Positions 1 through 64,000 of a DNA stretch of 64,000 bases are shown one piece after another. The position numbers and the translations under genes were made by a program. Position 1 is the first letter of the stretch, and the number at the start of each line of letters is the position of its first letter. Source of the DNA: Candidatus Magasanikbacteria bacterium RIFCSPLOWO2_12_FULL_43_12 (lineage in GTDB: Bacteria > Patescibacteriota > Patescibacteriia > Magasanikbacterales > UBA922); assembly GCA_001783065.1 (NCBI GenBank), contig MFQN01000019.1, positions 309 to 64,308 on the forward strand. Reading direction: 5' to 3'. A model generated the notes under the pieces. That model was not told the origin of the DNA. It made no database searches and was given only the letters and a program-made list of their open reading frames with translations.

Positions 1-1
1 T

Positions 2-1381
2 ATTTTAGCGCACGATGTTCAGCGCGCGGTGGATATGGAGGCGTTTAATCTGTATTTCCAGCTTTTATACGTGCCAGAACCGCGTACAATGTTTAAAAAT
101 ATAAAAAAACTGCCACCAGCGCACTATTTGCGTTTTAGAAATAATCAAATTAGTTTAGAAAGATACTGGCAGGTGGAAGATTTTTCCAATTTATCATCTT
201 ATGATGACGCAAAAAAACAAATCAAAACTCTTTTTCGCGACGCGATTCAAAAACAGTTGATTTCCGACCGGCCGGTGGGTGTCTTTCTTTCCGGCGGCAT
301 GGATTCCAGCGCGGTTTTGGGGGCGGTGAAAGAATTTCACGGCGGTAAAATAAAGACTTTTTCGGTTGGTTTTAAGGAGAGTACTGACCCAAATAAATTT
401 AACGCGGATTTTGAATTGGCGCGGAAGACAGCCAAACATTACAGCACTGATCATCACGAGCTTTTGGTTGGACCAGAAGATATAAAAGATAATTTGGAAA
501 AAATTGTTTGGCATTTGGATGAGCCGAATTCAAATGCCACGGCTGGCGCTGTGTTTTTGCTTTCACAATTGGCCAAACAAGAGGTGGCCGTGGTGCTGGG
601 AGGAGACGGTGGAGATGAATTGTTCGGCGGTTATCCGCGCTATTATTACAGCGCGTTGATTTCACTGGCCCGGCATTTGGTCCCTGGAATGATTAGAAAA
701 CTTATATCGCTAAAACTAAATTTACCCGCGAATGAACAAAGAATAGCGGCCTTTTTATGTCAGAAGCCGGCATTACTCGCCAAAGTTATTAACACGGGAG
801 TAATTAATCAGCAAGCGGCCACTTCTTATCTTAAGAGGCGGTTTTTCCCCAATCATCTGTGTAATCCTTTGTTAAATCAGTGTAATCAATGCTCTGATTT
901 TGAAAAATATTTCATGAATGTGGATCGCCAGAGCTGGCTGGTTGACGAATCGCTTTTGCGTACGAATAAAATGAGCATGGCTTTTGGGTTGGAGTCGCGA
1001 GTGCCAATTTTAGATCATCGTTTGATAGAATTGTCAGCGCGGATTCCTACCGCGTGGAAACTTTCGTTGTTGCAACGCCCGTCAGCATTTCAAGGCAAAC
1101 GGATTTGGCGCGACGCGATTCATGAGTATTTGCCAAACCATGTTTTGAATCAACAAAAGCGCGGTTGGTTCACGCCAATGGCTAAGTGGTTGCGTGGCGG
1201 ATTGCGAGATTTCGCGATAGAAATCTTATCACCGCAGAATTTGCCCGCGGAATATTTTAATACTTCTGAAGTGCAGAAAGTTTTTATTGATCATTTGGAA
1301 AGCAGGGAATATAATTTAAATATCGTTTGGGCTACGGTAATGTGGACATTGTGGTATCAGGAGTTTATTAAACACAGTTAG
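2..1381 (+). CDS. Asparagine synthetase (glutamine-hydrolysing)-like amidotransferase, C-terminal synthetase domain only; 5' end runs off the window (AsnB/WbpS-like)
   Basis: The reading frame is open upstream to the window edge. It has the PP-loop ATP pyrophosphatase motif SGGMDSS and a conserved AsnB C-terminal region (LGGDGGDELFGGY). WbpS-type amidotransferases are common in glycan loci. Confidence 0.8.
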   Translation: MLAHDVQRAVDMEAFNLYFQLLYVPEPRTMFKNIKKLPPAHYLRFRNNQISLERYWQVEDFSNLSSYDDAKKQIKTLFRDAIQKQLISDRPVGVFLSGGMDSSAVLGAVKEFHGGKIKTFSVGFKESTDPNKFNADFELARKTAKHYSTDHHELLVGPEDIKDNLEKIVWHLDEPNSNATAGAVFLLSQLAKQEVAVVLGGDGGDELFGGYPRYYYSALISLARHLVPGMIRKLISLKLNLPANEQRIAAFLCQKPALLAKVINTGVINQQAATSYLKRRFFPNHLCNPLLNQCNQCSDFEKYFMNVDRQSWLVDESLLRTNKMSMAFGLESRVPILDHRLIELSARIPTAWKLSLLQRPSAFQGKRIWRDAIHEYLPNHVLNQQKRGWFTPMAKWLRGGLRDFAIEILSPQNLPAEYFNTSEVQKVFIDHLESREYNLNIVWATVMWTLWYQEFIKHS

Positions 1382-1385
1382 TTAT

Positions 1386-2867
1386 ATGTCTAAAAAACAA
1401 GAAATTTTCGTCCTTGCTTTGATTATGTTGGCGGCAGTGTTTTTATCTTCTTACTGTTTAAAAACCAGCCCGGCTTTTTGGTTTGATGAGGGGATTTTCT
1501 ATCAAGTTGTGAATAATTTGGCTGTCAATGGTCAATTGGGATTACCATTGTCGCCAACCACTTCAAGTGATCTATCTTTGATTTCCATGGGGTATCCAAT
1601 ATTTTTACCAGCCGTCTTGGCTTTTAAGATTTTTGGTTCGGGGGTGATAGTCATACGAATGGTAGCCATTGCCTTTTTGCTGGGATTTTTTATAGTTGCT
1701 TTTTTTCTAGCGAAAAAATTATATGGTTTACGAGTTGCTCTGGCTACGATGTTGCTTTTGGTAACTTTTTCTCCGCTTTATGGCAATGGTAAAAGTTTTT
1801 TGGGCGAAGTGCCCGGATTATTCTTTTTTCTGACGGGATTATTTATTTTGACTATTTTGGAACAATCAAAAATAAAGAGAATTTATTTGGCTTTTTTGGG
1901 AGGTATATTTTTCGGTTTTGCCGTTAGCGCTAAGCCGATATTTATTTTGATTTTACCGGCTCTCGCCGCTGGCCTTGCGGTACAGTGGCGCAATTTTTTG
2001 GCCAGTCGTCAAGATCGGCGAATTACCATTGCGCTCTTGGTGGGTTTGGGGTTTGCGGTGAACGTCTGGGTTTGGACACAGTTTGATCTTTCCACGACGT
2101 CAATTTCTTCAGTCTTTGGCCATTTTGTGAATCCAAATCATCTAGATAAAACGGCCCCGGCCATTTTTGTCAATTTATTGCGTTTTTTCACTGAATCAAC
2201 CCCGATGTTTTTTTTACTTCAATTATGTTTGGCGGTGTATTATTTTTTTTATTGTTTTAAGCGCCGCATCCATATTTCTGCCACGAAAACAATCATTTTT
2301 ACTTTTGCATTTTTGATTTTTGCCGCGTATCTTAGGAATGTTGGTTGGTATCGTTATTTTTTTCCTGGCCAGGTGATGGTTTATTTCTTTATGATTCCGG
2401 GTCTGTTAGCAATAGAAACAAAAATAAAAAACAGCAAATATTATGGACGTTATTTTGTACCTATTGTGTTTTCTGCAATCCTTGTGGTACAGATTTTACC
2501 CTTGTCAAAAAATGCTTTAACGTGTATTATTGATGCGCCAACTGCTATTGAGCCGTATTTAAAATCTCTAGACGAACATAGCCCAGTTCTTTTTTATAGT
2601 CTGCCCCAATTGGCGGCACGCTATGAAGGTTCAGCTGCCTATCAATATATCAAGATGAATAAAACTGTGATATTGGGTGAGGATAATTTAGATCTATTGA
2701 ATCAAGATTTTTTTTCTAGGATTTTTATTGAGGAGAATGATATGGTTGGAAAAGAACAACTCCCCTCATGTTTTAAATTAGATCAAACAATTCGTGGTAT
2801 AGATATATATCGACGAGATTTACAAATTTCCTGCAAAGCAACCACGTCAAGTGAGTCAAATATATGA
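1386..2867 (+). CDS. Polytopic membrane glycosyltransferase, PMT_2 / ArnT-like (GT39/GT83-type GT-C fold)
   Basis: There are at least 10 predicted TM helices. The N-terminal loop (WFDEG...Y...N...G) is typical of ArnT/PMT_2 family proteins. Confidence 0.6.
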   Translation: MSKKQEIFVLALIMLAAVFLSSYCLKTSPAFWFDEGIFYQVVNNLAVNGQLGLPLSPTTSSDLSLISMGYPIFLPAVLAFKIFGSGVIVIRMVAIAFLLGFFIVAFFLAKKLYGLRVALATMLLLVTFSPLYGNGKSFLGEVPGLFFFLTGLFILTILEQSKIKRIYLAFLGGIFFGFAVSAKPIFILILPALAAGLAVQWRNFLASRQDRRITIALLVGLGFAVNVWVWTQFDLSTTSISSVFGHFVNPNHLDKTAPAIFVNLLRFFTESTPMFFLLQLCLAVYYFFYCFKRRIHISATKTIIFTFAFLIFAAYLRNVGWYRYFFPGQVMVYFFMIPGLLAIETKIKNSKYYGRYFVPIVFSAILVVQILPLSKNALTCIIDAPTAIEPYLKSLDEHSPVLFYSLPQLAARYEGSAAYQYIKMNKTVILGEDNLDLLNQDFFSRIFIEENDMVGKEQLPSCFKLDQTIRGIDIYRRDLQISCKATTSSESNI

Positions 2868-3829
2868 ATAAAAAATTGGTGAATATAAATATAAATTTTG
2901 ATTCTTTATTTTTTCCATTATCAATTGATCGGTGTTCCATGACAGACCCGTCCTTTTTTGTTATTGCTGATAGATTTTTTGAATTTTCACTAAAATATAA
3001 TTTCAAATACACAATATTTATTATTGGCAAGGATCTGGAGAACCCCGAAGTGGCGGCGCGGGTTCGTTCTTGGGCGGAGGCGGGACACGAAATCGGCAAT
3101 CATTCTTATACTCACAACCCAAATCTCGGGAGTTTATCTAGACAGGAAATGGAATTTGAGGTGATGAAATCTCACGAACTTATAACTAACTGTATCGGTT
3201 ATGAACCTAAAGGTTTTATCAGTCCATCTTGGAGTACCAGTGGTGATTTGATTGAAATTTTAATGAAAGCGGGTTATATTTATGATACTTCAGTTTTTCC
3301 TTCTTATTTTCAGTATTTCGTATTAATGAAATTGATGTTTTTGACCGGCCAAAAACATCCAAATTTTCATCCGAGTTTTGGTCTTCGTCGTGATAAGTTG
3401 GCGTTCTTTTTTGCTCCCCGTCGTCCTTATTTTATAGGTCCGGAATCTTTGATTAAAAAGAAATCCGAGGGTTTGCTGATGCTTCCGCTTCCTGTTGCCA
3501 CCGCCCTGCGTATACCCTGCTGGCATACTATGTATTTTGTTTTTGGTAAACATCTTATGAATTGGCTTTTACTAAAAACTATACGTGAACACGAGTATTT
3601 TTATTATTTGGTTCACCCAAAGGATTTAGTAAACTATAAGACCGATTTATTGGATGAATTTAAAAATAAATATAATACTGAATTAGCTGTTTTCGAAAGT
3701 TTGAAAATGCCAATTGAGGAAAAGACGTCATATATGGATCAGGCATTGAGTTTGTTAGCAGCTAGTGGTAGAAAATTTGTAACCATGCGAAAGATGGCGG
3801 AGAATATAATTCAGCAGTCAAAATTATAA
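2864..3829 (+). CDS. Polysaccharide deacetylase family protein (CE4/NodB homology; ArnD-like deformylase/deacetylase candidate)
   Basis: IGNHSYTHNPNL matches the H-S/T-x-x-H metal-binding motif 2 of NodB-type deacetylases. It shares a 4-bp overlap with the upstream gene. Confidence 0.6.
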   Translation: MNKKLVNININFDSLFFPLSIDRCSMTDPSFFVIADRFFEFSLKYNFKYTIFIIGKDLENPEVAARVRSWAEAGHEIGNHSYTHNPNLGSLSRQEMEFEVMKSHELITNCIGYEPKGFISPSWSTSGDLIEILMKAGYIYDTSVFPSYFQYFVLMKLMFLTGQKHPNFHPSFGLRRDKLAFFFAPRRPYFIGPESLIKKKSEGLLMLPLPVATALRIPCWHTMYFVFGKHLMNWLLLKTIREHEYFYYLVHPKDLVNYKTDLLDEFKNKYNTELAVFESLKMPIEEKTSYMDQALSLLAASGRKFVTMRKMAENIIQQSKL

Positions 3830-3837
3830 GTATTGTT

Positions 3838-4620
3838 ATGCGCATTGTAATTTTCACCGAGGAGGAATACACTTTTATGTTTGAGCCCTTCCGGCAGTTA
3901 TTGCGTGATTTAAAACACGCAGGACACCAGACGGTCGGGATTTTTATTTTTCCGGCGATTTTGGGAAAATATAAAGGTTTCCGGATTTATTTATATTATC
4001 TTAAAACATTTGGATTAAGTGTTTTCGTTAAATTAGTCATAATGGTATTGGGAGAGATAATTAGGCGTTTTTTTCGCTCTTTTTGGAATAAAGAGCCATA
4101 TAACTATCGCGCTTTGGGAAAAGAGTTTGGGGTGCCAATAATTTATGAAAAGAACCCCAATAGTTCAGGAGTAGTTGGGTGGGTTCAGGAAAATAATGTT
4201 GATGTAATTTTTATTTCTTTTGGTCATATAATTAAGAATCCGCTTATCCATGCTGCGAAGATTGCTGTGGTAAATAAGCACAGCGCCCTCTTGCCGGCCT
4301 ATCGTGGCCTTTTTCCGGTTTTTTGGACGCTATTGGAAGGAAAAATTTCGGTTGGATCCACAGTACACAAAGTGGTATCTGCTATTGACGCCGGAGAGAT
4401 TCTCTTCCAGAGATCTTATGACCATCTTGAAAATAAAACGGTTTTTTGCTATTATAAACAAATATATTCCGATTTACCAAGTTCTTTGTTACGGTCGCTT
4501 GAAATTCTTGAGGGCAAACGTCAGAAAGAAATGATAGTTAATACGTTACCTTCGTATTTTGGTTTACCTTCCAGAGCTGATTATAAAAGATTATTAAATA
4601 AAGGATATAAATTTATATGA
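3838..4620 (+). CDS. Formyltransferase domain protein (Fmt/PurN/ArnA-N-terminal-like sugar N-formyltransferase)
   Basis: HSALLPAYRG matches the H-x-S-L-L-P-x-x-R-G formyltransferase catalytic motif, followed by a hydrophobic stretch. It has an N-terminal hydrophobic insertion. Confidence 0.7.
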   Translation: MRIVIFTEEEYTFMFEPFRQLLRDLKHAGHQTVGIFIFPAILGKYKGFRIYLYYLKTFGLSVFVKLVIMVLGEIIRRFFRSFWNKEPYNYRALGKEFGVPIIYEKNPNSSGVVGWVQENNVDVIFISFGHIIKNPLIHAAKIAVVNKHSALLPAYRGLFPVFWTLLEGKISVGSTVHKVVSAIDAGEILFQRSYDHLENKTVFCYYKQIYSDLPSSLLRSLEILEGKRQKEMIVNTLPSYFGLPSRADYKRLLNKGYKFI

Positions 4621-5540
4621 AAATTCTTATTACCGGCGGAGCCGGATTTCAAGGCAGTCATCTGGCAGAACGGCTAAATCAGCTCGGGCATGAAGTAAGC
4701 ATCCTTAATACTTTGACTCCGCAGTCTTCGGGCAACAAAAAATATCTGGAAGGGAAGTGCGAGGTTATTTGGGGTTCTATCACTGACGCTGAAGTTACTG
4801 AAAAAGCGATGCGAGACAAGGAAGTTGTTTACCATTTAGGGGCGCGAATCAATGTTGATGAGTCAATCCAGCATCCTTGGGAGACGGTTGAAGTGAATGT
4901 GCGCGGCACCTTAAACGTGCTGGAGGCGGCGCGAAAGTCCGGAGCTCGCGTTATTCACACGTCCACGTGCGAAGTGTATGGCCGGCCGGAGCGCACGCCG
5001 ATAACGGAAACCGCTGAATTAAGGCCGATGAGTCCATATGCCGCGTCAAAAGCCGGAGCTGATCGCCTTTGTTTTGCTTACGTCCAAACTTATAAAATGA
5101 ATATAATAATTCCGCGTTTTTTCAATATTTTTGGCGAACGGCAAAAAGAATCTAATTTTGGCGCCGTGATTCCGATTTTCGTCGGCCGCGCTATGCGCGG
5201 CGAACCGATTAAAGTTTTTGGCAGCGGCCAGCAGACGCGCGATTATGTTTATATTTCTGATGTTATTGACGCTTATTGTCTCTTATTGGATCATCCGGAG
5301 TTGTCCGGCGAGGCAATCAATTTCGGCAGCGGCATCGGCACGCGCATTCGCGATATCGCTGAATATATTGCAAAAAAATTTAATACACAGGTAGAATACA
5401 CCGAGCCGCGGCCAGGCGAGGCATCAGAAATGGTGGCCGACTATTCTAAAGCTAAAAGACTGTTGGGTTGGGAGCCGAAGGTTAATTTTTATGAAGGGTT
5501 GGACCGCTATATCACCTGGAGGAAAAATTTGAATGTATGA
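4617..5540 (+). CDS. NAD-dependent epimerase/dehydratase (extended SDR; GalE/UXS-like UDP-sugar 4-epimerase or decarboxylase)
   Basis: It has an N-terminal GGAGFQGSHL Rossmann motif, the catalytic PYAASK (YxxxK) and an FNIFGERQ motif. It overlaps the downstream gene by ATGA. Confidence 0.8.
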   Translation: MKILITGGAGFQGSHLAERLNQLGHEVSILNTLTPQSSGNKKYLEGKCEVIWGSITDAEVTEKAMRDKEVVYHLGARINVDESIQHPWETVEVNVRGTLNVLEAARKSGARVIHTSTCEVYGRPERTPITETAELRPMSPYAASKAGADRLCFAYVQTYKMNIIIPRFFNIFGERQKESNFGAVIPIFVGRAMRGEPIKVFGSGQQTRDYVYISDVIDAYCLLLDHPELSGEAINFGSGIGTRIRDIAEYIAKKFNTQVEYTEPRPGEASEMVADYSKAKRLLGWEPKVNFYEGLDRYITWRKNLNV

Positions 5541-6625
5541 AAAAGAAATTTTGTTTAATCTTTGGCACCAGGCCGGAAATCATTAAAATGGCCCCGTTTA
5601 TTCATGAGGCCATAAAACGTAAAATAAATTTTTTCGTCATTCATACCGGCCAGCATTACTCGGAAGTGATGGATAAGGTTTTTTGGGAGAATTTGGAATT
5701 GCCGGATCCCAAATACAATCTTGGCGTCGGTTCCGGAAGCCACGCGGAACAAGTCGGCAAGATGATGATTGAGACTGAAAAAGTTTTGCAGGTAGAAAAA
5801 CCTGATTATGTCTGCGTGTACGCTGATTTAAATAGTTCTATTGCCGGGGCATTGACCGCGGCAAAAATGGGGATTTCCATCGTTCAATTAGAAGCAGGTT
5901 TGCGTTCCTTTGACCGCGCGATGCCGGAAGAAGTTAATCGCTTGGTGGTAGACAGATTAGCGCAATATTTTTTTGCCCCCACCGAACTTCAACACCAGCA
6001 TTTGCTGGCCGAGGGAATTTCTCAAAATATTTTTGTGGTGGGCAATTTAATTGCTGATGTCATCGCAAAAAATTTATCTAAGGCTTTGGATAGCAGCGCC
6101 ATTATGGGATATTTGGCCTTAACTCCTAAAAATTATTTTTTAATGACTACCCATCGTCCGGCTGTGGTTGATAAAAAGGAAGTTTTCTCAAAAATTTTCA
6201 CTGCCGTAGGCAGAGTAGCCAATGAATTTAATTTGCCGGTTATTTATCCGATCCATCCTCGGTCTAGAAAAAATTTAGAAAATTTTTCTTTGATTGTTCC
6301 GACCGATGTGCGTTTGATAGATCCTTTGGGCTATTTTGATTTTTTAACTCTTTCAGCAAATGCCAAGTTGATTTTATCTGATTCCGGCGGCATCCAAGAA
6401 GAAGCGGCGATTATGCGCGTGCCACTCGTCACTTTGCGCGAGAATACCGAGCGCCAAGAAACTCTTACTCTTGGGTCAAATATTTTGGCAGGCTTTGAAC
6501 CAATCGCTATTCTTGAAAAAACGCAAGAAATGCTGGAAAGGCCTGCCAATTGGCAGCATCCTTACGGTGAAAACGTGGCAAAAAAAATGTGGGATGTCTT
6601 GGAGCGAGCCGCAAGTATCAATTGA
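5537..6625 (+). CDS. wecB: UDP-N-acetylglucosamine 2-epimerase (non-hydrolysing)
   Basis: FGTRPEIIKMAP, HTGQHY, HRP and DSGGIQEEA motifs are diagnostic of the WecB/MnaA family. Length is 362 aa. Confidence 0.85.
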   Translation: MKKKFCLIFGTRPEIIKMAPFIHEAIKRKINFFVIHTGQHYSEVMDKVFWENLELPDPKYNLGVGSGSHAEQVGKMMIETEKVLQVEKPDYVCVYADLNSSIAGALTAAKMGISIVQLEAGLRSFDRAMPEEVNRLVVDRLAQYFFAPTELQHQHLLAEGISQNIFVVGNLIADVIAKNLSKALDSSAIMGYLALTPKNYFLMTTHRPAVVDKKEVFSKIFTAVGRVANEFNLPVIYPIHPRSRKNLENFSLIVPTDVRLIDPLGYFDFLTLSANAKLILSDSGGIQEEAAIMRVPLVTLRENTERQETLTLGSNILAGFEPIAILEKTQEMLERPANWQHPYGENVAKKMWDVLERAASIN

Positions 6626-6637
6626 TTTTTTCTTTGT

Positions 6638-7360
6638 ATGACAGAAGTCAACCGCAAACTGTCAGTGATTATCCCTTGCTGCAATGAGGAACAAAATATT
6701 CCGCGTTTTACCACGGAGCTGTGGCCGATTTTAGAATCACTGAAATTGGATTTTGAGGTGATTATAGTTGATGATGGTTCTAAAGATAATACCGTCGTTG
6801 AGGTTAAAAAAATAAATAAACCACAATTGCGCTTGGCGCGGCATGAAGTAAACACGGGGCTGGGCGCGGCGATGCGCACCGGGATTACCGCTGCCACGGG
6901 ATATTGGTTGATTTTTTTAGATGCTGACCTTACTTTTCATCCAAATATTATTCCAAATTTATTGGAGACGGCAGATAAGCATCCGGATGCGGATTTTGTC
7001 ATCGGTTCGCCAAATTTAGGCGGTTATGGCAAAGATATTCCGGCTTGGCGGCTTTGGATCAGCAAACTGGCGAACTTAATCTACCGCGTGTTATTGGGCC
7101 GGCCAGTGACTTCAATCAATCAAATTTTTCGTTTATACAAAACGGAGCAATTAAAACAACTGTCATTGTCGGCGGTTGGATTTGACATCAACGCCGAGAT
7201 TTTATTCAAACTGGTTTTTAGCGGCAGAAAGTTTAAGGAGGTGCCGGCGGAATTAACTGCGCGCCTGTTTGGTGTTTCAAAATTGAATTATGGCCGCGAG
7301 ATTAGGCGGCATTTGGTATTGGTATTTAAAATTTTGAAATGGAAATTTTTTGGATTTTGA
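6638..7360 (+). CDS. Family 2 glycosyltransferase, polyprenyl-phosphate sugar synthase type (DPM1/ArnC-like)
   Basis: LSVIIPCCNEEQNI, IIVDDGSKDNT and DADL are the GT2 DXD and nucleotide-binding motifs. 240 aa, soluble. Confidence 0.75.
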   Translation: MTEVNRKLSVIIPCCNEEQNIPRFTTELWPILESLKLDFEVIIVDDGSKDNTVVEVKKINKPQLRLARHEVNTGLGAAMRTGITAATGYWLIFLDADLTFHPNIIPNLLETADKHPDADFVIGSPNLGGYGKDIPAWRLWISKLANLIYRVLLGRPVTSINQIFRLYKTEQLKQLSLSAVGFDINAEILFKLVFSGRKFKEVPAELTARLFGVSKLNYGREIRRHLVLVFKILKWKFFGF

Positions 7361-7363
7361 AAT

Positions 7364-8308
7364 ATGTTTGAGTTTGCGGGCAAAAAAATATTGGTTACCG
7401 GAGGGGCGGGTTTTTTAGGTAATGCCGTTGTTAAGGAATTGGCAAAGCAAGGAGTTAACCAAACCGACATTGCCGTTCCCCGTTCGCGGGAATTTGATTT
7501 GCGGGAAAAAAATAATTGTCTGCTTCTGACTCGGGACGTAGATTTGGTGCTCCACCTCGCGGGGAATGTCGGTGGGATCGGGAAGAATCAACGGTTGCCG
7601 GGGACCTTATTTTACGACAACGCGATAATGGGAATTGAGTTAATGGAAGCGGCGCGAAAAAATCAAGTGAAAAAATTTGTTTGTTTGGGGACTATTTGCG
7701 CCTATCCTAAATATACGCCGGTGCCTTTTCGCGAGGAGGATTTGTGGATCGGCTATCCGGAAGAAACCAACGCGTCTTACGGCTTAGCCAAGAAAATGCT
7801 TTTAGTTCAGGCACAGGCTTATCGCCAAGAATTTGGTTTTAATGTTATCTATTTATTGCCGGTAAATATGTATGGGCCAGGGGATAATTTTAATCCGGAC
7901 AGTTCGCATGTTATACCCGCCACGATAAAAAAGATTTGCGATGCTAAAACTAGAGGAGATGAATTCGTGGAGATGTGGGGAGACGGCACGCCGACGCGCG
8001 AATTTTTGTATGTGGAAGACGCCGCGCGCGGCATTATCTTGGCCGCGCAATATTATGACAAAGCGGAACCGGTAAATTTGGGGTCTGGCGGAGAAATTTC
8101 CATTAAAGATTTGGTGACATTCATCGCCGGAATGCTGGAGTTTAAAGGCGAGATCCGCTGGGATACCAGTAAGCCTAATGGCCAGCCGCGACGGCTTTTA
8201 GACGTATCGCGAGCGGAAAAAGAATTTCAATTTAAAGCGCAAGTATCATTTAGAGATGGTTTGCAAAAAACAATTGAATGGTATTTAAAAAATATCAACT
8301 ATGAATAA
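7364..8308 (+). CDS. fcl: GDP-L-fucose synthase-like (GDP-4-keto-6-deoxy-D-mannose 3,5-epimerase/4-reductase family)
   Basis: The GGAGFLG Rossmann motif, ICAYPK...P..E, YGLAKK and YGPGDNFNPDSSHVIPA closely match the conserved Fcl/WcaG blocks (NLYGPHDNFHPSNSHVIPA). Confidence 0.75.
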   Translation: MFEFAGKKILVTGGAGFLGNAVVKELAKQGVNQTDIAVPRSREFDLREKNNCLLLTRDVDLVLHLAGNVGGIGKNQRLPGTLFYDNAIMGIELMEAARKNQVKKFVCLGTICAYPKYTPVPFREEDLWIGYPEETNASYGLAKKMLLVQAQAYRQEFGFNVIYLLPVNMYGPGDNFNPDSSHVIPATIKKICDAKTRGDEFVEMWGDGTPTREFLYVEDAARGIILAAQYYDKAEPVNLGSGGEISIKDLVTFIAGMLEFKGEIRWDTSKPNGQPRRLLDVSRAEKEFQFKAQVSFRDGLQKTIEWYLKNINYE

Positions 8309-9557
8309 AAATGAACACCAATGGCGAACGCGTTACTATAATCATTTGTTTGAGCGGTTTTTTCAGTTTATAATTCCTCCCGGAGCGTCAGTGCTTGAAA
8401 TCAGCGTTGGAATTCAGGAATTGAAAAGACAAGAAAAATTCGACTTTGTGCTATTGCCTAATGTGATTGGCAGTTTGGACGATGTGCAGAAGTGTTTTGA
8501 GGAATTACATCGAGTGGTAGATGAGCAAAGTAGAGTTATTATCACTTCGTATAATCATCTTTGGAGCGGTGTGTTAAGATTGTTAGAGTGGCTACGTCTT
8601 AAAACAGCCCAGCCGAATCAGAATTGGCTTTCCAGCCAAGATGTTGTAAATTTATTGTCTTTGGCGCGGTTTGAAATAGTAAAAAGGGGAGCGTTTATTC
8701 TGTTTCCCATATATGTGCCGATAGCGTCGTCTTTTTTAAATAAATACTTGGCCCGTTTGCCGTTAATACGTCATTTGTGTCTGGTTAATTATTTTGTGGC
8801 GCGGCCGTGTTTTAATCATTATTCAGATAAAGAATATACAGTTTCGGTAATTATTCCGGCTCGCAACGAGGCGGGTAATATTGAGAATGCAATAACCCGT
8901 TTGCCGAGGCTTGGCAGCCGGACGGAAATAATTTTTGTGGAAGGCGGGTCAAGAGACAATACTCGCGACGATATATTCAGGGTTATAGAAAAATATAAAG
9001 ACAAGAAAGATATAATCTTTGTTAACCAGGGAGGCGGAAAGGGCAAGGGTGACGCGGTTCGTAAAGGGTTCGCGCGCGCGACCGGCGACATATTGATGAT
9101 TCTTGACGCGGATTTGACAGTTCAGCCGGAAGATTTGCCGAAATTTTATCAAGCCATCCGCACCCGCCAAGGGGAGTTTATTATGGGTACGCGGCTGGTT
9201 TATCCGATGGAAAAAGACGCCATGCGATTTTTGAATATCATTGGCAATAAATTTTTTAGCCTGGCTTTCAGCTGGCTGTTAGAGCAGCCGATAAAGGATA
9301 CTCTGTGCGGCACAAAAGTTATTTTCAGAAAAGATTATGAAAGGTTGGCGCAAAACCGTTCATATTTTGGCGATTTTGATCCGTTTGGCGATTTTGATTT
9401 AATCTTTGGAGCGGCGAAGATGAATTTAAAGATAGTGGAAATCCCAATTCGTTATCAAGCGAGGAAATACGGTTCCACTAATATCAGCCGGTTTAGCCAC
9501 GGCTGGTTGTTGCTGAAAATGACAGTGTTTGCCGCGCGGAAGATAAAATTTATTTAG
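8301..9557 (+). CDS. Two-domain protein: N-terminal degenerate class-I methyltransferase-like domain fused to a family 2 glycosyltransferase
   Basis: The N-terminal ~170 aa carry VLEISVG and FDFVLL...RVIIT MTase-like motifs without an intact glycine loop. The C-terminal half has GT2 motifs SVIIPARNEAGNI, VEGGSRDNT and DADL. Confidence 0.65.
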   Translation: MNKNEHQWRTRYYNHLFERFFQFIIPPGASVLEISVGIQELKRQEKFDFVLLPNVIGSLDDVQKCFEELHRVVDEQSRVIITSYNHLWSGVLRLLEWLRLKTAQPNQNWLSSQDVVNLLSLARFEIVKRGAFILFPIYVPIASSFLNKYLARLPLIRHLCLVNYFVARPCFNHYSDKEYTVSVIIPARNEAGNIENAITRLPRLGSRTEIIFVEGGSRDNTRDDIFRVIEKYKDKKDIIFVNQGGGKGKGDAVRKGFARATGDILMILDADLTVQPEDLPKFYQAIRTRQGEFIMGTRLVYPMEKDAMRFLNIIGNKFFSLAFSWLLEQPIKDTLCGTKVIFRKDYERLAQNRSYFGDFDPFGDFDLIFGAAKMNLKIVEIPIRYQARKYGSTNISRFSHGWLLLKMTVFAARKIKFI

Positions 9558-9564
9558 TGTTTTT

Positions 9565-10302
9565 ATGATTTTAGAACTTGATAGCGCCGAGAGTCTGTAT
9601 TTGCATCGCCGTCGGATAAGAGATAATAATTTTTTACGGCGGTTATACGAAGATTTTTATTTGGAAATTAAAAATTCCGGCTTGCCTGCCGGAACGGTGG
9701 TGGAGTTGGGTTCAGGGCCGGGATTTATCAAAAAGATCATCCCCAACACCATCACTTCTGATGTTATCAGCGGGCCGGATATCGATCAAACATTTTCCGC
9801 CGCCGCCATGCCTTTTACTTCAAACAGTATCGGCGCGTTTGTGATGTTTAATGTTTTTCACCATCTTAAAGAGCCGGAGCAGGCATTGCGCGAGATGGAA
9901 CGCTGTCTCATGCCGGGCGGTAAAATAGTTATGATTGAGCCGTATAATTCGGTGTGGGGTCATTTTGTCTATTCGCATTTTCATTACGAAGATTTTAATC
10001 CCATGGCCGGCTGGAAAATCGAGGGAGACGGCCGTCTTTCCGACGCTAACAATGCTATGCCATGGATAGTGTTTGTGCGCGATCAAGCGGTCTTTAGCAA
10101 AAAATTTCCTCTGTTAAATATTATGTGTCTTAGGGTTCATACGCCTTTCAGATTTATTATTTCCGGCGGCCTTACTAAACCGCAGTTATTGCCGGCGTTT
10201 TTATACCCAGCGGTTTGTTGGTTTGAAAAAATTATTAGTCCTTTCAATAAACAATTAGGTATGTTTGTTACTATTGAACTGCAAAAACGTCCTTCTTTGT
10301 AG
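9565..10302 (+). CDS. Class I SAM-dependent methyltransferase
   Basis: VVELGSGPGF (motif I) and LMPGGKIVMIEP (post-II) are present. 245 aa. Confidence 0.7.
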   Translation: MILELDSAESLYLHRRRIRDNNFLRRLYEDFYLEIKNSGLPAGTVVELGSGPGFIKKIIPNTITSDVISGPDIDQTFSAAAMPFTSNSIGAFVMFNVFHHLKEPEQALREMERCLMPGGKIVMIEPYNSVWGHFVYSHFHYEDFNPMAGWKIEGDGRLSDANNAMPWIVFVRDQAVFSKKFPLLNIMCLRVHTPFRFIISGGLTKPQLLPAFLYPAVCWFEKIISPFNKQLGMFVTIELQKRPSL

Positions 10303-11611
10303 AAACGCGCCGCAACATGGCAATCAAAAATAAAAGGGTTGCTGTCGGGATGCCGACGTCGCCGATAAAAGTGAAACGCGGAATCAGATGAAATCCAAGA
10401 TTCGCTATCAAACCTAAAAAAACGATCACATCAGCCAAAATAACGAGCCGCGAGACGGCGATTTTTTTTGCTTCCGCAATCATTATTGAGAGTGGAATAA
10501 GCCAGATTACATTGGCATACGGCCAGCGCGGGGCGGCGATAAAAAATTCAGAAAAGAATGATAAAGCTATCGCCAAAAAGAATAGTTGCCGCGAGCTGAT
10601 TTCGGGGATTTTGTACTTATAAATAATCAAACTTATAATTATGAGAAATCCCAAAAGAAGGATGAAAAGGGTTTGACTGCTAAACCATTGGTTAAAGACG
10701 GCTCGAAAAATTCTGAAGAGCGAACTGTCCTCTCCCGGGACGGAAAGAGAATTTTTTAAATTCAAGCCGTCCGCAATGTTTTGGTCATATGGTTGGTAAT
10801 TTATAGTTTCGTCGCTAAACAATAATGTCTGCAGTTGGATTGATCGGGAGTAACTTTTCCATAGTGGAGCCGGAGATAGAAGGCTGCTGATTAACACGCT
10901 TGCCGCCATTCCTGCGATGATAATTGAAGCGAATTTAAATTTTTTATAGATTAAAAACGGGATAATCGCGAAGATAAAAGTCGGGCGCAGACTTATGAGA
11001 TAGCCAAAGATAAGCGCACTGGCGACAAACAAGCTGTTAAACCGGCGATTGTTATTTTTTTTCTGATATTTATCGTATAAATAAAACGAAAAAGAAAACA
11101 GAAAAATATATAAGATATAAATCTGCCCTCGTTCTGAATGAAGCCGCCAGAACATACTGCCGGATATGCCCAAAAGCCCCAATATCCAAATAAGAGCGCG
11201 GTTATCGGAATTATCTGATAATATTTTCGCCAGTAAATAGATACTGCCCAAAAGACTTACCCATTGGATGAAAAACCAGAAATAGCGTTGTGCTTTATAT
11301 GGAATTTCGGAGAATAGTGAGTGAAGCGACAAAACCGCAGGCGTAACTGTCAGGCGGGTATATAACGGAATTGCTCGATTGTCAAGCGGGTCAAGAAAAC
11401 GGTCACTTAAGTCGCTGGTCCATTTAAAAAAGTACGGGTCGCGGTTTAATTCGCTGGCAACCCGCGCTCCCACCACCCGATCGCGCAAGTCAATTCCGCC
11501 GTATTTTCGCGTGTTGTTGAAGTCGGTCAAAAATCCGGCGACCGCAACCAGTATAGACGCGATCAAGGTAATCCGTAGAAGAATTTTAGCATTGAAAGAT
11601 GTTGTATTCAC
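10271..11611 (-). CDS. Polytopic integral membrane protein, probable GT-C-type glycosyltransferase (DUF2029/GT87-like)
   Basis: About 12 predicted TM helices. It is translationally coupled (ATGA) to the upstream PMT_2 gene. Its 3' end overlaps the convergent + strand gene by 32 bp. Confidence 0.45.
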   Translation of the reverse strand: MNTTSFNAKILLRITLIASILVAVAGFLTDFNNTRKYGGIDLRDRVVGARVASELNRDPYFFKWTSDLSDRFLDPLDNRAIPLYTRLTVTPAVLSLHSLFSEIPYKAQRYFWFFIQWVSLLGSIYLLAKILSDNSDNRALIWILGLLGISGSMFWRLHSERGQIYILYIFLFSFSFYLYDKYQKKNNNRRFNSLFVASALIFGYLISLRPTFIFAIIPFLIYKKFKFASIIIAGMAASVLISSLLSPAPLWKSYSRSIQLQTLLFSDETINYQPYDQNIADGLNLKNSLSVPGEDSSLFRIFRAVFNQWFSSQTLFILLLGFLIIISLIIYKYKIPEISSRQLFFLAIALSFFSEFFIAAPRWPYANVIWLIPLSIMIAEAKKIAVSRLVILADVIVFLGLIANLGFHLIPRFTFIGDVGIPTATLLFLIAMLRRVSTKKDVFAVQ

Positions 11612-13005
11612 ATTTTTTGTGTTAACGGTTTTGTATCACTGCGGAATTTGTTTAGTATCAATATTGTATCTGCGGCTAGCAAAAACAAAAGCGGATTGAT
11701 GGGAATCCTGAAGCGCGGTCCGCCGATTGGCGAGGCGATGGCGCTGTAAAGTAAAATTATGCCGATCAGAAAAATAATTTCTTTGGACCACTGTCGTTGC
11801 CGCCAAAAAAAGATTAAAGGATTTGCCACCGCTAACAGAGCGACAACAATAAAAAACAGATCAGCAAAAAATAAGACCAGGAACAGCGGTTGATTTTCTA
11901 CTCTTATTACTGTTTGGCTTGGCTGTCGCCAATCAATTTGCTCTAAAAATCCGCCACTCACCGTCCCATGAGTCGTGTCATAGTTAAAATTTAATTGTGG
12001 GATGCCGTTGAGAATGCTGGCATAACCGGAATCAGTGAATAAATACGGGACGCGGATAAAATGGAACCAAAGGTATTGTGGAAAGTGGGTTTTGAGATAA
12101 TTCGTTACCACGAGCTTTATTGGGGCAATCGCTCGCGCATCTAGAGTTTCGTTGACTGGACGCATATCGGCGTAGGGCAACCGATCTTCGTCCGGCGCGC
12201 CGCGTTTAGCGCGCCATTCATCAAAATATCTGGCGCGATATTCATAACCCTGCGTCCAGACGATAGAGCTGAAGCTGGAAGAGTGAACGGTAAAAAAAAT
12301 AAAATAGAGCCAAGGCGAGATGATTAAAAAAAATATACCCAGTGAAGCCGCGGCATGTCGTGCGATTTTTTTATATTTGTCATTTACCACCACACTAAAA
12401 GTTTTGATGTGGTGGTTTACGAACCAAACCGCCGTCGGCAAGATAATAAAAAGTGGGAAAGCAATCGGCCGAGCGAGGGCAGACATGGCCAATAACGAGG
12501 AGCCATACCACAAAAATTTTGTTTTAGAAGTTTTTATATACATGAGCACAGAGAACAGTGCGCCAAGGAACAGCGGAGTAAAGATAGCCTCGGCCATTAT
12601 TTGCGCCGAGATAAGCGCGCCAGTAGGTTCAAGAGCGAATAAAACAGCTGCCGTGATTGCCGCTTTGCGACTAAAAATCTTTTGACCCAGCCAAAACACC
12701 AATCCAATCCCAAATGACATGATAATGCTTTGGACTATTGCCGGAACATATAACGAAGTTCTGAGCCAGACAAATGGCAATAAAAATAGAGGATAGAGCG
12801 GGGTGCGGAAGTTATCCTGATGCGGAGTCTCGGAAATTTCCATTGAATACACGCCATGTTCGAGAATGTTTTTAGCGGTTTGCAGGTAGGTTTGACTATC
12901 GTTGACATAAAGCAATGATTTTTCTTCGGCAAAAGAAAAAAGAGCCGTTAGTCGCATCAAAAAAGCTAACAAAAATATTATGGCGAATATTTTTTTATTG
13001 CTCAT
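11608..13005 (-). CDS. Polytopic membrane glycosyltransferase, PMT_2 / ArnT-like
   Basis: NDSQTYLQTAKNILEHGVYS...RTPLYPLFLLPF is the characteristic PMT_2 first periplasmic loop. Multiple TM helices. It is a paralog of the 34958-36364 gene. Confidence 0.6.
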   Translation of the reverse strand: MSNKKIFAIIFLLAFLMRLTALFSFAEEKSLLYVNDSQTYLQTAKNILEHGVYSMEISETPHQDNFRTPLYPLFLLPFVWLRTSLYVPAIVQSIIMSFGIGLVFWLGQKIFSRKAAITAAVLFALEPTGALISAQIMAEAIFTPLFLGALFSVLMYIKTSKTKFLWYGSSLLAMSALARPIAFPLFIILPTAVWFVNHHIKTFSVVVNDKYKKIARHAAASLGIFFLIISPWLYFIFFTVHSSSFSSIVWTQGYEYRARYFDEWRAKRGAPDEDRLPYADMRPVNETLDARAIAPIKLVVTNYLKTHFPQYLWFHFIRVPYLFTDSGYASILNGIPQLNFNYDTTHGTVSGGFLEQIDWRQPSQTVIRVENQPLFLVLFFADLFFIVVALLAVANPLIFFWRQRQWSKEIIFLIGIILLYSAIASPIGGPRFRIPINPLLFLLAADTILILNKFRSDTKPLTQKM

Positions 13006-13934
13006 ATTTGTTTTTTGTACCAGGCGATTGTTTCCTCTAGCCCCTGGGTCAGGGTGTATTGAGGTTGGAAGCCTAAAAGCTGCTGGGCTTTTTTAATGTC
13101 TACCGAGCGCCGCGGCTGGCCATTTGGTCTGGCGGTATCATAAATCACTTTGCCAGTGTGGCCAGTAAGTTTTCTAATCATTTCCACCAAATCTTTGATG
13201 CTGGTTTCCTTGCCAGTGCCTAAATTTACTGATTGACTGTCCACAGCCGTTTCAGCGGCCAACAGCACGCCTTCCGCGAAGTCTTTCACATACAAAAAAT
13301 CTCTGGTCGGAGTTCCATCGCCCCAGACCACCAGAGGATTTTCTTTATTCAAACATTTGCGTATCACTGCCGGAATTACGTGTGAATATTCTTCATGGAA
13401 ATTATCACCAGGGCCATAAGCATTATTTGGTATCACTACGACGATGTCGCTTCCATATTGTTTTCTGTAAGCATCAGCTTGAATCGTCAAAATTCTTTTG
13501 CCAATGCCATAAGCAAGATTGGTTTCTTGCGGCAAGCCATTCCAAAGCTGGTTTTCGGTAAGCGGGTATACGGCATCTTTGGGATAGGCGCAGGCGCTGC
13601 TTACCAATACTATCTTTTTTACGCCGCGCTCTTTCGCCGCCTCCACCACCTGCAGGTCCATCAGGATATTATTATAATATTGCGATGCGGGAAATTTTTT
13701 GCTAAAACCAACGCCGCCGAGGACTGCCGCCAAATGAATGACGACATCAATCTGATTATTTTTCATTAATCGCAAACAGTTGTCTATATTTCGTAAATCA
13801 TCTTTTTTGGCGTCAGGAATTATAATTTGGTCTTTGGCTAGACCCCTCTTTTCAATGAGGTTATCAACAACCCATTGTCCGATAAAACCGTATCCGCCGG
13901 TTATTAGCGCCTTTTTATCTTTAAGATTAAACAT
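13002..13934 (-). CDS. GDP-L-fucose synthase-like paralog (GDP-6-deoxyhexose 3,5-epimerase/4-reductase family)
   Basis: ITGGYGFIG, SSACAYPK, YGIGKR and NAYGPGDNFHEEYSHVIPAVIRK are the same conserved blocks as in 7364-8308 and Fcl. Confidence 0.75.
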   Translation of the reverse strand: MFNLKDKKALITGGYGFIGQWVVDNLIEKRGLAKDQIIIPDAKKDDLRNIDNCLRLMKNNQIDVVIHLAAVLGGVGFSKKFPASQYYNNILMDLQVVEAAKERGVKKIVLVSSACAYPKDAVYPLTENQLWNGLPQETNLAYGIGKRILTIQADAYRKQYGSDIVVVIPNNAYGPGDNFHEEYSHVIPAVIRKCLNKENPLVVWGDGTPTRDFLYVKDFAEGVLLAAETAVDSQSVNLGTGKETSIKDLVEMIRKLTGHTGKVIYDTARPNGQPRRSVDIKKAQQLLGFQPQYTLTQGLEETIAWYKKQI

Positions 13935-14071
13935 ATCAAATCGGAGTCATCATTTAGTTAGTCAATTTTAGCATAAAAGTGGATAGGAAGGCAAGTTTTT
14001 TGAGCCGGTCAGAGGTAGACAAGGTCTTGATTATTTGCACCCCATGTGTTAAGATGGAAACACTAAAATAG

Positions 14072-14080
14072 TGATATAAT
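14072..14080 (+). promoter_or_regulatory. Extended -10 element (TGaTATAAT) immediately upstream of rfbF; possible leaderless or short-leader start
   Basis: gTGaTATAAT ends 4 nt before the ATG at 14085. There is no SD in between. The -35 is weak. Confidence 0.3.
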
Positions 14081-14084
14081 TAGT

Positions 14085-14870
14085 ATGAAAACAGTCATTT
14101 TATGCGGCGGTATCGGCACCAGAATGAAAGAAGAAACCGAGTTTAAGCCGAAACCGTTGGTTTTGGTTGGCGGTAAGCCGATTTTGTGGCATATCATGAA
14201 AATTTATGCCCATCACGGTTTTAATGACTTTATTTTAGCGCTTGGCTATAAAGGCGACATGATAAAGCAGTATTTTTTGAATTGGAGGAGTTTTTTGAAT
14301 GATTTTACTCTCTGCACCAGAGATAACGCTATAAGTTTTCACAACAATGATTGCGATGATTTCAAAATTACTTTCGTCGAAACAGGTTTGGACAGCTTGA
14401 CCGGGGAGCGGGTCCGCCTTGTGAAGAAGTACATTGACGGGGATGACTTCATGATCACTTATGGGGATGGAGTGGCTGATATTGATATCCACGCTTTAGT
14501 TAATTTTCATAAGATCCAGAATACATTGGCGACGGTAACAGCTGTTCGCGCCGGGAATCGGTTTGGATTTTTAAATATTAATCACGACACTAAAAAAGTG
14601 ATTAATTTTTTTCAACATAAAGTGGCGGGGAGCAGCGAGGACAGACAAAAGGATTTCATCAATGGCGGATTTATGGTTTTGAAAAAAGAAGCGCTTGATC
14701 TGATCCCGGAGAATGGCATGATTGAATCAATTTACCCGATATTAGCCGGCAAAGGCGAGCTCTCCGTCTATCTGCATGATGGCAAATGGAAATGCATGGA
14801 CACGCACAAAGAATATGAAGAACTGAACGCGCATTGGAAAGAAGACCCATTTTGGAAAGTTTGGGAGTAA
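14085..14870 (+). CDS. rfbF: Glucose-1-phosphate cytidylyltransferase
   Basis: MKTVILCGGIGTRMKEETEFKPKPLVLVGGKPILWHIMKIYAHHGFNDFILALGYKG is near-identical in pattern to RfbF/DdhA N-termini. 261 aa. Confidence 0.85.
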   Translation: MKTVILCGGIGTRMKEETEFKPKPLVLVGGKPILWHIMKIYAHHGFNDFILALGYKGDMIKQYFLNWRSFLNDFTLCTRDNAISFHNNDCDDFKITFVETGLDSLTGERVRLVKKYIDGDDFMITYGDGVADIDIHALVNFHKIQNTLATVTAVRAGNRFGFLNINHDTKKVINFFQHKVAGSSEDRQKDFINGGFMVLKKEALDLIPENGMIESIYPILAGKGELSVYLHDGKWKCMDTHKEYEELNAHWKEDPFWKVWE

Positions 14871-14876
14871 TTTTTT

Positions 14877-15842
14877 ATGAGTAATCTTGCTAATTCAAAC
14901 ATATTCGTCACTGGAGCAATCGGTCTGGTTGGTTCGCATCTTGTGAAAAGCCTTCTTGAGTTACAGCCGAATAAGATCGTTTGCCTTTGCCGAAGCCGTG
15001 ACCCCCACTCGGTTTTTTATTCAGAGAAATTGGATGATAAAGTTATCTGCGCCTACGGCGATCTAAAAGATCGTGAGCGAATTCTTGACCTCGTATCAAA
15101 ACACGAGATAAATTATATTTTTCACGTCGCGGCCCAGCCGATCGTGCCGATTGCCTTTGTCAATCCCTATGAAACCTTGGACACAAATATTATGGGCACA
15201 GTCAACGTTCTTGAAGCGGCCAGGATATGTCCCAACATAAAATCAGTCATCGTGGCCTCGAGCGATAAAGCTTACGGCAAGGATTGTGTAATGGTCGAGG
15301 AGAACCATTCCCTGGAAGGCGACCACCCATACGACGTTTCCAAATCGTGCGCCGATCTGATTGCGCGAACCTACGCCAAAACGTATGGTTTGCCGGTTGC
15401 CGTGAGCAGATTCGGAAATATATACGGCCCGGGAGATTTGAATTTTAACCGGATTATTCCCGGAATTTTAAAAGCTGTTTTTGAGGGATCGGTTTTAAAA
15501 ATAAGAAGCAACGGAATGTTTAAGAGAGATTATGTTTATGTGAAAGATGTTGTAAGCGGATATATTGCGCTTGCCGAAAATATAGAACGAGTCAAAGGCG
15601 AAGCGTTTAATTTTAGTTCCGGTCAGAATTTTTCAGTCTTTGATTTGCTGGGAAGAATTTCTCATGCGGTGAATAGTGAGATTAAATACGAAATAGTCGA
15701 CACCCAAAAAAATGAAATTCCCGAGCAAAGCCTAAATTTTACCAAAGCGAACAGGATCTTAGGGTGGCAATCGCACTATTCTTTTCAAGCCGGTGTTATC
15801 GAAACTTATGAGTGGTATGAAAAATTTTTTAAAAATAAATAA
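14877..15842 (+). CDS. rfbG: CDP-glucose 4,6-dehydratase
   Basis: Extended SDR with FVTGAIGLVGSHL and HPYDVSKSCADLIARTY, matching the RfbG signature PYSxSKgCAELv. It lies adjacent to rfbF. Confidence 0.8.
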   Translation: MSNLANSNIFVTGAIGLVGSHLVKSLLELQPNKIVCLCRSRDPHSVFYSEKLDDKVICAYGDLKDRERILDLVSKHEINYIFHVAAQPIVPIAFVNPYETLDTNIMGTVNVLEAARICPNIKSVIVASSDKAYGKDCVMVEENHSLEGDHPYDVSKSCADLIARTYAKTYGLPVAVSRFGNIYGPGDLNFNRIIPGILKAVFEGSVLKIRSNGMFKRDYVYVKDVVSGYIALAENIERVKGEAFNFSSGQNFSVFDLLGRISHAVNSEIKYEIVDTQKNEIPEQSLNFTKANRILGWQSHYSFQAGVIETYEWYEKFFKNK

Positions 15843-16965
15843 ATGCCGTGTGTGCGGCCAAGCCTTGTTTCAAGAACCATTATTGCGATACAAGAACATG
15901 CCGAGGGCTGTTCAATATTTACCTGACGCGAAATCCCTAAAAAATGATAGGGGAATCAATTTGGAAGTTAGCCAATGTTCAGGTTGCGGTTTGGTACAGT
16001 TAAACAATGTTCCGGTTCCTTATTATAGAGAAGTTATACGCGCCGCCGGTGTTTCCGGCGAAATGAATGATTTTAGGACTAAACAATTTAATGACTTTGC
16101 AAAAAAATACGCGCTCAAAGATAGAAAAGTCATTGAGATCGGTTGCGGGCGCGGTGAATATTTATCTATCATGTCGCGGGTCGGCTTGAATGCTTACGGG
16201 CTTGAATATAATGAAGCTTCGGTAAACGACTGCGTAAAAAATAACCTGAGAGTTTCAGGTGGATTTGTGGAGAGTGACAATTACAAAATAGATAGCGCTC
16301 CATTCAGCGCCTTTTTTATATTGAATTTTTTTGAACACTTGCCAGATCCGAATTCAACGCTAAGGGGGATATACAACAATTTGGCAGATGGCGCGGTGGG
16401 AATTGTGGAGGTGCCGAATTTTGACATGATTTTACGCAACCGTCTTTTTTCAGAATTCATGCGCGATCATTTGCTTTATTTTACCAAAGAAACCTTAATT
16501 ACCGCGTTAAGTTTGAATGGTTTTGAAGTCATTGAGTGTAATGTGGTCTGGTATGACTATATAATTTCCGCGGTAGTTAAAAAAAAAGGAAAAATGGATT
16601 TCTCATCCTTTGATAAACATCAAAAAAAAATTATAAAAGAATTGAAAGAATTTATTGACAGTTTTGATGGCAAAGACATAGCGGTATGGGGTGCCGGGCA
16701 TCAGGCGTTTGCGATCCTCTCTTTCCTGAATTCAGTCGGCAAAATTAAGTATGTAGTTGACTCCGCGGCGTTTAAACAGGGTAAATTTTCCCCAGTCACC
16801 CACATACCCATTGTGTCTTTGAAACATCTGGTGGCGAACCCGGTTGGCGCCATCATCATCATGGCGGGCAGTTATTCTGATGAGGTAAAGAAAATAATAA
16901 TGGAAAAATTTGATAAAAAAATAAAAATCGCGATTTTGAGAGATTATGGATTGGAAATTGTTTGA
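15817..16965 (+). CDS. NDP-hexose C-methyltransferase (TylC3/TcaB9 family: N-terminal Zn-ribbon, SAM domain, C-terminal Methyltransf_14-like domain)
   Basis: The N-terminus has CRVCG...CSGCGLVQL (zinc ribbon). The central part has an IEIGCGRGE motif I and the C-terminus has DIAVWGAGHQAFAILSFLN Rossmann-like domain. Start is uncertain: the ORF is open from 15793, and ATG at 15817 (MKNFLKINKCRVCG) is chosen. Confidence 0.7.
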   Translation: MKNFLKINKCRVCGQALFQEPLLRYKNMPRAVQYLPDAKSLKNDRGINLEVSQCSGCGLVQLNNVPVPYYREVIRAAGVSGEMNDFRTKQFNDFAKKYALKDRKVIEIGCGRGEYLSIMSRVGLNAYGLEYNEASVNDCVKNNLRVSGGFVESDNYKIDSAPFSAFFILNFFEHLPDPNSTLRGIYNNLADGAVGIVEVPNFDMILRNRLFSEFMRDHLLYFTKETLITALSLNGFEVIECNVVWYDYIISAVVKKKGKMDFSSFDKHQKKIIKELKEFIDSFDGKDIAVWGAGHQAFAILSFLNSVGKIKYVVDSAAFKQGKFSPVTHIPIVSLKHLVANPVGAIIIMAGSYSDEVKKIIMEKFDKKIKIAILRDYGLEIV

Positions 16966-18061
16966 AGTTATGCCTCACGAAGTTTTAAAGGAAAATTTGA
17001 TCAGCGTTATTGTCCCCGTTTACAATTGTGAAGATTATCTTGCCAATTGCGTTGAAAGCCTGATTGCCCAAAATTATAAAAATTTTGAAATTATTTTGAT
17101 TAATGATGGATCTACGGATAGGAGTGGAACAATCTGTCATTATTACGCGTCGCGCGACAGTGGAATTAAAGTGATTGATAAAAAAAATTACGGACCAGCG
17201 GCGGCTAGGAATGACGGTATCGCTCTGTCAAAGGGCGAGTTCATATTTTTTATTGACGCGGATGATTTAGTGGAACCGAATGCCATAAATTTGTTAATAG
17301 ATAGTTATCGTCAGAATAATGCGGAAATTGTCATTGGGGATTTTTATAAATTTGACGATGTTTCGCGTACTGATTCAGGCCATGGTCATTTTCTTTCTGA
17401 CAGTCTATTAATGACGAAGCCGGACATTGTGGATTACGCGCGTTCATATTTAAAAAAACCTAATCGATTTCCGTTGTTTGCTTATTCCTGGGGCAGACTT
17501 TTTAAGTCAGCTATTATCAAGAATAACAATATTTTGTTTAATGTTGATTTGCGGACTTTTGAAGATGTGGCTTTTAATTTTGACTATTTGAATTATGTTG
17601 ATAAAATATTTTTTTTGAAATCAGCTATCTATGGTCATCGCATATATCACCATTTTGCCTCGGCGACAATGGCCATTGGCGATGATTTTTATGGGATGTT
17701 TGGATATAAGAAAGCCTTGGAGGCAATCCGGAATTTTCTTAAAAATCATGATCCTACGATTAACCCGCAAAAAGAAATTGGGCATGCCGACATTTATTTG
17801 ACAATTATTCAGATAGTTCGCATTTGCGGGCAAATCAATCAGGCAAATAAAAAGAAGATTTACAATTTTATCCGCGCGATAATCGGCGATATGAATTTCC
17901 GTAATAACCTTCGATTTTATTCGCCATCAACCGGTGATAGTAAAATTCTTCCTGTTTTGATGAAGCTGAAACTCGTTTGGCCGATTATTATGGTGTGTAA
18001 ATACAAGGCTGATAGAAGGTATAAAAAAACAACAAAAAAATCATATGAATTTAGACGATGA
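16946..18061 (+). CDS. Family 2 glycosyltransferase
   Basis: ISVIVPVYNCEDYL, ILINDGSTD and IDADD are present. An alternative start at 16970 (MPHEV...) would remove the overlap with the upstream gene. Confidence 0.7.
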   Translation: MDWKLFEVMPHEVLKENLISVIVPVYNCEDYLANCVESLIAQNYKNFEIILINDGSTDRSGTICHYYASRDSGIKVIDKKNYGPAAARNDGIALSKGEFIFFIDADDLVEPNAINLLIDSYRQNNAEIVIGDFYKFDDVSRTDSGHGHFLSDSLLMTKPDIVDYARSYLKKPNRFPLFAYSWGRLFKSAIIKNNNILFNVDLRTFEDVAFNFDYLNYVDKIFFLKSAIYGHRIYHHFASATMAIGDDFYGMFGYKKALEAIRNFLKNHDPTINPQKEIGHADIYLTIIQIVRICGQINQANKKKIYNFIRAIIGDMNFRNNLRFYSPSTGDSKILPVLMKLKLVWPIIMVCKYKADRRYKKTTKKSYEFRR

Positions 18062-19274
18062 TTTTTCCGTCCAACAAACCATTCTGGATCTTAAAATTAC
18101 GATTTTACCGATAATCATTTTTGGCAGTGGAATTGTTGGAGAAGTATTGTTTAAAGCATGTGAAAATACCGGTATTAAAGTTACCGGTTTTTGTGATAAT
18201 AATATAAAAAAAACAAAAGATTCCAAGTGCGGAATCCCAGTGTTCTTTACGCCGGAATTAAAAAGTAAATATTCCGATGCCGTTGTTTTGATATCAGCCG
18301 CCGACATTCGAGACGCAATTACTCAATTGCAAAGTTTAAAATTTTATAAATGGGCCCCCTGCACTTTTTTATTGAGAGACTTCAATACATACCAGCACCA
18401 ATTCAGCGCGCCTGGAGATTTTGTCCAGTATGCTACCGATACTTGTATTCTATGTCATGATAGTTATTCACTTCCGGACAAACTTTTTTTAAGAAGCGTA
18501 GATATAGTGATAACGGAAAGATGTTCGCTTAAATGCAGGGATTGTTCTAATCTGATGTCGTATTATCAAAAACCGATGAACTGCGATTCGCAGGAATTAA
18601 TTAAAACCATAGATGCCTTTTGTAACATTGTAGATGAAGTTAATGAGTTTAGAGTATTAGGCGGTGAGCCGTTTATGAATCCAGAGTTTGATATAATTAT
18701 AGATAGACTGATGTCAGAACCCAAAGTTAAAAAAATAATCGTATATACAAATGGGACCATCGTTCCATCAGATGGAAAAATTCAATGTTTGAAGAGTAAA
18801 AAAACGCTTTTGATAATAACTGATTATGGGCCGGCGCTTTCTAAGAATCTGGGGATTTTGACAGAAAAACTGTTAAGCGAGGGGATTTCATATTTCGTGC
18901 AAAAGGCGGGTGGATGGACAGATTGTAATAAAATAGCGAGAAATTATAGGAATTCTTTTCAGCAAATGGAAATTTTTGACAATTGTTGCGCCAAAAATAC
19001 CATTACAATTTCGGAAGGGAAGCTGCACCGATGTCCTTTTGCCGCGAATGCCATGAGGCTGAGAGCGGTGCCTGATTTTAATGACGATTATGTGGAGTTT
19101 ATGCAAACACGAGATGATCATAGCGAAATAAAAAAGAAAATCAGGTCATTTTTATTTGATAAGAAATTTTTAGCGGTCTGCGATTATTGCAGAGGAAGGT
19201 CGTTTGGAGATGAAGAAATACCGTCAGCAATTCAGGCTGATAAATCATTAGACTATGAACGATATCAATACTAA
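18045..19274 (+). CDS. Radical SAM enzyme with N-terminal Methyltransf_14-like (NDP-sugar-binding-like) domain and C-terminal Cys-rich (SPASM/twitch-like) region
   Basis: It has a CX3CX2C motif (ERCSLKCRDC) and a GGEPF motif. The N-terminal ~100 aa (IIFGSGIVGEVLF...VVLISAAD) resemble the C-terminal domain of the adjacent C-methyltransferase. C-terminal cysteines are CCAKN...CPF...CDYCRG. Confidence 0.6.
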   Translation: MNLDDDFSVQQTILDLKITILPIIIFGSGIVGEVLFKACENTGIKVTGFCDNNIKKTKDSKCGIPVFFTPELKSKYSDAVVLISAADIRDAITQLQSLKFYKWAPCTFLLRDFNTYQHQFSAPGDFVQYATDTCILCHDSYSLPDKLFLRSVDIVITERCSLKCRDCSNLMSYYQKPMNCDSQELIKTIDAFCNIVDEVNEFRVLGGEPFMNPEFDIIIDRLMSEPKVKKIIVYTNGTIVPSDGKIQCLKSKKTLLIITDYGPALSKNLGILTEKLLSEGISYFVQKAGGWTDCNKIARNYRNSFQQMEIFDNCCAKNTITISEGKLHRCPFAANAMRLRAVPDFNDDYVEFMQTRDDHSEIKKKIRSFLFDKKFLAVCDYCRGRSFGDEEIPSAIQADKSLDYERYQY

Positions 19275-22200
19275 AAAACTGAATTATCTTTTAGTAATGC
19301 CGCGTCTAGTCCAAAATATTGGCGATGGCTATGTTTTTCCTCTTGGGGTGGCTTACGTTTCTTCAAGCATGAAAAAAGCGGGGTTTAATGTTTTCACATT
19401 AAATTTAAATCACAAAGAGGGCGATGTTTTTGAAATAATTAAAAAAACAATTGAAAAGAATAATATCCATGTTGTCGCGACCGGAGGCCTTTCGCCTCAA
19501 TATCATCTTGTTAAAAACGTTATTGAATCGGCAAAAAAAGTTAATAATAATATAATCACAATTGTGGGTGGCGGCATAATTACCGCCGATTGTGAAACCG
19601 CCATGAAGGCGCTGGAATTTGCAGATTATGGAGTCATCGGCGAAGGCGAAGAAACGATGTGTGAACTTTGCCGTATTTTAGAAAATAACGGAGACCTTTC
19701 AGTTTGCGACGGGCTTATTTATAAGGAAAGAGAGGGTTTTAAAGTTACAAATCCGCGCAAAGATATTGCTGATGTCAACGGTATTCCGTGGCCAGACTAC
19801 GAGGGTTTTGATACCGATAAATATCTTGAGGTTCCGCCGGCTGGATTTGCGGGATTAAATCAAAAACGAATGATCTGCATGCTGGGAAGCCGCTCCTGTC
19901 CTTTTCAATGCACTTTCTGCTGTCATACTCTCGGTAAAAAATATCGACGCCGATCTCTCGATGATTTTTTTGGCGAACTGGATTATTTAATTTCCCGCTA
20001 CAAAATTGATTATATTTCTTTAGCCGATGAGGTATTCGCCCCGGATTTTGAAAACGCGAAAAAATTCTGCGATCGAATAAAACAATACAATATTCATTGG
20101 TATGCCGATTTTAGAGTTGATTTGGTAAAGCCCGAACTCCTTCCTATTTTAAAGGAAAGCGGTCTTGATGTTATGTTTTTCGGTTTAGAAAGCGCGGACA
20201 ATAGGATTTTAAAAAGCATGCGCAAAGGCATTACCATTGAACAAACCGAAAGAGTTCTCAAGATGGTGTATGATGCCGGAATTGCCGGTTACGGTTGTTT
20301 TATATTCGGCGATATTGAAGAAACTTTTGAAACGGCTTTGAATACGCTTAACTGGTGGCGAGCGCACAAGGAATATGGCATCCATTTAACTCTTATTAAG
20401 CCGTTTCCCGGTTCATTTATTTACAGATACGCCTGCGAAAAAGGAATTATTAAAGATCCTATCCAATATCTCAAAGATGGCTGTCCCCAGGTGAATATTT
20501 CAAAGCTGAATAATGAGGAGTTCGCGGAAATTATGCGTCAGATTTCGGAGTCATCACACTTGTTGAGCAAGCCCGAATCTTTGGAATTGCTGGCCGTTGA
20601 TCCGGTGTTGGGGCGAGAGTCAGTGTCAGGGCGGTGCTCTAAGTGCAAGCAAAAGAATGTATGGGACGATATTAAATTATTCGCAAACGATTACATCACT
20701 TGCAGTCATTGCGGACAGAAATTTGATAATCCTAATCCGCCCCAATTAATTGAAAACCTTGATAAAAATCTCAGTTTGCTTTTAGCCAAACACGGCAAAG
20801 TAGCCGTATGGGGTATGACGCTGATAATAATGGAGTTATTCAGAAATTCAAAAATACTCAATAATCCGAATATTTTCGCGATAGACATTTCAGACAGCAA
20901 AAGAAAAATGAGTCTTGCCGGAAAAAAAATTTATGCTCCGGAAATTTTAGATAAAGAAAATATCCCTGTCGTGCTAATAGCGGTGCCGTCGCACGCCGGC
21001 CAGATTTCCTGTCAAATTAAAGAGAATCATATCAAAGTTACGGAAATAATCGATATCTGCAAGCTATGTGACTTCAATCCCATTATTCCTCAAAAATTAA
21101 ATTATCTTTTGGTAATGCCGAGGCTTGTCCAGAGAATCGGCGACGGCTATTCTTTCCCGCTCGGGATAACGTTTATTTCTTCCAGCATGAAGAAAGCCGG
21201 GTTGAATGTAAGAACGATCAATTTAAATCATTGCGAGGGAGACGTTTACGATATTTTAAAAAAAGAAATTGAAGAAAACAATATTGACGTAATCGGCGTC
21301 GGCGGTTTGTCATTTCAATATAACACGGTAAGGCTTGTTGTTGAATCCGCGAAAAAAATTAAAAAAGATATTATAACGATAGTCGGCGGAGGAATTATCA
21401 GCGGTGATCCGGAGCCGGCAATGAAAGCTTTGGAATACGCCGACTTCGGTGTAATTGGAGAGGGTGAGATGACAATGAACGAGCTTTGTTCTGCGTTGGA
21501 AGGCAAAAAAAACTTTACAGATATAGAGGGAATAATTTATAAAAATAGGGATTCTTATACCACAAATAATCCGCGTAAAGAAATGGCAAACATAGATACG
21601 CTTCCTTGGCCGGATTATGGCGGGTTTGAAATTCAAAAATATTTGGATTCTACCCCGCCGGGCATTAGTGGTTTGAACAGAAAAACGCTTTTTATGTTAG
21701 CGAGTCGTTCGTGTCCGTATAGTTGTACGTTTTGTTTTCATACGAATGGCAGAAGATATCGACAAAGATCACTTGATGATTTTTTTGCAGAACTTGAGTC
21801 CGTTGTCTCGCAGTATCAGATTGAATTTGTTTGTATGGCCGACGAGCTCTTCGCGCGCAACATAGAACGGGTTAAAGAATTTTGCGAGAAAATAAAAAAG
21901 TTTAATATTAAATGGTGGGCACAGTTCAGAGTTGATGATATTACTCTTGAGTTGCTTGCTGTCTTAAAGGCTGGCGGCTGCGAGGTTATGTCGTTCGGAT
22001 TGGAAAGCGCCGACAATCGCATTTTAAAAAGCATGAGAAAAGGCATCACCATAGAACAGATTGAGCGAACGCTAAGGATGGTTTATGAAGCGGGAATATC
22101 ATTTGAGGGTGCGTTCATATTCGGGGATATTGAGGAAACAGTGGAAACCGCCAATAATACTTTGAAATGGTGGCGGGAACACGCGGAATATAGAATTACC

Positions 22201-22926
22201 CTTAATTTGATTACGGTTTACCCGGGTTCTTATCTATATATGTACGGGAATGAAAAAGGAATCATAAAAGATAAAATTCAATTTTTAAAAGACGGATGCC
22301 CGCAGATAAATGTTTCAAAATTGTCGGATAAGGAATTATCCGAACTGGTAAGGCAATTGGTGGAGGCGCCGATAAGCATGACCAAACAGTTAATTTCGCC
22401 GGAACTTAAGACCGTGGATTTTCAAACCGGTAGAATCGCTCTTAGCGGGTCATGCGTAGTTTGCGATCACCGAAGCGAATGGAGCGACATTAGAATGTTT
22501 ACCATGAATTTTTTGCCGTGCAAAAAATGCGGACAGAAATATAATGTGCCGCTTTTTCCAGAGATTAGAAAAAATATTGATGACAATTTGCAAATGCTCT
22601 TGCGTAAATATGCCAAAGTAGCGGTGTGGGGCGTCAATTATCATTCATCCGACCTATTCAAAAATTCTTCCGTTCTGCACGATCCAAATATATATCCTGT
22701 TGATATTTCCCAGACGAAACGAAAGATGGATTTATACGAGAAAAAAATATTTGCTCCCGAAATTATAGATCGTGAAAATATCAAAGCTATTGTTGTCGCG
22801 GTGCCCGTTTACTACGCGCAGATCGCGTCTTTGGTGCAAACAAATCACAGGGGTGTCGTTGAAGTGATAGACATATGCGCTTTGACAAGCCGACAATACT
22901 CAAGTCAAGAAAGGATTGGTGTATGA
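19255..22926 (+). CDS. Tandem-fused double cobalamin-binding radical SAM enzyme (two complete B12-rSAM modules, each followed by a Zn-ribbon-like and a Methyltransf_14-like domain)
   Basis: Residues ~8-613 and ~614-1223 are full-length paralogs. Examples are KLNYLLVMPRLVQNIGDGYVFPLG vs KLNYLLVMPRLVQRIGDGYSFPLG, SRSCPFQCTFCCH vs SRSCPYSCTFCFH, and GLESADNRILKSMRKGITIEQ in both. Each half has a B12-binding Rossmann N-terminal domain, a CX3CX2C cluster, C..C......CSHCGQKF or C..C...CKKCGQKY pairs, and a C-terminal KVAVWG... domain. Confidence 0.8.
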   Translation: MNDINTKKLNYLLVMPRLVQNIGDGYVFPLGVAYVSSSMKKAGFNVFTLNLNHKEGDVFEIIKKTIEKNNIHVVATGGLSPQYHLVKNVIESAKKVNNNIITIVGGGIITADCETAMKALEFADYGVIGEGEETMCELCRILENNGDLSVCDGLIYKEREGFKVTNPRKDIADVNGIPWPDYEGFDTDKYLEVPPAGFAGLNQKRMICMLGSRSCPFQCTFCCHTLGKKYRRRSLDDFFGELDYLISRYKIDYISLADEVFAPDFENAKKFCDRIKQYNIHWYADFRVDLVKPELLPILKESGLDVMFFGLESADNRILKSMRKGITIEQTERVLKMVYDAGIAGYGCFIFGDIEETFETALNTLNWWRAHKEYGIHLTLIKPFPGSFIYRYACEKGIIKDPIQYLKDGCPQVNISKLNNEEFAEIMRQISESSHLLSKPESLELLAVDPVLGRESVSGRCSKCKQKNVWDDIKLFANDYITCSHCGQKFDNPNPPQLIENLDKNLSLLLAKHGKVAVWGMTLIIMELFRNSKILNNPNIFAIDISDSKRKMSLAGKKIYAPEILDKENIPVVLIAVPSHAGQISCQIKENHIKVTEIIDICKLCDFNPIIPQKLNYLLVMPRLVQRIGDGYSFPLGITFISSSMKKAGLNVRTINLNHCEGDVYDILKKEIEENNIDVIGVGGLSFQYNTVRLVVESAKKIKKDIITIVGGGIISGDPEPAMKALEYADFGVIGEGEMTMNELCSALEGKKNFTDIEGIIYKNRDSYTTNNPRKEMANIDTLPWPDYGGFEIQKYLDSTPPGISGLNRKTLFMLASRSCPYSCTFCFHTNGRRYRQRSLDDFFAELESVVSQYQIEFVCMADELFARNIERVKEFCEKIKKFNIKWWAQFRVDDITLELLAVLKAGGCEVMSFGLESADNRILKSMRKGITIEQIERTLRMVYEAGISFEGAFIFGDIEETVETANNTLKWWREHAEYRITLNLITVYPGSYLYMYGNEKGIIKDKIQFLKDGCPQINVSKLSDKELSELVRQLVEAPISMTKQLISPELKTVDFQTGRIALSGSCVVCDHRSEWSDIRMFTMNFLPCKKCGQKYNVPLFPEIRKNIDDNLQMLLRKYAKVAVWGVNYHSSDLFKNSSVLHDPNIYPVDISQTKRKMDLYEKKIFAPEIIDRENIKAIVVAVPVYYAQIASLVQTNHRGVVEVIDICALTSRQYSSQERIGV
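19276..21093 (+). repeat. Tandem intragenic duplication, unit 1 (~1.8 kb)
   Basis: The codon for K8 (19276) aligns with K614 (21094), offset 1818 nt. Nucleotide identity is ~70-75% in the stretches I compared by eye, and protein identity ~55-60%. Confidence 0.7.
21094..22923 (+). repeat. Tandem intragenic duplication, unit 2
   Basis: See unit 1. It is fused in frame with no stop codon between the units. Confidence 0.7.
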
Positions 22927-22981
22927 TTTCAGATTCTAAGATGGCTATTGATTTTAAAATTTATTTAAGTTTAATTAACAT

Positions 22982-24130
22982 ATGACCAACACAGAAGAAT
23001 TAAAACCGATTGAAAGCGTAAAAAGGGACCAGCTCAAACGAGAAAAACCGTATGTTTATGAGAAGATCATGAAATATGATGGCAAGATTAAAAGAGGCGA
23101 AAGCATTGCCATCCTTCAATTTCAATATGACTATACCTGCAATTTTCTTTGCGAGCACTGTTGTATAACAAAATTAAGACGCAAATCGATTGGAGGGTGC
23201 GCGTTACCAACCAACACAACATCTACCGTTATAAAGCAAGGTGATAAGTCATTTACGCCAGACGATGTAAAGGAGCTTTGTAGGCAGGCGGACGAAATGG
23301 GGCTCGCACATTTTGTGATCACTGGAGGCGAGCCGTTAGTATTTACTGACTTTGATAAAATAGTTGAAGCGGTTGATCCGCAGAAATTTTACATTACTTC
23401 TGATACAAATGGTTGGTTTTTGGATGAAAAAAGAGCGAAGCATTTAAAAGACATAGGGGTTGATAAAGTTCAGATAAGCCTGGACAGTCTTTCCGCCGCG
23501 GAGCACGATAATTTTAGGAAACATGCCGGCGCGCATGAAAAAGTCCTTAGAGCCATTGACGCCGCCAAGAATGCCGGACTGAATGTTCTTGTCCAAACTG
23601 TTGTTACCAAGCAAAGAGTTAGATCGCAAGAATTTGAAGATTTTTTAAAATTTTTAAATAACGAAAAAGGCGTGCCGGTGTTTATAACCTACGCGAAGCC
23701 GGTGGGGGATTGGGAAGGAAATTTTGATGCCATGGTTAACCAAGAAGAGATGGATTATGTCAGAGAGTTGGAAAAGAAATATAATGTATTTACGCATTTA
23801 ACCCCGTCGTATGGGCTTGATCTCGGCTGTATCGCTGTTAAAAGAATGGTTTCCATTACAAAGTATGGAGATATAATGCCCTGCCCCTACATGCATGTTT
23901 CTCTCGGAAATTTTTTCAAGGAACCGTTAAAAGATATTTTTGAAAGAGGATTGAACACCAAGCAGTTCGGGCAGTATTATGAATCATGTTATATGGCTGA
24001 AGACAGGAAATTTATTGATAAGTATATCGCGGGAAGAGTATATGGCAAAAAGTTGCCGGTGCCTTACAACGAGGTGTTCACCGAAGAAGACTTTATTAAG
24101 CCAAGCGAGCGAAAACTTTATAAGGATTAA
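22982..24130 (+). CDS. Radical SAM enzyme (MoaA/SPASM-twitch-like)
   Basis: It has a CX3CX2C motif (CNFLCEHC) and ITGGEPLVF. C-terminal cysteines are CIAV...CPYMH. Confidence 0.7.
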   Translation: MTNTEELKPIESVKRDQLKREKPYVYEKIMKYDGKIKRGESIAILQFQYDYTCNFLCEHCCITKLRRKSIGGCALPTNTTSTVIKQGDKSFTPDDVKELCRQADEMGLAHFVITGGEPLVFTDFDKIVEAVDPQKFYITSDTNGWFLDEKRAKHLKDIGVDKVQISLDSLSAAEHDNFRKHAGAHEKVLRAIDAAKNAGLNVLVQTVVTKQRVRSQEFEDFLKFLNNEKGVPVFITYAKPVGDWEGNFDAMVNQEEMDYVRELEKKYNVFTHLTPSYGLDLGCIAVKRMVSITKYGDIMPCPYMHVSLGNFFKEPLKDIFERGLNTKQFGQYYESCYMAEDRKFIDKYIAGRVYGKKLPVPYNEVFTEEDFIKPSERKLYKD

Positions 24131-24133
24131 TGT

Positions 24134-25183
24134 ATGAATGAATTAGCAACCGACCTGGATGAAATTTTAGAAAAAACCTCGGGCCTTTGGGAAGAATTGC
24201 GCGGGCAGAGAGTTTTTATTACGGGTGGAACCGGATTTTTTGGTTGCTGGCTGCTGGAAAGCTTCGCTTGGATTAACGAAAAACTTGCGCTTAATGCCTC
24301 GGCTGTCGTGTTGACAAGGGACTACGAGGCGTTTAAAATGAAAGCGCCGCATCTTGCGTCTAATCCGTCAATAAAATTTCACATTGGAGACATTAGAAAT
24401 TTTGAATTTCCGGATGGGGATTTTTCGCATGTTATCCACGCGGCCGCCACTTCGGCTATTGCTACCTATAATAATGAAAACCCACGGGTCAAATACGATA
24501 CGGTCGTGGAGGGAACGAGGCATGCTTTAAATTTTGCCGTTGAATGTCGCGCCAAAAAATTTCTTTATACGAGCTCGGGCGCCGTCTACGGAAAACCGCC
24601 CGCCGAGATGACGCATATCCCTGAAGATTATAATGGCGCTCCCGACTCCACCGCTGTCAAATCGGCTTGGGGCGAGAGTAAGCGAGCTGCGGAATTTTTA
24701 TGCGCCTATTATGCCAATAGATATGATTTAGAAATAAAGACGGCGCGCTGTTTTTCTTTTATTGGCCCGTATCTTCCTTTGGATATTCATTACGCAATTG
24801 GAAATTTTATTCGCGACGCGTCGCGCGGCGGTCCGGTGCGAGTCAATGGCGACGGCACGCCTCGCCGTTCATATCTTTATGCCTCTGATTTAATGATTTG
24901 GCTGTGGACAATATTTTTTAAGGGTGTTTCAGGCAGGCCATATAATGTCGGCTCCGAGGATGATGTAACTATTGCGGAATTAGCCCATATTGTGGTAAGC
25001 TGTTTGCAAAGTTATTCGGAGGTAAAAATCGCCAAATTACCGGCGCCAAACACGACGGAGGAGCGCTATGTGCCGTCAACCGGTCGCGCGCGGATGGAAT
25101 TGGGTCTTAGACAGACGGTCGGGCTTGAAGAGGCAATTAAACGAACGGCAGGATTATTTAAAAAAATTAATAAAACAGTATGA
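24134..25183 (+). CDS. NAD-dependent epimerase/dehydratase (extended SDR), possibly non-canonical active site
   Basis: FITGGTGFFGCWL Rossmann motif and a SSGAVYG block. At the expected YxxxK position the sequence reads AWGESK (Trp in place of Tyr). Confidence 0.65.
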   Translation: MNELATDLDEILEKTSGLWEELRGQRVFITGGTGFFGCWLLESFAWINEKLALNASAVVLTRDYEAFKMKAPHLASNPSIKFHIGDIRNFEFPDGDFSHVIHAAATSAIATYNNENPRVKYDTVVEGTRHALNFAVECRAKKFLYTSSGAVYGKPPAEMTHIPEDYNGAPDSTAVKSAWGESKRAAEFLCAYYANRYDLEIKTARCFSFIGPYLPLDIHYAIGNFIRDASRGGPVRVNGDGTPRRSYLYASDLMIWLWTIFFKGVSGRPYNVGSEDDVTIAELAHIVVSCLQSYSEVKIAKLPAPNTTEERYVPSTGRARMELGLRQTVGLEEAIKRTAGLFKKINKTV

Positions 25184-26703
25184 CAGAAAAATTAGACCAA
25201 GCTAAACCGCTTTTTATTTTTGATTTAGCGAATAACCACATGGGCGATGTTGAGCATGGGCTGAAGATTATCCGCGAGGTGCATGCGGCCTGTCGGCATT
25301 TTGTTTCCCATGGCTGGAATTTCGCTTTTAAATTCCAATATCGTGATTTTGATTCTTTTATCCATCCTGATTATAAAGAAAGAATGGATTTAAGATACAT
25401 CAAACGTTTTTCCGAAACGCGATTAAGCGAGGAACAGTTTTTAGTTTTAAAAAATGAAGTTGATAAATTGGGTTTTATTTCAGTCTGCACGCCGTTTGAT
25501 GAAAAATCGGTTGATAAAGCAGTGAAACATGGTTTTGACATCATTAAAATCGCCAGCGCTTCGTTTACCGATTGGTCATTGTTAGAAAAAGTCGTTCAAA
25601 CCGATAAGCCGATAATCGCTTCCACCGGCGGGGTTAAATTGGAAGACATTGATAAGGTGGTAACTTTTTTGCGGCACCGCGGCAAAGAGTTTGTCATTAT
25701 GCACTGTGTTGGACAGTATCCAACCTCGAAAGACCAATTGCAATTGAATCAAATAGACTTATTAAAAAAAAGATATCCGGAGGTAATTATTGGTTTTTCT
25801 ACTCACGAGTCACCGGATAATTTAGACGCTGTTAAGTTAGCCATAGCTAAGGGAACATCAATTTTTGAAAAGCATGTGGGAATAACAACCGAAAAATACC
25901 CGCTAAACGCTTATTCGGCCACGCCGGAACAGACTAAAGGGTGGTTAGAAGCGGCTCAAATGGCTTATACAATTTGCGGCACAGTCAACAAGAGGCATGA
26001 GTTTGCCAAACAAGAGCTGGCTGATATTAGGCAATTTCAAAGAGGTGTTTTCGCGTCAGTTGACATAAAAGCAGGTGAGAGAGTGGAAATAAAAGATACT
26101 TTTTTTGCTTTCCCCAATCAAGAAGGACAAGTTTTGGCGAATGAGATGTCCAAATACACCTTCTATACCGCCCGGAAAGATTACAAGATGAATGAACCGA
26201 TTATGTCTAGTAGCGTGAGTAGAACGGAAGTCCGCGGAAAAGTTTATTTGGCAGTGGAAAGAATCAACAAGTTTTTACGCCAGGCTAATATCCCCATATC
26301 TAATAAGTGGGATTTTGAGCTCTCGCATCATTACGGTCTGGATAAATTTTATGAATACGGGGCCAGTCTGGTGACCTGTTTAAATCGAGAATATTGCAAA
26401 AAGCTGATAGTAGTTTTACCCGGCCAAAAACATCCGAGCCACTCGCACAAATTAAAAGAAGAAACTTTTCATGTCTTATGGGGCGATGTGGTATTTATTG
26501 TCAGCGGTGAAAGGAAAGAGTGCGGGCCGAGCGATATCGTAACCATAGAAAGGGAGTCCAATCATAGTTTTGAATCAACCAACGGATGCGTGTTGGAAGA
26601 AATTTCCACCACTCATTATAAAGACGATACTTTTTACGAAGACGCGAGCATCGCGCAAAATCAAAATCGGAAAACCCAACTGACTTACTGGGTGATTCAA
26701 TGA
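25180..26703 (+). CDS. NeuB-family PEP-sugar aldolase (nonulosonic/ulosonic acid synthase) with SAF domain and an extra C-terminal cupin domain
   Basis: LFIFDLANNHMGD, KIASASFTD, STGG, HCVGQYP and IGFSTHE form the NeuB/PseI TIM-barrel pattern. The SAF domain shows ASVDIKAGERV. The C-terminal ~130 aa contain a two-His cupin motif (HPSHSHKLKEETFHVLWGDVVFIVSGE). Confidence 0.7.
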   Translation: MTEKLDQAKPLFIFDLANNHMGDVEHGLKIIREVHAACRHFVSHGWNFAFKFQYRDFDSFIHPDYKERMDLRYIKRFSETRLSEEQFLVLKNEVDKLGFISVCTPFDEKSVDKAVKHGFDIIKIASASFTDWSLLEKVVQTDKPIIASTGGVKLEDIDKVVTFLRHRGKEFVIMHCVGQYPTSKDQLQLNQIDLLKKRYPEVIIGFSTHESPDNLDAVKLAIAKGTSIFEKHVGITTEKYPLNAYSATPEQTKGWLEAAQMAYTICGTVNKRHEFAKQELADIRQFQRGVFASVDIKAGERVEIKDTFFAFPNQEGQVLANEMSKYTFYTARKDYKMNEPIMSSSVSRTEVRGKVYLAVERINKFLRQANIPISNKWDFELSHHYGLDKFYEYGASLVTCLNREYCKKLIVVLPGQKHPSHSHKLKEETFHVLWGDVVFIVSGERKECGPSDIVTIERESNHSFESTNGCVLEEISTTHYKDDTFYEDASIAQNQNRKTQLTYWVIQ

Positions 26704-26710
26704 TTTATTT

Positions 26711-27634
26711 GTGGAAATGAAAACACACCGTAATTTAGGGCAAATTAAACTTGAAGAAGCCAGACCGCGGCTTCAGTTGTTTGGTTTAGATTATGACGGG
26801 ACAGTCGCTGATGCTGCTCATAAGCAGCCGCAAGTTTTTGCTTTGGTGGAAAAGATTTTCGCTAAAAATAAATCAGTGGCGTTTATTACGGCCAGAGCGG
26901 CTACCGCGATAAAAGTTTTAGTGCCGCCCTTGCAAGAATTGCTCGTTCGCGAGAATGTAACCGTTCCCAGTTTTGTCGCCGGCGGCAACGGAACTACTCT
27001 GTATGAAGTGAAAAAGAATGAACTGATTGAAATTTATAATCATGGTTTAGAATTATCAAAAATCCAGCAAGCAGTGGAGATAGGAAGGAAAGTCTATGAA
27101 AAATTGGGAATCAATAACGCGAATTTAGCGGAGAAGGGATTAGAAACATTTAGAAGATTTTTACGGGAACCGTGGGAAGGATTTATCCCTGCGGAAATGA
27201 TTGATGTTTGCCGGCCATATAATGGCGAACTTTTTACCGAACAGGCCAAGGTTACTTTTGTTTTGCCTAAAGAAAAAGATTTGCATCAGAGAGTTATAGC
27301 TGAACTCAATCAGGCGTTAGGCGCGGAGTATTGCGCCGTAGCCGGTGATGACACCTTTGTCCACATAACTAAAAGACTTGAGGAAGACAGCAAGAGCGTG
27401 GCAATCAAGACTGTTTTAAATATATTGGGTTTGGATTCAGCCCAAGTGGTAACTTTCGGCGATATGCCTGCGGGGAATGATGCCGGTTTGTTAAGTTTCC
27501 CGTACAGTTTTACCAATTCAGATGATTATTTTAATCTCAAGAAAGACCCCGAACAACCGCCGTATGTCTTGCCAGATTTAGAGTTGTCGCCGGTTGATCG
27601 CGTTTATAAAGCGATAGAGTATCTAATTAGTTAA
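26711..27634 (+). CDS. HAD-superfamily phosphatase (subfamily IIB/Cof-like)
   Basis: It has the LDYDGTVAD DxDGT motif I and TFGDMPAGNDAGLL motif IV. Confidence 0.6.
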   Translation: MEMKTHRNLGQIKLEEARPRLQLFGLDYDGTVADAAHKQPQVFALVEKIFAKNKSVAFITARAATAIKVLVPPLQELLVRENVTVPSFVAGGNGTTLYEVKKNELIEIYNHGLELSKIQQAVEIGRKVYEKLGINNANLAEKGLETFRRFLREPWEGFIPAEMIDVCRPYNGELFTEQAKVTFVLPKEKDLHQRVIAELNQALGAEYCAVAGDDTFVHITKRLEEDSKSVAIKTVLNILGLDSAQVVTFGDMPAGNDAGLLSFPYSFTNSDDYFNLKKDPEQPPYVLPDLELSPVDRVYKAIEYLIS

Positions 27635-27639
27635 TTCCT

Positions 27640-29310
27640 ATGAAATTAAGCGATTACGTGTTTCAATTTATCAAAAAAGAAGTGGCAGATTCAGTTTTTT
27701 TGGTTTCCGGCGGAGGAATTATGCATTTAGTTGATTCATTGGGCAAATCAGAACTCAAATCATATTGTTGCCATCATGAACAGGCGGCGGCAATCGCGGC
27801 CGAAGGTTATGGGCGAGTGAAAAATTCGCCGGGAGTTGTCATGGTTACAACCGGTCCGGGCGGCACGAACGCGATTACCGGAATTGCCGGAGCGTGGTTG
27901 GATAGCATCCCGATGCTTGTCATAGCCGGACAGGTCAAGCGCGCAAGCATTACTCCGTGTCAAAACGGAGTACCAGTTGTCAGAGCGATTGGTTTTCAGG
28001 AATTAAATGTGATTGATTTGGTTAAGCCGATTACAAAATACGCTGTTACGGTTGAAGATGAAAAAGAAATACGTTACCATTTAGAAAAAGCCGTCTATTT
28101 ATCAAGACACGGCAGACCGGGTCCGGTTTTTGTTGAAATTCCCCTGGATGTTCAAGCAACAGAGATAGAACCGGAGAGTTTAAAATCTTTTGACCCATCA
28201 GAGGTTGAAGAAAAAATAAATTTGGATTCAGCGGCAATAAGTAAGGTCGCGGAGCTTCTTAAAAATGCAAAGAGGCCTTTGTTAATGGCAGGAAACGGGG
28301 TAAGATTGGCAGGGGGCGAAGAAATTTTATGGAAAGTTTTAAATAAATTAAAAATTAATACGATTACTCCGATTTTTACCGCCGATGATCTGGTCACTTA
28401 CGATTATCCGAAATACTTGGGACGGCAGGGGATGTGGGGGAACAAATCGGCTAATTACGCGATAGATAATTGCGATGTTTTATTAATCATAGGGGAGCGC
28501 ATGCAGCTCACGCAAGTTTCTTGGGATTACGCAAAGTTCGCGACTCAAGCGACAAAAATCATGGTGGATATTGATAAGAATGAAATGGCAAAATTTACTC
28601 TTAAAGCGGATTTTCCGATTCATTGCGACGCCAAATTATTTTTAGAAGAACTTTATAAGCAAGATATCACATTAAACGAATGGGAAGTAAAAATCGAACC
28701 GATTGACGCGGAAAAATATCCTTGTGAAAATAAATATCTGAATGTTTTTAAATTTTTTAATGAGTTAAATAATTGGCCGGTAAAAATGGCTGTTACCACT
28801 GCCAATGGCATGGCTAGCCTTGCCTCACACCAAGCGTTAAAATTACCGCGCGGAAAAAGATTCCTCACCAATGCGGGATTGGGACATATGGGCTCCGGTC
28901 TTCCAATGGCAATCGGCGCCAGCATAGCTGGCGGCAAGGCTGTGATTATGTGCATGGAAGGGGACGGCTCGCTGATGATGAATTTTCAAGAGCTACAGAC
29001 CGTTGTCCATCATCAATTGCCGATAAAAATCTTTATTTTTAATAATAACGGGTATTTTTCAATTAGAAACACCCACCTTAATTTTTTCAAGAAAATTTTT
29101 GCCGCTGATCCAACGTCCGGCGTCAGTTTGCCGGATTACCAAAAACTTATTCCGGCTTGGGGGTTGGAATTTGAACGGATTAATGATGATAGCGAATTAG
29201 ATAAATTAAAAAAAGTGATGGATTATGATGGGCCGATTGTCTGCGAACTGATGCTGGATCCATATCAGCCGCTATTGGAAAAATGGACCGCCGGGATGTT
29301 TAAAGAATAA
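27640..29310 (+). CDS. Thiamine-diphosphate-dependent enzyme, acetolactate synthase large-subunit-like (YerE-like candidate sugar C-branching enzyme)
   Basis: GPGGTNAITGIAGAWLDSIPMLVIAGQ (N-terminal Pyr domain) and a C-terminal ThDP-binding GDGS...NN motif (EGDGSLMMNFQEL...NNNGY) are present. 556 aa. Confidence 0.8.
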   Translation: MKLSDYVFQFIKKEVADSVFLVSGGGIMHLVDSLGKSELKSYCCHHEQAAAIAAEGYGRVKNSPGVVMVTTGPGGTNAITGIAGAWLDSIPMLVIAGQVKRASITPCQNGVPVVRAIGFQELNVIDLVKPITKYAVTVEDEKEIRYHLEKAVYLSRHGRPGPVFVEIPLDVQATEIEPESLKSFDPSEVEEKINLDSAAISKVAELLKNAKRPLLMAGNGVRLAGGEEILWKVLNKLKINTITPIFTADDLVTYDYPKYLGRQGMWGNKSANYAIDNCDVLLIIGERMQLTQVSWDYAKFATQATKIMVDIDKNEMAKFTLKADFPIHCDAKLFLEELYKQDITLNEWEVKIEPIDAEKYPCENKYLNVFKFFNELNNWPVKMAVTTANGMASLASHQALKLPRGKRFLTNAGLGHMGSGLPMAIGASIAGGKAVIMCMEGDGSLMMNFQELQTVVHHQLPIKIFIFNNNGYFSIRNTHLNFFKKIFAADPTSGVSLPDYQKLIPAWGLEFERINDDSELDKLKKVMDYDGPIVCELMLDPYQPLLEKWTAGMFKE

Positions 29311-29320
29311 ATTTTTCGTT

Positions 29321-29791
29321 ATGTTAACCGCCATGGAACTAAAACAATTAGTGTCTTTACTGAAAAAGATAGATAACCCTCACGAGGGCATGCCCCAGCC
29401 AATTTTTGACGCTTTGTGCGGCGTGGTCGCGTTTGTCGCGTGTGAATTGGTGGTTGTGGATAAAAAGAGGGGTATCTTGCTAACCTGGCGCAATGACAGG
29501 TGGTGGCGCGGGTGGCACTTTCCTGGCGGGCTCCTACGCTATCGTGAAAGTTTTGATGAACGGATACAGGCAGTCGCGTGGAAAGAACTTGGTGTTAATG
29601 TAGAAGATTATAAACTTCTATTTACCAAAGATTGCAGCCAAGGCGCGCGCGGCCATGTTGTTTCTTTAGTTTTTCGCTGTGAAACGGCGATGAAGCCAAA
29701 ACACGGCAAATTTTTTAAAAAAATGCCGAAAAATATCATAGACGCGCACAAAGAATTTTGGATTAAATTTGAAAAATTATTGAATAATTAA
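29321..29791 (+). CDS. Nudix-fold hydrolase with non-canonical Nudix box, GDP-mannose mannosyl hydrolase (Gmm/NudD)-like
   Basis: WHFPGGLLRYRESFDERIQAVAWKELGV parallels the Gmm [28 protein letters not shown]. 156 aa (Gmm is ~159 aa). Confidence 0.55.
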   Translation: MLTAMELKQLVSLLKKIDNPHEGMPQPIFDALCGVVAFVACELVVVDKKRGILLTWRNDRWWRGWHFPGGLLRYRESFDERIQAVAWKELGVNVEDYKLLFTKDCSQGARGHVVSLVFRCETAMKPKHGKFFKKMPKNIIDAHKEFWIKFEKLLNN

Positions 29792-29795
29792 AAAT

Positions 29796-30737
29796 ATGCC
29801 GGAAAGAAAAAAAATAAGCGTTGTTACCGCTTGTTTCAACGAGGAAGAAAATGTTGATGCCGTCTATCGACAGGTTCAAGCTGTTTTCGCCGAGTTGCCA
29901 CAATATGACTACGAGCATTTATTTATTGATAACTGCTCCACAGACAAAACAGTCAGTATTCTAAAAAATATCGCCCAAGATGATAGGCGCGTAAAGATTA
30001 TAGTTAACGCCAGAAATTTTGGCCAAGTTAGAACTGGTTGTCATGCTATTGCGCAAGCACAAGGCGATGCAGTGGTAAATTTAGTCTGTGATTTGCAGGA
30101 CCCGCCGGTTTTAATCAAAGATTTCATAAAAAAATGGGAAGAAGGTTATAAGGTAGTCATCGGAATCAAAAATAAGAGCGCCGAAAATTCGGTAATGTTC
30201 ATGATAAGAAGGGTGTATTATAATCTTATTAAAAAAATTGCTGAAATAGAACAAATTAAAAATTTTACCGGCTTTGGCCTATATGATCGGATTATTATCA
30301 ATGCCTTAAAAAAATTTGATGATCCATACCCCTATCTTCGCGGTATGATTGCGGAAGTTGGATTTGAGCGAGCTGAAATCGAATATATTCAACCTGAAAG
30401 AGAAAAAGGAAGATCCAAAAATAATTTCTATTCCCTGTATGACATGGCGATGCTTGGTTTTGTGAATCACTCCAAGATCCCGTTGCGTCTGGCCAGCTTT
30501 ATCGGGTTTGGGATGTCAATTTTAAGTTTTATAGTTGCCATGATTTATTTAGTTTATAAGTTATTATATTGGCAGGAATTTGAACTCGGTTTGGCGCCTT
30601 TGATTATTGGAATATTTTTATTCGCTTCGGTGCAATTATTTTTTATCGGAATTTTAGGAGAATATATCGGGGCGATTTATACTCAAGTGAAACACCGTCC
30701 GCTTGTCATTGAAAAGGAGAGGATTAATTTTGATTGA
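29796..30737 (+). CDS. gtrB: Family 2 glycosyltransferase, GtrB-like bactoprenol-phosphate sugar transferase (two C-terminal TM helices)
   Basis: ISVVTACFNEEENV, DNCSTDKT and DLQDPP motifs are present. The C-terminal hydrophobic segments are LASFIGFGMSILSFIVAMIYL and LIIGIFLFASVQLFFIGILG. Confidence 0.7.
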   Translation: MPERKKISVVTACFNEEENVDAVYRQVQAVFAELPQYDYEHLFIDNCSTDKTVSILKNIAQDDRRVKIIVNARNFGQVRTGCHAIAQAQGDAVVNLVCDLQDPPVLIKDFIKKWEEGYKVVIGIKNKSAENSVMFMIRRVYYNLIKKIAEIEQIKNFTGFGLYDRIIINALKKFDDPYPYLRGMIAEVGFERAEIEYIQPEREKGRSKNNFYSLYDMAMLGFVNHSKIPLRLASFIGFGMSILSFIVAMIYLVYKLLYWQEFELGLAPLIIGIFLFASVQLFFIGILGEYIGAIYTQVKHRPLVIEKERINFD

Positions 30738-31120
30738 TTTCCGCCATGTTGGAAAAGTTGATAAAAAATCAATTTATCAGGTTTTTATTTGCCGGCGGGC
30801 TGAATACCGTATTTGGTTATGGTATTTTTTCTTTTTTTCTTTGGCTCGGCCTGCATTATTCTTTGGCGTCGTTGTTGAGCACTTTTTTTGGCATTTTATT
30901 TAATTTTAAAACTACCGGTATTATTGTGTTTAATTCCCGCAATAATTTGTTGATTTTAAAATTTTTTGGTGTTTATGGGGTGACGTATGTTTTGGGTGTG
31001 TTTATCATGTATCTGTTCAGTCTTTTGCATATCAGCGCCTATATTTCCGGAGCGATATTGATTTTACCGATGGCATGCGTGGCTTTTCTTCTAAATAAGC
31101 GTTTTGTCTTCAGGTCTTGA
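30734..31120 (+). CDS. gtrA: GtrA-family small membrane protein (putative lipid-linked sugar translocation component)
   Basis: 128 aa with 4 TM helices. FIRFLFAGGLNTVFGYGIF matches the GtrA-like family N-terminus. It overlaps gtrB by ATGA. Confidence 0.65.
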   Translation: MISAMLEKLIKNQFIRFLFAGGLNTVFGYGIFSFFLWLGLHYSLASLLSTFFGILFNFKTTGIIVFNSRNNLLILKFFGVYGVTYVLGVFIMYLFSLLHISAYISGAILILPMACVAFLLNKRFVFRS

Positions 31121-31146
31121 CATTCGTCTCATTAATGTGATATAAA
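31117..31146 (+). promoter_or_regulatory. Consensus sigma70 promoter (TTGACA-N18-TGaTATAAA) upstream of the GC-rich gene
   Basis: TTGACA at 31117-31122 overlaps the gtrA stop codon. The extended -10 is TGaTATAAA at 31138-31146. AAAGGAGG (31183-31190) follows, 6 nt before ATG 31197. Confidence 0.5.
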
Positions 31147-31196
31147 AGAGTGTCTTTTGGCTATGGTGGCCAAGAGCGAACAAAAGGAGGAAATAG

Positions 31197-31742
31197 ATGA
31201 CTACGGACGAAGCCGTTGCCGTTCTGTCGGGGCTGGACCCGCAGAGCGACGAGTTCAGGGGGGTTCTATCGCGCCTTTTGGGGCGCGTCGACCCCAAGAA
31301 GCCGTACGGCGCGACGTTGTTCGACGCCTTGGCGCGGCTCACGACGAGCGAGGCAGTGGAGGCGGTGCTTGTGCGCTGGGGTGCGGATAATCAACTGGAA
31401 GTCTACATGACCCAGCGCGGATCAGACGAGGCCTACCCAAATGAGTGGCACTTGCCAGGATCCATCTACCGTCCGGGCGAGGATACGGCGGATGTCATGG
31501 CGCGGCTGTCTCAGCGAGAATTTGGATGCAAGATCACCGGCTGGAGGCAGGTAGACCACTTTCGCCATGCGGAAGCTCGCGGCTGGTTCAGCGCTTTTGT
31601 CTTCATGCTGGAGGTGGAAGGCGAGCCGCGGAACGCACGCGGCGCATGGTACCTCGTTGACAACCTTCCGCCGAACACGGTCCGCCATCATGTGGAGCGT
31701 ATCATCCCAGCGGCCACTGCGGCCTTCTCCGGCCAGTCCTAG
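31197..31742 (+). CDS. GC-rich (~65% GC) divergent paralog of the 29321-29791 Gmm-like Nudix hydrolase
   Basis: FDAL...WHLPGS...REFG...ARGWFSAFVFMLE aligns collinearly with FDAL...WHFPGG...KELG...ARGHVVSLVFRCE of 29321-29791, with the same 54-55 aa spacing from WH to the conserved E. The gene has a perfect SD and ATG. Overlapping ORFs in other frames are GC artefacts. Confidence 0.55.
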   Translation: MTTDEAVAVLSGLDPQSDEFRGVLSRLLGRVDPKKPYGATLFDALARLTTSEAVEAVLVRWGADNQLEVYMTQRGSDEAYPNEWHLPGSIYRPGEDTADVMARLSQREFGCKITGWRQVDHFRHAEARGWFSAFVFMLEVEGEPRNARGAWYLVDNLPPNTVRHHVERIIPAATAAFSGQS

Positions 31743-31767
31743 GCCATCCACAATTTCCTACCAATCA

Positions 31768-31791
31768 GGGAGCGCGTCCAGCCGCGCTCCC
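31768..31791 (+). terminator. GC-rich hairpin (9-bp perfect stem GGGAGCGCG/CGCGCTCCC, 6-nt loop) immediately after the GC-rich gene
   Basis: A perfect inverted repeat lies 26 nt after the stop codon, followed by a weak T-tract (ATTTTGATT). Confidence 0.45.
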
Positions 31792-31812
31792 AATCCCTTC
31801 ATAATTTTGATT

Positions 31813-31833
31813 CCGCTTTTGGCGGTTTTTTTT
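31813..31833 (+). terminator. Short hairpin (CCGC-tttt-GGCGG) followed by T8 tract; candidate intrinsic terminator
   Basis: ccgcttttggcggtttttttt. The stem is short (4-5 bp) but the U-tract is strong. Confidence 0.4.
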
Positions 31834-31928
31834 GACTTTTTTTGAAAAGATGCTAAACTGTGAACATGGCGGGTTTTAGCGTCAGGCGGAAAATATGATT
31901 ATTTTTTGCTTCAATAACAATTTATTCT

Positions 31929-33233
31929 ATGGACAAAAATTTACAAGAGGCATTAGTGAATGAATATCGGAAAAGATTTCCACCCAAAGAATTTGTTCCC
32001 GGAGAATCACCGGTGCGGATATCCGGCACAGTTTCTGATGAGCAAGAAGTGCTGTTCGGAGTTGAGGCTGTGCTTGACAGCTGGTGGACAGAAGGAAGAT
32101 TTAGCGACGAGTTTGAAGAAAAGATGAATCATCTGCTGGGAGTAAAATACACCTCGTTGGTTAATTCCGGTTCTTCGGCTAATCTGGTGGCTTTGACTGC
32201 TTTGACATCTCCTAAACTTGGGGATAAAAGATTAAAAGAGGGCGATGAAGTGATAACCGTTGCCGCCGGCTTTCCAAGCACGGTTAATCCGATTATTCAA
32301 AACGGATTAGTGCCGGTTTTTGTTGATGTGGATTTGGGAACTTATAACATCAATATTGATGGATTAAAAAACGCCATCGGACCAAAAACTCGAGCGATAA
32401 TGATCGCGCATACTCTAGGCAATCCTTTCGCGCTTGATGTTATTATTGATATTTGCAAAAAAAATAATTTGTGGTTGGTAGAAGATAATTGCGACGCGCT
32501 TGGTTCAAAATATAATGGAAAATACACCGGCACCTTCGGCCATGTTTCCACCTGCAGTTTCTATCCGGCGCATCATATTACCATGGGCGAGGGCGGGGCG
32601 GTGTTTACGAGCGATAATTTGTTGAATGGAATAATCCGGTCGGTCCGCGATTGGGGCCGGGATTGCTATTGCAAAACCGGACATGATAATACTTGCGGAA
32701 TGAGATTTGGCTGGCAATTGGGGGATTTGCCGTTTGGTTATGACCACAAGTATATCTATTCTGAAATCGGGTATAATCTAAAGCTGACGGATATCCAGGC
32801 TGCTATCGGCGTGGCGCAGTTGGGCAAACTTGAAGGATTCATTAAAAAGAGAAAAGATAATTTCAAGTTTTTGTATGATTCTTTGAAAAAATACGAAGAA
32901 TATTTTATTTTGCCGAAATGGGAGGAAAAAGCCGAGCCAAGTTGGTTTGGATTTTTATTGACGGTGAGAGAGGAAGCGCCGTTTGGCCGCAATCAGATTG
33001 TCCAACACTTGCAAGAGAGTAATATCGCTACCAGATATTTATTTGCCGGCAATCTCGTTAAACAGCCGTATTTTATTGATAATCAAGTTAAGTATCGGGT
33101 AGTGGGAGATTTGGACAATACCGATAAAGTGATGAAAAATACTTTTTGGATTGGGTGCTACCCGGGTTTGACGGAAGAGATGTTGAGTTATGTAATTGAA
33201 AATTTTAATGATTTTTGTAAAAATTTTAAATAA
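31929..33233 (+). CDS. rfbH: CDP-6-deoxy-D-xylo-4-hexulose 3-dehydrase-like (RfbH/DdhC/E1 family; PMP-dependent DegT-fold enzyme with His in place of the Schiff-base Lys)
   Basis: LVNSGSSANLVALTALTSPKLGDKRLKEGDEVITVAAGFPSTVNPIIQNGLVPVFVDVDLGTYNI matches the conserved E1 core. CSFYPAHHITMGEGG has His where aminotransferases have Lys. 434 aa (E1 is ~437 aa). Confidence 0.7.
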   Translation: MDKNLQEALVNEYRKRFPPKEFVPGESPVRISGTVSDEQEVLFGVEAVLDSWWTEGRFSDEFEEKMNHLLGVKYTSLVNSGSSANLVALTALTSPKLGDKRLKEGDEVITVAAGFPSTVNPIIQNGLVPVFVDVDLGTYNINIDGLKNAIGPKTRAIMIAHTLGNPFALDVIIDICKKNNLWLVEDNCDALGSKYNGKYTGTFGHVSTCSFYPAHHITMGEGGAVFTSDNLLNGIIRSVRDWGRDCYCKTGHDNTCGMRFGWQLGDLPFGYDHKYIYSEIGYNLKLTDIQAAIGVAQLGKLEGFIKKRKDNFKFLYDSLKKYEEYFILPKWEEKAEPSWFGFLLTVREEAPFGRNQIVQHLQESNIATRYLFAGNLVKQPYFIDNQVKYRVVGDLDNTDKVMKNTFWIGCYPGLTEEMLSYVIENFNDFCKNFK

Positions 33234-33235
33234 GC

Positions 33236-35002
33236 ATGTTGACTAAAGAGAAATTAATATCCGCCGTAAAAAATTATTATTTAGTTATCATATTTTCCAT
33301 TATTGTTGGCTTGCTTTCGTTATCCCAACAGTTTCTAGCCATTAGCGCTCTTGGAAAATCCTACAACGGAGTTCCGATGTTTAATGCTGCTAATATGGAT
33401 TTTTATTTAACCAGAGTGAGGGATCTGATGGATGGCCACGGTTTGGTTAGTTCCGCCTTTTATTTTGAATATAAGAATAATTTTCCGGTAATATTTCCAA
33501 CCAATGAACATTTATATGCCTTAATCGGCCGCATCATTGGCTTATCCACCACAGAAATAATACTCTTGAATCAATTTTTATTTCCCGCTTTTTTATTTTT
33601 ACTGATTTATTTTTTGGTCATCAAATTAACTGATGGCCATACTACTGCGGGCCGTCTCAATGCGGTGGGAACAGGTTTGTTGGTCATATTTGGTTATGAA
33701 TTTACGGATATAAAATTTTCTTGGCTTGTGTTAAGCGGCCAACTGCCTTATTTACATGGCCTATTATGGAATAGGCCCGTTAATCCAATTATTGGAGTGA
33801 TGCTATTATTTCTATTGTTGTTAATTTTATGGCAAATAGTTAATAAAAAAGGCCGTTATTGGTCTTTGTTCGCAGGAGTTATTATCGCGCTGGGAGTGGG
33901 ATATTATTTCACATTGATCATGTCACTTTCTATTGCTGGTGTTCTGGCGTTAATTTATTTTTTAAAAAAGGAATACTCTATCTCATTCAATTTATTTCTT
34001 GCCATCATCTTTAGTTTCTTTTTTTCTTCGCCGTATTGGTATATGGTGATAAGAGCGTTGGTTGAGAGTAAGGGAGGAGTAGTTGGTATATTCGGCGGGG
34101 TTTTTACCCGTCAGTTGGTTTTTAATAAAGTGTTATTAGCCGGTAGCGCCATATTTTTTTTCTGTTTTATAAAAGAATATTTACAACAAAAAAAAATTGC
34201 TGGGAAAATTGATTCGTGGTGGTTTTTTTGTCTAGCTTTTTTTATCGGAGGTCTGGCAGCGTTTAATATTCAGGTTATTACCGGTATCAACATCTCGCAT
34301 CCTCACTTTGTGCAATTTACGATTCCTTTAACCCTCGTTGCGTTAATGGTGCTTAGCTTTAATTTTTTGCGTCCGCGTTTTTCCAAAATTTGGTATGTTG
34401 TGTTAATAGCGGTTTTTGCATCCACTCTGTTTTTTGGTGTTCAAACCGCGCGTTCCTATGTGTTGGGACTAAGCTATTTTTCAGAAACTCAAAAATTTAA
34501 CGAGATGTTTAAGTGGATTGACATTAATACGCCAAAAGATTGCGTTATTTTTGTGGCCGAAAGAGAAGACGATACGATTTCTAGGCTACTTACTGGGTTA
34601 ACTCACTGTAATATTTATTACATATCAAGGGGGGCCAGCGCGGAAGCCACGGCGGAGAGAAATTACCACAATTTTTTATCGTTTTTGAGGATGAATGAAG
34701 TGCAACCAGCGGAAGTTGAGAATTATCTTAAGAATCATTTTTTGCTGGTAAGTCTTAATTTCTTTAAAAACTGGGATCAATTATTTAGTCCAGGATACCA
34801 GCAATGGATGGCTGAGCCGGTCAGACGGGTAGCGGAAGATTATCCCGTATTTTTTAAAAAAGATTTCTCCACTGAGTTAAGGCGGTACAAAATTGATTAT
34901 CTTTTGTCGCCTAAGGAATTGTCAGAGTCGCTTCTAAAAACACTGCCTTCAATAAAACTACTTCATCAGGCCGGGGGACTCCACCTTTATCGGTTTGAGT
35001 GA
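33236..35002 (+). CDS. Large polytopic membrane protein (about 12-14 TM) with C-terminal soluble domain; GtrC/GT-C-like glycosyltransferase or polymerase candidate
   Basis: Hydrophobicity pattern only. It follows gtrBA and rfbH. Its 3' end overlaps the convergent gene by 45 bp. Confidence 0.4.
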   Translation: MLTKEKLISAVKNYYLVIIFSIIVGLLSLSQQFLAISALGKSYNGVPMFNAANMDFYLTRVRDLMDGHGLVSSAFYFEYKNNFPVIFPTNEHLYALIGRIIGLSTTEIILLNQFLFPAFLFLLIYFLVIKLTDGHTTAGRLNAVGTGLLVIFGYEFTDIKFSWLVLSGQLPYLHGLLWNRPVNPIIGVMLLFLLLLILWQIVNKKGRYWSLFAGVIIALGVGYYFTLIMSLSIAGVLALIYFLKKEYSISFNLFLAIIFSFFFSSPYWYMVIRALVESKGGVVGIFGGVFTRQLVFNKVLLAGSAIFFFCFIKEYLQQKKIAGKIDSWWFFCLAFFIGGLAAFNIQVITGINISHPHFVQFTIPLTLVALMVLSFNFLRPRFSKIWYVVLIAVFASTLFFGVQTARSYVLGLSYFSETQKFNEMFKWIDINTPKDCVIFVAEREDDTISRLLTGLTHCNIYYISRGASAEATAERNYHNFLSFLRMNEVQPAEVENYLKNHFLLVSLNFFKNWDQLFSPGYQQWMAEPVRRVAEDYPVFFKKDFSTELRRYKIDYLLSPKELSESLLKTLPSIKLLHQAGGLHLYRFE

Positions 35003-36364
35003 TGATAGTTTTGTATTTTCTTGTCGGCCAATCGCATAGAAAGCAAATGTCGCGATAAAAATATTTATCGGCGCGCGGTAGCGCGCTGTTACTCCCAAAC
35101 CGACAACGGCGGAAGTTATGGTGAAATAAAAAATTATGAGAAAAGTGAACGATATTTTGTTTTGCAATCTTTCGCGTTTAAGGTATTTTATGATACCAAG
35201 CGCGGCGAAAAGCGTCATTAGAATCCAAAATATGCGCCCGGCTATAACAATAATTGCCGGGCCTCTTATTAGTCCGCCAATTATACTTAGGGCAATTCTT
35301 GGTGATTGAATTATTTTAAAAACAGGAATGGCCGGCAGGTTGGCGTCTAATCCTAAATCCCCAAGAATATCACGATACCCATCCTGGGTAAATAACGAAA
35401 CGACAGTTAAGACGATAACTTTGGTCGTGTCATATGGAGGCATTTTTTTAAGAATCTCTATTGATCGTTGTGTAAAATGATTGGCGGTCTTTAGGTCAAT
35501 TATCGTCAGGTCAGATATTTTTTCTTCAGCAAAGAATTTATTTTTTGCTTCATTGTAACTAATATTATTTTTAAGCGCCAGTATTGATGGTATGAAATAG
35601 CCATATAGATTATTGGCTGAAGTAGCCGCGAGAGCGGGACTTCCGAATAAACGGGAATTTCGGTAAAGCCACGGAGAAAGCATCATAACAAAAATCACCA
35701 AGAATCCAAGCATACGCCAAAAGACGCGAATGGTAATTTTTTTTCTAAAAATCCAGATAATTAAGGCAACAATAATTACCGGTAGATATTGCGTTATCGG
35801 CCGAGTCAGAGTCGTGAGTCCTAAAAGGACAGCACTCACAGCAAGATAAGAAAATTTTTCATTTTTTAAATAATTATAGAAAGCTAAAAGAAAACCGAAG
35901 AAAAGCGTTAAAAATAATGTTTCTGTTAAGAGCACGCTGGTGAGCCTGATCAACAGTGGTTCAATCGCAAAAAAAATACCGACGCCGATAGCTATTTTTT
36001 CATTGTTCATTATGTGGTAGCTTATTCTCTTAGCCAGCAACGCCAAAATACTCCCCATGATAATTTGGGAGATGATGACCGCCAAATCTGACCCGAATAG
36101 CTTGAAATTGGCGGCTATAAATAGGGGATAAAGCGGCGTGCGCCACGAATCCGGCGTGTATGGCTCTGTAGTCGCTCCAGAAAACCCGTGGCCGGAAAGG
36201 ATATTGTGGGCTATTTCGTAATAACTTTCTGATTTCCAAATGGTGCCAAGGAGACTGTTGTCGTGCGTCGCCATGTTAATCCAAAAATAACCAACCCGCA
36301 GTATAATCGCCAGCGCGACAATCGCTATTTCGATTTTTTGATTTCTTGAAAATTTAATGCCCAT
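34958..36364 (-). CDS. Polytopic membrane glycosyltransferase, PMT_2 / ArnT-like
   Basis: SESYYEIAHNILSGHGFS...RTPLYPLFIAANFKLFG is the PMT_2 signature loop. It is a paralog of 11608-13005. Confidence 0.6.
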   Translation of the reverse strand: MGIKFSRNQKIEIAIVALAIILRVGYFWINMATHDNSLLGTIWKSESYYEIAHNILSGHGFSGATTEPYTPDSWRTPLYPLFIAANFKLFGSDLAVIISQIIMGSILALLAKRISYHIMNNEKIAIGVGIFFAIEPLLIRLTSVLLTETLFLTLFFGFLLAFYNYLKNEKFSYLAVSAVLLGLTTLTRPITQYLPVIIVALIIWIFRKKITIRVFWRMLGFLVIFVMMLSPWLYRNSRLFGSPALAATSANNLYGYFIPSILALKNNISYNEAKNKFFAEEKISDLTIIDLKTANHFTQRSIEILKKMPPYDTTKVIVLTVVSLFTQDGYRDILGDLGLDANLPAIPVFKIIQSPRIALSIIGGLIRGPAIIVIAGRIFWILMTLFAALGIIKYLKRERLQNKISFTFLIIFYFTITSAVVGLGVTARYRAPINIFIATFAFYAIGRQENTKLSSLKPIKVESPGLMK

Positions 36365-37454
36365 CGAAAAATTTATTGATGTGTCTGCAAACAGTTATCA
36401 CGTCTTCGTCTGCCATAGTAAAAGAAGAAGGTAGCCAAAAAGAGAGAGGTGATATTTTTGTACTGCTTGCAAACCGTTCGTCTGGCATTTTAAAAGCGGT
36501 CTGTCGGTGAATTGGCAGCCAAAATTCACGGCATTCAATATTCTGGGATAGCAAATAGTTAATGAGGGTGTCGCGTTTTTCTGTCCAGGCGTCAATCCAA
36601 AGCGGGAGTTCGCCTTCCGCGATATTAAAAGGAAACAGATTAACGGTGTTTGGTTTCAAATTTTCTTTGTACAATTTATAGGCGCGTTTTATCCGATCCA
36701 TCCTGAACGCAACTTTATTTAGCTGTCCCAAGCCAACAGCGGCTTGTAAATTGGTGTATTTGAAATTATAACCAATACTTTGATGGATATCGTCTCCCCC
36801 GGTTCCTTTTACCGGCCGCCCATGGTCTTTTAATTTAACCAGTTCTTCAAAAAGTGCGTCATCATCAGTAACAATTATGCCTCCTTGCCCTGTAGAGACC
36901 ATTTTAAAGGGCGACAAAGAGTAACAGCCGGCCTTTCCTATGGTACCCAAATACCGACCGTTCTGTTTGGACATGAACGCCGCAGCCGCGTCTTCTACTA
37001 CCAACAAGTTATGTTTCTTCGCAAGTTCTAAAATTTTAACCATGTCTGCCCCGCGGCCGCTCACATGCACAGGCACAATTGCCTTTGTTTTGGTAGTTAC
37101 CGATCGTTCGGCCGCCTCTATATCTATAGTCAGGGTTTGTGGATTAACATCTACGAGAACAACATTAGCGCCAGTCAGCTCCACTGCGTGGGCCGTAGCG
37201 ATAAACGTCATGTTTGGCACCAGGACTTCATCTCCGGTTCCTACTCTAAGCCCCTTGAGAGCCAAAAATATGCCCATTGTGCAACTGGTTACTGCCAATG
37301 CGTGTTTGGCGTTTACCATCGTTGCCCAACGTTCTTCAAACTGATCAGTTACATTTCCATCATTTAAGTAATTTTCTGTTAATACTTTCAAAACTAAATT
37401 TTTTTCCTCCTCGTCAACCATCGGTTGATACCAAGGGATTTTGCAATTAGCCAT
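36354..37454 (-). CDS. DegT/DnrJ/EryC1/StrS-family PLP-dependent sugar aminotransferase
   Basis: KIPWYQPMVDEEEKN N-terminus and LSPFKMVSTGQGG with the Schiff-base Lys. The ORF is open to 37502; ATG at 37454 (MANCKIP) is chosen by family N-terminus pattern. Confidence 0.8.
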   Translation of the reverse strand: MANCKIPWYQPMVDEEEKNLVLKVLTENYLNDGNVTDQFEERWATMVNAKHALAVTSCTMGIFLALKGLRVGTGDEVLVPNMTFIATAHAVELTGANVVLVDVNPQTLTIDIEAAERSVTTKTKAIVPVHVSGRGADMVKILELAKKHNLLVVEDAAAAFMSKQNGRYLGTIGKAGCYSLSPFKMVSTGQGGIIVTDDDALFEELVKLKDHGRPVKGTGGDDIHQSIGYNFKYTNLQAAVGLGQLNKVAFRMDRIKRAYKLYKENLKPNTVNLFPFNIAEGELPLWIDAWTEKRDTLINYLLSQNIECREFWLPIHRQTAFKMPDERFASSTKISPLSFWLPSSFTMADEDVITVCRHINKFFDGH

Positions 37455-37561
37455 AATTAATTTGCTTATAGCGAATCTTACACCCCCTTGCCAAGGGCGC
37501 AAAGTTTAGTTATAATTAATGTTATTATAAGTTAAGCACAGAAAACTGTCAATTTGAGGGG

Positions 37562-37567
37562 TATAAT
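37562..37567 (+). promoter_or_regulatory. -10 hexamer TATAAT upstream of the FdtA-like gene
   Basis: gggGTATAATg is 20 nt upstream of ATG 37588. The -35 is weak. Confidence 0.3.
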
Positions 37568-37587
37568 GTAAAAAAAGCATTGCCGAT

Positions 37588-37974
37588 ATGCAAAAAATAA
37601 TTAAGGTTTTTACGCGTCATGACAAGAGGGGAATTTTTTTGGAATATTTCAATAGTAAAACGGGCTGGCAATCCATTAATGGCGGTTTTATGAAAAAGGG
37701 TTCAATTATTGGTAATCATTATCACAAGAAATGTCTAACAATGTTTTTCGTGATGTCCGGCTCCGCAATGATTTTTTATAAAAACATTAACAGTCCAAGA
37801 AGTAAAACTAAAAAATTTATTCTGTCCAAGTCTCAAGGTTGTATATTCAAACCATATGAAACTCATGCCGTAAAATTTTTAGAAGGATCAAGCTTTGTTC
37901 TACTAAAAACAAGAAAATTTAGTGAAAAAAATAAAGATATTTTTAAAGCCCCGCTTATTAAAAAACCTGGCTAA
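37588..37974 (+). CDS. Cupin-fold NDP-4-keto-6-deoxyhexose 3,4-ketoisomerase-like (FdtA/QdtA/WxcM-C family)
   Basis: IGNHYHKKCLTMFFVMSG matches the R/GxHxHK...(Q/E) signature of FdtA-type isomerases. 128 aa. Confidence 0.55.
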   Translation: MQKIIKVFTRHDKRGIFLEYFNSKTGWQSINGGFMKKGSIIGNHYHKKCLTMFFVMSGSAMIFYKNINSPRSKTKKFILSKSQGCIFKPYETHAVKFLEGSSFVLLKTRKFSEKNKDIFKAPLIKKPG

Positions 37975-37997
37975 CATCACATTTTATTTTAGAGATT

Positions 37998-38576
37998 ATG
38001 AAAAAACAATTGTCAGACGAGTCAAGCGCTGGTTATGATTATTCCAAACTTAAATCATTCGGAGAAGACGTTTTTATTAGTAATGATATAGAGCTTCGCC
38101 GGCCCAATTTATTAGAAGTTGGTAGCCATATACGTATAGATTGCGGCCTTTATTTAACCCCGCCGGCCGAGATCGGAAGTTATATTCATATTGGACCATA
38201 TGTTACAGTAATTGGGGGGCCTAAAAGCATACTGAAGATTGGCAGTTTTATTACGATTGGAGCCGGTAGTAAAATATTGTGCGGTTCAGATAATTTTTCA
38301 GGAGACGGCCTTGTTAGCGCGCCGGGGATTCCTTTTGAATATACTAGCGTAAATTTTACCCATGTAACGTTAGAAGATTTTTCAAACCTATGTGTAAATT
38401 CTGTTGTATTGCCCGGCGTGACCATTGGTGAGGGGTCGGTAATCGGGGCGTGCGCATTGGTTACGAAAGACACTGAACCGTGGACTGTTTACATGGGCGT
38501 ACCCGCCCGGCCTGTTAAAAAAAGGAATAAAGAAAAAATGATAGAATTAGCGCGCAAACTCGGCTATTCGCCGTAA
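37998..38576 (+). CDS. Left-handed beta-helix (hexapeptide-repeat) sugar N-acyltransferase (FdtC/QdtC/WxcM-N-like)
   Basis: Repeating [LIV]-G-x-x-x-x hexapeptides (IGSYIHIGPYVTVIGG, IGSFITIGAGSKI, IGEGSVIGACALV). Confidence 0.75.
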   Translation: MKKQLSDESSAGYDYSKLKSFGEDVFISNDIELRRPNLLEVGSHIRIDCGLYLTPPAEIGSYIHIGPYVTVIGGPKSILKIGSFITIGAGSKILCGSDNFSGDGLVSAPGIPFEYTSVNFTHVTLEDFSNLCVNSVVLPGVTIGEGSVIGACALVTKDTEPWTVYMGVPARPVKKRNKEKMIELARKLGYSP

Positions 38577-38605
38577 CAACCAATTTAAATTTTTACTTTT
38601 ATGAT

Positions 38606-39805
38606 ATGAGAATAGTTTTTTTAACTTCAAAAATGAATTTTTCCTCGTCCGGTGGTTCTGTGGAAGAACTAGACATTATCATTCGTACTTTACAAAAGTT
38701 TGGCAATGACGTTGTCGTAGTGACTGCATTTTCTAAAAATAATCAAATTCCTCATAATTTACCATATAAAATAGTAGAGGAGAATATATCAGCGACAGAT
38801 CTGCTTGGTATTCAATTGGCTGCCATAAAGCTTTTGAAGAAATACGAAACGCAAGCTGACTTTTTTCATATTGATGGACATTTATTTTTATATGGAGCCG
38901 GGATATATCGCAGATTAAAAGGAAGCGTTCCTGTGGCAGCGTTGTTTAATTCATATTTGGCAGGTTTACCGGATAATCTTATTACCTCTTTTGCATATCC
39001 TACTGACGGTTTAATAGGTAAAATTAAAAAGAAAATCCGTTATTTAGCAGAACGTTATCTTGGTATGTGGTTGGCTAAGTCCATAGATTTATGCGCCTTT
39101 GTGAGTCCTCCGTTACAAAAGGTTTACGAAAATTTTGGTCTGCGGGCCAAACGTCACATGGTCATTGGCGACCTGATTGATTTTGATAGCTTAAAAAAGG
39201 AAAATAACATCTTTTGCGGATGTTATTCGGAACGCAAAAGTCAAGATGGGCTGATTAAAATTTTGTTTTCCAGTCGTATGATTCGAGGCAAAGGTTTTGA
39301 TTTGTTGCTTGATGGTTTTTCTCTAGTTAAAGATAAACACAAATTTCGACTAATTATTGGCGGATCTGGTCCGGATGAGCACTTCGTCGTCGAGAGGATA
39401 AAAAAGTTATCGCTTGAACCTTATGTTGAAATTCCAGGCTGGGTAGCTAAGGAAAAATTATTTGATTATTACAGACAAGCCGATATCTTTGCGCAGGTTG
39501 GCTGGAAGCCGGAAGGAACTTCTATTTCACTTCTGTACGCCATGTTATTTGGCATTCCATCGATTTTACCGCGCGGAGGCGGGTTAGAATGGCAGGCCGG
39601 CAACTGCGCTATTTATGTCAACAATGGCAATCCAGAAGAGTTGGCGTCAGCGATTGAGTTGCTGGGAAATGATGAAAGTCTAAGAAAAAAGCTTTCTGAC
39701 GAGTGTTACAATAGGATTGGAAGAGAGCAGTTTAATTGCGATAAAATGGTTGGTTATCTCTTTAACGAAATTGAGAAGATAAACAAACGATCTAAAATTA
39801 CCTAG
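38606..39805 (+). CDS. Family 4 (GT-B) glycosyltransferase
   Basis: The C-terminal domain has the EX7E-type motif (EGTSISLLYAMLFGIPSILPRGGGLEWQ). 399 aa. Confidence 0.7.
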   Translation: MRIVFLTSKMNFSSSGGSVEELDIIIRTLQKFGNDVVVVTAFSKNNQIPHNLPYKIVEENISATDLLGIQLAAIKLLKKYETQADFFHIDGHLFLYGAGIYRRLKGSVPVAALFNSYLAGLPDNLITSFAYPTDGLIGKIKKKIRYLAERYLGMWLAKSIDLCAFVSPPLQKVYENFGLRAKRHMVIGDLIDFDSLKKENNIFCGCYSERKSQDGLIKILFSSRMIRGKGFDLLLDGFSLVKDKHKFRLIIGGSGPDEHFVVERIKKLSLEPYVEIPGWVAKEKLFDYYRQADIFAQVGWKPEGTSISLLYAMLFGIPSILPRGGGLEWQAGNCAIYVNNGNPEELASAIELLGNDESLRKKLSDECYNRIGREQFNCDKMVGYLFNEIEKINKRSKIT

Positions 39806-40793
39806 ACAAATTAATTATATCATTTTGCACCATAATTTTTACCAATTCTTTAAAGGCAGTTTTTGGCTTCCAGCCCAATATTTTACGGGCCTTGGATGCG
39901 TCTCCGCAAAGACAATCAACCTCGTTTGGTCTTTTGTATTTTTCATCAATTTTCAAAACTCTAGTCCAGTCTAGACCGGCGGCTTTGCATGCTTCAACTA
40001 AAAATTCTTTTACCGAATGAGTTTCTCCGGTTGCGATTACAAAATCATCCGGTTTATTTTGTTGGAGAATTTTCCACATTGCCTCAACGTACTCTGGAGC
40101 GTAACCCCAATCACGTTTGGCGTCTACATTTCCCAATTTAATATATTTTTCTTTTCCAGCCAGGATATCTCTGATGCCAAGGGTGATTTTTCTAGTTACA
40201 AAACTTTCTCCGCGGCGTTCCGACTCGTGGTTGAAAAGGATGCCGTTGGAAATAAACATGCCGTAACTTTCACGGTAAATTCGCGCGATCTCAAAACCAT
40301 AAAGCTTGGCTGCTCCGTATGGGCTTTTTGGCTTAAATGGCGTCAATTCATTCTGGGGAGCTTCTTTGGGGTCGCCGGAATAGAGTTCGGAAGTGGATGC
40401 TTGATAAATTTTTGACTTTAGATTCAGAGCTCTAACCGATTCCAACAGGTTCAAAACTCCAATACCGCTGGTTTGCGCGGTGTAAAGCGGAGTTTCAAAC
40501 GAGACCTTAACATGAGACTGCGCCGCTAAATTATATATTTCATCAGGTTTAACTTTTGCTAAAATATTGGTGATGGATACGGAATCGGTCATGTCGCCAT
40601 AGTGCATAAGCAAATTTTTGTTGTGCGGAAAATCCGCTGTAACTTCCAATCTTTCATAATTATAAAGAATAGAATTTCTGCGGACAAAACCGTGTACTTT
40701 ATACCCTTTGGACAATAACAGTTCGGCAAGATATGAGCCATCTTGTCCGGTGATACCCGTAATAAAAGCGATTTTTTGTTTAGGCATAAACAT
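39798..40793 (-). CDS. gmd: GDP-mannose 4,6-dehydratase
   Basis: IAFITGITGQDGSYLAELLLSKGYKVHGFVRRNS is the canonical Gmd N-terminus, and YGAAKLYGFEIARIYRESYGMF carries the YxxxK. Confidence 0.9.
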   Translation of the reverse strand: MFMPKQKIAFITGITGQDGSYLAELLLSKGYKVHGFVRRNSILYNYERLEVTADFPHNKNLLMHYGDMTDSVSITNILAKVKPDEIYNLAAQSHVKVSFETPLYTAQTSGIGVLNLLESVRALNLKSKIYQASTSELYSGDPKEAPQNELTPFKPKSPYGAAKLYGFEIARIYRESYGMFISNGILFNHESERRGESFVTRKITLGIRDILAGKEKYIKLGNVDAKRDWGYAPEYVEAMWKILQQNKPDDFVIATGETHSVKEFLVEACKAAGLDWTRVLKIDEKYKRPNEVDCLCGDASKARKILGWKPKTAFKELVKIMVQNDIINLSR

Positions 40794-42291
40794 TTTTAAA
40801 AGTAAATTTTTTCATTATTAATTCGGCCAGCGGTTCCAGACCGGCTTTTCGTTTTTCACTGTCTGTTTCTTTTTCCCAAAGATAACTTAACGGCACATCC
40901 ACCGATTCTTCAAAAATGGCGGCAATAAGTCGTGACAGTTCATTTTCATCAAATTTAAAGTTTTCTAATTGTTCTTTCACTAAATAAGGCATTTCTTCGG
41001 GGGTCTTGCAATGCTTTACAAAAGACAGCTGGTTATAAAAAATATTCCCAAAGGTTATAACCGGCTTTTTTAAAAGCGTTCCTTCCCAGCCCACAGAACC
41101 GGAAATTGTCGTGATAAGTTTGGCGTTGAGAATAAGCTCAAAGCTGGTTACCGCCGGGTTGATAAGCCGCACATTCGGCGTTTTTTTTATTTCTTTATAG
41201 AAAGAACGCGGTCGATAAACCACCATCATTGGATGTTCTTTTACGTAAAGTTTGTAACCTACCGGCAATGATCTGGCGATCAGTTTAATTAAGTGAATCT
41301 GGTCTGTAAAAAACGGAGCATACAGCAGGGTGGCGATTTCCGGTTCAACATGAAGAGGGTAAAAAGCGAAATCTTCATTTGGGATAGACTGATCATACAG
41401 ATCGTTAATCCCGATTAAATTTCTGATTTTTCTTTTAAAAGAGTCTTTTAGGTAATTCCAAGGCCCGATATAGTCATAATCGTGGCGATCTTTTTTGGAA
41501 TAATGCTCATAAAAATTTTTTGCCAGTGAAAAAATATTATTCTTTAAATTTTTTGGCAGCAAAAATTGAAATTGTTTCGCGCGCTGAAGAGGCTGTTTGC
41601 TTGGATGAGCCGGCTCGTAATGCGGATGCGGCGCGGAACGAAAATTTTCAAGAAATAATTTAGCTTTTTCCAAAACGGTTTCGGGAATTATATTTTTTTC
41701 TAAATAGCTATTCGCAGTTTCTTTAACATAAGAAAAGTCATCATATTTTTCGCTTAAAAGATAAGAATTTTTTATGTAAGAAGGATGGATTACAAAAGTT
41801 TTTATTCCCATTTTCTTCGCCATATGAAAGAGAAGCATGCTTCCCATGGCGGCGACCGCGGAAAAAACAATAAAATCCGGTTTTTCGGTTTTTAAAAAGT
41901 TTAAAATTGTTTTTGCCTTAATCTGCAGGATTCTTAAAATTTCTTCGTAATTATAAGGCGATTTATCGTAAGGGTACTCCCGCACCAATTGATTTGACAT
42001 TATTACTCGGTCGATTGCGATATATGGCCAGAGATTCGGTATGCCATAGTCTTTTTCCATTTTTTTTAAAAAGTCCAAGTCAAGCTTGGTATTTTTAAAT
42101 TCTTCATGTATATCTTCATCAAGAAGCAAAGATGAATAGTCTATATCCTTTTGGTTTTTGAGGAAATCATGGCTCGAACGCAAATTGACAAAGCCGCAAA
42201 ATTGTTCGACTCTGTACTTATTTTTGAGAATAATTGCCAAAATATGGCCAAGATAAGCGAAATTTCTCTGTAATAAAAAACACGCTTTCAT
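40780..42291 (-). CDS. Capsule polysaccharide biosynthesis (Capsule_synth, KpsC/KpsS/LpsZ-like) family protein; candidate ulosonic-acid glycosyltransferase
   Basis: It has a conserved KEHP block (LYVKEHPMMVVYRP...NVRLINPAVTSFELI...SGSVGWEGTLLKKPVITFG). It is a paralog of 45636-47072. Confidence 0.45.
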   Translation of the reverse strand: MKACFLLQRNFAYLGHILAIILKNKYRVEQFCGFVNLRSSHDFLKNQKDIDYSSLLLDEDIHEEFKNTKLDLDFLKKMEKDYGIPNLWPYIAIDRVIMSNQLVREYPYDKSPYNYEEILRILQIKAKTILNFLKTEKPDFIVFSAVAAMGSMLLFHMAKKMGIKTFVIHPSYIKNSYLLSEKYDDFSYVKETANSYLEKNIIPETVLEKAKLFLENFRSAPHPHYEPAHPSKQPLQRAKQFQFLLPKNLKNNIFSLAKNFYEHYSKKDRHDYDYIGPWNYLKDSFKRKIRNLIGINDLYDQSIPNEDFAFYPLHVEPEIATLLYAPFFTDQIHLIKLIARSLPVGYKLYVKEHPMMVVYRPRSFYKEIKKTPNVRLINPAVTSFELILNAKLITTISGSVGWEGTLLKKPVITFGNIFYNQLSFVKHCKTPEEMPYLVKEQLENFKFDENELSRLIAAIFEESVDVPLSYLWEKETDSEKRKAGLEPLAELIMKKFTFKNVYA

Positions 42292-42296
42292 AAATA

Positions 42297-42325
42297 TTGA
42301 CTTTAATTCAGGTTTAGTCTAAAAT
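42297..42325 (+). promoter_or_regulatory. sigma70-type promoter TTGACT-N17-TAAAAT driving the + strand B12-rSAM/ABC operon
   Basis: -35 at 42297-42302, -10 at 42320-42325, spacer 17 nt. The predicted start is ~80 nt upstream of ATG 42410. Confidence 0.5.
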
Positions 42326-42335
42326 AAGCCCATAT

Positions 42336-42364
42336 ATTATATAGATTTGCCCCACGGAAGTCAA
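42336..42364 (-). promoter_or_regulatory. sigma70-type promoter TTGACT-N17-TATAAT on the minus strand driving the Capsule_synth gene
   Basis: The reverse complement reads TTGACT(42364-42359)-N17-TATAAT(42341-42336). It is interleaved with the + strand promoter, forming a near-symmetric 68-bp element. Confidence 0.5.
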
Positions 42365-42409
42365 ATTTGTTTTATTTGTAAGAGTTGAGTTTTTAGCCAA
42401 TATATATCT

Positions 42410-43831
42410 ATGGAAAATATAGAGAGAAATATGAAAATTTTAGTGATAAATGTTTGTTTAAGGCCGTATAAACCGCAGATTATGTTTCCTTTGGGTTTAT
42501 CATACGTGGTAGGCGCCATTCAAAGAGCCGGATATGATTTTGAGATGTTGGATTTGGATAGAGACCGTAAATCGGAAGAGGAAATCAAGAGTTTTTTAAC
42601 AAGCGCCACGTTTGATGTCGTGGCGCTTGGTTGCATCGCGACTGGCTACAAGACGGTCAAAAACTTAACTCGGATAATCAGAGAGGTTAAAAAAGGCGCG
42701 GTAATTATTGTCGGCAATTCGGTGGCGGATTCAATTCCGAAATTATTATTGGAAAAAACCGAGGCAGATGTCGCGGTTATCGGGGAAGGAGAAATAACCA
42801 TTGTTGAGGTTCTTGACAAGATAAAAAATGCTGAATCACTGGCAGGGGTTAAAGGCATTTGGTATAAAGAAAAAAATGAAATTTTTAGCAACCCGCCGCG
42901 GGAAGTAATTAAAGATATTAACTCCATTTCGTTTCCCGGGTGGGATAGTTTTGATATGGAGGCTTATATTGTGGCCGCGAGAGAGCTTATCAATGACCCG
43001 CCTCCAATTCCGAAGGACGGCATTAGGGCGTTTATGGTTAATTTCGCTCGGGGTTGTCCGTTTAAATGTTCTTTCTGTTACCAAGTTTTTCAACGCAACG
43101 GTTATCGTTTTAGGTCAACCGATTCTGTGCTGGAGGAAATTAAAGAATTGCAAAATAGATATAAAATTAATTATATCATGTTTAATGATGATTTATCTTT
43201 TTTGACCAAAAAACAGGTTGAAGATTTTGTGGACAGGGTTTTAGTGGAAAAATTAAAATTTTTTTGGACCGCCATTTGCCGTTCCAATTTGTTTAATTCG
43301 GAAAATGACGTAGAGTTGCTAAAAAAAATCAAATCTGCGGGGTGCATTGGTTTTGGCTATTCGCTTGAGTCTGCCAACGAAGAGATCCGTCGCTCAATGA
43401 ATAAAATGTTGGATTTAAAAAGTTTTGCCATGCAGAAGAGGCTATTGGATAAGGCCGACCTATCCAGTTGGACGAGTTTGGTTTTCGGCTATCCTCAAGA
43501 GACCAAAGAGACGATTAAGGAAACGATGGATCTTTGCTATGACCTCGGCATCTATCCAAGTAGTGGGTATCTCCTCCCCATGCCAATGACTCCGATGTAT
43601 GATTATATTTTTAAGAATGGGATGGTAAAGGATGAAGAAGCGTATGTTTTGTCGCTCGGGGATCGTCAAGATTTAAGAATTAATTTAACCAAAATGTCCG
43701 ATAGTGAATTTCAGGAAGAAATAAAGAAACATTTAGAGCGCATATCAGAAAAATTACATTTAGGGCTGAAAGGGGATGAGCTGATTAAAACCACGAATTA
43801 TAAGTCGGATCAATCTAAAATTAAACAATAG
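42410..43831 (+). CDS. Cobalamin-binding radical SAM enzyme (class B rSAM)
   Basis: B12-binding N-terminal domain (KILVINVCL...FPLGLSYVVGAIQRAGYDFEMLDLD, VIGEGE) and FARGCPFKCSFC (CX3CX2C). 473 aa. Confidence 0.8.
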   Translation: MENIERNMKILVINVCLRPYKPQIMFPLGLSYVVGAIQRAGYDFEMLDLDRDRKSEEEIKSFLTSATFDVVALGCIATGYKTVKNLTRIIREVKKGAVIIVGNSVADSIPKLLLEKTEADVAVIGEGEITIVEVLDKIKNAESLAGVKGIWYKEKNEIFSNPPREVIKDINSISFPGWDSFDMEAYIVAARELINDPPPIPKDGIRAFMVNFARGCPFKCSFCYQVFQRNGYRFRSTDSVLEEIKELQNRYKINYIMFNDDLSFLTKKQVEDFVDRVLVEKLKFFWTAICRSNLFNSENDVELLKKIKSAGCIGFGYSLESANEEIRRSMNKMLDLKSFAMQKRLLDKADLSSWTSLVFGYPQETKETIKETMDLCYDLGIYPSSGYLLPMPMTPMYDYIFKNGMVKDEEAYVLSLGDRQDLRINLTKMSDSEFQEEIKKHLERISEKLHLGLKGDELIKTTNYKSDQSKIKQ

Positions 43832-43832
43832 T

Positions 43833-45617
43833 GTGCTGTTCAGAAATAATAAAATTTTAAACCTTTTGCGTTTGTTGCGCCGCGCGTTTGGCGATTATAA
43901 GAGACAGATAGTTTTTCTGTCCGTTTTTGGTTTTTTTGGCGGCGTTTTGGAGGGGGTGGGCATAAACGCGATAATTCCTTTATTTTCCTTTTTAGGCAAA
44001 TCTTCTTCGCCGCAAGTGGATATTATTTCACAAGCGATCCAAGGTTTTTTTCGTTTTTTTCATCTGCCGTATAGCCTAAAATCAATTCTAATCTTCATTA
44101 TCGTGATATTTTTGTCCAAAGCGGTCTTGCTGTTTTTAGCTAAATTTATTTCCGCCCGAATTATTGCTGATTATCAGCGGGCAACGCGGCATAAAATTTT
44201 GCGGCTCATTCTGTTATCCGATTGGCCGAATTTGTTTAAACAGAAGGTCGGTTATTTGGATCAGATATTGATTACTGATATCAATTATAGCTCTGCCATG
44301 TTGGCGCATATGAGCTCTGCCATTTTGATTACTGCCAATTTGATAGTTTATAGTTTTGTGGCTGTCAACATTTCACCGGTTATTGCCGCGCTGGCGATGA
44401 TCTCCGGAGTTGTCATTTTGTTCTTGTTGAAGCCGCTTTTTTATCGGAATAAACTATTTTCCGAGAAGATTGCCAGCATATATAAGCAGACGGCGCACTT
44501 TATCAGTGAAAGCATAATTGGGATTAAAACCATTAAAACATCATCTTCGGAAAATTTTTTAATTGAAAAAGGGGACGATTTTTTTAATCACATTAAGAAA
44601 TTCACCGTAAAAAATGCCATCATGCAGAATTTGACTAATACGCTTTTACAGCCGGTCGGTCTTCTTTTTGTCATAGGTATTTTTGCTTTTTTTTATAAAG
44701 TTAAGGGATTCGATTTTGCTTCGTTCGCTGTGATTGTCTACGCGATTAATAAGTTATTTTCTCATATACAATTAGCCGAGACTGAAGCGCACACGTTGGC
44801 TTCGCTTACGCCGTTTGTGGTTAATGTTTTACAGTATCAGGAAGAGGCGGCGAGTCATCAGGAGATTGATACTGGAGGAAAAAAATTTAGTTTTAAGAAA
44901 GAAGTGTGTTTTAAAAATGTTGACTTTTCTTACAATTCTGGCAAAAAGACTCTTTCCAATTTAAATTTTTCAATAGAGTGCGGCCGGATGATAGGGATAA
45001 TCGGCGCGTCTGGCGCTGGCAAAACCACTCTCGTGGATTTGTTATTGCGATTGTTTAAACCCAGCGGAGGTTCAATTTGTGTTGATGGTATTGATATTAA
45101 TGAGATCGGATTGGCTGAATGGCGCGCCGGAGTTGGTTATGTTTCGCAAGATATATTTCTTTTGAATGATACGATTGAAAATAATATCCGTTTTTATAAC
45201 GAATCTATTTCCCATGAAGACGCGCTGGAAGCGGCGGAAATGGCGCAGTGCAATGAGTTTATTCAAAAATTGTCCCAGCAGTTCATGACTGTGGTTGGGG
45301 AGCGTGGCATGTCGCTTTCCGGCGGCCAGCGTCAGCGCATCGCATTAGCGAGAGTTTTGGCGCGTAAACCAAGCATTTTAGTTTTGGACGAAGCCACCAG
45401 CGCGCTAGATAACGAATCGGAAATAATGGTTCAGCGCGCGATTGAAAAGTTGCGCGGGAAAATTACGGTTTTGGTGATCGCCCATCGGTTATCTACCGTA
45501 ATGACATCCGATAAATTAGTTGTTTTGGAAAAAGGAAGGATCATTGAAGAGGGCGCGCCGTTGGATTTATTAAAGAACCGCGAATCGTATTTTTCAAAAG
45601 CATATAATTTAAAATAG
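43833..45617 (+). CDS. ABC exporter, fused transmembrane domain-nucleotide binding domain (MsbA/PglK-type lipid/lipid-linked glycan flippase candidate)
   Basis: Six N-terminal TM helices. Walker A GASGAGKTTL, signature LSGGQRQRIALARVL and Walker B ILVLDEATSALD are present. Confidence 0.85.
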   Translation: MLFRNNKILNLLRLLRRAFGDYKRQIVFLSVFGFFGGVLEGVGINAIIPLFSFLGKSSSPQVDIISQAIQGFFRFFHLPYSLKSILIFIIVIFLSKAVLLFLAKFISARIIADYQRATRHKILRLILLSDWPNLFKQKVGYLDQILITDINYSSAMLAHMSSAILITANLIVYSFVAVNISPVIAALAMISGVVILFLLKPLFYRNKLFSEKIASIYKQTAHFISESIIGIKTIKTSSSENFLIEKGDDFFNHIKKFTVKNAIMQNLTNTLLQPVGLLFVIGIFAFFYKVKGFDFASFAVIVYAINKLFSHIQLAETEAHTLASLTPFVVNVLQYQEEAASHQEIDTGGKKFSFKKEVCFKNVDFSYNSGKKTLSNLNFSIECGRMIGIIGASGAGKTTLVDLLLRLFKPSGGSICVDGIDINEIGLAEWRAGVGYVSQDIFLLNDTIENNIRFYNESISHEDALEAAEMAQCNEFIQKLSQQFMTVVGERGMSLSGGQRQRIALARVLARKPSILVLDEATSALDNESEIMVQRAIEKLRGKITVLVIAHRLSTVMTSDKLVVLEKGRIIEEGAPLDLLKNRESYFSKAYNLK

Positions 45618-45635
45618 AGTTTAAAACAAAGGTAT

Positions 45636-47072
45636 ATGCGTTTATTTGTGATTGAATGGGCAAATGGATTGCCGGAAATGGTTGATGTCATTAGGGAAAT
45701 TAAAAAAGACGGACATGAAATATCGTATTGGTCCGGTTGTAATCTTGGCCGTATACCAAAAGTTGAATTTCCCAACACAGTATTTCACGATCATTTTGAT
45801 GCTTTGGCCGGTCGGCCGGCGCCCGGCGTGGATGATTCGGAGTTCCCGCCTCCCGGTGAGGATTTGTTAGTTCAACTTGCCGATGTTGAGTCAACCACAC
45901 TGACCATGATGAACAAAAAATATCCAAGTTTATCGGTGGATGAACGAAAGCATTTTTATTATCATCTGGTAAAGTATTGGTCAGGAGTTTTAAAAAAGTT
46001 TCAGCCGGAAGCGATAATTTTTTTGGTGACTCCACATACCGTGTATAATTTTGTAATCTATTCTCTGGCCAAATTATTTGGCCTAAAAACCATAATGTTT
46101 GATGTGGTACTTATGGATGGGTATCGAATGATAGGATTGAACGACTATAAAAAAGGAAACAGCGATTTAGAAAACGCAATCGTCGGACAAGGACAAGATT
46201 ACTCGGTGTCTGACTTGGGCGCGGGAATTAGGTCGTATTATGAAAGGCAGACGAGTCAGCGAATTGATGCCACGCCGGCATATACCAGAGAATATGTCGC
46301 ATCGCGTTCCGGCCGCAATTTATTGCTTTTGAGAGTTAAAATAATTTGGAAAAGTATCGCCAATTTGTCTATTTTTAAGAAAATTTTTGATTTTGTGATG
46401 ACGGAAATTGGTTCAAACATGAAAAAAGAATATGTTCAAGTACAGACCGAACCGGGTTTCGGCAAACCATTTGTGTATCTGTCGCTTAATTACCAGCCAG
46501 AAGCCACCACCTCTCCGATGGGCGGGGTATTCGTGGATCAGCTCCTAATGATTGAAACATTGGCGGCCGCGATTCCACCCGATTGGTTGATTTATGTTAA
46601 AGAACACCCTGGTCAGTGGATAACAAATAGCAAGAGGTATTTTAGTTATCGTTATCGCGGTTACTATAAGGAGATTATCCGGTTGCCCAATGTAAGATTG
46701 ATGCCAGTGGTTACCAGTAATTATGACTTAATCAATAATGCTCGGGCGGTGGCCACGGTTACCGGAACGCCGGGATGGGAAGCATTGTTGAGATCAAAAC
46801 CGGTGTTAGTTTTCGGTTATCCTTGGTATCAGCATTGTTCGGGGGTGTTTAAGGTCAATAGCGCGGAATCATGCAAAATAGCGATTGAAAAGATTATCAA
46901 TGGTTTTAAAGTTGAAAAACAGGCGATAATAAATTTTTTATATCATTTTGGCAATTTATCATGGCCCGGGTATAATGACGAAAATACCAAAAAACTCGCG
47001 GCGATTGATAGCCGCGGAGTGAAGGACGGTTATGTAAGGTTTTTATTAGCGCAAATTAAAAAACAGGTTTAA
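45636..47072 (+). CDS. Capsule_synth (KpsC/KpsS-like) family protein, paralog of 40780-42291
   Basis: LIYVKEHPGQW...NVRLMPVVTSNYDLI...TGTPGWEALLRSKPVLVFG aligns with the other copy. Confidence 0.45.
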   Translation: MRLFVIEWANGLPEMVDVIREIKKDGHEISYWSGCNLGRIPKVEFPNTVFHDHFDALAGRPAPGVDDSEFPPPGEDLLVQLADVESTTLTMMNKKYPSLSVDERKHFYYHLVKYWSGVLKKFQPEAIIFLVTPHTVYNFVIYSLAKLFGLKTIMFDVVLMDGYRMIGLNDYKKGNSDLENAIVGQGQDYSVSDLGAGIRSYYERQTSQRIDATPAYTREYVASRSGRNLLLLRVKIIWKSIANLSIFKKIFDFVMTEIGSNMKKEYVQVQTEPGFGKPFVYLSLNYQPEATTSPMGGVFVDQLLMIETLAAAIPPDWLIYVKEHPGQWITNSKRYFSYRYRGYYKEIIRLPNVRLMPVVTSNYDLINNARAVATVTGTPGWEALLRSKPVLVFGYPWYQHCSGVFKVNSAESCKIAIEKIINGFKVEKQAIINFLYHFGNLSWPGYNDENTKKLAAIDSRGVKDGYVRFLLAQIKKQV

Positions 47073-47083
47073 TCATAATTATA

Positions 47084-47845
47084 ATGTATAAAGAACATAA
47101 GGAAAAAATTGTCGCCACCATTGAAGCGCGGATGACTTCAACGCGGTTGCCGGGCAAAGTGCTTCTGCCATTAGCGGGTAAGCCGGCGCTGGAACGATTA
47201 GTTGAACGTCTGAAGAGGAGCCTCTATATTGATGAAATCGTGGTAGCGACAACCACAAATCAGACCGATGAACCAATAGTGGAGCTTTGCGAGAGCTTGG
47301 GTGTAAAATATTTTCGCGGCAGTGAACTTGATGTTTTGAAACGGGTGTTGGGCGCGGCGGAGTCAGTGCGCGCTGATATTATCGTAGAGATTACCGGCGA
47401 TTGTCCATTGATGGATTGGCGCATAGTAGATCGCGGGATTGAGGAATTTTATTCTCAAAATGTTGATTATGCGGCTAATATGATTCCTCTGATTACTTAT
47501 CCCGTCGGGTTTGATGTGCAGGTTTTTCCGGTCCGTGTTTTAGCCGAGGTTGATAAATTAACTAGCGATCCGATAGATCGCGTGCATGTTTCCTATTATA
47601 TTTATCACCATCCTGACCGATATAAGCTGGGAAGCTGGCTGGCTCCGGCCGAAGCGAGTGGTCCGGCTATGCGGTTAACCCTTGACGAACTATCGGATTA
47701 TAAGCTGATCGATGAGATTTTTAGAAATTTATTACCAGTAGACGAAGATTTTAGCGTCGTTAAGGTTGTGGAGTTTCTTAACAAGAATAGACACTTATTA
47801 GAAATTAATAAACATGTCAAAGATAAAGACCCGCGGCAGGGTTAA
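47084..47845 (+). CDS. pseF: CMP-nonulosonate synthetase (acylneuraminate cytidylyltransferase family; PseF/NeuA-like)
   Basis: IEARMTSTRLPGKVLLPLAGKPALERLVERL is the CTP-transferase N-terminal motif. 253 aa. It lies in the pse gene neighbourhood. Confidence 0.7.
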   Translation: MYKEHKEKIVATIEARMTSTRLPGKVLLPLAGKPALERLVERLKRSLYIDEIVVATTTNQTDEPIVELCESLGVKYFRGSELDVLKRVLGAAESVRADIIVEITGDCPLMDWRIVDRGIEEFYSQNVDYAANMIPLITYPVGFDVQVFPVRVLAEVDKLTSDPIDRVHVSYYIYHHPDRYKLGSWLAPAEASGPAMRLTLDELSDYKLIDEIFRNLLPVDEDFSVVKVVEFLNKNRHLLEINKHVKDKDPRQG

Positions 47846-48806
47846 AAAATATCGGGCGGCAATTATCGGCGCTGGGCGAATCGGCAGCGGCTTTGATAAT
47901 TCACGTACGGCGGCAGTGGCTACCCATGCTCATGCTTTCAAAAATAATCCTCGCGTAGAGTTGGTTGGTTTTTTTGACATACAGCCGGAAAAAGCGCGCG
48001 CCGCCGCCAAGAAATGGTCGGTACTGGCTTATAAAAATTTAAATGATTTGTTGGCCGATAAGCCGGATCTAATCAGCATTTGCACCCCTGATGCGGATCA
48101 TTACCCCACGTTATTAAAAGTTTTATCTTCCAAGCCGCGCTTGATTATTTGCGAAAAACCATTGACCGCGAATATCAGGCAGGCCCGGCTGGTTGCCGAA
48201 AAAATTGTTAAAATGAATATACCGATTTTAGTAAATTATTCCCGCCGTTTTGATTCTACAATCCAAAAGTGCCGACTGGACATAAAGAAGAAAAAATATG
48301 GAAAGGTTATAAGCGCTGTGGGCGTTTATAATAAAGGACTGCTTCACACCGGTTCTCATCTGATAGATTTCGCCCGATATTTATTTGGCGATGTCTTGGA
48401 TTGCCAGGCGCTGAATGCGATTTTTGATTATCATCGCAACGATCCAAGTGTTGGGGGGTGGTTAAAATTAGAAGATTGCCCGAGTTTAAATTTGGTTGTT
48501 GGCGATAGCCGCTATTATGAAATTTTTGAAATGGATATACTTCTGGAAAAAGCACGACTGCGTTTTACGAATTTTGGCTCTGTTCTGGCTGTCCAAAAAA
48601 TTGCCAAAGACAAATCATATCCTGAATTTTCTGTATTAGGCAGGCCAAAAGAAACGGCCGTCAAACTGAATCGGGCGGCTGTCGGTCTGGCGGGGAATGC
48701 GGTAAATTTTTTGGACAAAAAAGTCGATTTATTATGTGCCGGGCAAGACGCTTTAAAGACGCAGATTGTCTGCGGTGATTTATTGAAAGGATTAAAAAAT
48801 AAATAA
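47814..48806 (+). CDS. Gfo/Idh/MocA-family NAD(P)-dependent oxidoreductase
   Basis: AAIIGAGRIGSGF Rossmann motif and a LISICTPDADHYP block. Confidence 0.7.
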   Translation: MSKIKTRGRVKKYRAAIIGAGRIGSGFDNSRTAAVATHAHAFKNNPRVELVGFFDIQPEKARAAAKKWSVLAYKNLNDLLADKPDLISICTPDADHYPTLLKVLSSKPRLIICEKPLTANIRQARLVAEKIVKMNIPILVNYSRRFDSTIQKCRLDIKKKKYGKVISAVGVYNKGLLHTGSHLIDFARYLFGDVLDCQALNAIFDYHRNDPSVGGWLKLEDCPSLNLVVGDSRYYEIFEMDILLEKARLRFTNFGSVLAVQKIAKDKSYPEFSVLGRPKETAVKLNRAAVGLAGNAVNFLDKKVDLLCAGQDALKTQIVCGDLLKGLKNK

Positions 48807-48807
48807 T

Positions 48808-50121
48808 ATGTCTGAATTAGCGATTTTTGGCGGCCAGCCGGTTAGAAAAAAACTTTTCCCCGCTTATCGGGTGATTGGACAAGAAGAAAAAGACGCGGTT
48901 AATCGAGTAATGGATTCGGGAATTTTATCGCGTTATTTAGGTTGCTGGCATGATGACTTTTACGGCGGCCCAGAAGTGCGCTCGCTGGAAAAAGAGTGGA
49001 GTGAGTATTTTGGGGTTAAACACGCTATGGTTGTTAATTCTTGCACCTCTGGATTAATCGCCGCCATTGGCGCTGTCGGTATTAGTTTTGGCGATGAAGT
49101 CATTGTCTCGCCATATACTATGGCGGCGTCAGCAACCGCCCCCCTGTGGTATGGCGGCATTCCGGTCTTTGCGGATATTGAACCGGAGCATTTTTGTCTT
49201 GATCCGGTATCGGTGCGCGCTAAAATAACGGAGCGCACCAAAGCGATTATTGTCGTTGATATTTTTGGCCAGCCGTACGATGCTGAAGCGATCAATGCTA
49301 TTGCCAAGGAGCATAATTTGATTGTCATTGAAGATTGCGCCCAAGCTCCGGGAGCAAAATATCGCGGACGGTTTGCCGGCACTCTGGGGGATGTCGGCGT
49401 TTTTTCTTTGAACTATCATAAACATATTCATACTGGCGAGGGCGGGATAGTAGTAACCAATAATGACAAATTAGCTGAACGGGTGCGGTTGATTTGTAAT
49501 CACGCTGAAGCGGTTGTTGAGGATAAGGGGGTGGCGGATTTAACTAATATGGTCGGCCTTAATTTTCGTTTAACGGAAATTCAAGCGGCGATCGGCCGCG
49601 AACAGCTGAAAAAACTTGATAGACTGACAAAGGAAAGAATTGATAACTGTAGTTATTTGACGGGACGGTTAAATGGTTTTCCCGGCATTCGCAGTCCGCG
49701 GGTGCGCGCCGAGTCCTCTCACGTGTATTATGTTCAGCCATTTTTATACAATGAAAATGAAGCAGGAGTGGAACGGAATAAATTTATTGCTGCCGTTAAA
49801 GCCGAATTGCCGGTGACCGAGCTCCGTGAGGCGGAAGGTCAGCAGATAAGTTGCGGCTATGCCAAACCTTTATATCTGCTGCCTTTGTTTCAAAAGAGAA
49901 TCGCTTTTGGAAATAATGGATATCCGTTTAATTCAGCCGCGGCAACAGTTTCGTATCAAAAAGGAATTTGTCCGGTTACGGAACGTTTGTATGAAAAAGA
50001 ATTGTTCCTGCATGAATTCATGCGTCCGCCCGCCACCAGAGATGATTTGGATGATGTTGTAAGAGCCTTTCAAAAAGTTTATGAATTTAAGGATGAATTA
50101 AAAAAAAATGATGAGCAATAA
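48808..50121 (+). CDS. DegT/DnrJ/EryC1/StrS-family PLP-dependent aminotransferase
   Basis: VVNSCTSGLIAAIGAVGI and FSLNYHKHIHTGEGG with Lys present. 437 aa. Confidence 0.75.
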   Translation: MSELAIFGGQPVRKKLFPAYRVIGQEEKDAVNRVMDSGILSRYLGCWHDDFYGGPEVRSLEKEWSEYFGVKHAMVVNSCTSGLIAAIGAVGISFGDEVIVSPYTMAASATAPLWYGGIPVFADIEPEHFCLDPVSVRAKITERTKAIIVVDIFGQPYDAEAINAIAKEHNLIVIEDCAQAPGAKYRGRFAGTLGDVGVFSLNYHKHIHTGEGGIVVTNNDKLAERVRLICNHAEAVVEDKGVADLTNMVGLNFRLTEIQAAIGREQLKKLDRLTKERIDNCSYLTGRLNGFPGIRSPRVRAESSHVYYVQPFLYNENEAGVERNKFIAAVKAELPVTELREAEGQQISCGYAKPLYLLPLFQKRIAFGNNGYPFNSAAATVSYQKGICPVTERLYEKELFLHEFMRPPATRDDLDDVVRAFQKVYEFKDELKKNDEQ

Positions 50122-50830
50122 TTTGGAGAAAGTTATAATTTTATCTACCATTGGCAGTGAAATCTTGCCGCTCTTATTGTCGGCCATGGAAGCTCAAGGT
50201 ATCGCTGTGGGAGCGATTGTACTGGATGGTATTATTAGCGAAAAAAACAGAGAGATCGTTTTAAAAAGAACCTGCAATTTTTTTGATTGGCCGGATTTTT
50301 TTGATATTGAGAGATTTAACCTCCCGACTTATCTGGTTAAAAATCATAATGGCGAAAACTGTTTGCATTTATTAAGATCATTGAACTCTGACTTAATAAT
50401 TAATGGCGGGACTCCTCGGATTCTGAAAAGTCCGATTTTATCATTACCGAAACGAGGAATATTGAATTGCCACCCTGGAATTTTGCCAAAATATCGCGGT
50501 TGTACCTGCGCCGAATGGGCGATTTACAATGATGATGAGGTGGGAGCCACCTGTCATTTTATGACCGATGGTATTGACGCCGGCCCGATTGTTTACAGCG
50601 AAGCAATGGCCATTCATCGAGGCGATAGTTATGAAAAAATGAGGACAAATCTGATTTTTCACATGATTAAAGTATTGGTCGAAGGGACATCAAAAGTTTT
50701 GCGGCAACACCTTTCCATTGATAAATTGCCGGAGCAAACTGGCGACGATTATTTTAGGGTTATTTCTGAAGAAAAATTACAGATTGTCAAGCAAAAATTG
50801 ATACAGCAAACTTACAAATATTTGGGATAA
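50108..50830 (+). CDS. Formyltransferase-family protein (sugar N-formyltransferase candidate)
   Basis: LNCHPGILPKYRG matches the formyltransferase H-x-x-x-L-P-x-x-R-G motif. 240 aa. Confidence 0.6.
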   Translation: MMSNNLEKVIILSTIGSEILPLLLSAMEAQGIAVGAIVLDGIISEKNREIVLKRTCNFFDWPDFFDIERFNLPTYLVKNHNGENCLHLLRSLNSDLIINGGTPRILKSPILSLPKRGILNCHPGILPKYRGCTCAEWAIYNDDEVGATCHFMTDGIDAGPIVYSEAMAIHRGDSYEKMRTNLIFHMIKVLVEGTSKVLRQHLSIDKLPEQTGDDYFRVISEEKLQIVKQKLIQQTYKYLG

Positions 50831-50840
50831 ATAAATTTTT

Positions 50841-51824
50841 TTGATTACCATGAGAAATAAAAGCAAATTTTTAGTCGTTTGTCATGACACCGGCGGAGCG
50901 GAAATAATATCCGCTTTTGTTAAGTTAAGAAAAAAGAAAAATGATTGTATCTGCTTTATCTCCGGGCCCGCGGTTAAAATTTTTCGGCGAAAGAAAATAA
51001 AGATATCTATAATTAGACCAGTGATAAACATTGAACGCGTTCTCAAAAAATATCAGCAGATGCGGCTGACAGTTCTGACTGAAGTCGGCTGGTCAACGGA
51101 TTTGGGGATCAAAACGATTTTGGCGGCAAAGAAAAAAAGCATTAAGACGGCGGCCTATCTGGATCATTGGGTGAATTACAAAGAACGTTTTGGTTTTCCT
51201 CGATCCGATTGGGTGAACAATCTGCCCGATGAAATTTGGGTCGGGGATAAGGCGGCCTATCTTTTGGCTAAGAGAACTTTTCCATGTAAAGTTGTGATCC
51301 GCTATATTCCTAATCAATATTTTAGAGAAATTGAAGCGGAATATGATAAATCCGTAAAAATTAAACCAGCGTTGAATTTATTAATTGTCAGCGAGCCCCT
51401 TGGCGAAGCGATTAATAGTTATGGTCAGAAGTTGCCCATTTTATTTAATGAATTCAAGTGGTTGGAAATTATATTATCAAACTTAGCGCGAAGTAATTTT
51501 AAAGACAAAGTGATATTACGGCTTCATCCCTCGGAAGCAATGGACAAATATGATTCTATCTTAGCGAAATATGTAGATAAAATAAGATTAGAAAAGTCGC
51601 GTAACAGCAGTATAATGAAAGATTTGATCAGAGTTGATACGGTTATAGGCGCGACAAGTATGGCGTTGGTTGTCGCCGCCATTTGCCAAAAGAAGGTTTT
51701 TAGTCTGATTTTAGACAAATTTTTGCTTTTTTTTGTACCCAAACATCCCCATATATGCAAACTGCGCGCTGAACGGGATTTATTAGATAAACTTAAATTT
51801 GTCGGTAAACATCCCGGGGCTTGA
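50841..51824 (+). CDS. GT-B-fold (MurG/PseG-like) protein; candidate UDP-sugar hydrolase PseG
   Basis: N-terminal FLVVCHDTGGAEII resembles the GT28 glycine-rich loop. It sits directly upstream of pseB/pseC. This is a weak, context-driven assignment. Confidence 0.35.
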   Translation: MITMRNKSKFLVVCHDTGGAEIISAFVKLRKKKNDCICFISGPAVKIFRRKKIKISIIRPVINIERVLKKYQQMRLTVLTEVGWSTDLGIKTILAAKKKSIKTAAYLDHWVNYKERFGFPRSDWVNNLPDEIWVGDKAAYLLAKRTFPCKVVIRYIPNQYFREIEAEYDKSVKIKPALNLLIVSEPLGEAINSYGQKLPILFNEFKWLEIILSNLARSNFKDKVILRLHPSEAMDKYDSILAKYVDKIRLEKSRNSSIMKDLIRVDTVIGATSMALVVAAICQKKVFSLILDKFLLFFVPKHPHICKLRAERDLLDKLKFVGKHPGA

Positions 51825-51838
51825 TTTTTTAACATCCA

Positions 51839-51865
51839 CTTGATATCATATTATAACGATATCAC
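51839..51865. promoter_or_regulatory. Paired palindromic GATATC half-sites (TTGATATCA-N8-CGATATCAC) upstream of pseB; candidate operator
   Basis: Two GATATC palindromes lie 16 bp apart in the 68-bp gap before pseB. Confidence 0.25.
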
Positions 51866-51892
51866 GACGGTTTTTAAATAATACCTTTTTGT

Positions 51893-52882
51893 ATGTCTCT
51901 TGATTTTTTGGGCGGTAAAACAATTTTAATCACCGGCGGCACCGGTTCATTTGGTCAGCGATGCGTTCGCATACTTTTGGGACAAAGCGCGGCCGCTAGA
52001 ATCGTGATTTTTAGTCGCGATGAGTTAAAACAATCGCAAATGCAAACTGAAATTTCAGACCCGGACGGACGGCTGCGTTTTTTTATCGGCGATATCCGCG
52101 ATGTAGATAGGTTGATTATGGCTTTGCAAGGCGTTGACTATGTTATTCATGCCGCGGCGCTTAAACAAGTGCCGGCTCTGGAATATAATCCGTTTGAGGC
52201 GGTTAAAACCAATATTATAGGCACGCAGAATGTGATTATGGCGGCGTTAAAGAATAATGTTGAAAAAATGGTTTTGGTATCTACTGATAAGGCCGCTAAT
52301 CCAGCCAATCTTTACGGAGCCACTAAATTATGCGCTGAGCGTTTGATGACCAGCGCCAATGCCTATTCAGGCAAGGGCGGGACAAAGTTTGGCGCTGTGC
52401 GTTACGGTAATGTTCTTGGCAGTCGCGGCAGTATTATTAAAATTATTGAACAACAGCGCGCTACCGGGGAGATTACTTTGACCCACGAAGATATGACACG
52501 ATTTTGGATTACGCTTGACCAGGGGGTGGAGGTAGTGATGATGGCGCTTGAAAAAATGTATGGCGGAGAAGTTTTTGTTCCCAAGTTGCCAAGCATGAAG
52601 ATTAAAGATTTTATCAGTTTATTAGCGCCGGATAGTAAAATAAAAATTGTCGGTATCAGGCCTGGAGAAAAACTGCACGAGGCATTGGTTACGCTGGAGG
52701 AGGCAAGGCACACGAAAGAATTTTCTAATCATTATGTCATTATGCCAGAGCACGATTGGTGGTTGGGTCATGATGTCTATGGTAGCGGCGTAAAAGTGGA
52801 AGAAGGATTTTATTTCGCTAGCCATAATAACGAGCAGTGGTTAGACGAAGAAGGAATGAAAAAATTACTCACTACTCTATGA
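51893..52882 (+). CDS. pseB: UDP-N-acetylglucosamine 4,6-dehydratase (inverting), PseB/FlaA1 family
   Basis: ILITGGTGSFGQRCVRILL and YGATKLCAE (YxxxK) are present. 329 aa, Polysacc_synt_2 type. Confidence 0.85.
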   Translation: MSLDFLGGKTILITGGTGSFGQRCVRILLGQSAAARIVIFSRDELKQSQMQTEISDPDGRLRFFIGDIRDVDRLIMALQGVDYVIHAAALKQVPALEYNPFEAVKTNIIGTQNVIMAALKNNVEKMVLVSTDKAANPANLYGATKLCAERLMTSANAYSGKGGTKFGAVRYGNVLGSRGSIIKIIEQQRATGEITLTHEDMTRFWITLDQGVEVVMMALEKMYGGEVFVPKLPSMKIKDFISLLAPDSKIKIVGIRPGEKLHEALVTLEEARHTKEFSNHYVIMPEHDWWLGHDVYGSGVKVEEGFYFASHNNEQWLDEEGMKKLLTTL

Positions 52883-53982
52883 TTCCGTATGGACGCCAAC
52901 ACCTTGATCAAAACGATGTTCAAGCTGTGCGAAAAGTTTTAATGTCTGATTTTTTGACGCAAGGTCCAAAAATTAAGGAATTTGAAAAAACGCTTTGTCA
53001 TTATACCGGAGCCAGATACGCGGTGGCCGCAGTCAACGGCACGGCCGCCCTGCACCTATCGTATTTAGCGGCCAATATTGGCGGCGGCGATGAGGTAATA
53101 ACCACCCCCAATACATTTGTCGCCACTACTAATATGCTGTTGGCAGTCGGCGCCAAACCGGTTTTTTGCGATATTCGGCTGGATACCTACAATATTGATG
53201 AGGGTAAAATTGAAAAGTTGATTACTTCAAAAACACGCGCTATTGTGGCGGTGCATTTCGCCGGACAGCCATGCGCCATGAGGAAAATTTTAAAGCTCGC
53301 TAAAAAGTACAAACTGATAGTGATTGAAGACGCGGCGCATGCTCTCGGCGCGGTGTGTAACGGCAAAAAAATCGGCAGCCTCAATAGCGACATGACAACT
53401 TTTAGTTTTCATCCGGTAAAATCTATCACCACCGGCGAGGGTGGCGCGGTTTTAACCGATAACCCGGATTATTATAAAAAGTTGATTTTGTTACGGAGTC
53501 ATGGGATTGAAAAGGACGCGCATGGTTTCAATGTCATGAGCCAACTGGGGTATAATTATCGTTTAACAGATATTCAAGCCGCGCTTGGCATAAGCCAGCT
53601 TAAGAAGTTGGATGCTTTCATCGCCCGCAGGAAGCGGGTGGCTAAATGGTATCAAGAAGAGCTGGGAAATGGCCGCGGTATTTTTTTACCGTCGGCAAGC
53701 GACGAAAGCGCTTGGCATATTTATGTGGTAAGAGTGAAGAATGGAAAATTGAGGATTTTACTCGCGGAGTATTTAAAAGAAAATGGAATCGCCACGAATT
53801 TTCACTATCCGGCAGTGTATGGGCAGCCGTACTATAAGGGACATGGATTTGCCAGAGTACATTTGAAAAATATGGAAGAGTATCAAAAAACATGCGTGAC
53901 CCTTCCTTGCTATCCGCAATTAACACACAGAGAAGTGAAGATAATTTCGGATAAAATTAAAGTTTTTTTGGAGAAGACGTGA
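52879..53982 (+). CDS. pseC: UDP-4-amino-4,6-dideoxy-N-acetyl-beta-L-altrosamine transaminase-like (PseC; DegT family)
   Basis: MIPYGRQHL start with ATGA overlap to pseB. TFSFHPVKSITTGEGG carries the catalytic Lys. Confidence 0.8.
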   Translation: MIPYGRQHLDQNDVQAVRKVLMSDFLTQGPKIKEFEKTLCHYTGARYAVAAVNGTAALHLSYLAANIGGGDEVITTPNTFVATTNMLLAVGAKPVFCDIRLDTYNIDEGKIEKLITSKTRAIVAVHFAGQPCAMRKILKLAKKYKLIVIEDAAHALGAVCNGKKIGSLNSDMTTFSFHPVKSITTGEGGAVLTDNPDYYKKLILLRSHGIEKDAHGFNVMSQLGYNYRLTDIQAALGISQLKKLDAFIARRKRVAKWYQEELGNGRGIFLPSASDESAWHIYVVRVKNGKLRILLAEYLKENGIATNFHYPAVYGQPYYKGHGFARVHLKNMEEYQKTCVTLPCYPQLTHREVKIISDKIKVFLEKT

Positions 53983-54009
53983 AAAAAGTATCGCGGAATT
54001 ATTTTTGCT

Positions 54010-54468
54010 TTGAGTATGCTATCGCTGAAATCGGCAACATTTAACGAGTTAAAATTTTTATTGGAATTGCGCAATGATTTTTTAGTAAGAAAAAATTCTT
54101 TTAATCATGATTCGGTAAAATTTGAAAGCCATCGTCGCTGGTTGCGGAGAATTTTATCCAATTCAAATCATCGTTTGTATATTGTTGTAGATAAACAAAA
54201 ACAGCCCATTGGTCAAGTTAGATTTGATCTGCGCGGACACACGGCAGAAATCAACGTCGCTCTTATTCAAGAAGCGCGCGGCCGCGGTTTTGGCAAAGAG
54301 GCCATTCGCGAAAGTTCAGCTTTATTTTTATCGCAAAATCCCCATTATAAAATTTTGGCGCGGGTAAAAGAAGATAATTCGATTTCTTTGAAAGCATTTT
54401 TAAACGTTGGCTACAAAGAAGAAAAGAAAAAAAATGGCGTTGTTTATTTAACCTTAAGACCGCAATGA
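54010..54468 (+). CDS. GNAT-family N-acetyltransferase (PseH-like)
   Basis: EARGRGFGKEAI is acetyl-CoA-binding motif A. 152 aa. It follows pseC. Confidence 0.6.
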   Translation: MSMLSLKSATFNELKFLLELRNDFLVRKNSFNHDSVKFESHRRWLRRILSNSNHRLYIVVDKQKQPIGQVRFDLRGHTAEINVALIQEARGRGFGKEAIRESSALFLSQNPHYKILARVKEDNSISLKAFLNVGYKEEKKKNGVVYLTLRPQ

Positions 54469-55154
54469 ATCAGCGCCTGTCTAGGCGGTTGGATTTTATG
54501 AAAAGATTAACCAATCAAGAAAAAATTTGGGGCGGTGGATTTGGCACGGAATTCACGCGACGCAATTATTCAAATATTAAAAACATCGCGAGTTTTGATA
54601 AACTCCATCGCGAAAATTTTGGCATCGGCCGCGAAGAATTATACAGAAAATTTATTGGGAATTTGGATCGTTCCGCCAAGATTCTTGAGGTTGGGTCAAA
54701 CATTGGGACGCAATTGGCTTTGCTTAGAAAAATTGGTTTTAGCAATCTTTATGGAGTTGAGATAAACAGGGACGCGGTCATAAAATCTCGTCATTTATTT
54801 CCGGATATAAATGTTGTCGAAGGTTCGGCTTTTGATATCCCTTTCAAAGACGGTTTTTTTGATTTGGTTTTTACCGCCGCGGTTTTAATCCATTTTCCTC
54901 GACCCGATATTAAACGAGTTATGAGCGAAATGTATCGTTGTTCTAAAAAGTATATTTGGGGTTATGAATATTACGCGGATAAACACACGGAAATAGTTTA
55001 CCGAGGAAACAGAAACATATTATGGAAAGGAAATTTTGCGGGAAAGTTTCTTAATTTGTTTAAGGATTTAAGATTGATAAAGAAAAAGGAAATGCCGTAT
55101 CTAAGCAGCGCGAATGTTGACATGATGTATTTACTGAAAAAAAATCGGATATGA
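54465..55154 (+). CDS. Class I SAM-dependent methyltransferase
   Basis: ILEVGSNIGTQLALL motif I and DLVFTAAVLIHF motif II. Confidence 0.65.
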   Translation: MNQRLSRRLDFMKRLTNQEKIWGGGFGTEFTRRNYSNIKNIASFDKLHRENFGIGREELYRKFIGNLDRSAKILEVGSNIGTQLALLRKIGFSNLYGVEINRDAVIKSRHLFPDINVVEGSAFDIPFKDGFFDLVFTAAVLIHFPRPDIKRVMSEMYRCSKKYIWGYEYYADKHTEIVYRGNRNILWKGNFAGKFLNLFKDLRLIKKKEMPYLSSANVDMMYLLKKNRI

Positions 55155-55690
55155 ATATACCAGATTTACGTTTGGCTGGGAAAAAAGTATTTTTACGTAT
55201 CCTTAATGTGTCGGACGCTACCGCCGAATATTGCGCTTGGCTAAACGATCCAGAAGTAAATAAGTTTCTTACCACTCAACAGGCGATTATTTCCGAACTG
55301 CGAGGATACATAAAAGAAAAACTGATTAGTGAAAATACTTTGTTTTTAGGAATTTTTTGGAATGAGAACAGCCGACATATTGGCAACATAAAACTAGAGC
55401 CCATTGATGAGGAGAAAGGGGAAGCGATTATTGGTATTTTAGTCGGCGATAAGGACTACTGGGGGAAAGGGGTCGCGACAGAAGCAATTGGTTTATTGAG
55501 TAGTTATGCTTTTAGAGTTTTGAAGTTGCGCAGATTAGGATTGAAAGTAATAGCAGAAAATAAGGCGGCGGTGAGAGTGTATCAAAAATGCGGATTCAGG
55601 ATAAAAAGCGTTGATTATAAATCAGTAAATCGCGGCGGGCAGCTGTATGACGATGTAGGCATGGAAAAATTTTATGAAAGCGAATCCTAA
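55151..55690 (+). CDS. GNAT-family N-acetyltransferase (RimJ/RimL-like)
   Basis: DKDYWGKGVATEAI motif A. Confidence 0.7.
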   Translation: MNIPDLRLAGKKVFLRILNVSDATAEYCAWLNDPEVNKFLTTQQAIISELRGYIKEKLISENTLFLGIFWNENSRHIGNIKLEPIDEEKGEAIIGILVGDKDYWGKGVATEAIGLLSSYAFRVLKLRRLGLKVIAENKAAVRVYQKCGFRIKSVDYKSVNRGGQLYDDVGMEKFYESES

Positions 55691-55702
55691 TCATTCTATG
55701 TT

Positions 55703-56890
55703 ATGAGTAACCTTGTCAACGTTGGAAGCGCAAGAGTCGTTAGCGATCCAAAATTGTTAAAACGTTGCGCAAAATGCGTCATGCCAGAAACACAGGAGGC
55801 AATTACTTTTGATAGTCAAGGCGTATGTAGCACTTGCAGGCAAATTGAGTTTAAGCAGGAAAAGATTAATTGGGCGGCGCGTGAGAAAGAATTTTTAGCC
55901 TTGTGCGATCAATACCGGGGAAAAAATCAATATGATTGTATTGTCCCGTTTAGCGGCGGCAAAGACAGCACTTTCGCCGCTTATAAATTGGTTCATGATT
56001 ATGGTTTGAAGCCGCTGGTCGTGCAATATCATCATCAGCTTTTGCGTCCAAAAGTATTGGCAAACGCGGAAAGAACGATTAAACGTTTGGGCGCGGATTT
56101 TTTATCTTTCAAAACAAATTGGCAATTAATAAAAAAACTGATGCGCGTCAGTCTTGAACGGAAAGGCGATATTTTGTGGTATCAGCACACGGCAATTTTT
56201 TCCCTGCCGATGCACATTGCGATAAAATTTAACGCTCCTCTCGTTGTTTGGGGCGAACCATCCGCTGAATATACAAGTTATTATGGATACGACGAAACCG
56301 AAGAAGTTGATGAAAGACGTTTTAATATGGGGACCAACCTCGGCATCACAGCCGATGATATGTTGGGTTTTTTGAATGATTCCAAAATTACGATGCGTGA
56401 TTTGTGGCCGTATCAGTATCCGAAACGCGCCGATTTAGCGGCAATTGGATGCCGTTCGATTTGTTTGGGCAGTTATATACCTTGGGATGTAAAAAAGAAT
56501 TCACGGATTATTTCAGAAGAGTTGGGTTGGGAGGGCGATGAGGTGGAGGGGGTGCCGCCGGAATATTATTATGAAAAAATTGAAGATATGATGCAGGGCG
56601 TTCAGGATTATTTGAAATTTATAAAGCGCGGTTATGGACGCATGAGCCACTTGGCTTCAATTGATATCCGCAATGGTCGCATGACGCGTGAACAGGCCTT
56701 AAAACTCGTTGAAGAATGGGAGGGGAAAAGGCCGGCGAGTCTAGATGTTTTGCTTCATTGGTTGAATATTTCCGAAGCTGAATTTTATCAAATCGCCAGT
56801 CTTCACGTTATTAGCCCGTGGCGTCACGATCCCGCGAACATAAGGCGCGGTAAAGAGCTGTGGGATCAAAAGCTGTGGACTAAAGATTAA
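55703..56890 (+). CDS. N-acetyl sugar amidotransferase (PP-loop ATPase; WbuX/PseA/LfnA family)
   Basis: N-terminal Cys pairs (CAKCVMPE...CSTCRQ) and the VPFSGGKDSTFAAYKL PP-loop motif. It is followed by hisH/hisF homologs. Confidence 0.8.
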   Translation: MSNLVNVGSARVVSDPKLLKRCAKCVMPETQEAITFDSQGVCSTCRQIEFKQEKINWAAREKEFLALCDQYRGKNQYDCIVPFSGGKDSTFAAYKLVHDYGLKPLVVQYHHQLLRPKVLANAERTIKRLGADFLSFKTNWQLIKKLMRVSLERKGDILWYQHTAIFSLPMHIAIKFNAPLVVWGEPSAEYTSYYGYDETEEVDERRFNMGTNLGITADDMLGFLNDSKITMRDLWPYQYPKRADLAAIGCRSICLGSYIPWDVKKNSRIISEELGWEGDEVEGVPPEYYYEKIEDMMQGVQDYLKFIKRGYGRMSHLASIDIRNGRMTREQALKLVEEWEGKRPASLDVLLHWLNISEAEFYQIASLHVISPWRHDPANIRRGKELWDQKLWTKD

Positions 56891-56900
56891 AGACCAAGAT

Positions 56901-57518
56901 ATGATTGCCGTCATTGATTATGGAATGGGAAATCTGGCTTCTATTAAAAAGGCTTTGGAGTATGCGGGCGGAAAACCTTTTTTAACCAGTAATCCACAAG
57001 ATTTGGAGCGGGCGGAGAGAATTGTTCTGCCCGGTGTCGGAGCGTTTGCCGAAGGCATGTCTCATCTTAAAGAATCAGGTATGGATGTAAAATTGCGAGA
57101 GGCTGTGCTTAAAGGAAAAAAACCGTTATTTGGCATTTGTCTCGGCATGCAATTGCTGGCAAAAAAGAGTTATGAGTTTGGCGAATATCCGGGGCTGGGG
57201 TTAATTGACGCGGAAGTGAAAAAATTTGATTTTTATGATACATTTCCAAATCTGCGCGTACCCCACGTGGGTTGGAACGCTGTTGGATTTAAAATTGCCT
57301 CGCCTTATTTTGAAGGGATAAAAGACAACAGTGATTTTTATTTTGTGCACAGTTATCACGTGGTTTGTCGCGAGCCGCGGCTCGTTGCGGCTGTAAGCGA
57401 CTATGGCGGGGAGTTTACCGCGGCGATCGCCAAGGATAATATTTTTGCCACACAATTCCATCCGGAAAAAAGCCAGCAATATGGACTTAAGATGCTGGAG
57501 AATTTTGTGGCTTTATAG
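56901..57518 (+). CDS. hisH: Imidazole glycerol phosphate synthase glutamine amidotransferase subunit homolog (HisH/WbuY-like)
   Basis: IAVIDYGMGNLASIKKAL and the GICLGMQLL catalytic Cys motif are present, with a PEKS H/E dyad region. Confidence 0.85.
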   Translation: MIAVIDYGMGNLASIKKALEYAGGKPFLTSNPQDLERAERIVLPGVGAFAEGMSHLKESGMDVKLREAVLKGKKPLFGICLGMQLLAKKSYEFGEYPGLGLIDAEVKKFDFYDTFPNLRVPHVGWNAVGFKIASPYFEGIKDNSDFYFVHSYHVVCREPRLVAAVSDYGGEFTAAIAKDNIFATQFHPEKSQQYGLKMLENFVAL

Positions 57519-58286
57519 TTGTTTTCTATGGTGAAAATGCGTATAATTCCACTGTTACTTTTAAAGAACGGCCGGCTGGTAAAAACCGTTCAGTTTAGCG
57601 GATATCGCGATGTTGGCGATCCGGTGGCTACGGCGAAAATATATGACGCGCAGAGAGCAGATGAAATGATTCTCTTGGACATAGAAGCTAGCAAGGAGAA
57701 TCGCGGAACCCTGCTTAATATTGTCAGAGAGGTTTCTGGGGAATGCTTCATGCCGCTTGGGGTCGGTGGAGGAATACGGGCACTTGGCGATATCCGTTTG
57801 TTGCTTCAAAGCGGCGCGGATAAAGTAGTAATTAATACGGCGGCGGTTGAGGATCCGAGCTTGGTCAGAAAGGCGGCAAAAAAATTTGGCTGTTCCACAA
57901 TTGTTGTCTCTATAGATTACAAAAAAAATTCAGCTGGTCGTCCGGAGGTGTTTGTGCGTGGCGGCAGTAAATCAACCGGTCTCGACCCGGTAGAATGGGC
58001 GATAAAGGTTGTAGCCGAAGGAGCCGGAGAAATTATGTTGACTTCAATAGAACGCGATGGGATGATGCGCGGGATTGATCTGGATATTATTCGCACGGTA
58101 GCCGACTTGGTTTCAGTTCCTGTAATTTGTTCTGGCGGAGTGGGAACTTTAGAAGATTTTAAACGTGGATTTATAGATGGTCATGTTTCGGCGGTTGGGG
58201 CGGGCAGCATATTTCATTTTACCGACCAAAGCATAATTAAAACCAGGCGTTATTTAGTTGGTGAAGGCATCAACGTACGCCGTTAA
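57519..58286 (+). CDS. hisF: Imidazole glycerol phosphate synthase cyclase subunit homolog (HisF/WbuZ-like)
   Basis: [19 protein letters not shown] and [12 protein letters not shown] are HisF patterns. An alternative start is ATG at 57537. Confidence 0.85.
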
Positions 58287-58300
58287 AAGAATTTATTATT

Positions 58301-59365
58301 ATGAAACCGATGATTATTAATACCCCAAAAGGAAAAAGAAAAATCGGACCAGGCAATCCGGCGTTTATTATTGCCGAGATGTCCGGCAACCATAATCAGG
58401 ATTTTAATCGCGCGTTAAAAATTATTGATGCCGCCGCGGCCGCCGGTGTTGACGCGGTAAAATTGCAGACATACACGCCGGATACAATCACGATGGATTC
58501 AGACAAAGATTATTTTCGGGTAAAAATAAAAAATGTGTGGCAGGATCAAATTTTATATAATCTTTACAAACAGGCTTACACACCATGGGATTGGCAGCCG
58601 AAATTAAAAAAGTATGGCGAAAATAAAGGGTTGGTGGTTTTTTCCACGCCGTTTGACAACACCGCGGTTGATTTTTTGGAAAAAATGAAAGTGTCGTTAT
58701 ATAAGATTGCTTCTTATGAAGTTGGCGATATTCCCTTGTTAAAACGAGTCGGCCAAACTAAAAAGTCGGTGATTATGTCGCGCGGCATGGCTTCCAAAGC
58801 TGAAATTCAACTGGCGATAAAGACCCTCAAAGAAGCCGGCGCTTCTCAAGTTGCCACACTGCACTGCGTTAGCGCTTATCCGGCTACAGCCGAACAAATG
58901 AATTTGGCGACCATTCCAGATTTGGCCAAACGCTTTAAAGTTATTTCCGGATTGTCTGATCACACGTTAGGAATTACTGCTTCCGTCGCTTCTATCGTTT
59001 TGGGCGCCAATATTATTGAAAAGCATCTGACTTTGCGGCGAGCTGATGGCGGCCCCGACGCCACCTTTTCTTTGGAGCCGGGAGAATTTAAAGATTTAGT
59101 TCAAACAGTGCGTGAAGCGGAAGCGACGATTGGCAAACCGAATTATGAATTGACCGAAGGTGAAAAAATTGGAGTATTATATCGCAAATCATTGTTTGTG
59201 GTGAAAGACATCAAAGCTGGTGAGAAGTTCACGCCACAAAATGTGCGTAGTATTCGTCCAGGCCATGGTTTGCCGCCAAAATATTATGAAGAGATTTTGG
59301 GACGCGCGGCGAAAGTTGATATTGAACGAGGCGAACCGTTAGACCGGGGAATGGTCAGGCGGTAA
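58301..59365 (+). CDS. pseI: Pseudaminic acid synthase / NeuB-family nonulosonate synthase
   Basis: FIIAEMSGNHNQD, KIASYEV, MSRGMAS, LHCVSAYPA and LSDHTLG motifs are present, plus a C-terminal SAF domain (VKDIKAGEKF). 354 aa. Confidence 0.85.
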   Translation: MKPMIINTPKGKRKIGPGNPAFIIAEMSGNHNQDFNRALKIIDAAAAAGVDAVKLQTYTPDTITMDSDKDYFRVKIKNVWQDQILYNLYKQAYTPWDWQPKLKKYGENKGLVVFSTPFDNTAVDFLEKMKVSLYKIASYEVGDIPLLKRVGQTKKSVIMSRGMASKAEIQLAIKTLKEAGASQVATLHCVSAYPATAEQMNLATIPDLAKRFKVISGLSDHTLGITASVASIVLGANIIEKHLTLRRADGGPDATFSLEPGEFKDLVQTVREAEATIGKPNYELTEGEKIGVLYRKSLFVVKDIKAGEKFTPQNVRSIRPGHGLPPKYYEEILGRAAKVDIERGEPLDRGMVRR

Positions 59366-59385
59366 CAAGTCTTCTGTAAGTTATT

Positions 59386-60012
59386 ATGGTAAAATTTTTT
59401 TCAACAGCGGCCATACTTAGCGGAGCAATGGTGAGAGATATGTCTGGGCGCTGGCGCACCACGACCTTTGATGATCCAGGCGATCTTTATGGGTCGGTTG
59501 GCGATCGTCTGCGTGTCATCGCGGGCAGTTGTTTGTATAGGGAAAATCCATCACTTAAGTTCATTCTTTTGGGCGGTAAAGGGCAGCATGCCCGCACCCC
59601 CGGCGCTCCCACTTTGGCAGAGGTGATACAAGAGGAGTTGCAGGAATTAGGAGTGCCGCCAGAAAATATTTTTCTGGAAAAAAAATCTGGTAATACCTAC
59701 GAGTCGTTATTTTTTCTGAAAGAATTTTTAGAAGACAAAAATTTAAAAGATATTTTATTGATTTCAAACAAATATCATCTGCCTAGAATTAAAGCAATGA
59801 TAAAAGGAACCCCGGAATTGAATTTGACTTTCTCTCTTTTGAGAATCAGACTTATGTCCGCCGAGAAAATTTTAATTACCCATGAACCAAAAATCTGGCG
59901 GAAAAAAATTGCCGCTGTTTATAACAGCGCGGTTATGAAAAAACGTTTAAGCGCAGAAAAGAAAGGTATTGAAGATTTTAAAAATGGAAAGTATAAATTT
60001 ATCCATTATTAA
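59386..60012 (+). CDS. DUF218 (YdcF/SanA/ElyC-like) domain protein
   Basis: KFILLGGKGQ...EKKSGNTYES pattern. Confidence 0.45.
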   Translation: MVKFFSTAAILSGAMVRDMSGRWRTTTFDDPGDLYGSVGDRLRVIAGSCLYRENPSLKFILLGGKGQHARTPGAPTLAEVIQEELQELGVPPENIFLEKKSGNTYESLFFLKEFLEDKNLKDILLISNKYHLPRIKAMIKGTPELNLTFSLLRIRLMSAEKILITHEPKIWRKKIAAVYNSAVMKKRLSAEKKGIEDFKNGKYKFIHY

Positions 60013-60065
60013 AACTGCCCCCCCAAATCAATTTATGGATAAAGAGACGTTAAATCATAAAGAAT

Positions 60066-61511
60066 ATGGCATCTTGTAAATTTTTGTTCATTTATCCTGA
60101 TATAAATGAGTTTAGCCATGCTTATGACGGCAATAATGGTTGTTATTATTATGGAATAGCCCAATTATCCAGTGTTCTTAAAAGGGTTGGAGTGGAGACC
60201 GGGCTTTTACATTACACACTCCGTCCAGCAAAAGAAAAATTTTTAAACGATATAGATAATTTTACTCCTGACATTATCGGTTTTTCTTCAACGACGATGA
60301 TGATTGCGGATGTCTATGAATGGGTCAGATGGATACGGGAGTCTGGCCGTCATTCCCCACTCGTATTGGGTGGAAGCCACGCGACATTGGACTATAAAAG
60401 AGTGGCGGCGGATGGATTATTTGACGTTATTTTTATTGGAGAGTCCGAGGAATCAATTGTGGAATATTGTCAACACTATCGTGAGCGCCCCACAAATATT
60501 CTTGGCACGGTCGTCAAGGGTGACAATGATTACATCTTTAATCCTGCGCGTGTCTTGGAGCAGAATCTAGATAGATACCCGTTTCCTGACTGGACCCTTT
60601 TTGATTATGAAAGTCTTTATGATATGAAAACACACAAGCGCGGCATTCTTATGGCCGCGCGCGGCTGTCCTTACCGTTGCAGTTTTTGTTCAAATGACAG
60701 GTACGCTGATTTATATCGCAATAAAGGAAAAATCCTTCGCATAAAGACAGTGGATTATGTTATTCGAGAGGCGAAGGCAATGAAGATTCAGTATCCAGCT
60801 ATCAATTATTTTCAATTTGTGGAAGATACCGTGGGTTTTGACCGAATATGGTTGAAAGAATTCAGCGAAAGATGGCCGAGAGAGGTGGGGATGGATTTTT
60901 ATGCGAATCTGAATGTAAACGTTTGCAATGATGACACAATAAAATTGTTGGCTTTAGCCGGTTGTCGACGTTTGCAAATTGGCGTTGAGACGGGTAATGA
61001 GTCGCGCCGGAAAGAAATTTTAAAGAAGCCGGTTCTTAATAAAACTATTGAGGCAGTGGTTAAAGAATGTCACAAGCATGACATTGATGTTAATAGTTTG
61101 AACATGATTGGTTTGCCGTTTGAGAGCGAGGAAAACATATTAGAGACAATTCATTTTAACGCCCGCCTGAAACCGAAATTGTTGCAGTGTACGATTTTTT
61201 ATCCTTTTCCACATACTTCACTGTATGACTATTGCGTTGAACACAAACTGATCAGTGAGAGTAACCTCTCGAGAACTGATTATTTTCGGGAGAGTATTTT
61301 GGAAAATCCAAAAATTTCTCAAGAGGCGTTATATTTTTTTAGGGATAATTTTAAGACATTGATAAAGATTTATAGATATGTTAATATTGATTGGCTGATA
61401 AGGCTGGTTGGGTATAAGAGGGCGGGTAAAATTATTAGACTTTTCAGGACAAGGTCTGAATTAAAAAAGTGGCTTTATCAACCGCGTAAGAAATTATTAA
61501 AGTATGTTTAA
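60066..61511 (+). CDS. Cobalamin-binding radical SAM enzyme (class B rSAM)
   Basis: B12-domain N-terminus (FIYPDINEF...GIAQLSSVLKRVGVET, FIGESE) and AARGCPYRCSFC (CX3CX2C). 481 aa. Confidence 0.8.
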   Translation: MASCKFLFIYPDINEFSHAYDGNNGCYYYGIAQLSSVLKRVGVETGLLHYTLRPAKEKFLNDIDNFTPDIIGFSSTTMMIADVYEWVRWIRESGRHSPLVLGGSHATLDYKRVAADGLFDVIFIGESEESIVEYCQHYRERPTNILGTVVKGDNDYIFNPARVLEQNLDRYPFPDWTLFDYESLYDMKTHKRGILMAARGCPYRCSFCSNDRYADLYRNKGKILRIKTVDYVIREAKAMKIQYPAINYFQFVEDTVGFDRIWLKEFSERWPREVGMDFYANLNVNVCNDDTIKLLALAGCRRLQIGVETGNESRRKEILKKPVLNKTIEAVVKECHKHDIDVNSLNMIGLPFESEENILETIHFNARLKPKLLQCTIFYPFPHTSLYDYCVEHKLISESNLSRTDYFRESILENPKISQEALYFFRDNFKTLIKIYRYVNIDWLIRLVGYKRAGKIIRLFRTRSELKKWLYQPRKKLLKYV

Positions 61512-62457
61512 TAAAAAATCTATTTTAAATAAAAAAGACGTATTAGTTACCGGCGCGGCCGGCGTTATCGGCCGAGAACTCATAAATTTATTGAAAGAGG
61601 CGGGCGCCAACATCCGGGCAGTTGATTTTCAAGAAAAACCGGCCGCTTTCGGGAATATTGATTATTTTCGTTGCGATTTATCCCATCCCGATTCCCAATT
61701 TTTATTTCGTTTTGAACCCAATTATGTTTTTCATCTAGCGGCTGATTTTGAACGCAGCGCCGAAAATTTACTTTTTTGGGATACGAATTTTGCCAACAAT
61801 ATTTTGGCTTCTCATTATACCCTCAATCAAGCGGTTAAATGTCCGGCTTTAAAAAAAATTATTTTTGCTTCCAGCTATTTAATCTACGATAAAAAATTAT
61901 ATAATGATACCGGCGGTGGTAATGTTTTATCAGAAAAATCAATAATAAATCCGCGTAATATCTGCGGGGTATCAAAGTTGCAGACAGAAAGAGATATTGA
62001 ATTTTTTTATGAGAAAATGAATAGAAGATTTAGTTATGCGTGCGCGAGAATTTTTCGTGTTTACGGCCAAGGGTCGCGAGATATAATATCACGTTGGGTT
62101 CGTTTGGCTCTGCGGTCGGAAGAATTGTCGGTGTTTGATGCGAAAAATTCTTTTGATTATATTTATGCCAAAGATGCGGCTTTGGGGCTTATAAAAATGG
62201 CGGAGATTGAAGAAGCGAAAGGTATAATAAATTTGGGCACCGGTGTCTCCGCAAGCATTGGCGAGGTTTTGGAGCTTATACGACATTTAATGCCAGAAGT
62301 CAAATCAAAAAATGTGAAAAAGTCTATTTTCTTAGAGTCTAGCTGCGCCGATGTTTCGAAGCTTAAGAAAAAACTTGGTTGGATCCCGCAGACGCGGCTT
62401 GAGGATGGTATTAAGGAAATAATTGCCTATGAAAAAAAGAAAATCTCGCAACGATGA
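61504..62457 (+). CDS. NAD-dependent epimerase/dehydratase-family protein (extended SDR) with apparent Tyr-to-Cys substitution in the YxxxK position
   Basis: VLVTGAAGVIGREL Rossmann motif. The expected catalytic site reads NPRNICGVSK, where TGC Cys is one nucleotide from TAC Tyr. Confidence 0.6.
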   Translation: MFNKKSILNKKDVLVTGAAGVIGRELINLLKEAGANIRAVDFQEKPAAFGNIDYFRCDLSHPDSQFLFRFEPNYVFHLAADFERSAENLLFWDTNFANNILASHYTLNQAVKCPALKKIIFASSYLIYDKKLYNDTGGGNVLSEKSIINPRNICGVSKLQTERDIEFFYEKMNRRFSYACARIFRVYGQGSRDIISRWVRLALRSEELSVFDAKNSFDYIYAKDAALGLIKMAEIEEAKGIINLGTGVSASIGEVLELIRHLMPEVKSKNVKKSIFLESSCADVSKLKKKLGWIPQTRLEDGIKEIIAYEKKKISQR

Positions 62458-63433
62458 TTGTGTAGAGAGGAAACAAATCAATGTTTTGTTTACCAGCGTT
62501 TCTCACAAGGTATCCTTGGTGAATAGTTTCAGAAACGCTTACCGCGATCTAAAAATTCCCGGTTTAATTGTCGGTGTTGATTGCGACCCTTTTAGCGCCG
62601 CGTTTCATTTCGTGGATAAAAAGTATGTTATACCCCGCTTAGACGATCGCAATTTTTTACCGAAACTAATGTCAATTTGCCGTCGAGAAAATATTGCCTT
62701 ATTAATTCCGACTCGCGACGAGGATTTATCTTTTTTTTCAAATCATCGGCATGAGTTTGAAGCTAATAATATTAGGGTTATGGTTGCCGATCCGCGGACA
62801 ATCGCGATCTGTTCAGATAAATGGCGGTTTTTTAAGTATTTACAAAACAATCGCATATCAACCATTGAAACTTGGCAAAGGCTGGATCCGAAGATAAAAT
62901 TTCCCTGTATCGTTAAACCGCGTATGGGCAAGGGCGCTCTGGGAGTTCTGAAGATTGAAGATATGACGCAATTAAGAGGGGTTGATTTAGATAAAAATAT
63001 TATTCAAGAAAAAATAGAAGGGGTTGAATATACAATAGACTACCTCGCGGATTTTGACGGCCGTCCAGTTTGCGCCGTGCCTCGCATACGGCTTAGGATA
63101 TATCAAGGAGAATCCAAGGCCGGTGTTACTAAATATGATAAAAAAATGATTGATTTATGCAAAAAACTCGGCAAAGGTCTTAAATTAATTGGCCACAATA
63201 CCATCCAATGTTTTAAACTTCCTGACGGAAAGATCAAATTTTTAGAAGTTAATCCGAGGTTTGGCGGAGGCGCCGCGTTAGGCATGGCGGCTGGCTGCAA
63301 AAGCCCGGAGTTTATTTTGTCGTTGATGGCGAATCGCGTTTTTCCGATTGTTGAAAAGTTTACTGAAGATTTAGCAATGATCAGGTATAGCCAAGATATT
63401 TTTTTACCCTATGATCAAATTGGTGGTTTTTGA
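62423..63433 (+). CDS. ATP-grasp enzyme (carboxylate-amine ligase type)
   Basis: CIVKPRMGKGALGV, YTIDYLADFDGRPV and FLEVNPRFGGG are ATP-grasp B/C-domain motifs. Confidence 0.7.
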   Translation: MPMKKRKSRNDDCVERKQINVLFTSVSHKVSLVNSFRNAYRDLKIPGLIVGVDCDPFSAAFHFVDKKYVIPRLDDRNFLPKLMSICRRENIALLIPTRDEDLSFFSNHRHEFEANNIRVMVADPRTIAICSDKWRFFKYLQNNRISTIETWQRLDPKIKFPCIVKPRMGKGALGVLKIEDMTQLRGVDLDKNIIQEKIEGVEYTIDYLADFDGRPVCAVPRIRLRIYQGESKAGVTKYDKKMIDLCKKLGKGLKLIGHNTIQCFKLPDGKIKFLEVNPRFGGGAALGMAAGCKSPEFILSLMANRVFPIVEKFTEDLAMIRYSQDIFLPYDQIGGF

Positions 63434-64000
63434 CTTAGATGATACCCTGTATAACGAAAAAGAATACGTATTGAGCGGCTTCAAAGCGGTAGCGAATTTT
63501 TTGTCTAAAACTACCAATATAGCGCCCCAAGAGATCTATGCCGCGCTGGTTGAATCTTTTGTTTTGCACGGACGAGGAAAAAATTTTGAATACTTTTTTG
63601 AGAAATATAATCTGCCCAAAGTTGATTGCGATCTGCTGGTAAAAATATACCGCGAACATACTCCAGACATAAAGTTGTTCGTCGAATCCGAATTAGTTTT
63701 GGAGCATTTGAAGAAAAAATTTACTTTAGCCATTCTTACCAATGGCTGGGAGGATGCGCAGAGGAACAAGGTCTTCGCTTTAAAACTTGGACATTATTTT
63801 GATTCAATCTTTTTTGCTCAAGAAAAAGGTTTGGAGTTTCGCAAGCCCGATCCACGGTGTTTTTTGAATATTTTGCGCCATTATAAATTTAAGCCGGAGG
63901 AAGTTTTGATGGTTGGTGACGATCTATTTTCTGATATTGAAGGCGCGGACAGGCTCGGTTTTGGGGCATTTCATATTAGACACCAGAGTGATTTATTAAA
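63423..64000 (+). CDS. HAD-superfamily hydrolase (subfamily IA-like), 3' end runs off the window
   Basis: The GTG/TTG start overlaps the upstream stop. VVFDLDDTLY is motif I, ILTNG motif II and MVGDDLFSDIEGA motif IV. There is no stop before the window end. Confidence 0.55.
   Translation, partial: MVFDLDDTLYNEKEYVLSGFKAVANFLSKTTNIAPQEIYAALVESFVLHGRGKNFEYFFEKYNLPKVDCDLLVKIYREHTPDIKLFVESELVLEHLKKKFTLAILTNGWEDAQRNKVFALKLGHYFDSIFFAQEKGLEFRKPDPRCFLNILRHYKFKPEEVLMVGDDLFSDIEGADRLGFGAFHIRHQSDLL

What the first reader, a model, noticed from the sequence alone, without database searches (positions are those of the whole stretch)
40780..47072. Inverted pair of Capsule_synth (KpsC/KpsS-like) paralogs flanking a B12-rSAM and an MsbA/PglK-type exporter
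Two ~480-500-aa paralogs (40780-42291 minus; 45636-47072 plus) share a conserved [LI]YVKEHP...NVRL...G[ST]xGWE core. That is the kind of HP-containing motif found in beta-Kdo and sialyl-type GT-B transferases. They bracket, in inverted orientation, a class B rSAM and a fused ABC exporter, and lie immediately upstream of the CMP-nonulosonate synthetase gene. They are therefore candidate transferases for the CMP-activated ulosonic acid made by the adjacent genes, and the ABC protein is a candidate flippase for the product.
Basis: inference. Interest (0 to 1): 0.5.

Follow-up and report, generated by a model that had tools for sequence, protein, structure and literature searches.

The report
Two KpsC-like pseudaminic-acid transferase candidates
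Two distantly related genes in a Candidatus Magasanikbacteria (CPR/Patescibacteria) sugar-coat locus encode enzymes built like the capsule enzymes KpsC/KpsS, and they most likely attach a sialic-acid-like sugar (pseudaminic acid) to a surface glycan that a neighbouring ABC pump exports; they are divergent, previously unnamed members of a known enzyme kind with one altered catalytic residue.

Summary

They flank a B12-radical-SAM gene and an ABCB-type exporter. A pseudaminic acid (Pse) operon lies directly downstream: an SpsF/KdsB-like cytidylyltransferase, then PseB, PseC, PseI and amidino and methyl modifiers.

Refinements:
- Both belong to large "hypothetical" families found so far almost only in Patescibacteria (B-type in 266 species genomes).
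- The conserved unit is ABC exporter then B then Pse genes. The rSAM gene is not conserved.
- The canonical QXXXD nucleophile motif is replaced by x-x-[Q/E]-P-E, always Glu, in all 103 ORFs where the motif was located (of 109).
- A third HP-motif, polysialyltransferase-like ORF (50841-51824) is another candidate transferase.

Donor, acceptor and export role are inferred, not shown. Verdict: a divergent variant of a known kind, of moderate interest.

The parts
40780..42291 (-). Cap-A: 503-aa KpsC/KpsS-like (Pfam Capsule_synth) modified GT-B glycosyltransferase with no transmembrane segment. It is a candidate retaining nonulosonic-acid transferase.
41338..41352 (-). Cap-A motif H314-V-E-P-E318. 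It occupies the columns of the KpsC/KpsS QXXXD nucleophile motif, and E318 is invariant.
   Evidence: HMMER alignment to 6mgd places E318 on Asp165. MAFFT --add with E. coli KpsC-N, KpsC-C and KpsS agrees. Invariance is shown, and coordinates.
41230..41241 (-). Cap-A K351-E-H353-P354. This is the HP motif; the His is equivalent to the KpsC general acid that protonates the CMP phosphate.
   Evidence: Aligned to VKVHP of KpsC. The role of the His comes from PMC10148158. Invariance is shown.
41083..41088 (-). Cap-A W402-E403 of the G-x-x-G-W-E nucleotide-binding motif, equivalent to KpsC S-Q-Y-G-F-E.
42292..42409 (.). 118-bp divergent intergenic region. It holds back-to-back promoter-like sites: minus strand 42364..42336 (TTGACT-17-TATAAT, 11 of 12) towards Cap-A, and plus strand 42297..42325 (10 of 12) towards the rSAM-ABC-B operon.
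   Evidence: These are consensus matches only, and the total number of sites in the region is not above the shuffled expectation.
42410..43831 (+). B12-binding radical SAM enzyme (class B), the first gene of the plus-strand operon. It is probably a sugar- or NulO-modifying accessory enzyme and is not a conserved partner of the Cap genes.
   Evidence: PF02310 plus PF04055. It falls below every NCBIfam equivalog cut-off. A homolog lies within 10 kb of the B-family gene in only 9 of 80 loci. A similar arrangement is seen in L087.
43833..45617 (+). Fused TMD-NBD ABC exporter (ABCB/type IV; HepA-, MsbA- and PglK-like). It is the candidate exporter or flippase for the lipid-linked product and the most conserved neighbour of the B family.
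   Evidence: PF00664 plus PF00005. NCBIfam HepA 334, MsbA 300 and PglK 217 bits, all below their cut-offs. About 5-6 hydrophobic segments. Present in 66 of 80 B-family loci. Of 74 judgeable loci, it is immediately upstream on the same strand in 48 and one gene away in 13.
45636..47072 (+). Cap-B: 478-aa KpsC/KpsS-like modified GT-B glycosyltransferase with no transmembrane segment. It is a candidate retaining nonulosonic-acid transferase, co-operonic with the ABC exporter and the Pse genes.
46488..46502 (+). Cap-B motif N285-Y-Q-P-E289 in place of QXXXD. Q287, P288 and E289 are invariant.
46599..46610 (+). Cap-B K322-E-H324-P325 (HP motif).
45888..45890 (+). Cap-B E85, an invariant acidic residue of the N-terminal domain that aligns with the invariant D94 of Cap-A (42010-42012). 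It is the candidate general base.
   Evidence: Joint alignment. The equivalence to KpsC Glu66 was not established.
47084..47845 (+). CTP_transf_3 cytidylyltransferase (SpsF/KdsB-like), the only one in the window and the probable CMP-Pse synthetase.
   Evidence: PF02348 at 91 bits. PseF model only 25 bits; KdsB subfamilies 46-71 bits, below their cut-offs. Best PDB hit is the uncharacterized 6oew, E 1.4e-39. A homolog lies directly downstream of the B gene in 7 of 80 loci.
47814..51824 (+). Accessory block of four genes: a GFO/IDH/MocA oxidoreductase, a DegT aminotransferase, a formyltransferase-like protein, and a 327-aa HP-motif protein (50841-51824) that is distantly polysialyltransferase-like.
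   Evidence: 327-aa family: H229-P230 invariant; 11 of 64 members hit PF07388; hhalign against E. coli NeuS E 1.5e-4; against the Cap-A family E 0.003. The block recurs in L008, L020, L078 and L089.
51893..59365 (+). Pseudaminic acid pathway: PseB, PseC, two GNATs (PseH-like), the Pse-associated methylase, WbuX/HisH/WbuZ (acetamidino formation) and PseI.
   Evidence: NCBIfam scores: PseB 447 bits (cut-off 408); PseC 441 (cut-off 424); PseI 469 (cut-off 340); Pse_Me-ase 190 (cut-off 112); WbuX 359 (cut-off 203).
39798..40793 (-). gmd (GDP-mannose 4,6-dehydratase). It overlaps the end of Cap-A by 14 nt and is co-transcribed with it.
   Evidence: TIGR01472 at 448 bits, above the cut-off of 415. 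A GDP_Man_Dehyd-family gene also follows Cap-A orthologs in L001 and L087.

Best explanation
Cap-A and Cap-B are soluble, cytoplasmic-face glycosyltransferases of the KpsC/KpsS/WbbB superfamily. That superfamily is Pfam Capsule_synth, and it covers CAZy GT107, GT99 and GT118: modified GT-B enzymes that use CMP-activated ulosonic acids. In this Candidatus Magasanikbacteria locus they most likely take a CMP-pseudaminic acid derivative made by the operon directly downstream. The product would be of the Pse5Ac7Am type, possibly methylated or formylated.

By analogy with KpsC and WbbB, the reaction would be a retaining double displacement. The HP histidine (H353 in A, H324 in B) protonates the CMP phosphate. 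The invariant glutamate that replaces the QXXXD aspartate (E318 in A, E289 in B) forms a covalent sugar-enzyme intermediate. An N-terminal-domain acid (D94 in A, E85 in B) then activates the acceptor hydroxyl.

The two paralogs have different N-terminal (acceptor) domains and different conserved neighbours, so they probably make different linkages or act on different acceptors. B is translationally linked to an ABCB-type exporter that most likely moves the lipid-linked, NulO-bearing product across the membrane. A is co-transcribed with gmd and travels with a GT4 and a polytopic membrane protein, which suggests a 6-deoxyhexose-containing glycan.

Shown: paralogy, family and fold, motif conservation, the Asp-to-Glu replacement, absence of transmembrane segments, synteny with Pse genes and with the exporter, and a known distribution confined to Patescibacteria-type genomes.

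Inferred: donor identity, retaining mechanism, acceptor, and the export step.
For: - Family: PF05159 above threshold. PDB sequence hits are KpsC only. hhalign against E. coli KpsC-N gives 97.6%, E 2.9e-12, and against KpsS 92.6%, E 4.5e-7.
- Catalytic positions: His of the HP motif, G-W-E and K-P...F-G are conserved in both families. Glu lies in the nucleophile column in alignments to KpsC-C of T. dismutans and to E. coli KpsC-N, KpsC-C and KpsS. It sits 35 residues before the His in 103 of 109 Cap-like ORFs and is never Asp.
- Context in the window: a complete-looking Pse operon lies downstream.
- Context elsewhere: 76 of 80 B-family loci hold a gene similar to one of the window's NulO-pathway genes (PseB, PseC, PseI/NeuB or the cytidylyltransferase) within 10 kb, and 54 of 80 hold a NeuB-like synthase. 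That is 71 NeuB-like genes in 1.32 Mb.
- A-family orthologs also lie in NeuB/CTP_transf_3/PseB clusters.
- Exporter: present in 66 of 80 loci and immediately upstream in 48 of 74 judgeable loci.
- No transmembrane segments.
- Precedents: PF05159 proteins beside NulO modules in Acinetobacter, E. coli, Photobacterium and Bacteroides (PMC4487303). KpsS1 is a characterized retaining Pse5Ac7Ac transferase, GT118 (PMC12887879). There is a weak match to the genetically validated Tannerella Pse/Leg transferase family NF046086 (PMC5420450).
Against: - No biochemical or glycan-structure data exist for any member, and no paper on NulO glycans in CPR was found.
- The canonical QXXXD Asp is absent, so the mechanism could differ.
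- The general base could not be mapped.
- The cytidylyltransferase is not a canonical PseF.
- The window also encodes a second NeuB-like synthase (25180-26703) and a GT38-like HP-motif protein. Donor-to-enzyme assignments are therefore ambiguous.
- About 28% of well-covered B loci show no NeuB within 10 kb.
- In B. subtilis, the HP-motif protein SpsB encoded next to the CMP-Leg genes was not needed for Leg transfer (PMC7439481).
- The ABC exporter is generic by sequence and falls below every equivalog cut-off.
Confidence: 0.62

Rival explanations
1. The enzymes have the same fold but a different donor assignment. One or both Cap proteins transfer a CMP-activated sugar other than the Pse derivative. 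Candidates are the product of the second NeuB-cupin/HAD pathway at 25180-27634, or a second NulO as in CPR loci with 2-3 NeuB genes. The GT38-like ORF 50841-51824 would then be the actual Pse transferase.
For: - A second NeuB-family gene with an adjacent HAD phosphatase is in the window.
- CPR loci often have 2-3 NeuB and 2 CTP_transf_3 genes alongside 1-2 Cap genes.
- The 327-aa ORF family has an invariant HP and weak but in-register similarity to polysialyltransferases. It sits inside the Pse operon next to pseB.
Against: - Only one CTP_transf_3 gene was found in the window, and it is adjacent to Cap-B.
- The 327-aa family occurs in only 3 of 80 B loci, whereas PseB-, PseC- or PseI-like genes are near B in most.
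- The number of Cap genes does not track the number of NeuB genes.
Confidence: 0.2
2. A KpsS/KpsC-like priming and polymerizing pair. The Cap enzymes add NulO residues directly to a lipid such as phosphatidylglycerol or a polyprenyl phosphate, and extend an oligo- or poly-NulO chain. The ABC transporter exports this as a capsule-like or glycolipid coat, instead of the enzymes capping a heteroglycan.
For: - The closest relatives, KpsS and KpsC, do exactly this with Kdo (PMC12887879, PMC10148158).
- The ABC-Cap operon core is conserved.
- Tandem Cap-Cap genes follow the ABC gene in about 8 loci.
- In 19 of 40 well-covered loci no GT2/GT4-like gene lies within 10 kb. L004 holds two NulO pathways, two Cap genes and an ABC exporter but no other Pfam-recognized glycosyltransferase in 21 kb.
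Against: - The GT2/GT4 detection was crude, and the flanks are only 10 kb, while CPR glycan loci can exceed 60 kb, as this window does.
- The window itself holds many other glycosyltransferases (GT2 x4, GT4, two PMT_2 GT-C).
- The exporter is ABCB-type, not KpsMT/Wzm-Wzt-type.
- Characterized PF05159 NulO enzymes (KpsS1, Gtr59) add single residues to repeat units.
Confidence: 0.13
3. Not transferases of ulosonic acids at all. They would be TagF/TagB-type CDP-glycerol or CDP-ribitol phosphotransferases, or GT-B-like nucleotide-sugar hydrolases/epimerases that fill the apparently missing PseG step.
For: - No canonical PseG was detected in the window.
- TagB-like annotation has been given to other NulO transferase candidates (PMC5420450).
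Against: - There is no PF04464 hit at E <= 0.01.
- The conserved residues are those of the CMP-binding and nucleophile machinery of KpsC.
- Up to three divergent paralogs per locus with different N-terminal domains fits acceptor diversification, not a single pathway hydrolase.
- DUF218, which is fused to a GNAT in L002, is an alternative PseG-analog candidate.
Confidence: 0.05

Closest known systems
KpsC and KpsS (CAZy GT107), retaining beta-Kdo transferases of group 2/3 capsule biosynthesis
   Same: - Same Pfam family (PF05159), and the only PDB relatives by sequence.
- Shared HP histidine, S/T-x-x-G-[FW]-E and K-P...F-G motifs.
- Soluble or peripheral proteins.
- Work upstream of an ABC exporter.
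- Occur as paired paralogous modules with different linkage or acceptor roles.
   Different: - About 14-16% structural-alignment identity.
- QXXXD is replaced by x-x-[Q/E]-P-E, with Glu instead of the Asp nucleophile and no conserved Gln.
- A longer N-terminal half (about 280-300 aa) that Pfam does not recognize.
- The genomic context makes pseudaminic acid, not Kdo.
- The exporter is an ABCB half-transporter, not KpsMT.
- The host is a Patescibacteria (CPR) bacterium. No LPS- or Kdo-synthesis genes were seen in the window, and the whole genome was not examined.
KpsS1 / KpsS2 / Gtr59 of Acinetobacter baumannii (KpsS1 = CAZy GT118, retaining Pse5Ac7Ac transferase)
   Same: PF05159-type protein encoded directly beside a nonulosonic-acid synthesis module. 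This is the precedent that such proteins transfer Pse, Aci or Leg-type sugars from CMP donors to a growing glycan (PMC4487303; PMC12887879).
   Different: - The KpsS1 systems are Wzx/Wzy capsule loci of Proteobacteria. Here the partner is usually an ABC exporter, and the families known so far come almost only from Patescibacteria.
- Whether GT118 has Asp or Glu at the nucleophile position is not known to me.
WbbB N-terminal module (GT99), retaining beta-Kdo chain terminator of ABC-transporter-dependent O-antigen synthesis
   Different: Sequence similarity is marginal (joint profile E 0.005). WbbB has the Asp nucleophile and is part of a multidomain polymerase-terminator.
Tannerella forsythia Tanf_01245 / TFUB4_00887 (NCBIfam NF046086, BFO_1060 family), genetically validated Pse/Leg-derivative transferases
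   Same: HP-motif GT-B-like proteins of about 445 aa encoded next to CMP-Pse or CMP-Leg genes. The weak HMM match falls on the same C-terminal region.
   Different: Scores are 19-24 bits against a family cut-off of 200, so these proteins are not members. The Tannerella enzymes act in Bacteroidota general O-glycosylation.

Membership tests
Pfam PF05159 Capsule_synth | HMM score above the curated gathering threshold (20 bits) | tested here: met
   A scores 29.6 bits and B 36.3 bits. The match covers only profile positions about 139-271 of 310, which is the C-terminal nucleotide-binding half.
GT107 (KpsC/KpsS) / GT99 (WbbB) retaining beta-Kdo transferases | Modified GT-B fold closest to the KpsC and WbbB structures | tested here: met
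GT107 (KpsC/KpsS) / GT99 (WbbB) retaining beta-Kdo transferases | HP motif histidine (general acid for the CMP phosphate) | tested here: met
   H353 (A) and H324 (B) align with His194 of E. coli KpsC-N. The His is invariant or nearly so. The Pro is replaced in 4 of 109 ORFs.
GT107 (KpsC/KpsS) / GT99 (WbbB) retaining beta-Kdo transferases | Invariant QXXXD motif with the aspartate nucleophile | tested here: not met
   The motif columns read H-V-E-P-E (A) and N-Y-Q-P-E (B). Glu replaces Asp and the Gln is not conserved. Glu is found in all 103 ORFs where the motif was located (of 109), and Asp in none. Function may be retained with Glu as nucleophile, but the defining residue differs.
GT107 (KpsC/KpsS) / GT99 (WbbB) retaining beta-Kdo transferases | N-terminal-domain glutamate general base (Glu66 in KpsC-N, Glu158 in WbbB) | tested here: inconclusive
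   An invariant acidic residue exists in the N-terminal domain (E85 in B, D94 in A). Sequence and profile alignments to KpsC do not extend into that domain, and model coordinates could not be superposed.
GT107 (KpsC/KpsS) / GT99 (WbbB) retaining beta-Kdo transferases | Kdo donor supply (KdsA/KdsB) and a KpsMT- or Wzm/Wzt-type transporter in the system | tested here: not met
   No KdsA-type (DAHP_synth_1) gene appears among the 56 window ORFs scanned. The context is a Pse pathway, and the transporter is a fused ABCB-type exporter.
GT118 (KpsS1-type pseudaminyltransferases) | Gene adjacent to a pseudaminic acid synthesis module | tested here: met
   The window has PseB, PseC and PseI above their equivalog cut-offs, 5-12 kb downstream in the same operon as B. 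76 of 80 B loci hold a gene similar to one of the window's NulO-pathway genes within 10 kb.
GT118 (KpsS1-type pseudaminyltransferases) | Family-level sequence similarity to KpsS1 | not tested
The attempt through E. coli Pse O-antigen clusters found no Cap-like neighbour.
GT118 (KpsS1-type pseudaminyltransferases) | Retaining transfer of Pse from CMP-Pse | not testable with these tools
   This requires an enzyme assay.
NCBIfam NF046086, BFO_1060 family (Tannerella Pse/Leg transferases) | HMM score above the curated cut-off (200 bits) | tested here: not met
   19.2 and 24.5 bits. This is a distant resemblance over the C-terminal region only.
TagF/TagB-type CDP-glycerol glycerophosphotransferases (PF04464) | Pfam Glyphos_transf match, or best structural match to TagF-like enzymes | tested here: not met
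Bacterial sialyltransferases GT38/GT52/GT80 | Pfam match (for example PF07388), or best structural match to sialyltransferases | tested here: not met

The most novel reading that the evidence does not exclude
Patescibacteria (CPR) widely encode a previously unrecognized surface-glycan pathway. In it, Glu-nucleophile KpsC/KpsS-like enzymes, which would form new CAZy families, build a nonulosonic-acid glycolipid or oligo-NulO chain directly on a lipid carrier, and a dedicated ABCB-type exporter delivers it to the cell surface. This would be a monoderm, Kdo-free analogue of the KpsS/KpsC-primed capsule pathway. It would coat these ultra-small episymbionts with sialic-acid-like sugars.
Probability: 0.15. 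Interest if true: 0.7.

Novelty: new variant of a known kind. Interest (0 to 1): 0.45.

Why it matters
Nonulosonic-acid transferases are the least known step of bacterial sialic-acid-like glycosylation. Only a handful are characterized: Maf, FlmG, KpsS1/GT118 and the Tannerella enzymes.

This locus points to three related Patescibacteria families, all currently annotated as hypothetical. B-type genes alone occur in 266 species-representative genomes. They are credible NulO transferases with a systematically altered nucleophile motif and a conserved exporter partner.

If confirmed, three things would follow:
- One or more new CAZy families would be defined.
- Retaining ulosonic-acid transfer with a Glu nucleophile would be demonstrated.
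- Many CPR bacteria would be shown to display pseudaminic-acid-type sugars on their surface, which bears on how these episymbionts interact with hosts and phages.

I found no paper linking CPR bacteria with nonulosonic acids in the held library.

Tried and rejected
- [quoted passage not shown] Rejected. An rSAM homolog is present within 10 kb in only 9 of 80 loci and an A-type gene in 13 of 80. The conserved unit is ABC followed by B. A divergent A-type or third-subfamily Cap gene directly upstream of the ABC gene does recur in about 10 loci.
- [quoted passage not shown] No correlation was found.
- Relating the 327-aa ORF to the Cap families. With a single sequence the match was not significant. 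With a profile it was only E 0.003, and the family is closer to GT38 NeuS.
- Obtaining a GT118/KpsS1 sequence. The paper is not held. E. coli Pse O-antigen clusters were retrieved (L092, L093), but the genes next to pseI are not Cap-like, and L093 uses a GT52 fragment instead.
- The first E. coli search, with pseB DNA, hit only FnlA-type clusters.
- A Foldseek search of AFDB for annotated relatives could not be run, because the library is not installed.
- Mapping the general base by sequence failed. Alignments to KpsC and KpsS cover only the C-terminal domain.
- Literature searches for CPR/Patescibacteria plus nonulosonic or pseudaminic acid returned nothing relevant.

Full report
**Observation**

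They are homologous far beyond chance. BLASTP gives 33% identity over 153 residues, E 2e-26. Comparing profiles built from 72 homologs of each gives probability 100%, E 1.8e-39 over 355 columns. The homology therefore covers most of both proteins, not only the quoted [LI]YVKEHP...NVRL...G[ST]xGWE core.

Both score above the Pfam Capsule_synth gathering threshold (29.6 and 36.3 bits against 20). The match covers only the C-terminal nucleotide-binding half.

Between them lie a B12-binding radical SAM gene (42410-43831) and a fused ABC_membrane/ABC_tran exporter (43833-45617). A CTP_transf_3 cytidylyltransferase starts 12 nt after B.

The window comes from a Candidatus Magasanikbacteria MAG (RIFCSPLOWO2_01_FULL series, contig of 124,295 bp). 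The evidence is 100% identical proteins on record (P0121; P0241).

**What the proteins are**

By sequence, the only solved relatives are KpsC beta-Kdo transferase modules. Single sequences give E 4e-7 to 5e-6, and the joint family profile gives E 5e-12, with WbbB at 0.005. Profile comparison with E. coli UTI89 reference proteins gives KpsC-N 97.6%, E 2.9e-12, and KpsS 92.6%, E 4.5e-7.

Neither protein has a transmembrane segment. The one hydrophobic stretch in A is the Rossmann core. They should therefore act on the cytoplasmic side, where CMP-sugars are found.

**Catalytic machinery**

For KpsC the defining residues are three: the Asp of the invariant QXXXD motif (nucleophile, Asp160), the His of the HP motif (general acid), and an N-terminal-domain Glu (base, Glu66) (PMC10148158).

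A joint alignment of the two CPR families shows a shared conserved set:
- Y31/Y52
- E85/D94
- P124/P138
- [Q/E]-P-E (E289/E318)
- Q302/Q331
- Y-V-K-E-H-P
- R339/R360
- Y344/Y365
- G-W-E
- K-P...F-G-x-x-[WF]-Y

The HP histidine aligns with the KpsC histidine in every comparison.

The nucleophile column is different. HMMER aligns the families' "h-y-e-P-E" to "Q-V-E-S-D165" of T. dismutans KpsC-C. Adding E. coli KpsC-N, KpsC-C and KpsS to the alignment puts H-V-E-P-E318 (A) and N-Y-Q-P-E289 (B) in the same columns as Q-T-F-N-D160, Q-V-E-D-D and Q-V-Y-N-D.

Across 109 Cap-like ORFs collected from related loci, 103 have x-x-[Q/E]-P-E exactly 35 residues before K-E-H-P. The residue is always Glu and never Asp, and this includes a third subfamily. 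Four of the remaining six keep Q-P-E and the His but have lost the Pro.

So the HP feature of GT107/GT99 is met and the QXXXD feature is not. The simplest reading is a double-displacement enzyme with a Glu nucleophile, but that is an inference. The general base could not be mapped. E85/D94 is the candidate.

**Genomic context in the window**

The plus-strand operon runs as follows:
- rSAM
- ABC exporter
- Cap-B
- cytidylyltransferase
- GFO/IDH/MocA oxidoreductase
- DegT aminotransferase
- formyltransferase-like protein
- 327-aa unknown
- PseB (447 bits, cut-off 408)
- PseC (441, cut-off 424)
- two GNATs
- Pse-associated methylase (190, cut-off 112)
- WbuX/HisH/WbuZ amidotransferase set
- PseI (469, cut-off 340)
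- DUF218
- a second B12-rSAM

This is a pathway for a modified pseudaminic acid.

The cytidylyltransferase is the only CTP_transf_3 gene among the 56 ORFs of the window that were scanned. It is SpsF/KdsB-like rather than a canonical PseF. SpsF-type enzymes are the proposed CMP-Leg synthetase in B. subtilis (PMC7439481).

Cap-A is transcribed divergently. The two best promoter-like sites of the scanned region lie back to back in the 118-bp gap. Cap-A overlaps a bona fide gmd by 14 nt (448 bits, cut-off 415).

The whole 64-kb window is a glycan locus. It also carries CDP-3,6-dideoxyhexose genes, WecB, four GT2, one GT4, two PMT_2 GT-C proteins and five radical SAM genes.

**Context elsewhere**

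Both families are large: 600 and 773 hits among the scored candidates. The best 120 hits listed for each family are 42-100% identical to the query (42-78% for B, 50-100% for A). Almost all come from Patescibacteria bins, and every named one is "hypothetical protein". B-type genes were confirmed in 266 GTDB species representatives, and the best 80 are all Patescibacteria-type MAGs.

I used the window's own proteins as BLAST probes on those 80 loci, each with up to 10 kb of flank on either side.

| Neighbour within 10 kb | Loci of 80 |
|---|---|
| PseB-like | 67 |
| PseC-like | 61 |
| NeuB/PseI-like | 54 |
| Any of PseB/PseC/NeuB/cytidylyltransferase | 76 |
| ABC exporter homolog | 66 |

The 54 loci with a NeuB/PseI-like gene hold 71 such genes in 1.32 Mb.

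Of 74 loci with enough upstream sequence to judge, the exporter ORF ends within 150 nt of the B start, on the same strand, in 48. One gene intervenes in 13 more, often a second Cap paralog. The gene directly downstream is PseB-like in 32 loci and the cytidylyltransferase in 7.

The rSAM gene is not a conserved partner (9 of 80). A-type genes lie within 10 kb in 13 of 80. In about ten loci, an A-type gene or a member of a third Cap subfamily (about 25% identical to A) lies divergently just upstream of the ABC gene, as in this window.

In the six contigs retrieved for five A-family proteins (L001-L003, L087-L089), the Cap-A gene is transcribed divergently from an operon that contains a flippase or exporter gene (Wzx or ABC) in all six; CTP_transf_3 and GFO are both present in L087 and L089 (in L087 only after four intervening genes), CTP_transf_3 alone in L002/L003 and L088, and GFO alone in L001. 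A GDP-mannose-dehydratase-family gene follows the Cap-A gene directly in L001 and L087. In L089 one lies two genes downstream. In L088 the only adjacent one is upstream on the opposite strand. None follows it in L002/L003. A GT4 is nearby in all six, but a polytopic protein of about 580 aa only in L001, L087 and L089.

In 19 of 40 well-covered B loci no GT2/GT4-like ORF lies within 10 kb. The acceptor is therefore open.

**Interpretation**

The association of PF05159 proteins with nonulosonic-acid modules is established for Proteobacteria and Bacteroides, through Gtr59, KpsS1 and KpsS2 (PMC4487303). KpsS1 has since been characterized as a retaining Pse5Ac7Ac transferase that founded GT118 (cited in PMC12887879). 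The weak NCBIfam match to NF046086 points to the Tannerella Pse/Leg-derivative transferases, which are validated by knock-outs (PMC5420450).

Fold, motif and synteny evidence together make [quoted passage not shown] the best explanation. I put it at about 0.6.

The reservations are these:
- There are no experimental data for any member.
- The nucleophile motif is altered.
- The window holds a second NeuB-like gene (25180-26703, fused to a cupin and followed by a HAD phosphatase).
- A 327-aa HP-motif ORF lies inside the Pse operon. Its family weakly resembles GT38 polysialyltransferases: 11 of 64 members hit PF07388, and hhalign against NeuS gives E 1.5e-4.
- In B. subtilis, SpsB has an HP motif and lies next to the CMP-Leg genes, yet it is dispensable for Leg transfer (PMC7439481).

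**Novelty and score**

The kind is known: a KpsC/KpsS-like ulosonic-acid transferase beside a NulO module. What is new is a set of families known so far almost only from Patescibacteria. They have under 20% identity to characterized enzymes, a systematic Asp-to-Glu (and Gln-loss) change in the defining motif, a long unrecognized N-terminal half, and a conserved ABCB-exporter partner.

I found no literature on nonulosonic acids in CPR bacteria in the held library.

I rate this a new variant of a known kind, with interest 0.45. The most novel reading still open is a CPR-wide, Kdo-free analogue of KpsS/KpsC-primed, ABC-exported capsule synthesis that builds NulO glycolipids or oligomers. I give it about 0.15 probability.

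Noticed in passing
window 50841-51824 (+): This 327-aa ORF has no Pfam or PDB sequence hit of its own. Its family (111 homologs, mostly CPR) has an invariant H229-P230 in "RLHPSE". Eleven of 64 members weakly hit PF07388, the alpha-2,8-polysialyltransferase family. hhalign against E. coli NeuS gives E 1.5e-4 in register on the HP and G-x-S-S motifs. It may be a third, GT38-like, CMP-sugar transferase inside the Pse operon. It recurs with the GFO-DegT block in L008, L020 and L078, and L089 has a similarly placed 314-aa unannotated ORF whose relationship to this family was not tested.
   Followed up: partly
window 59386-60012 (+); L002/L003 11673-12719: No canonical PseG (UDP-sugar hydrolase) was detected in the window. 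A DUF218 gene sits next to pseI here and occurs in 17 of 80 related loci. In L002 and L003, DUF218 is fused to a GNAT (PseH-like) domain. DUF218 may be the PseG analog in these bacteria.
   Followed up: no
window 25180-29310 (+): A second NeuB-family synthase is fused to a cupin domain (507 aa; 124-131 bits to the NeuB and PseI models, far below their cut-offs). It is followed by a HAD-IIB phosphatase and a three-domain TPP enzyme. This may be a second, unusual ulosonic-acid-like pathway.
   Followed up: no
window 18045-24130 (+), 42410-43831, 60066-61511: There are five radical SAM genes in one glycan locus. One is a 1223-aa protein with two B12-binding/radical SAM modules (19255-22926), and another is a SPASM-type enzyme (22982-24130). 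This suggests extensive radical chemistry, such as C-methylation, on the sugars.
   Followed up: no
window 33236-35002 (+); L001 16878-18638, L087 15859-17497, L089 15103-16836: This 588-aa polytopic membrane protein (about 10-12 hydrophobic segments) has no Pfam or NCBIfam hit. Proteins of similar size with no Pfam hit on record recur next to a GT4 near Cap-A orthologs in three other CPR genomes. It is a candidate polymerase, ligase or GT-C-like enzyme of the Cap-A-associated glycan.
   Followed up: no
L017, L041, L050, L071, L073 (for example L041 6054-7622): A third Capsule_synth-like subfamily, about 25% identical to Cap-A, keeps Q-P-E...K-E-H-P. In L017, L041 and L050 it lies divergently, immediately upstream of the ABC-CapB unit. 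In L073 it is divergent but about 1.5 kb from the ABC gene, and in L071 it lies downstream of CapB on the same strand. Tandem B-B' duplications follow the ABC gene in L012, L018, L024, L032, L033, L045 and L058.
   Followed up: partly
window 14085-14870, 31929-33233, 39798-40793, 5537-6625: The locus also encodes several other sugar-nucleotide enzymes: a glucose-1-phosphate cytidylyltransferase-like gene (274 bits, just under the cut-off of 300), RfbH (699 bits; CDP-3,6-dideoxyhexose pathway), a true GDP-mannose 4,6-dehydratase and a non-hydrolysing WecB. At least four different nucleotide-sugar families therefore feed this 64-kb glycan island.
   Followed up: no
window 1386-2867 (+) and 34958-36364 (-); 10271-13005 (-): Two PMT_2 (GT-C, ArnT/PMT-like) membrane glycosyltransferases and two adjacent polytopic ORFs without family hits (446 and 465 aa) are present. 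This suggests that extracytoplasmic transfer steps, from polyprenyl-phosphate sugars, are part of the same island.
   Followed up: no
whole window: GC skew is positive in every 2-kb bin except 36-38 kb, where minus-strand genes lie. 49 of the 56 ORFs of 150 aa or more are on the plus strand. This is a strongly co-oriented gene island with G+C of 36-45%.
   Followed up: no
window 37588-37974 (+): This 128-aa ORF looks like a small cupin by sequence, but its only Pfam hit was PF14667 (Polysacc_synt_C, 36.8 bits). The assignment is odd and was not resolved.
   Followed up: no
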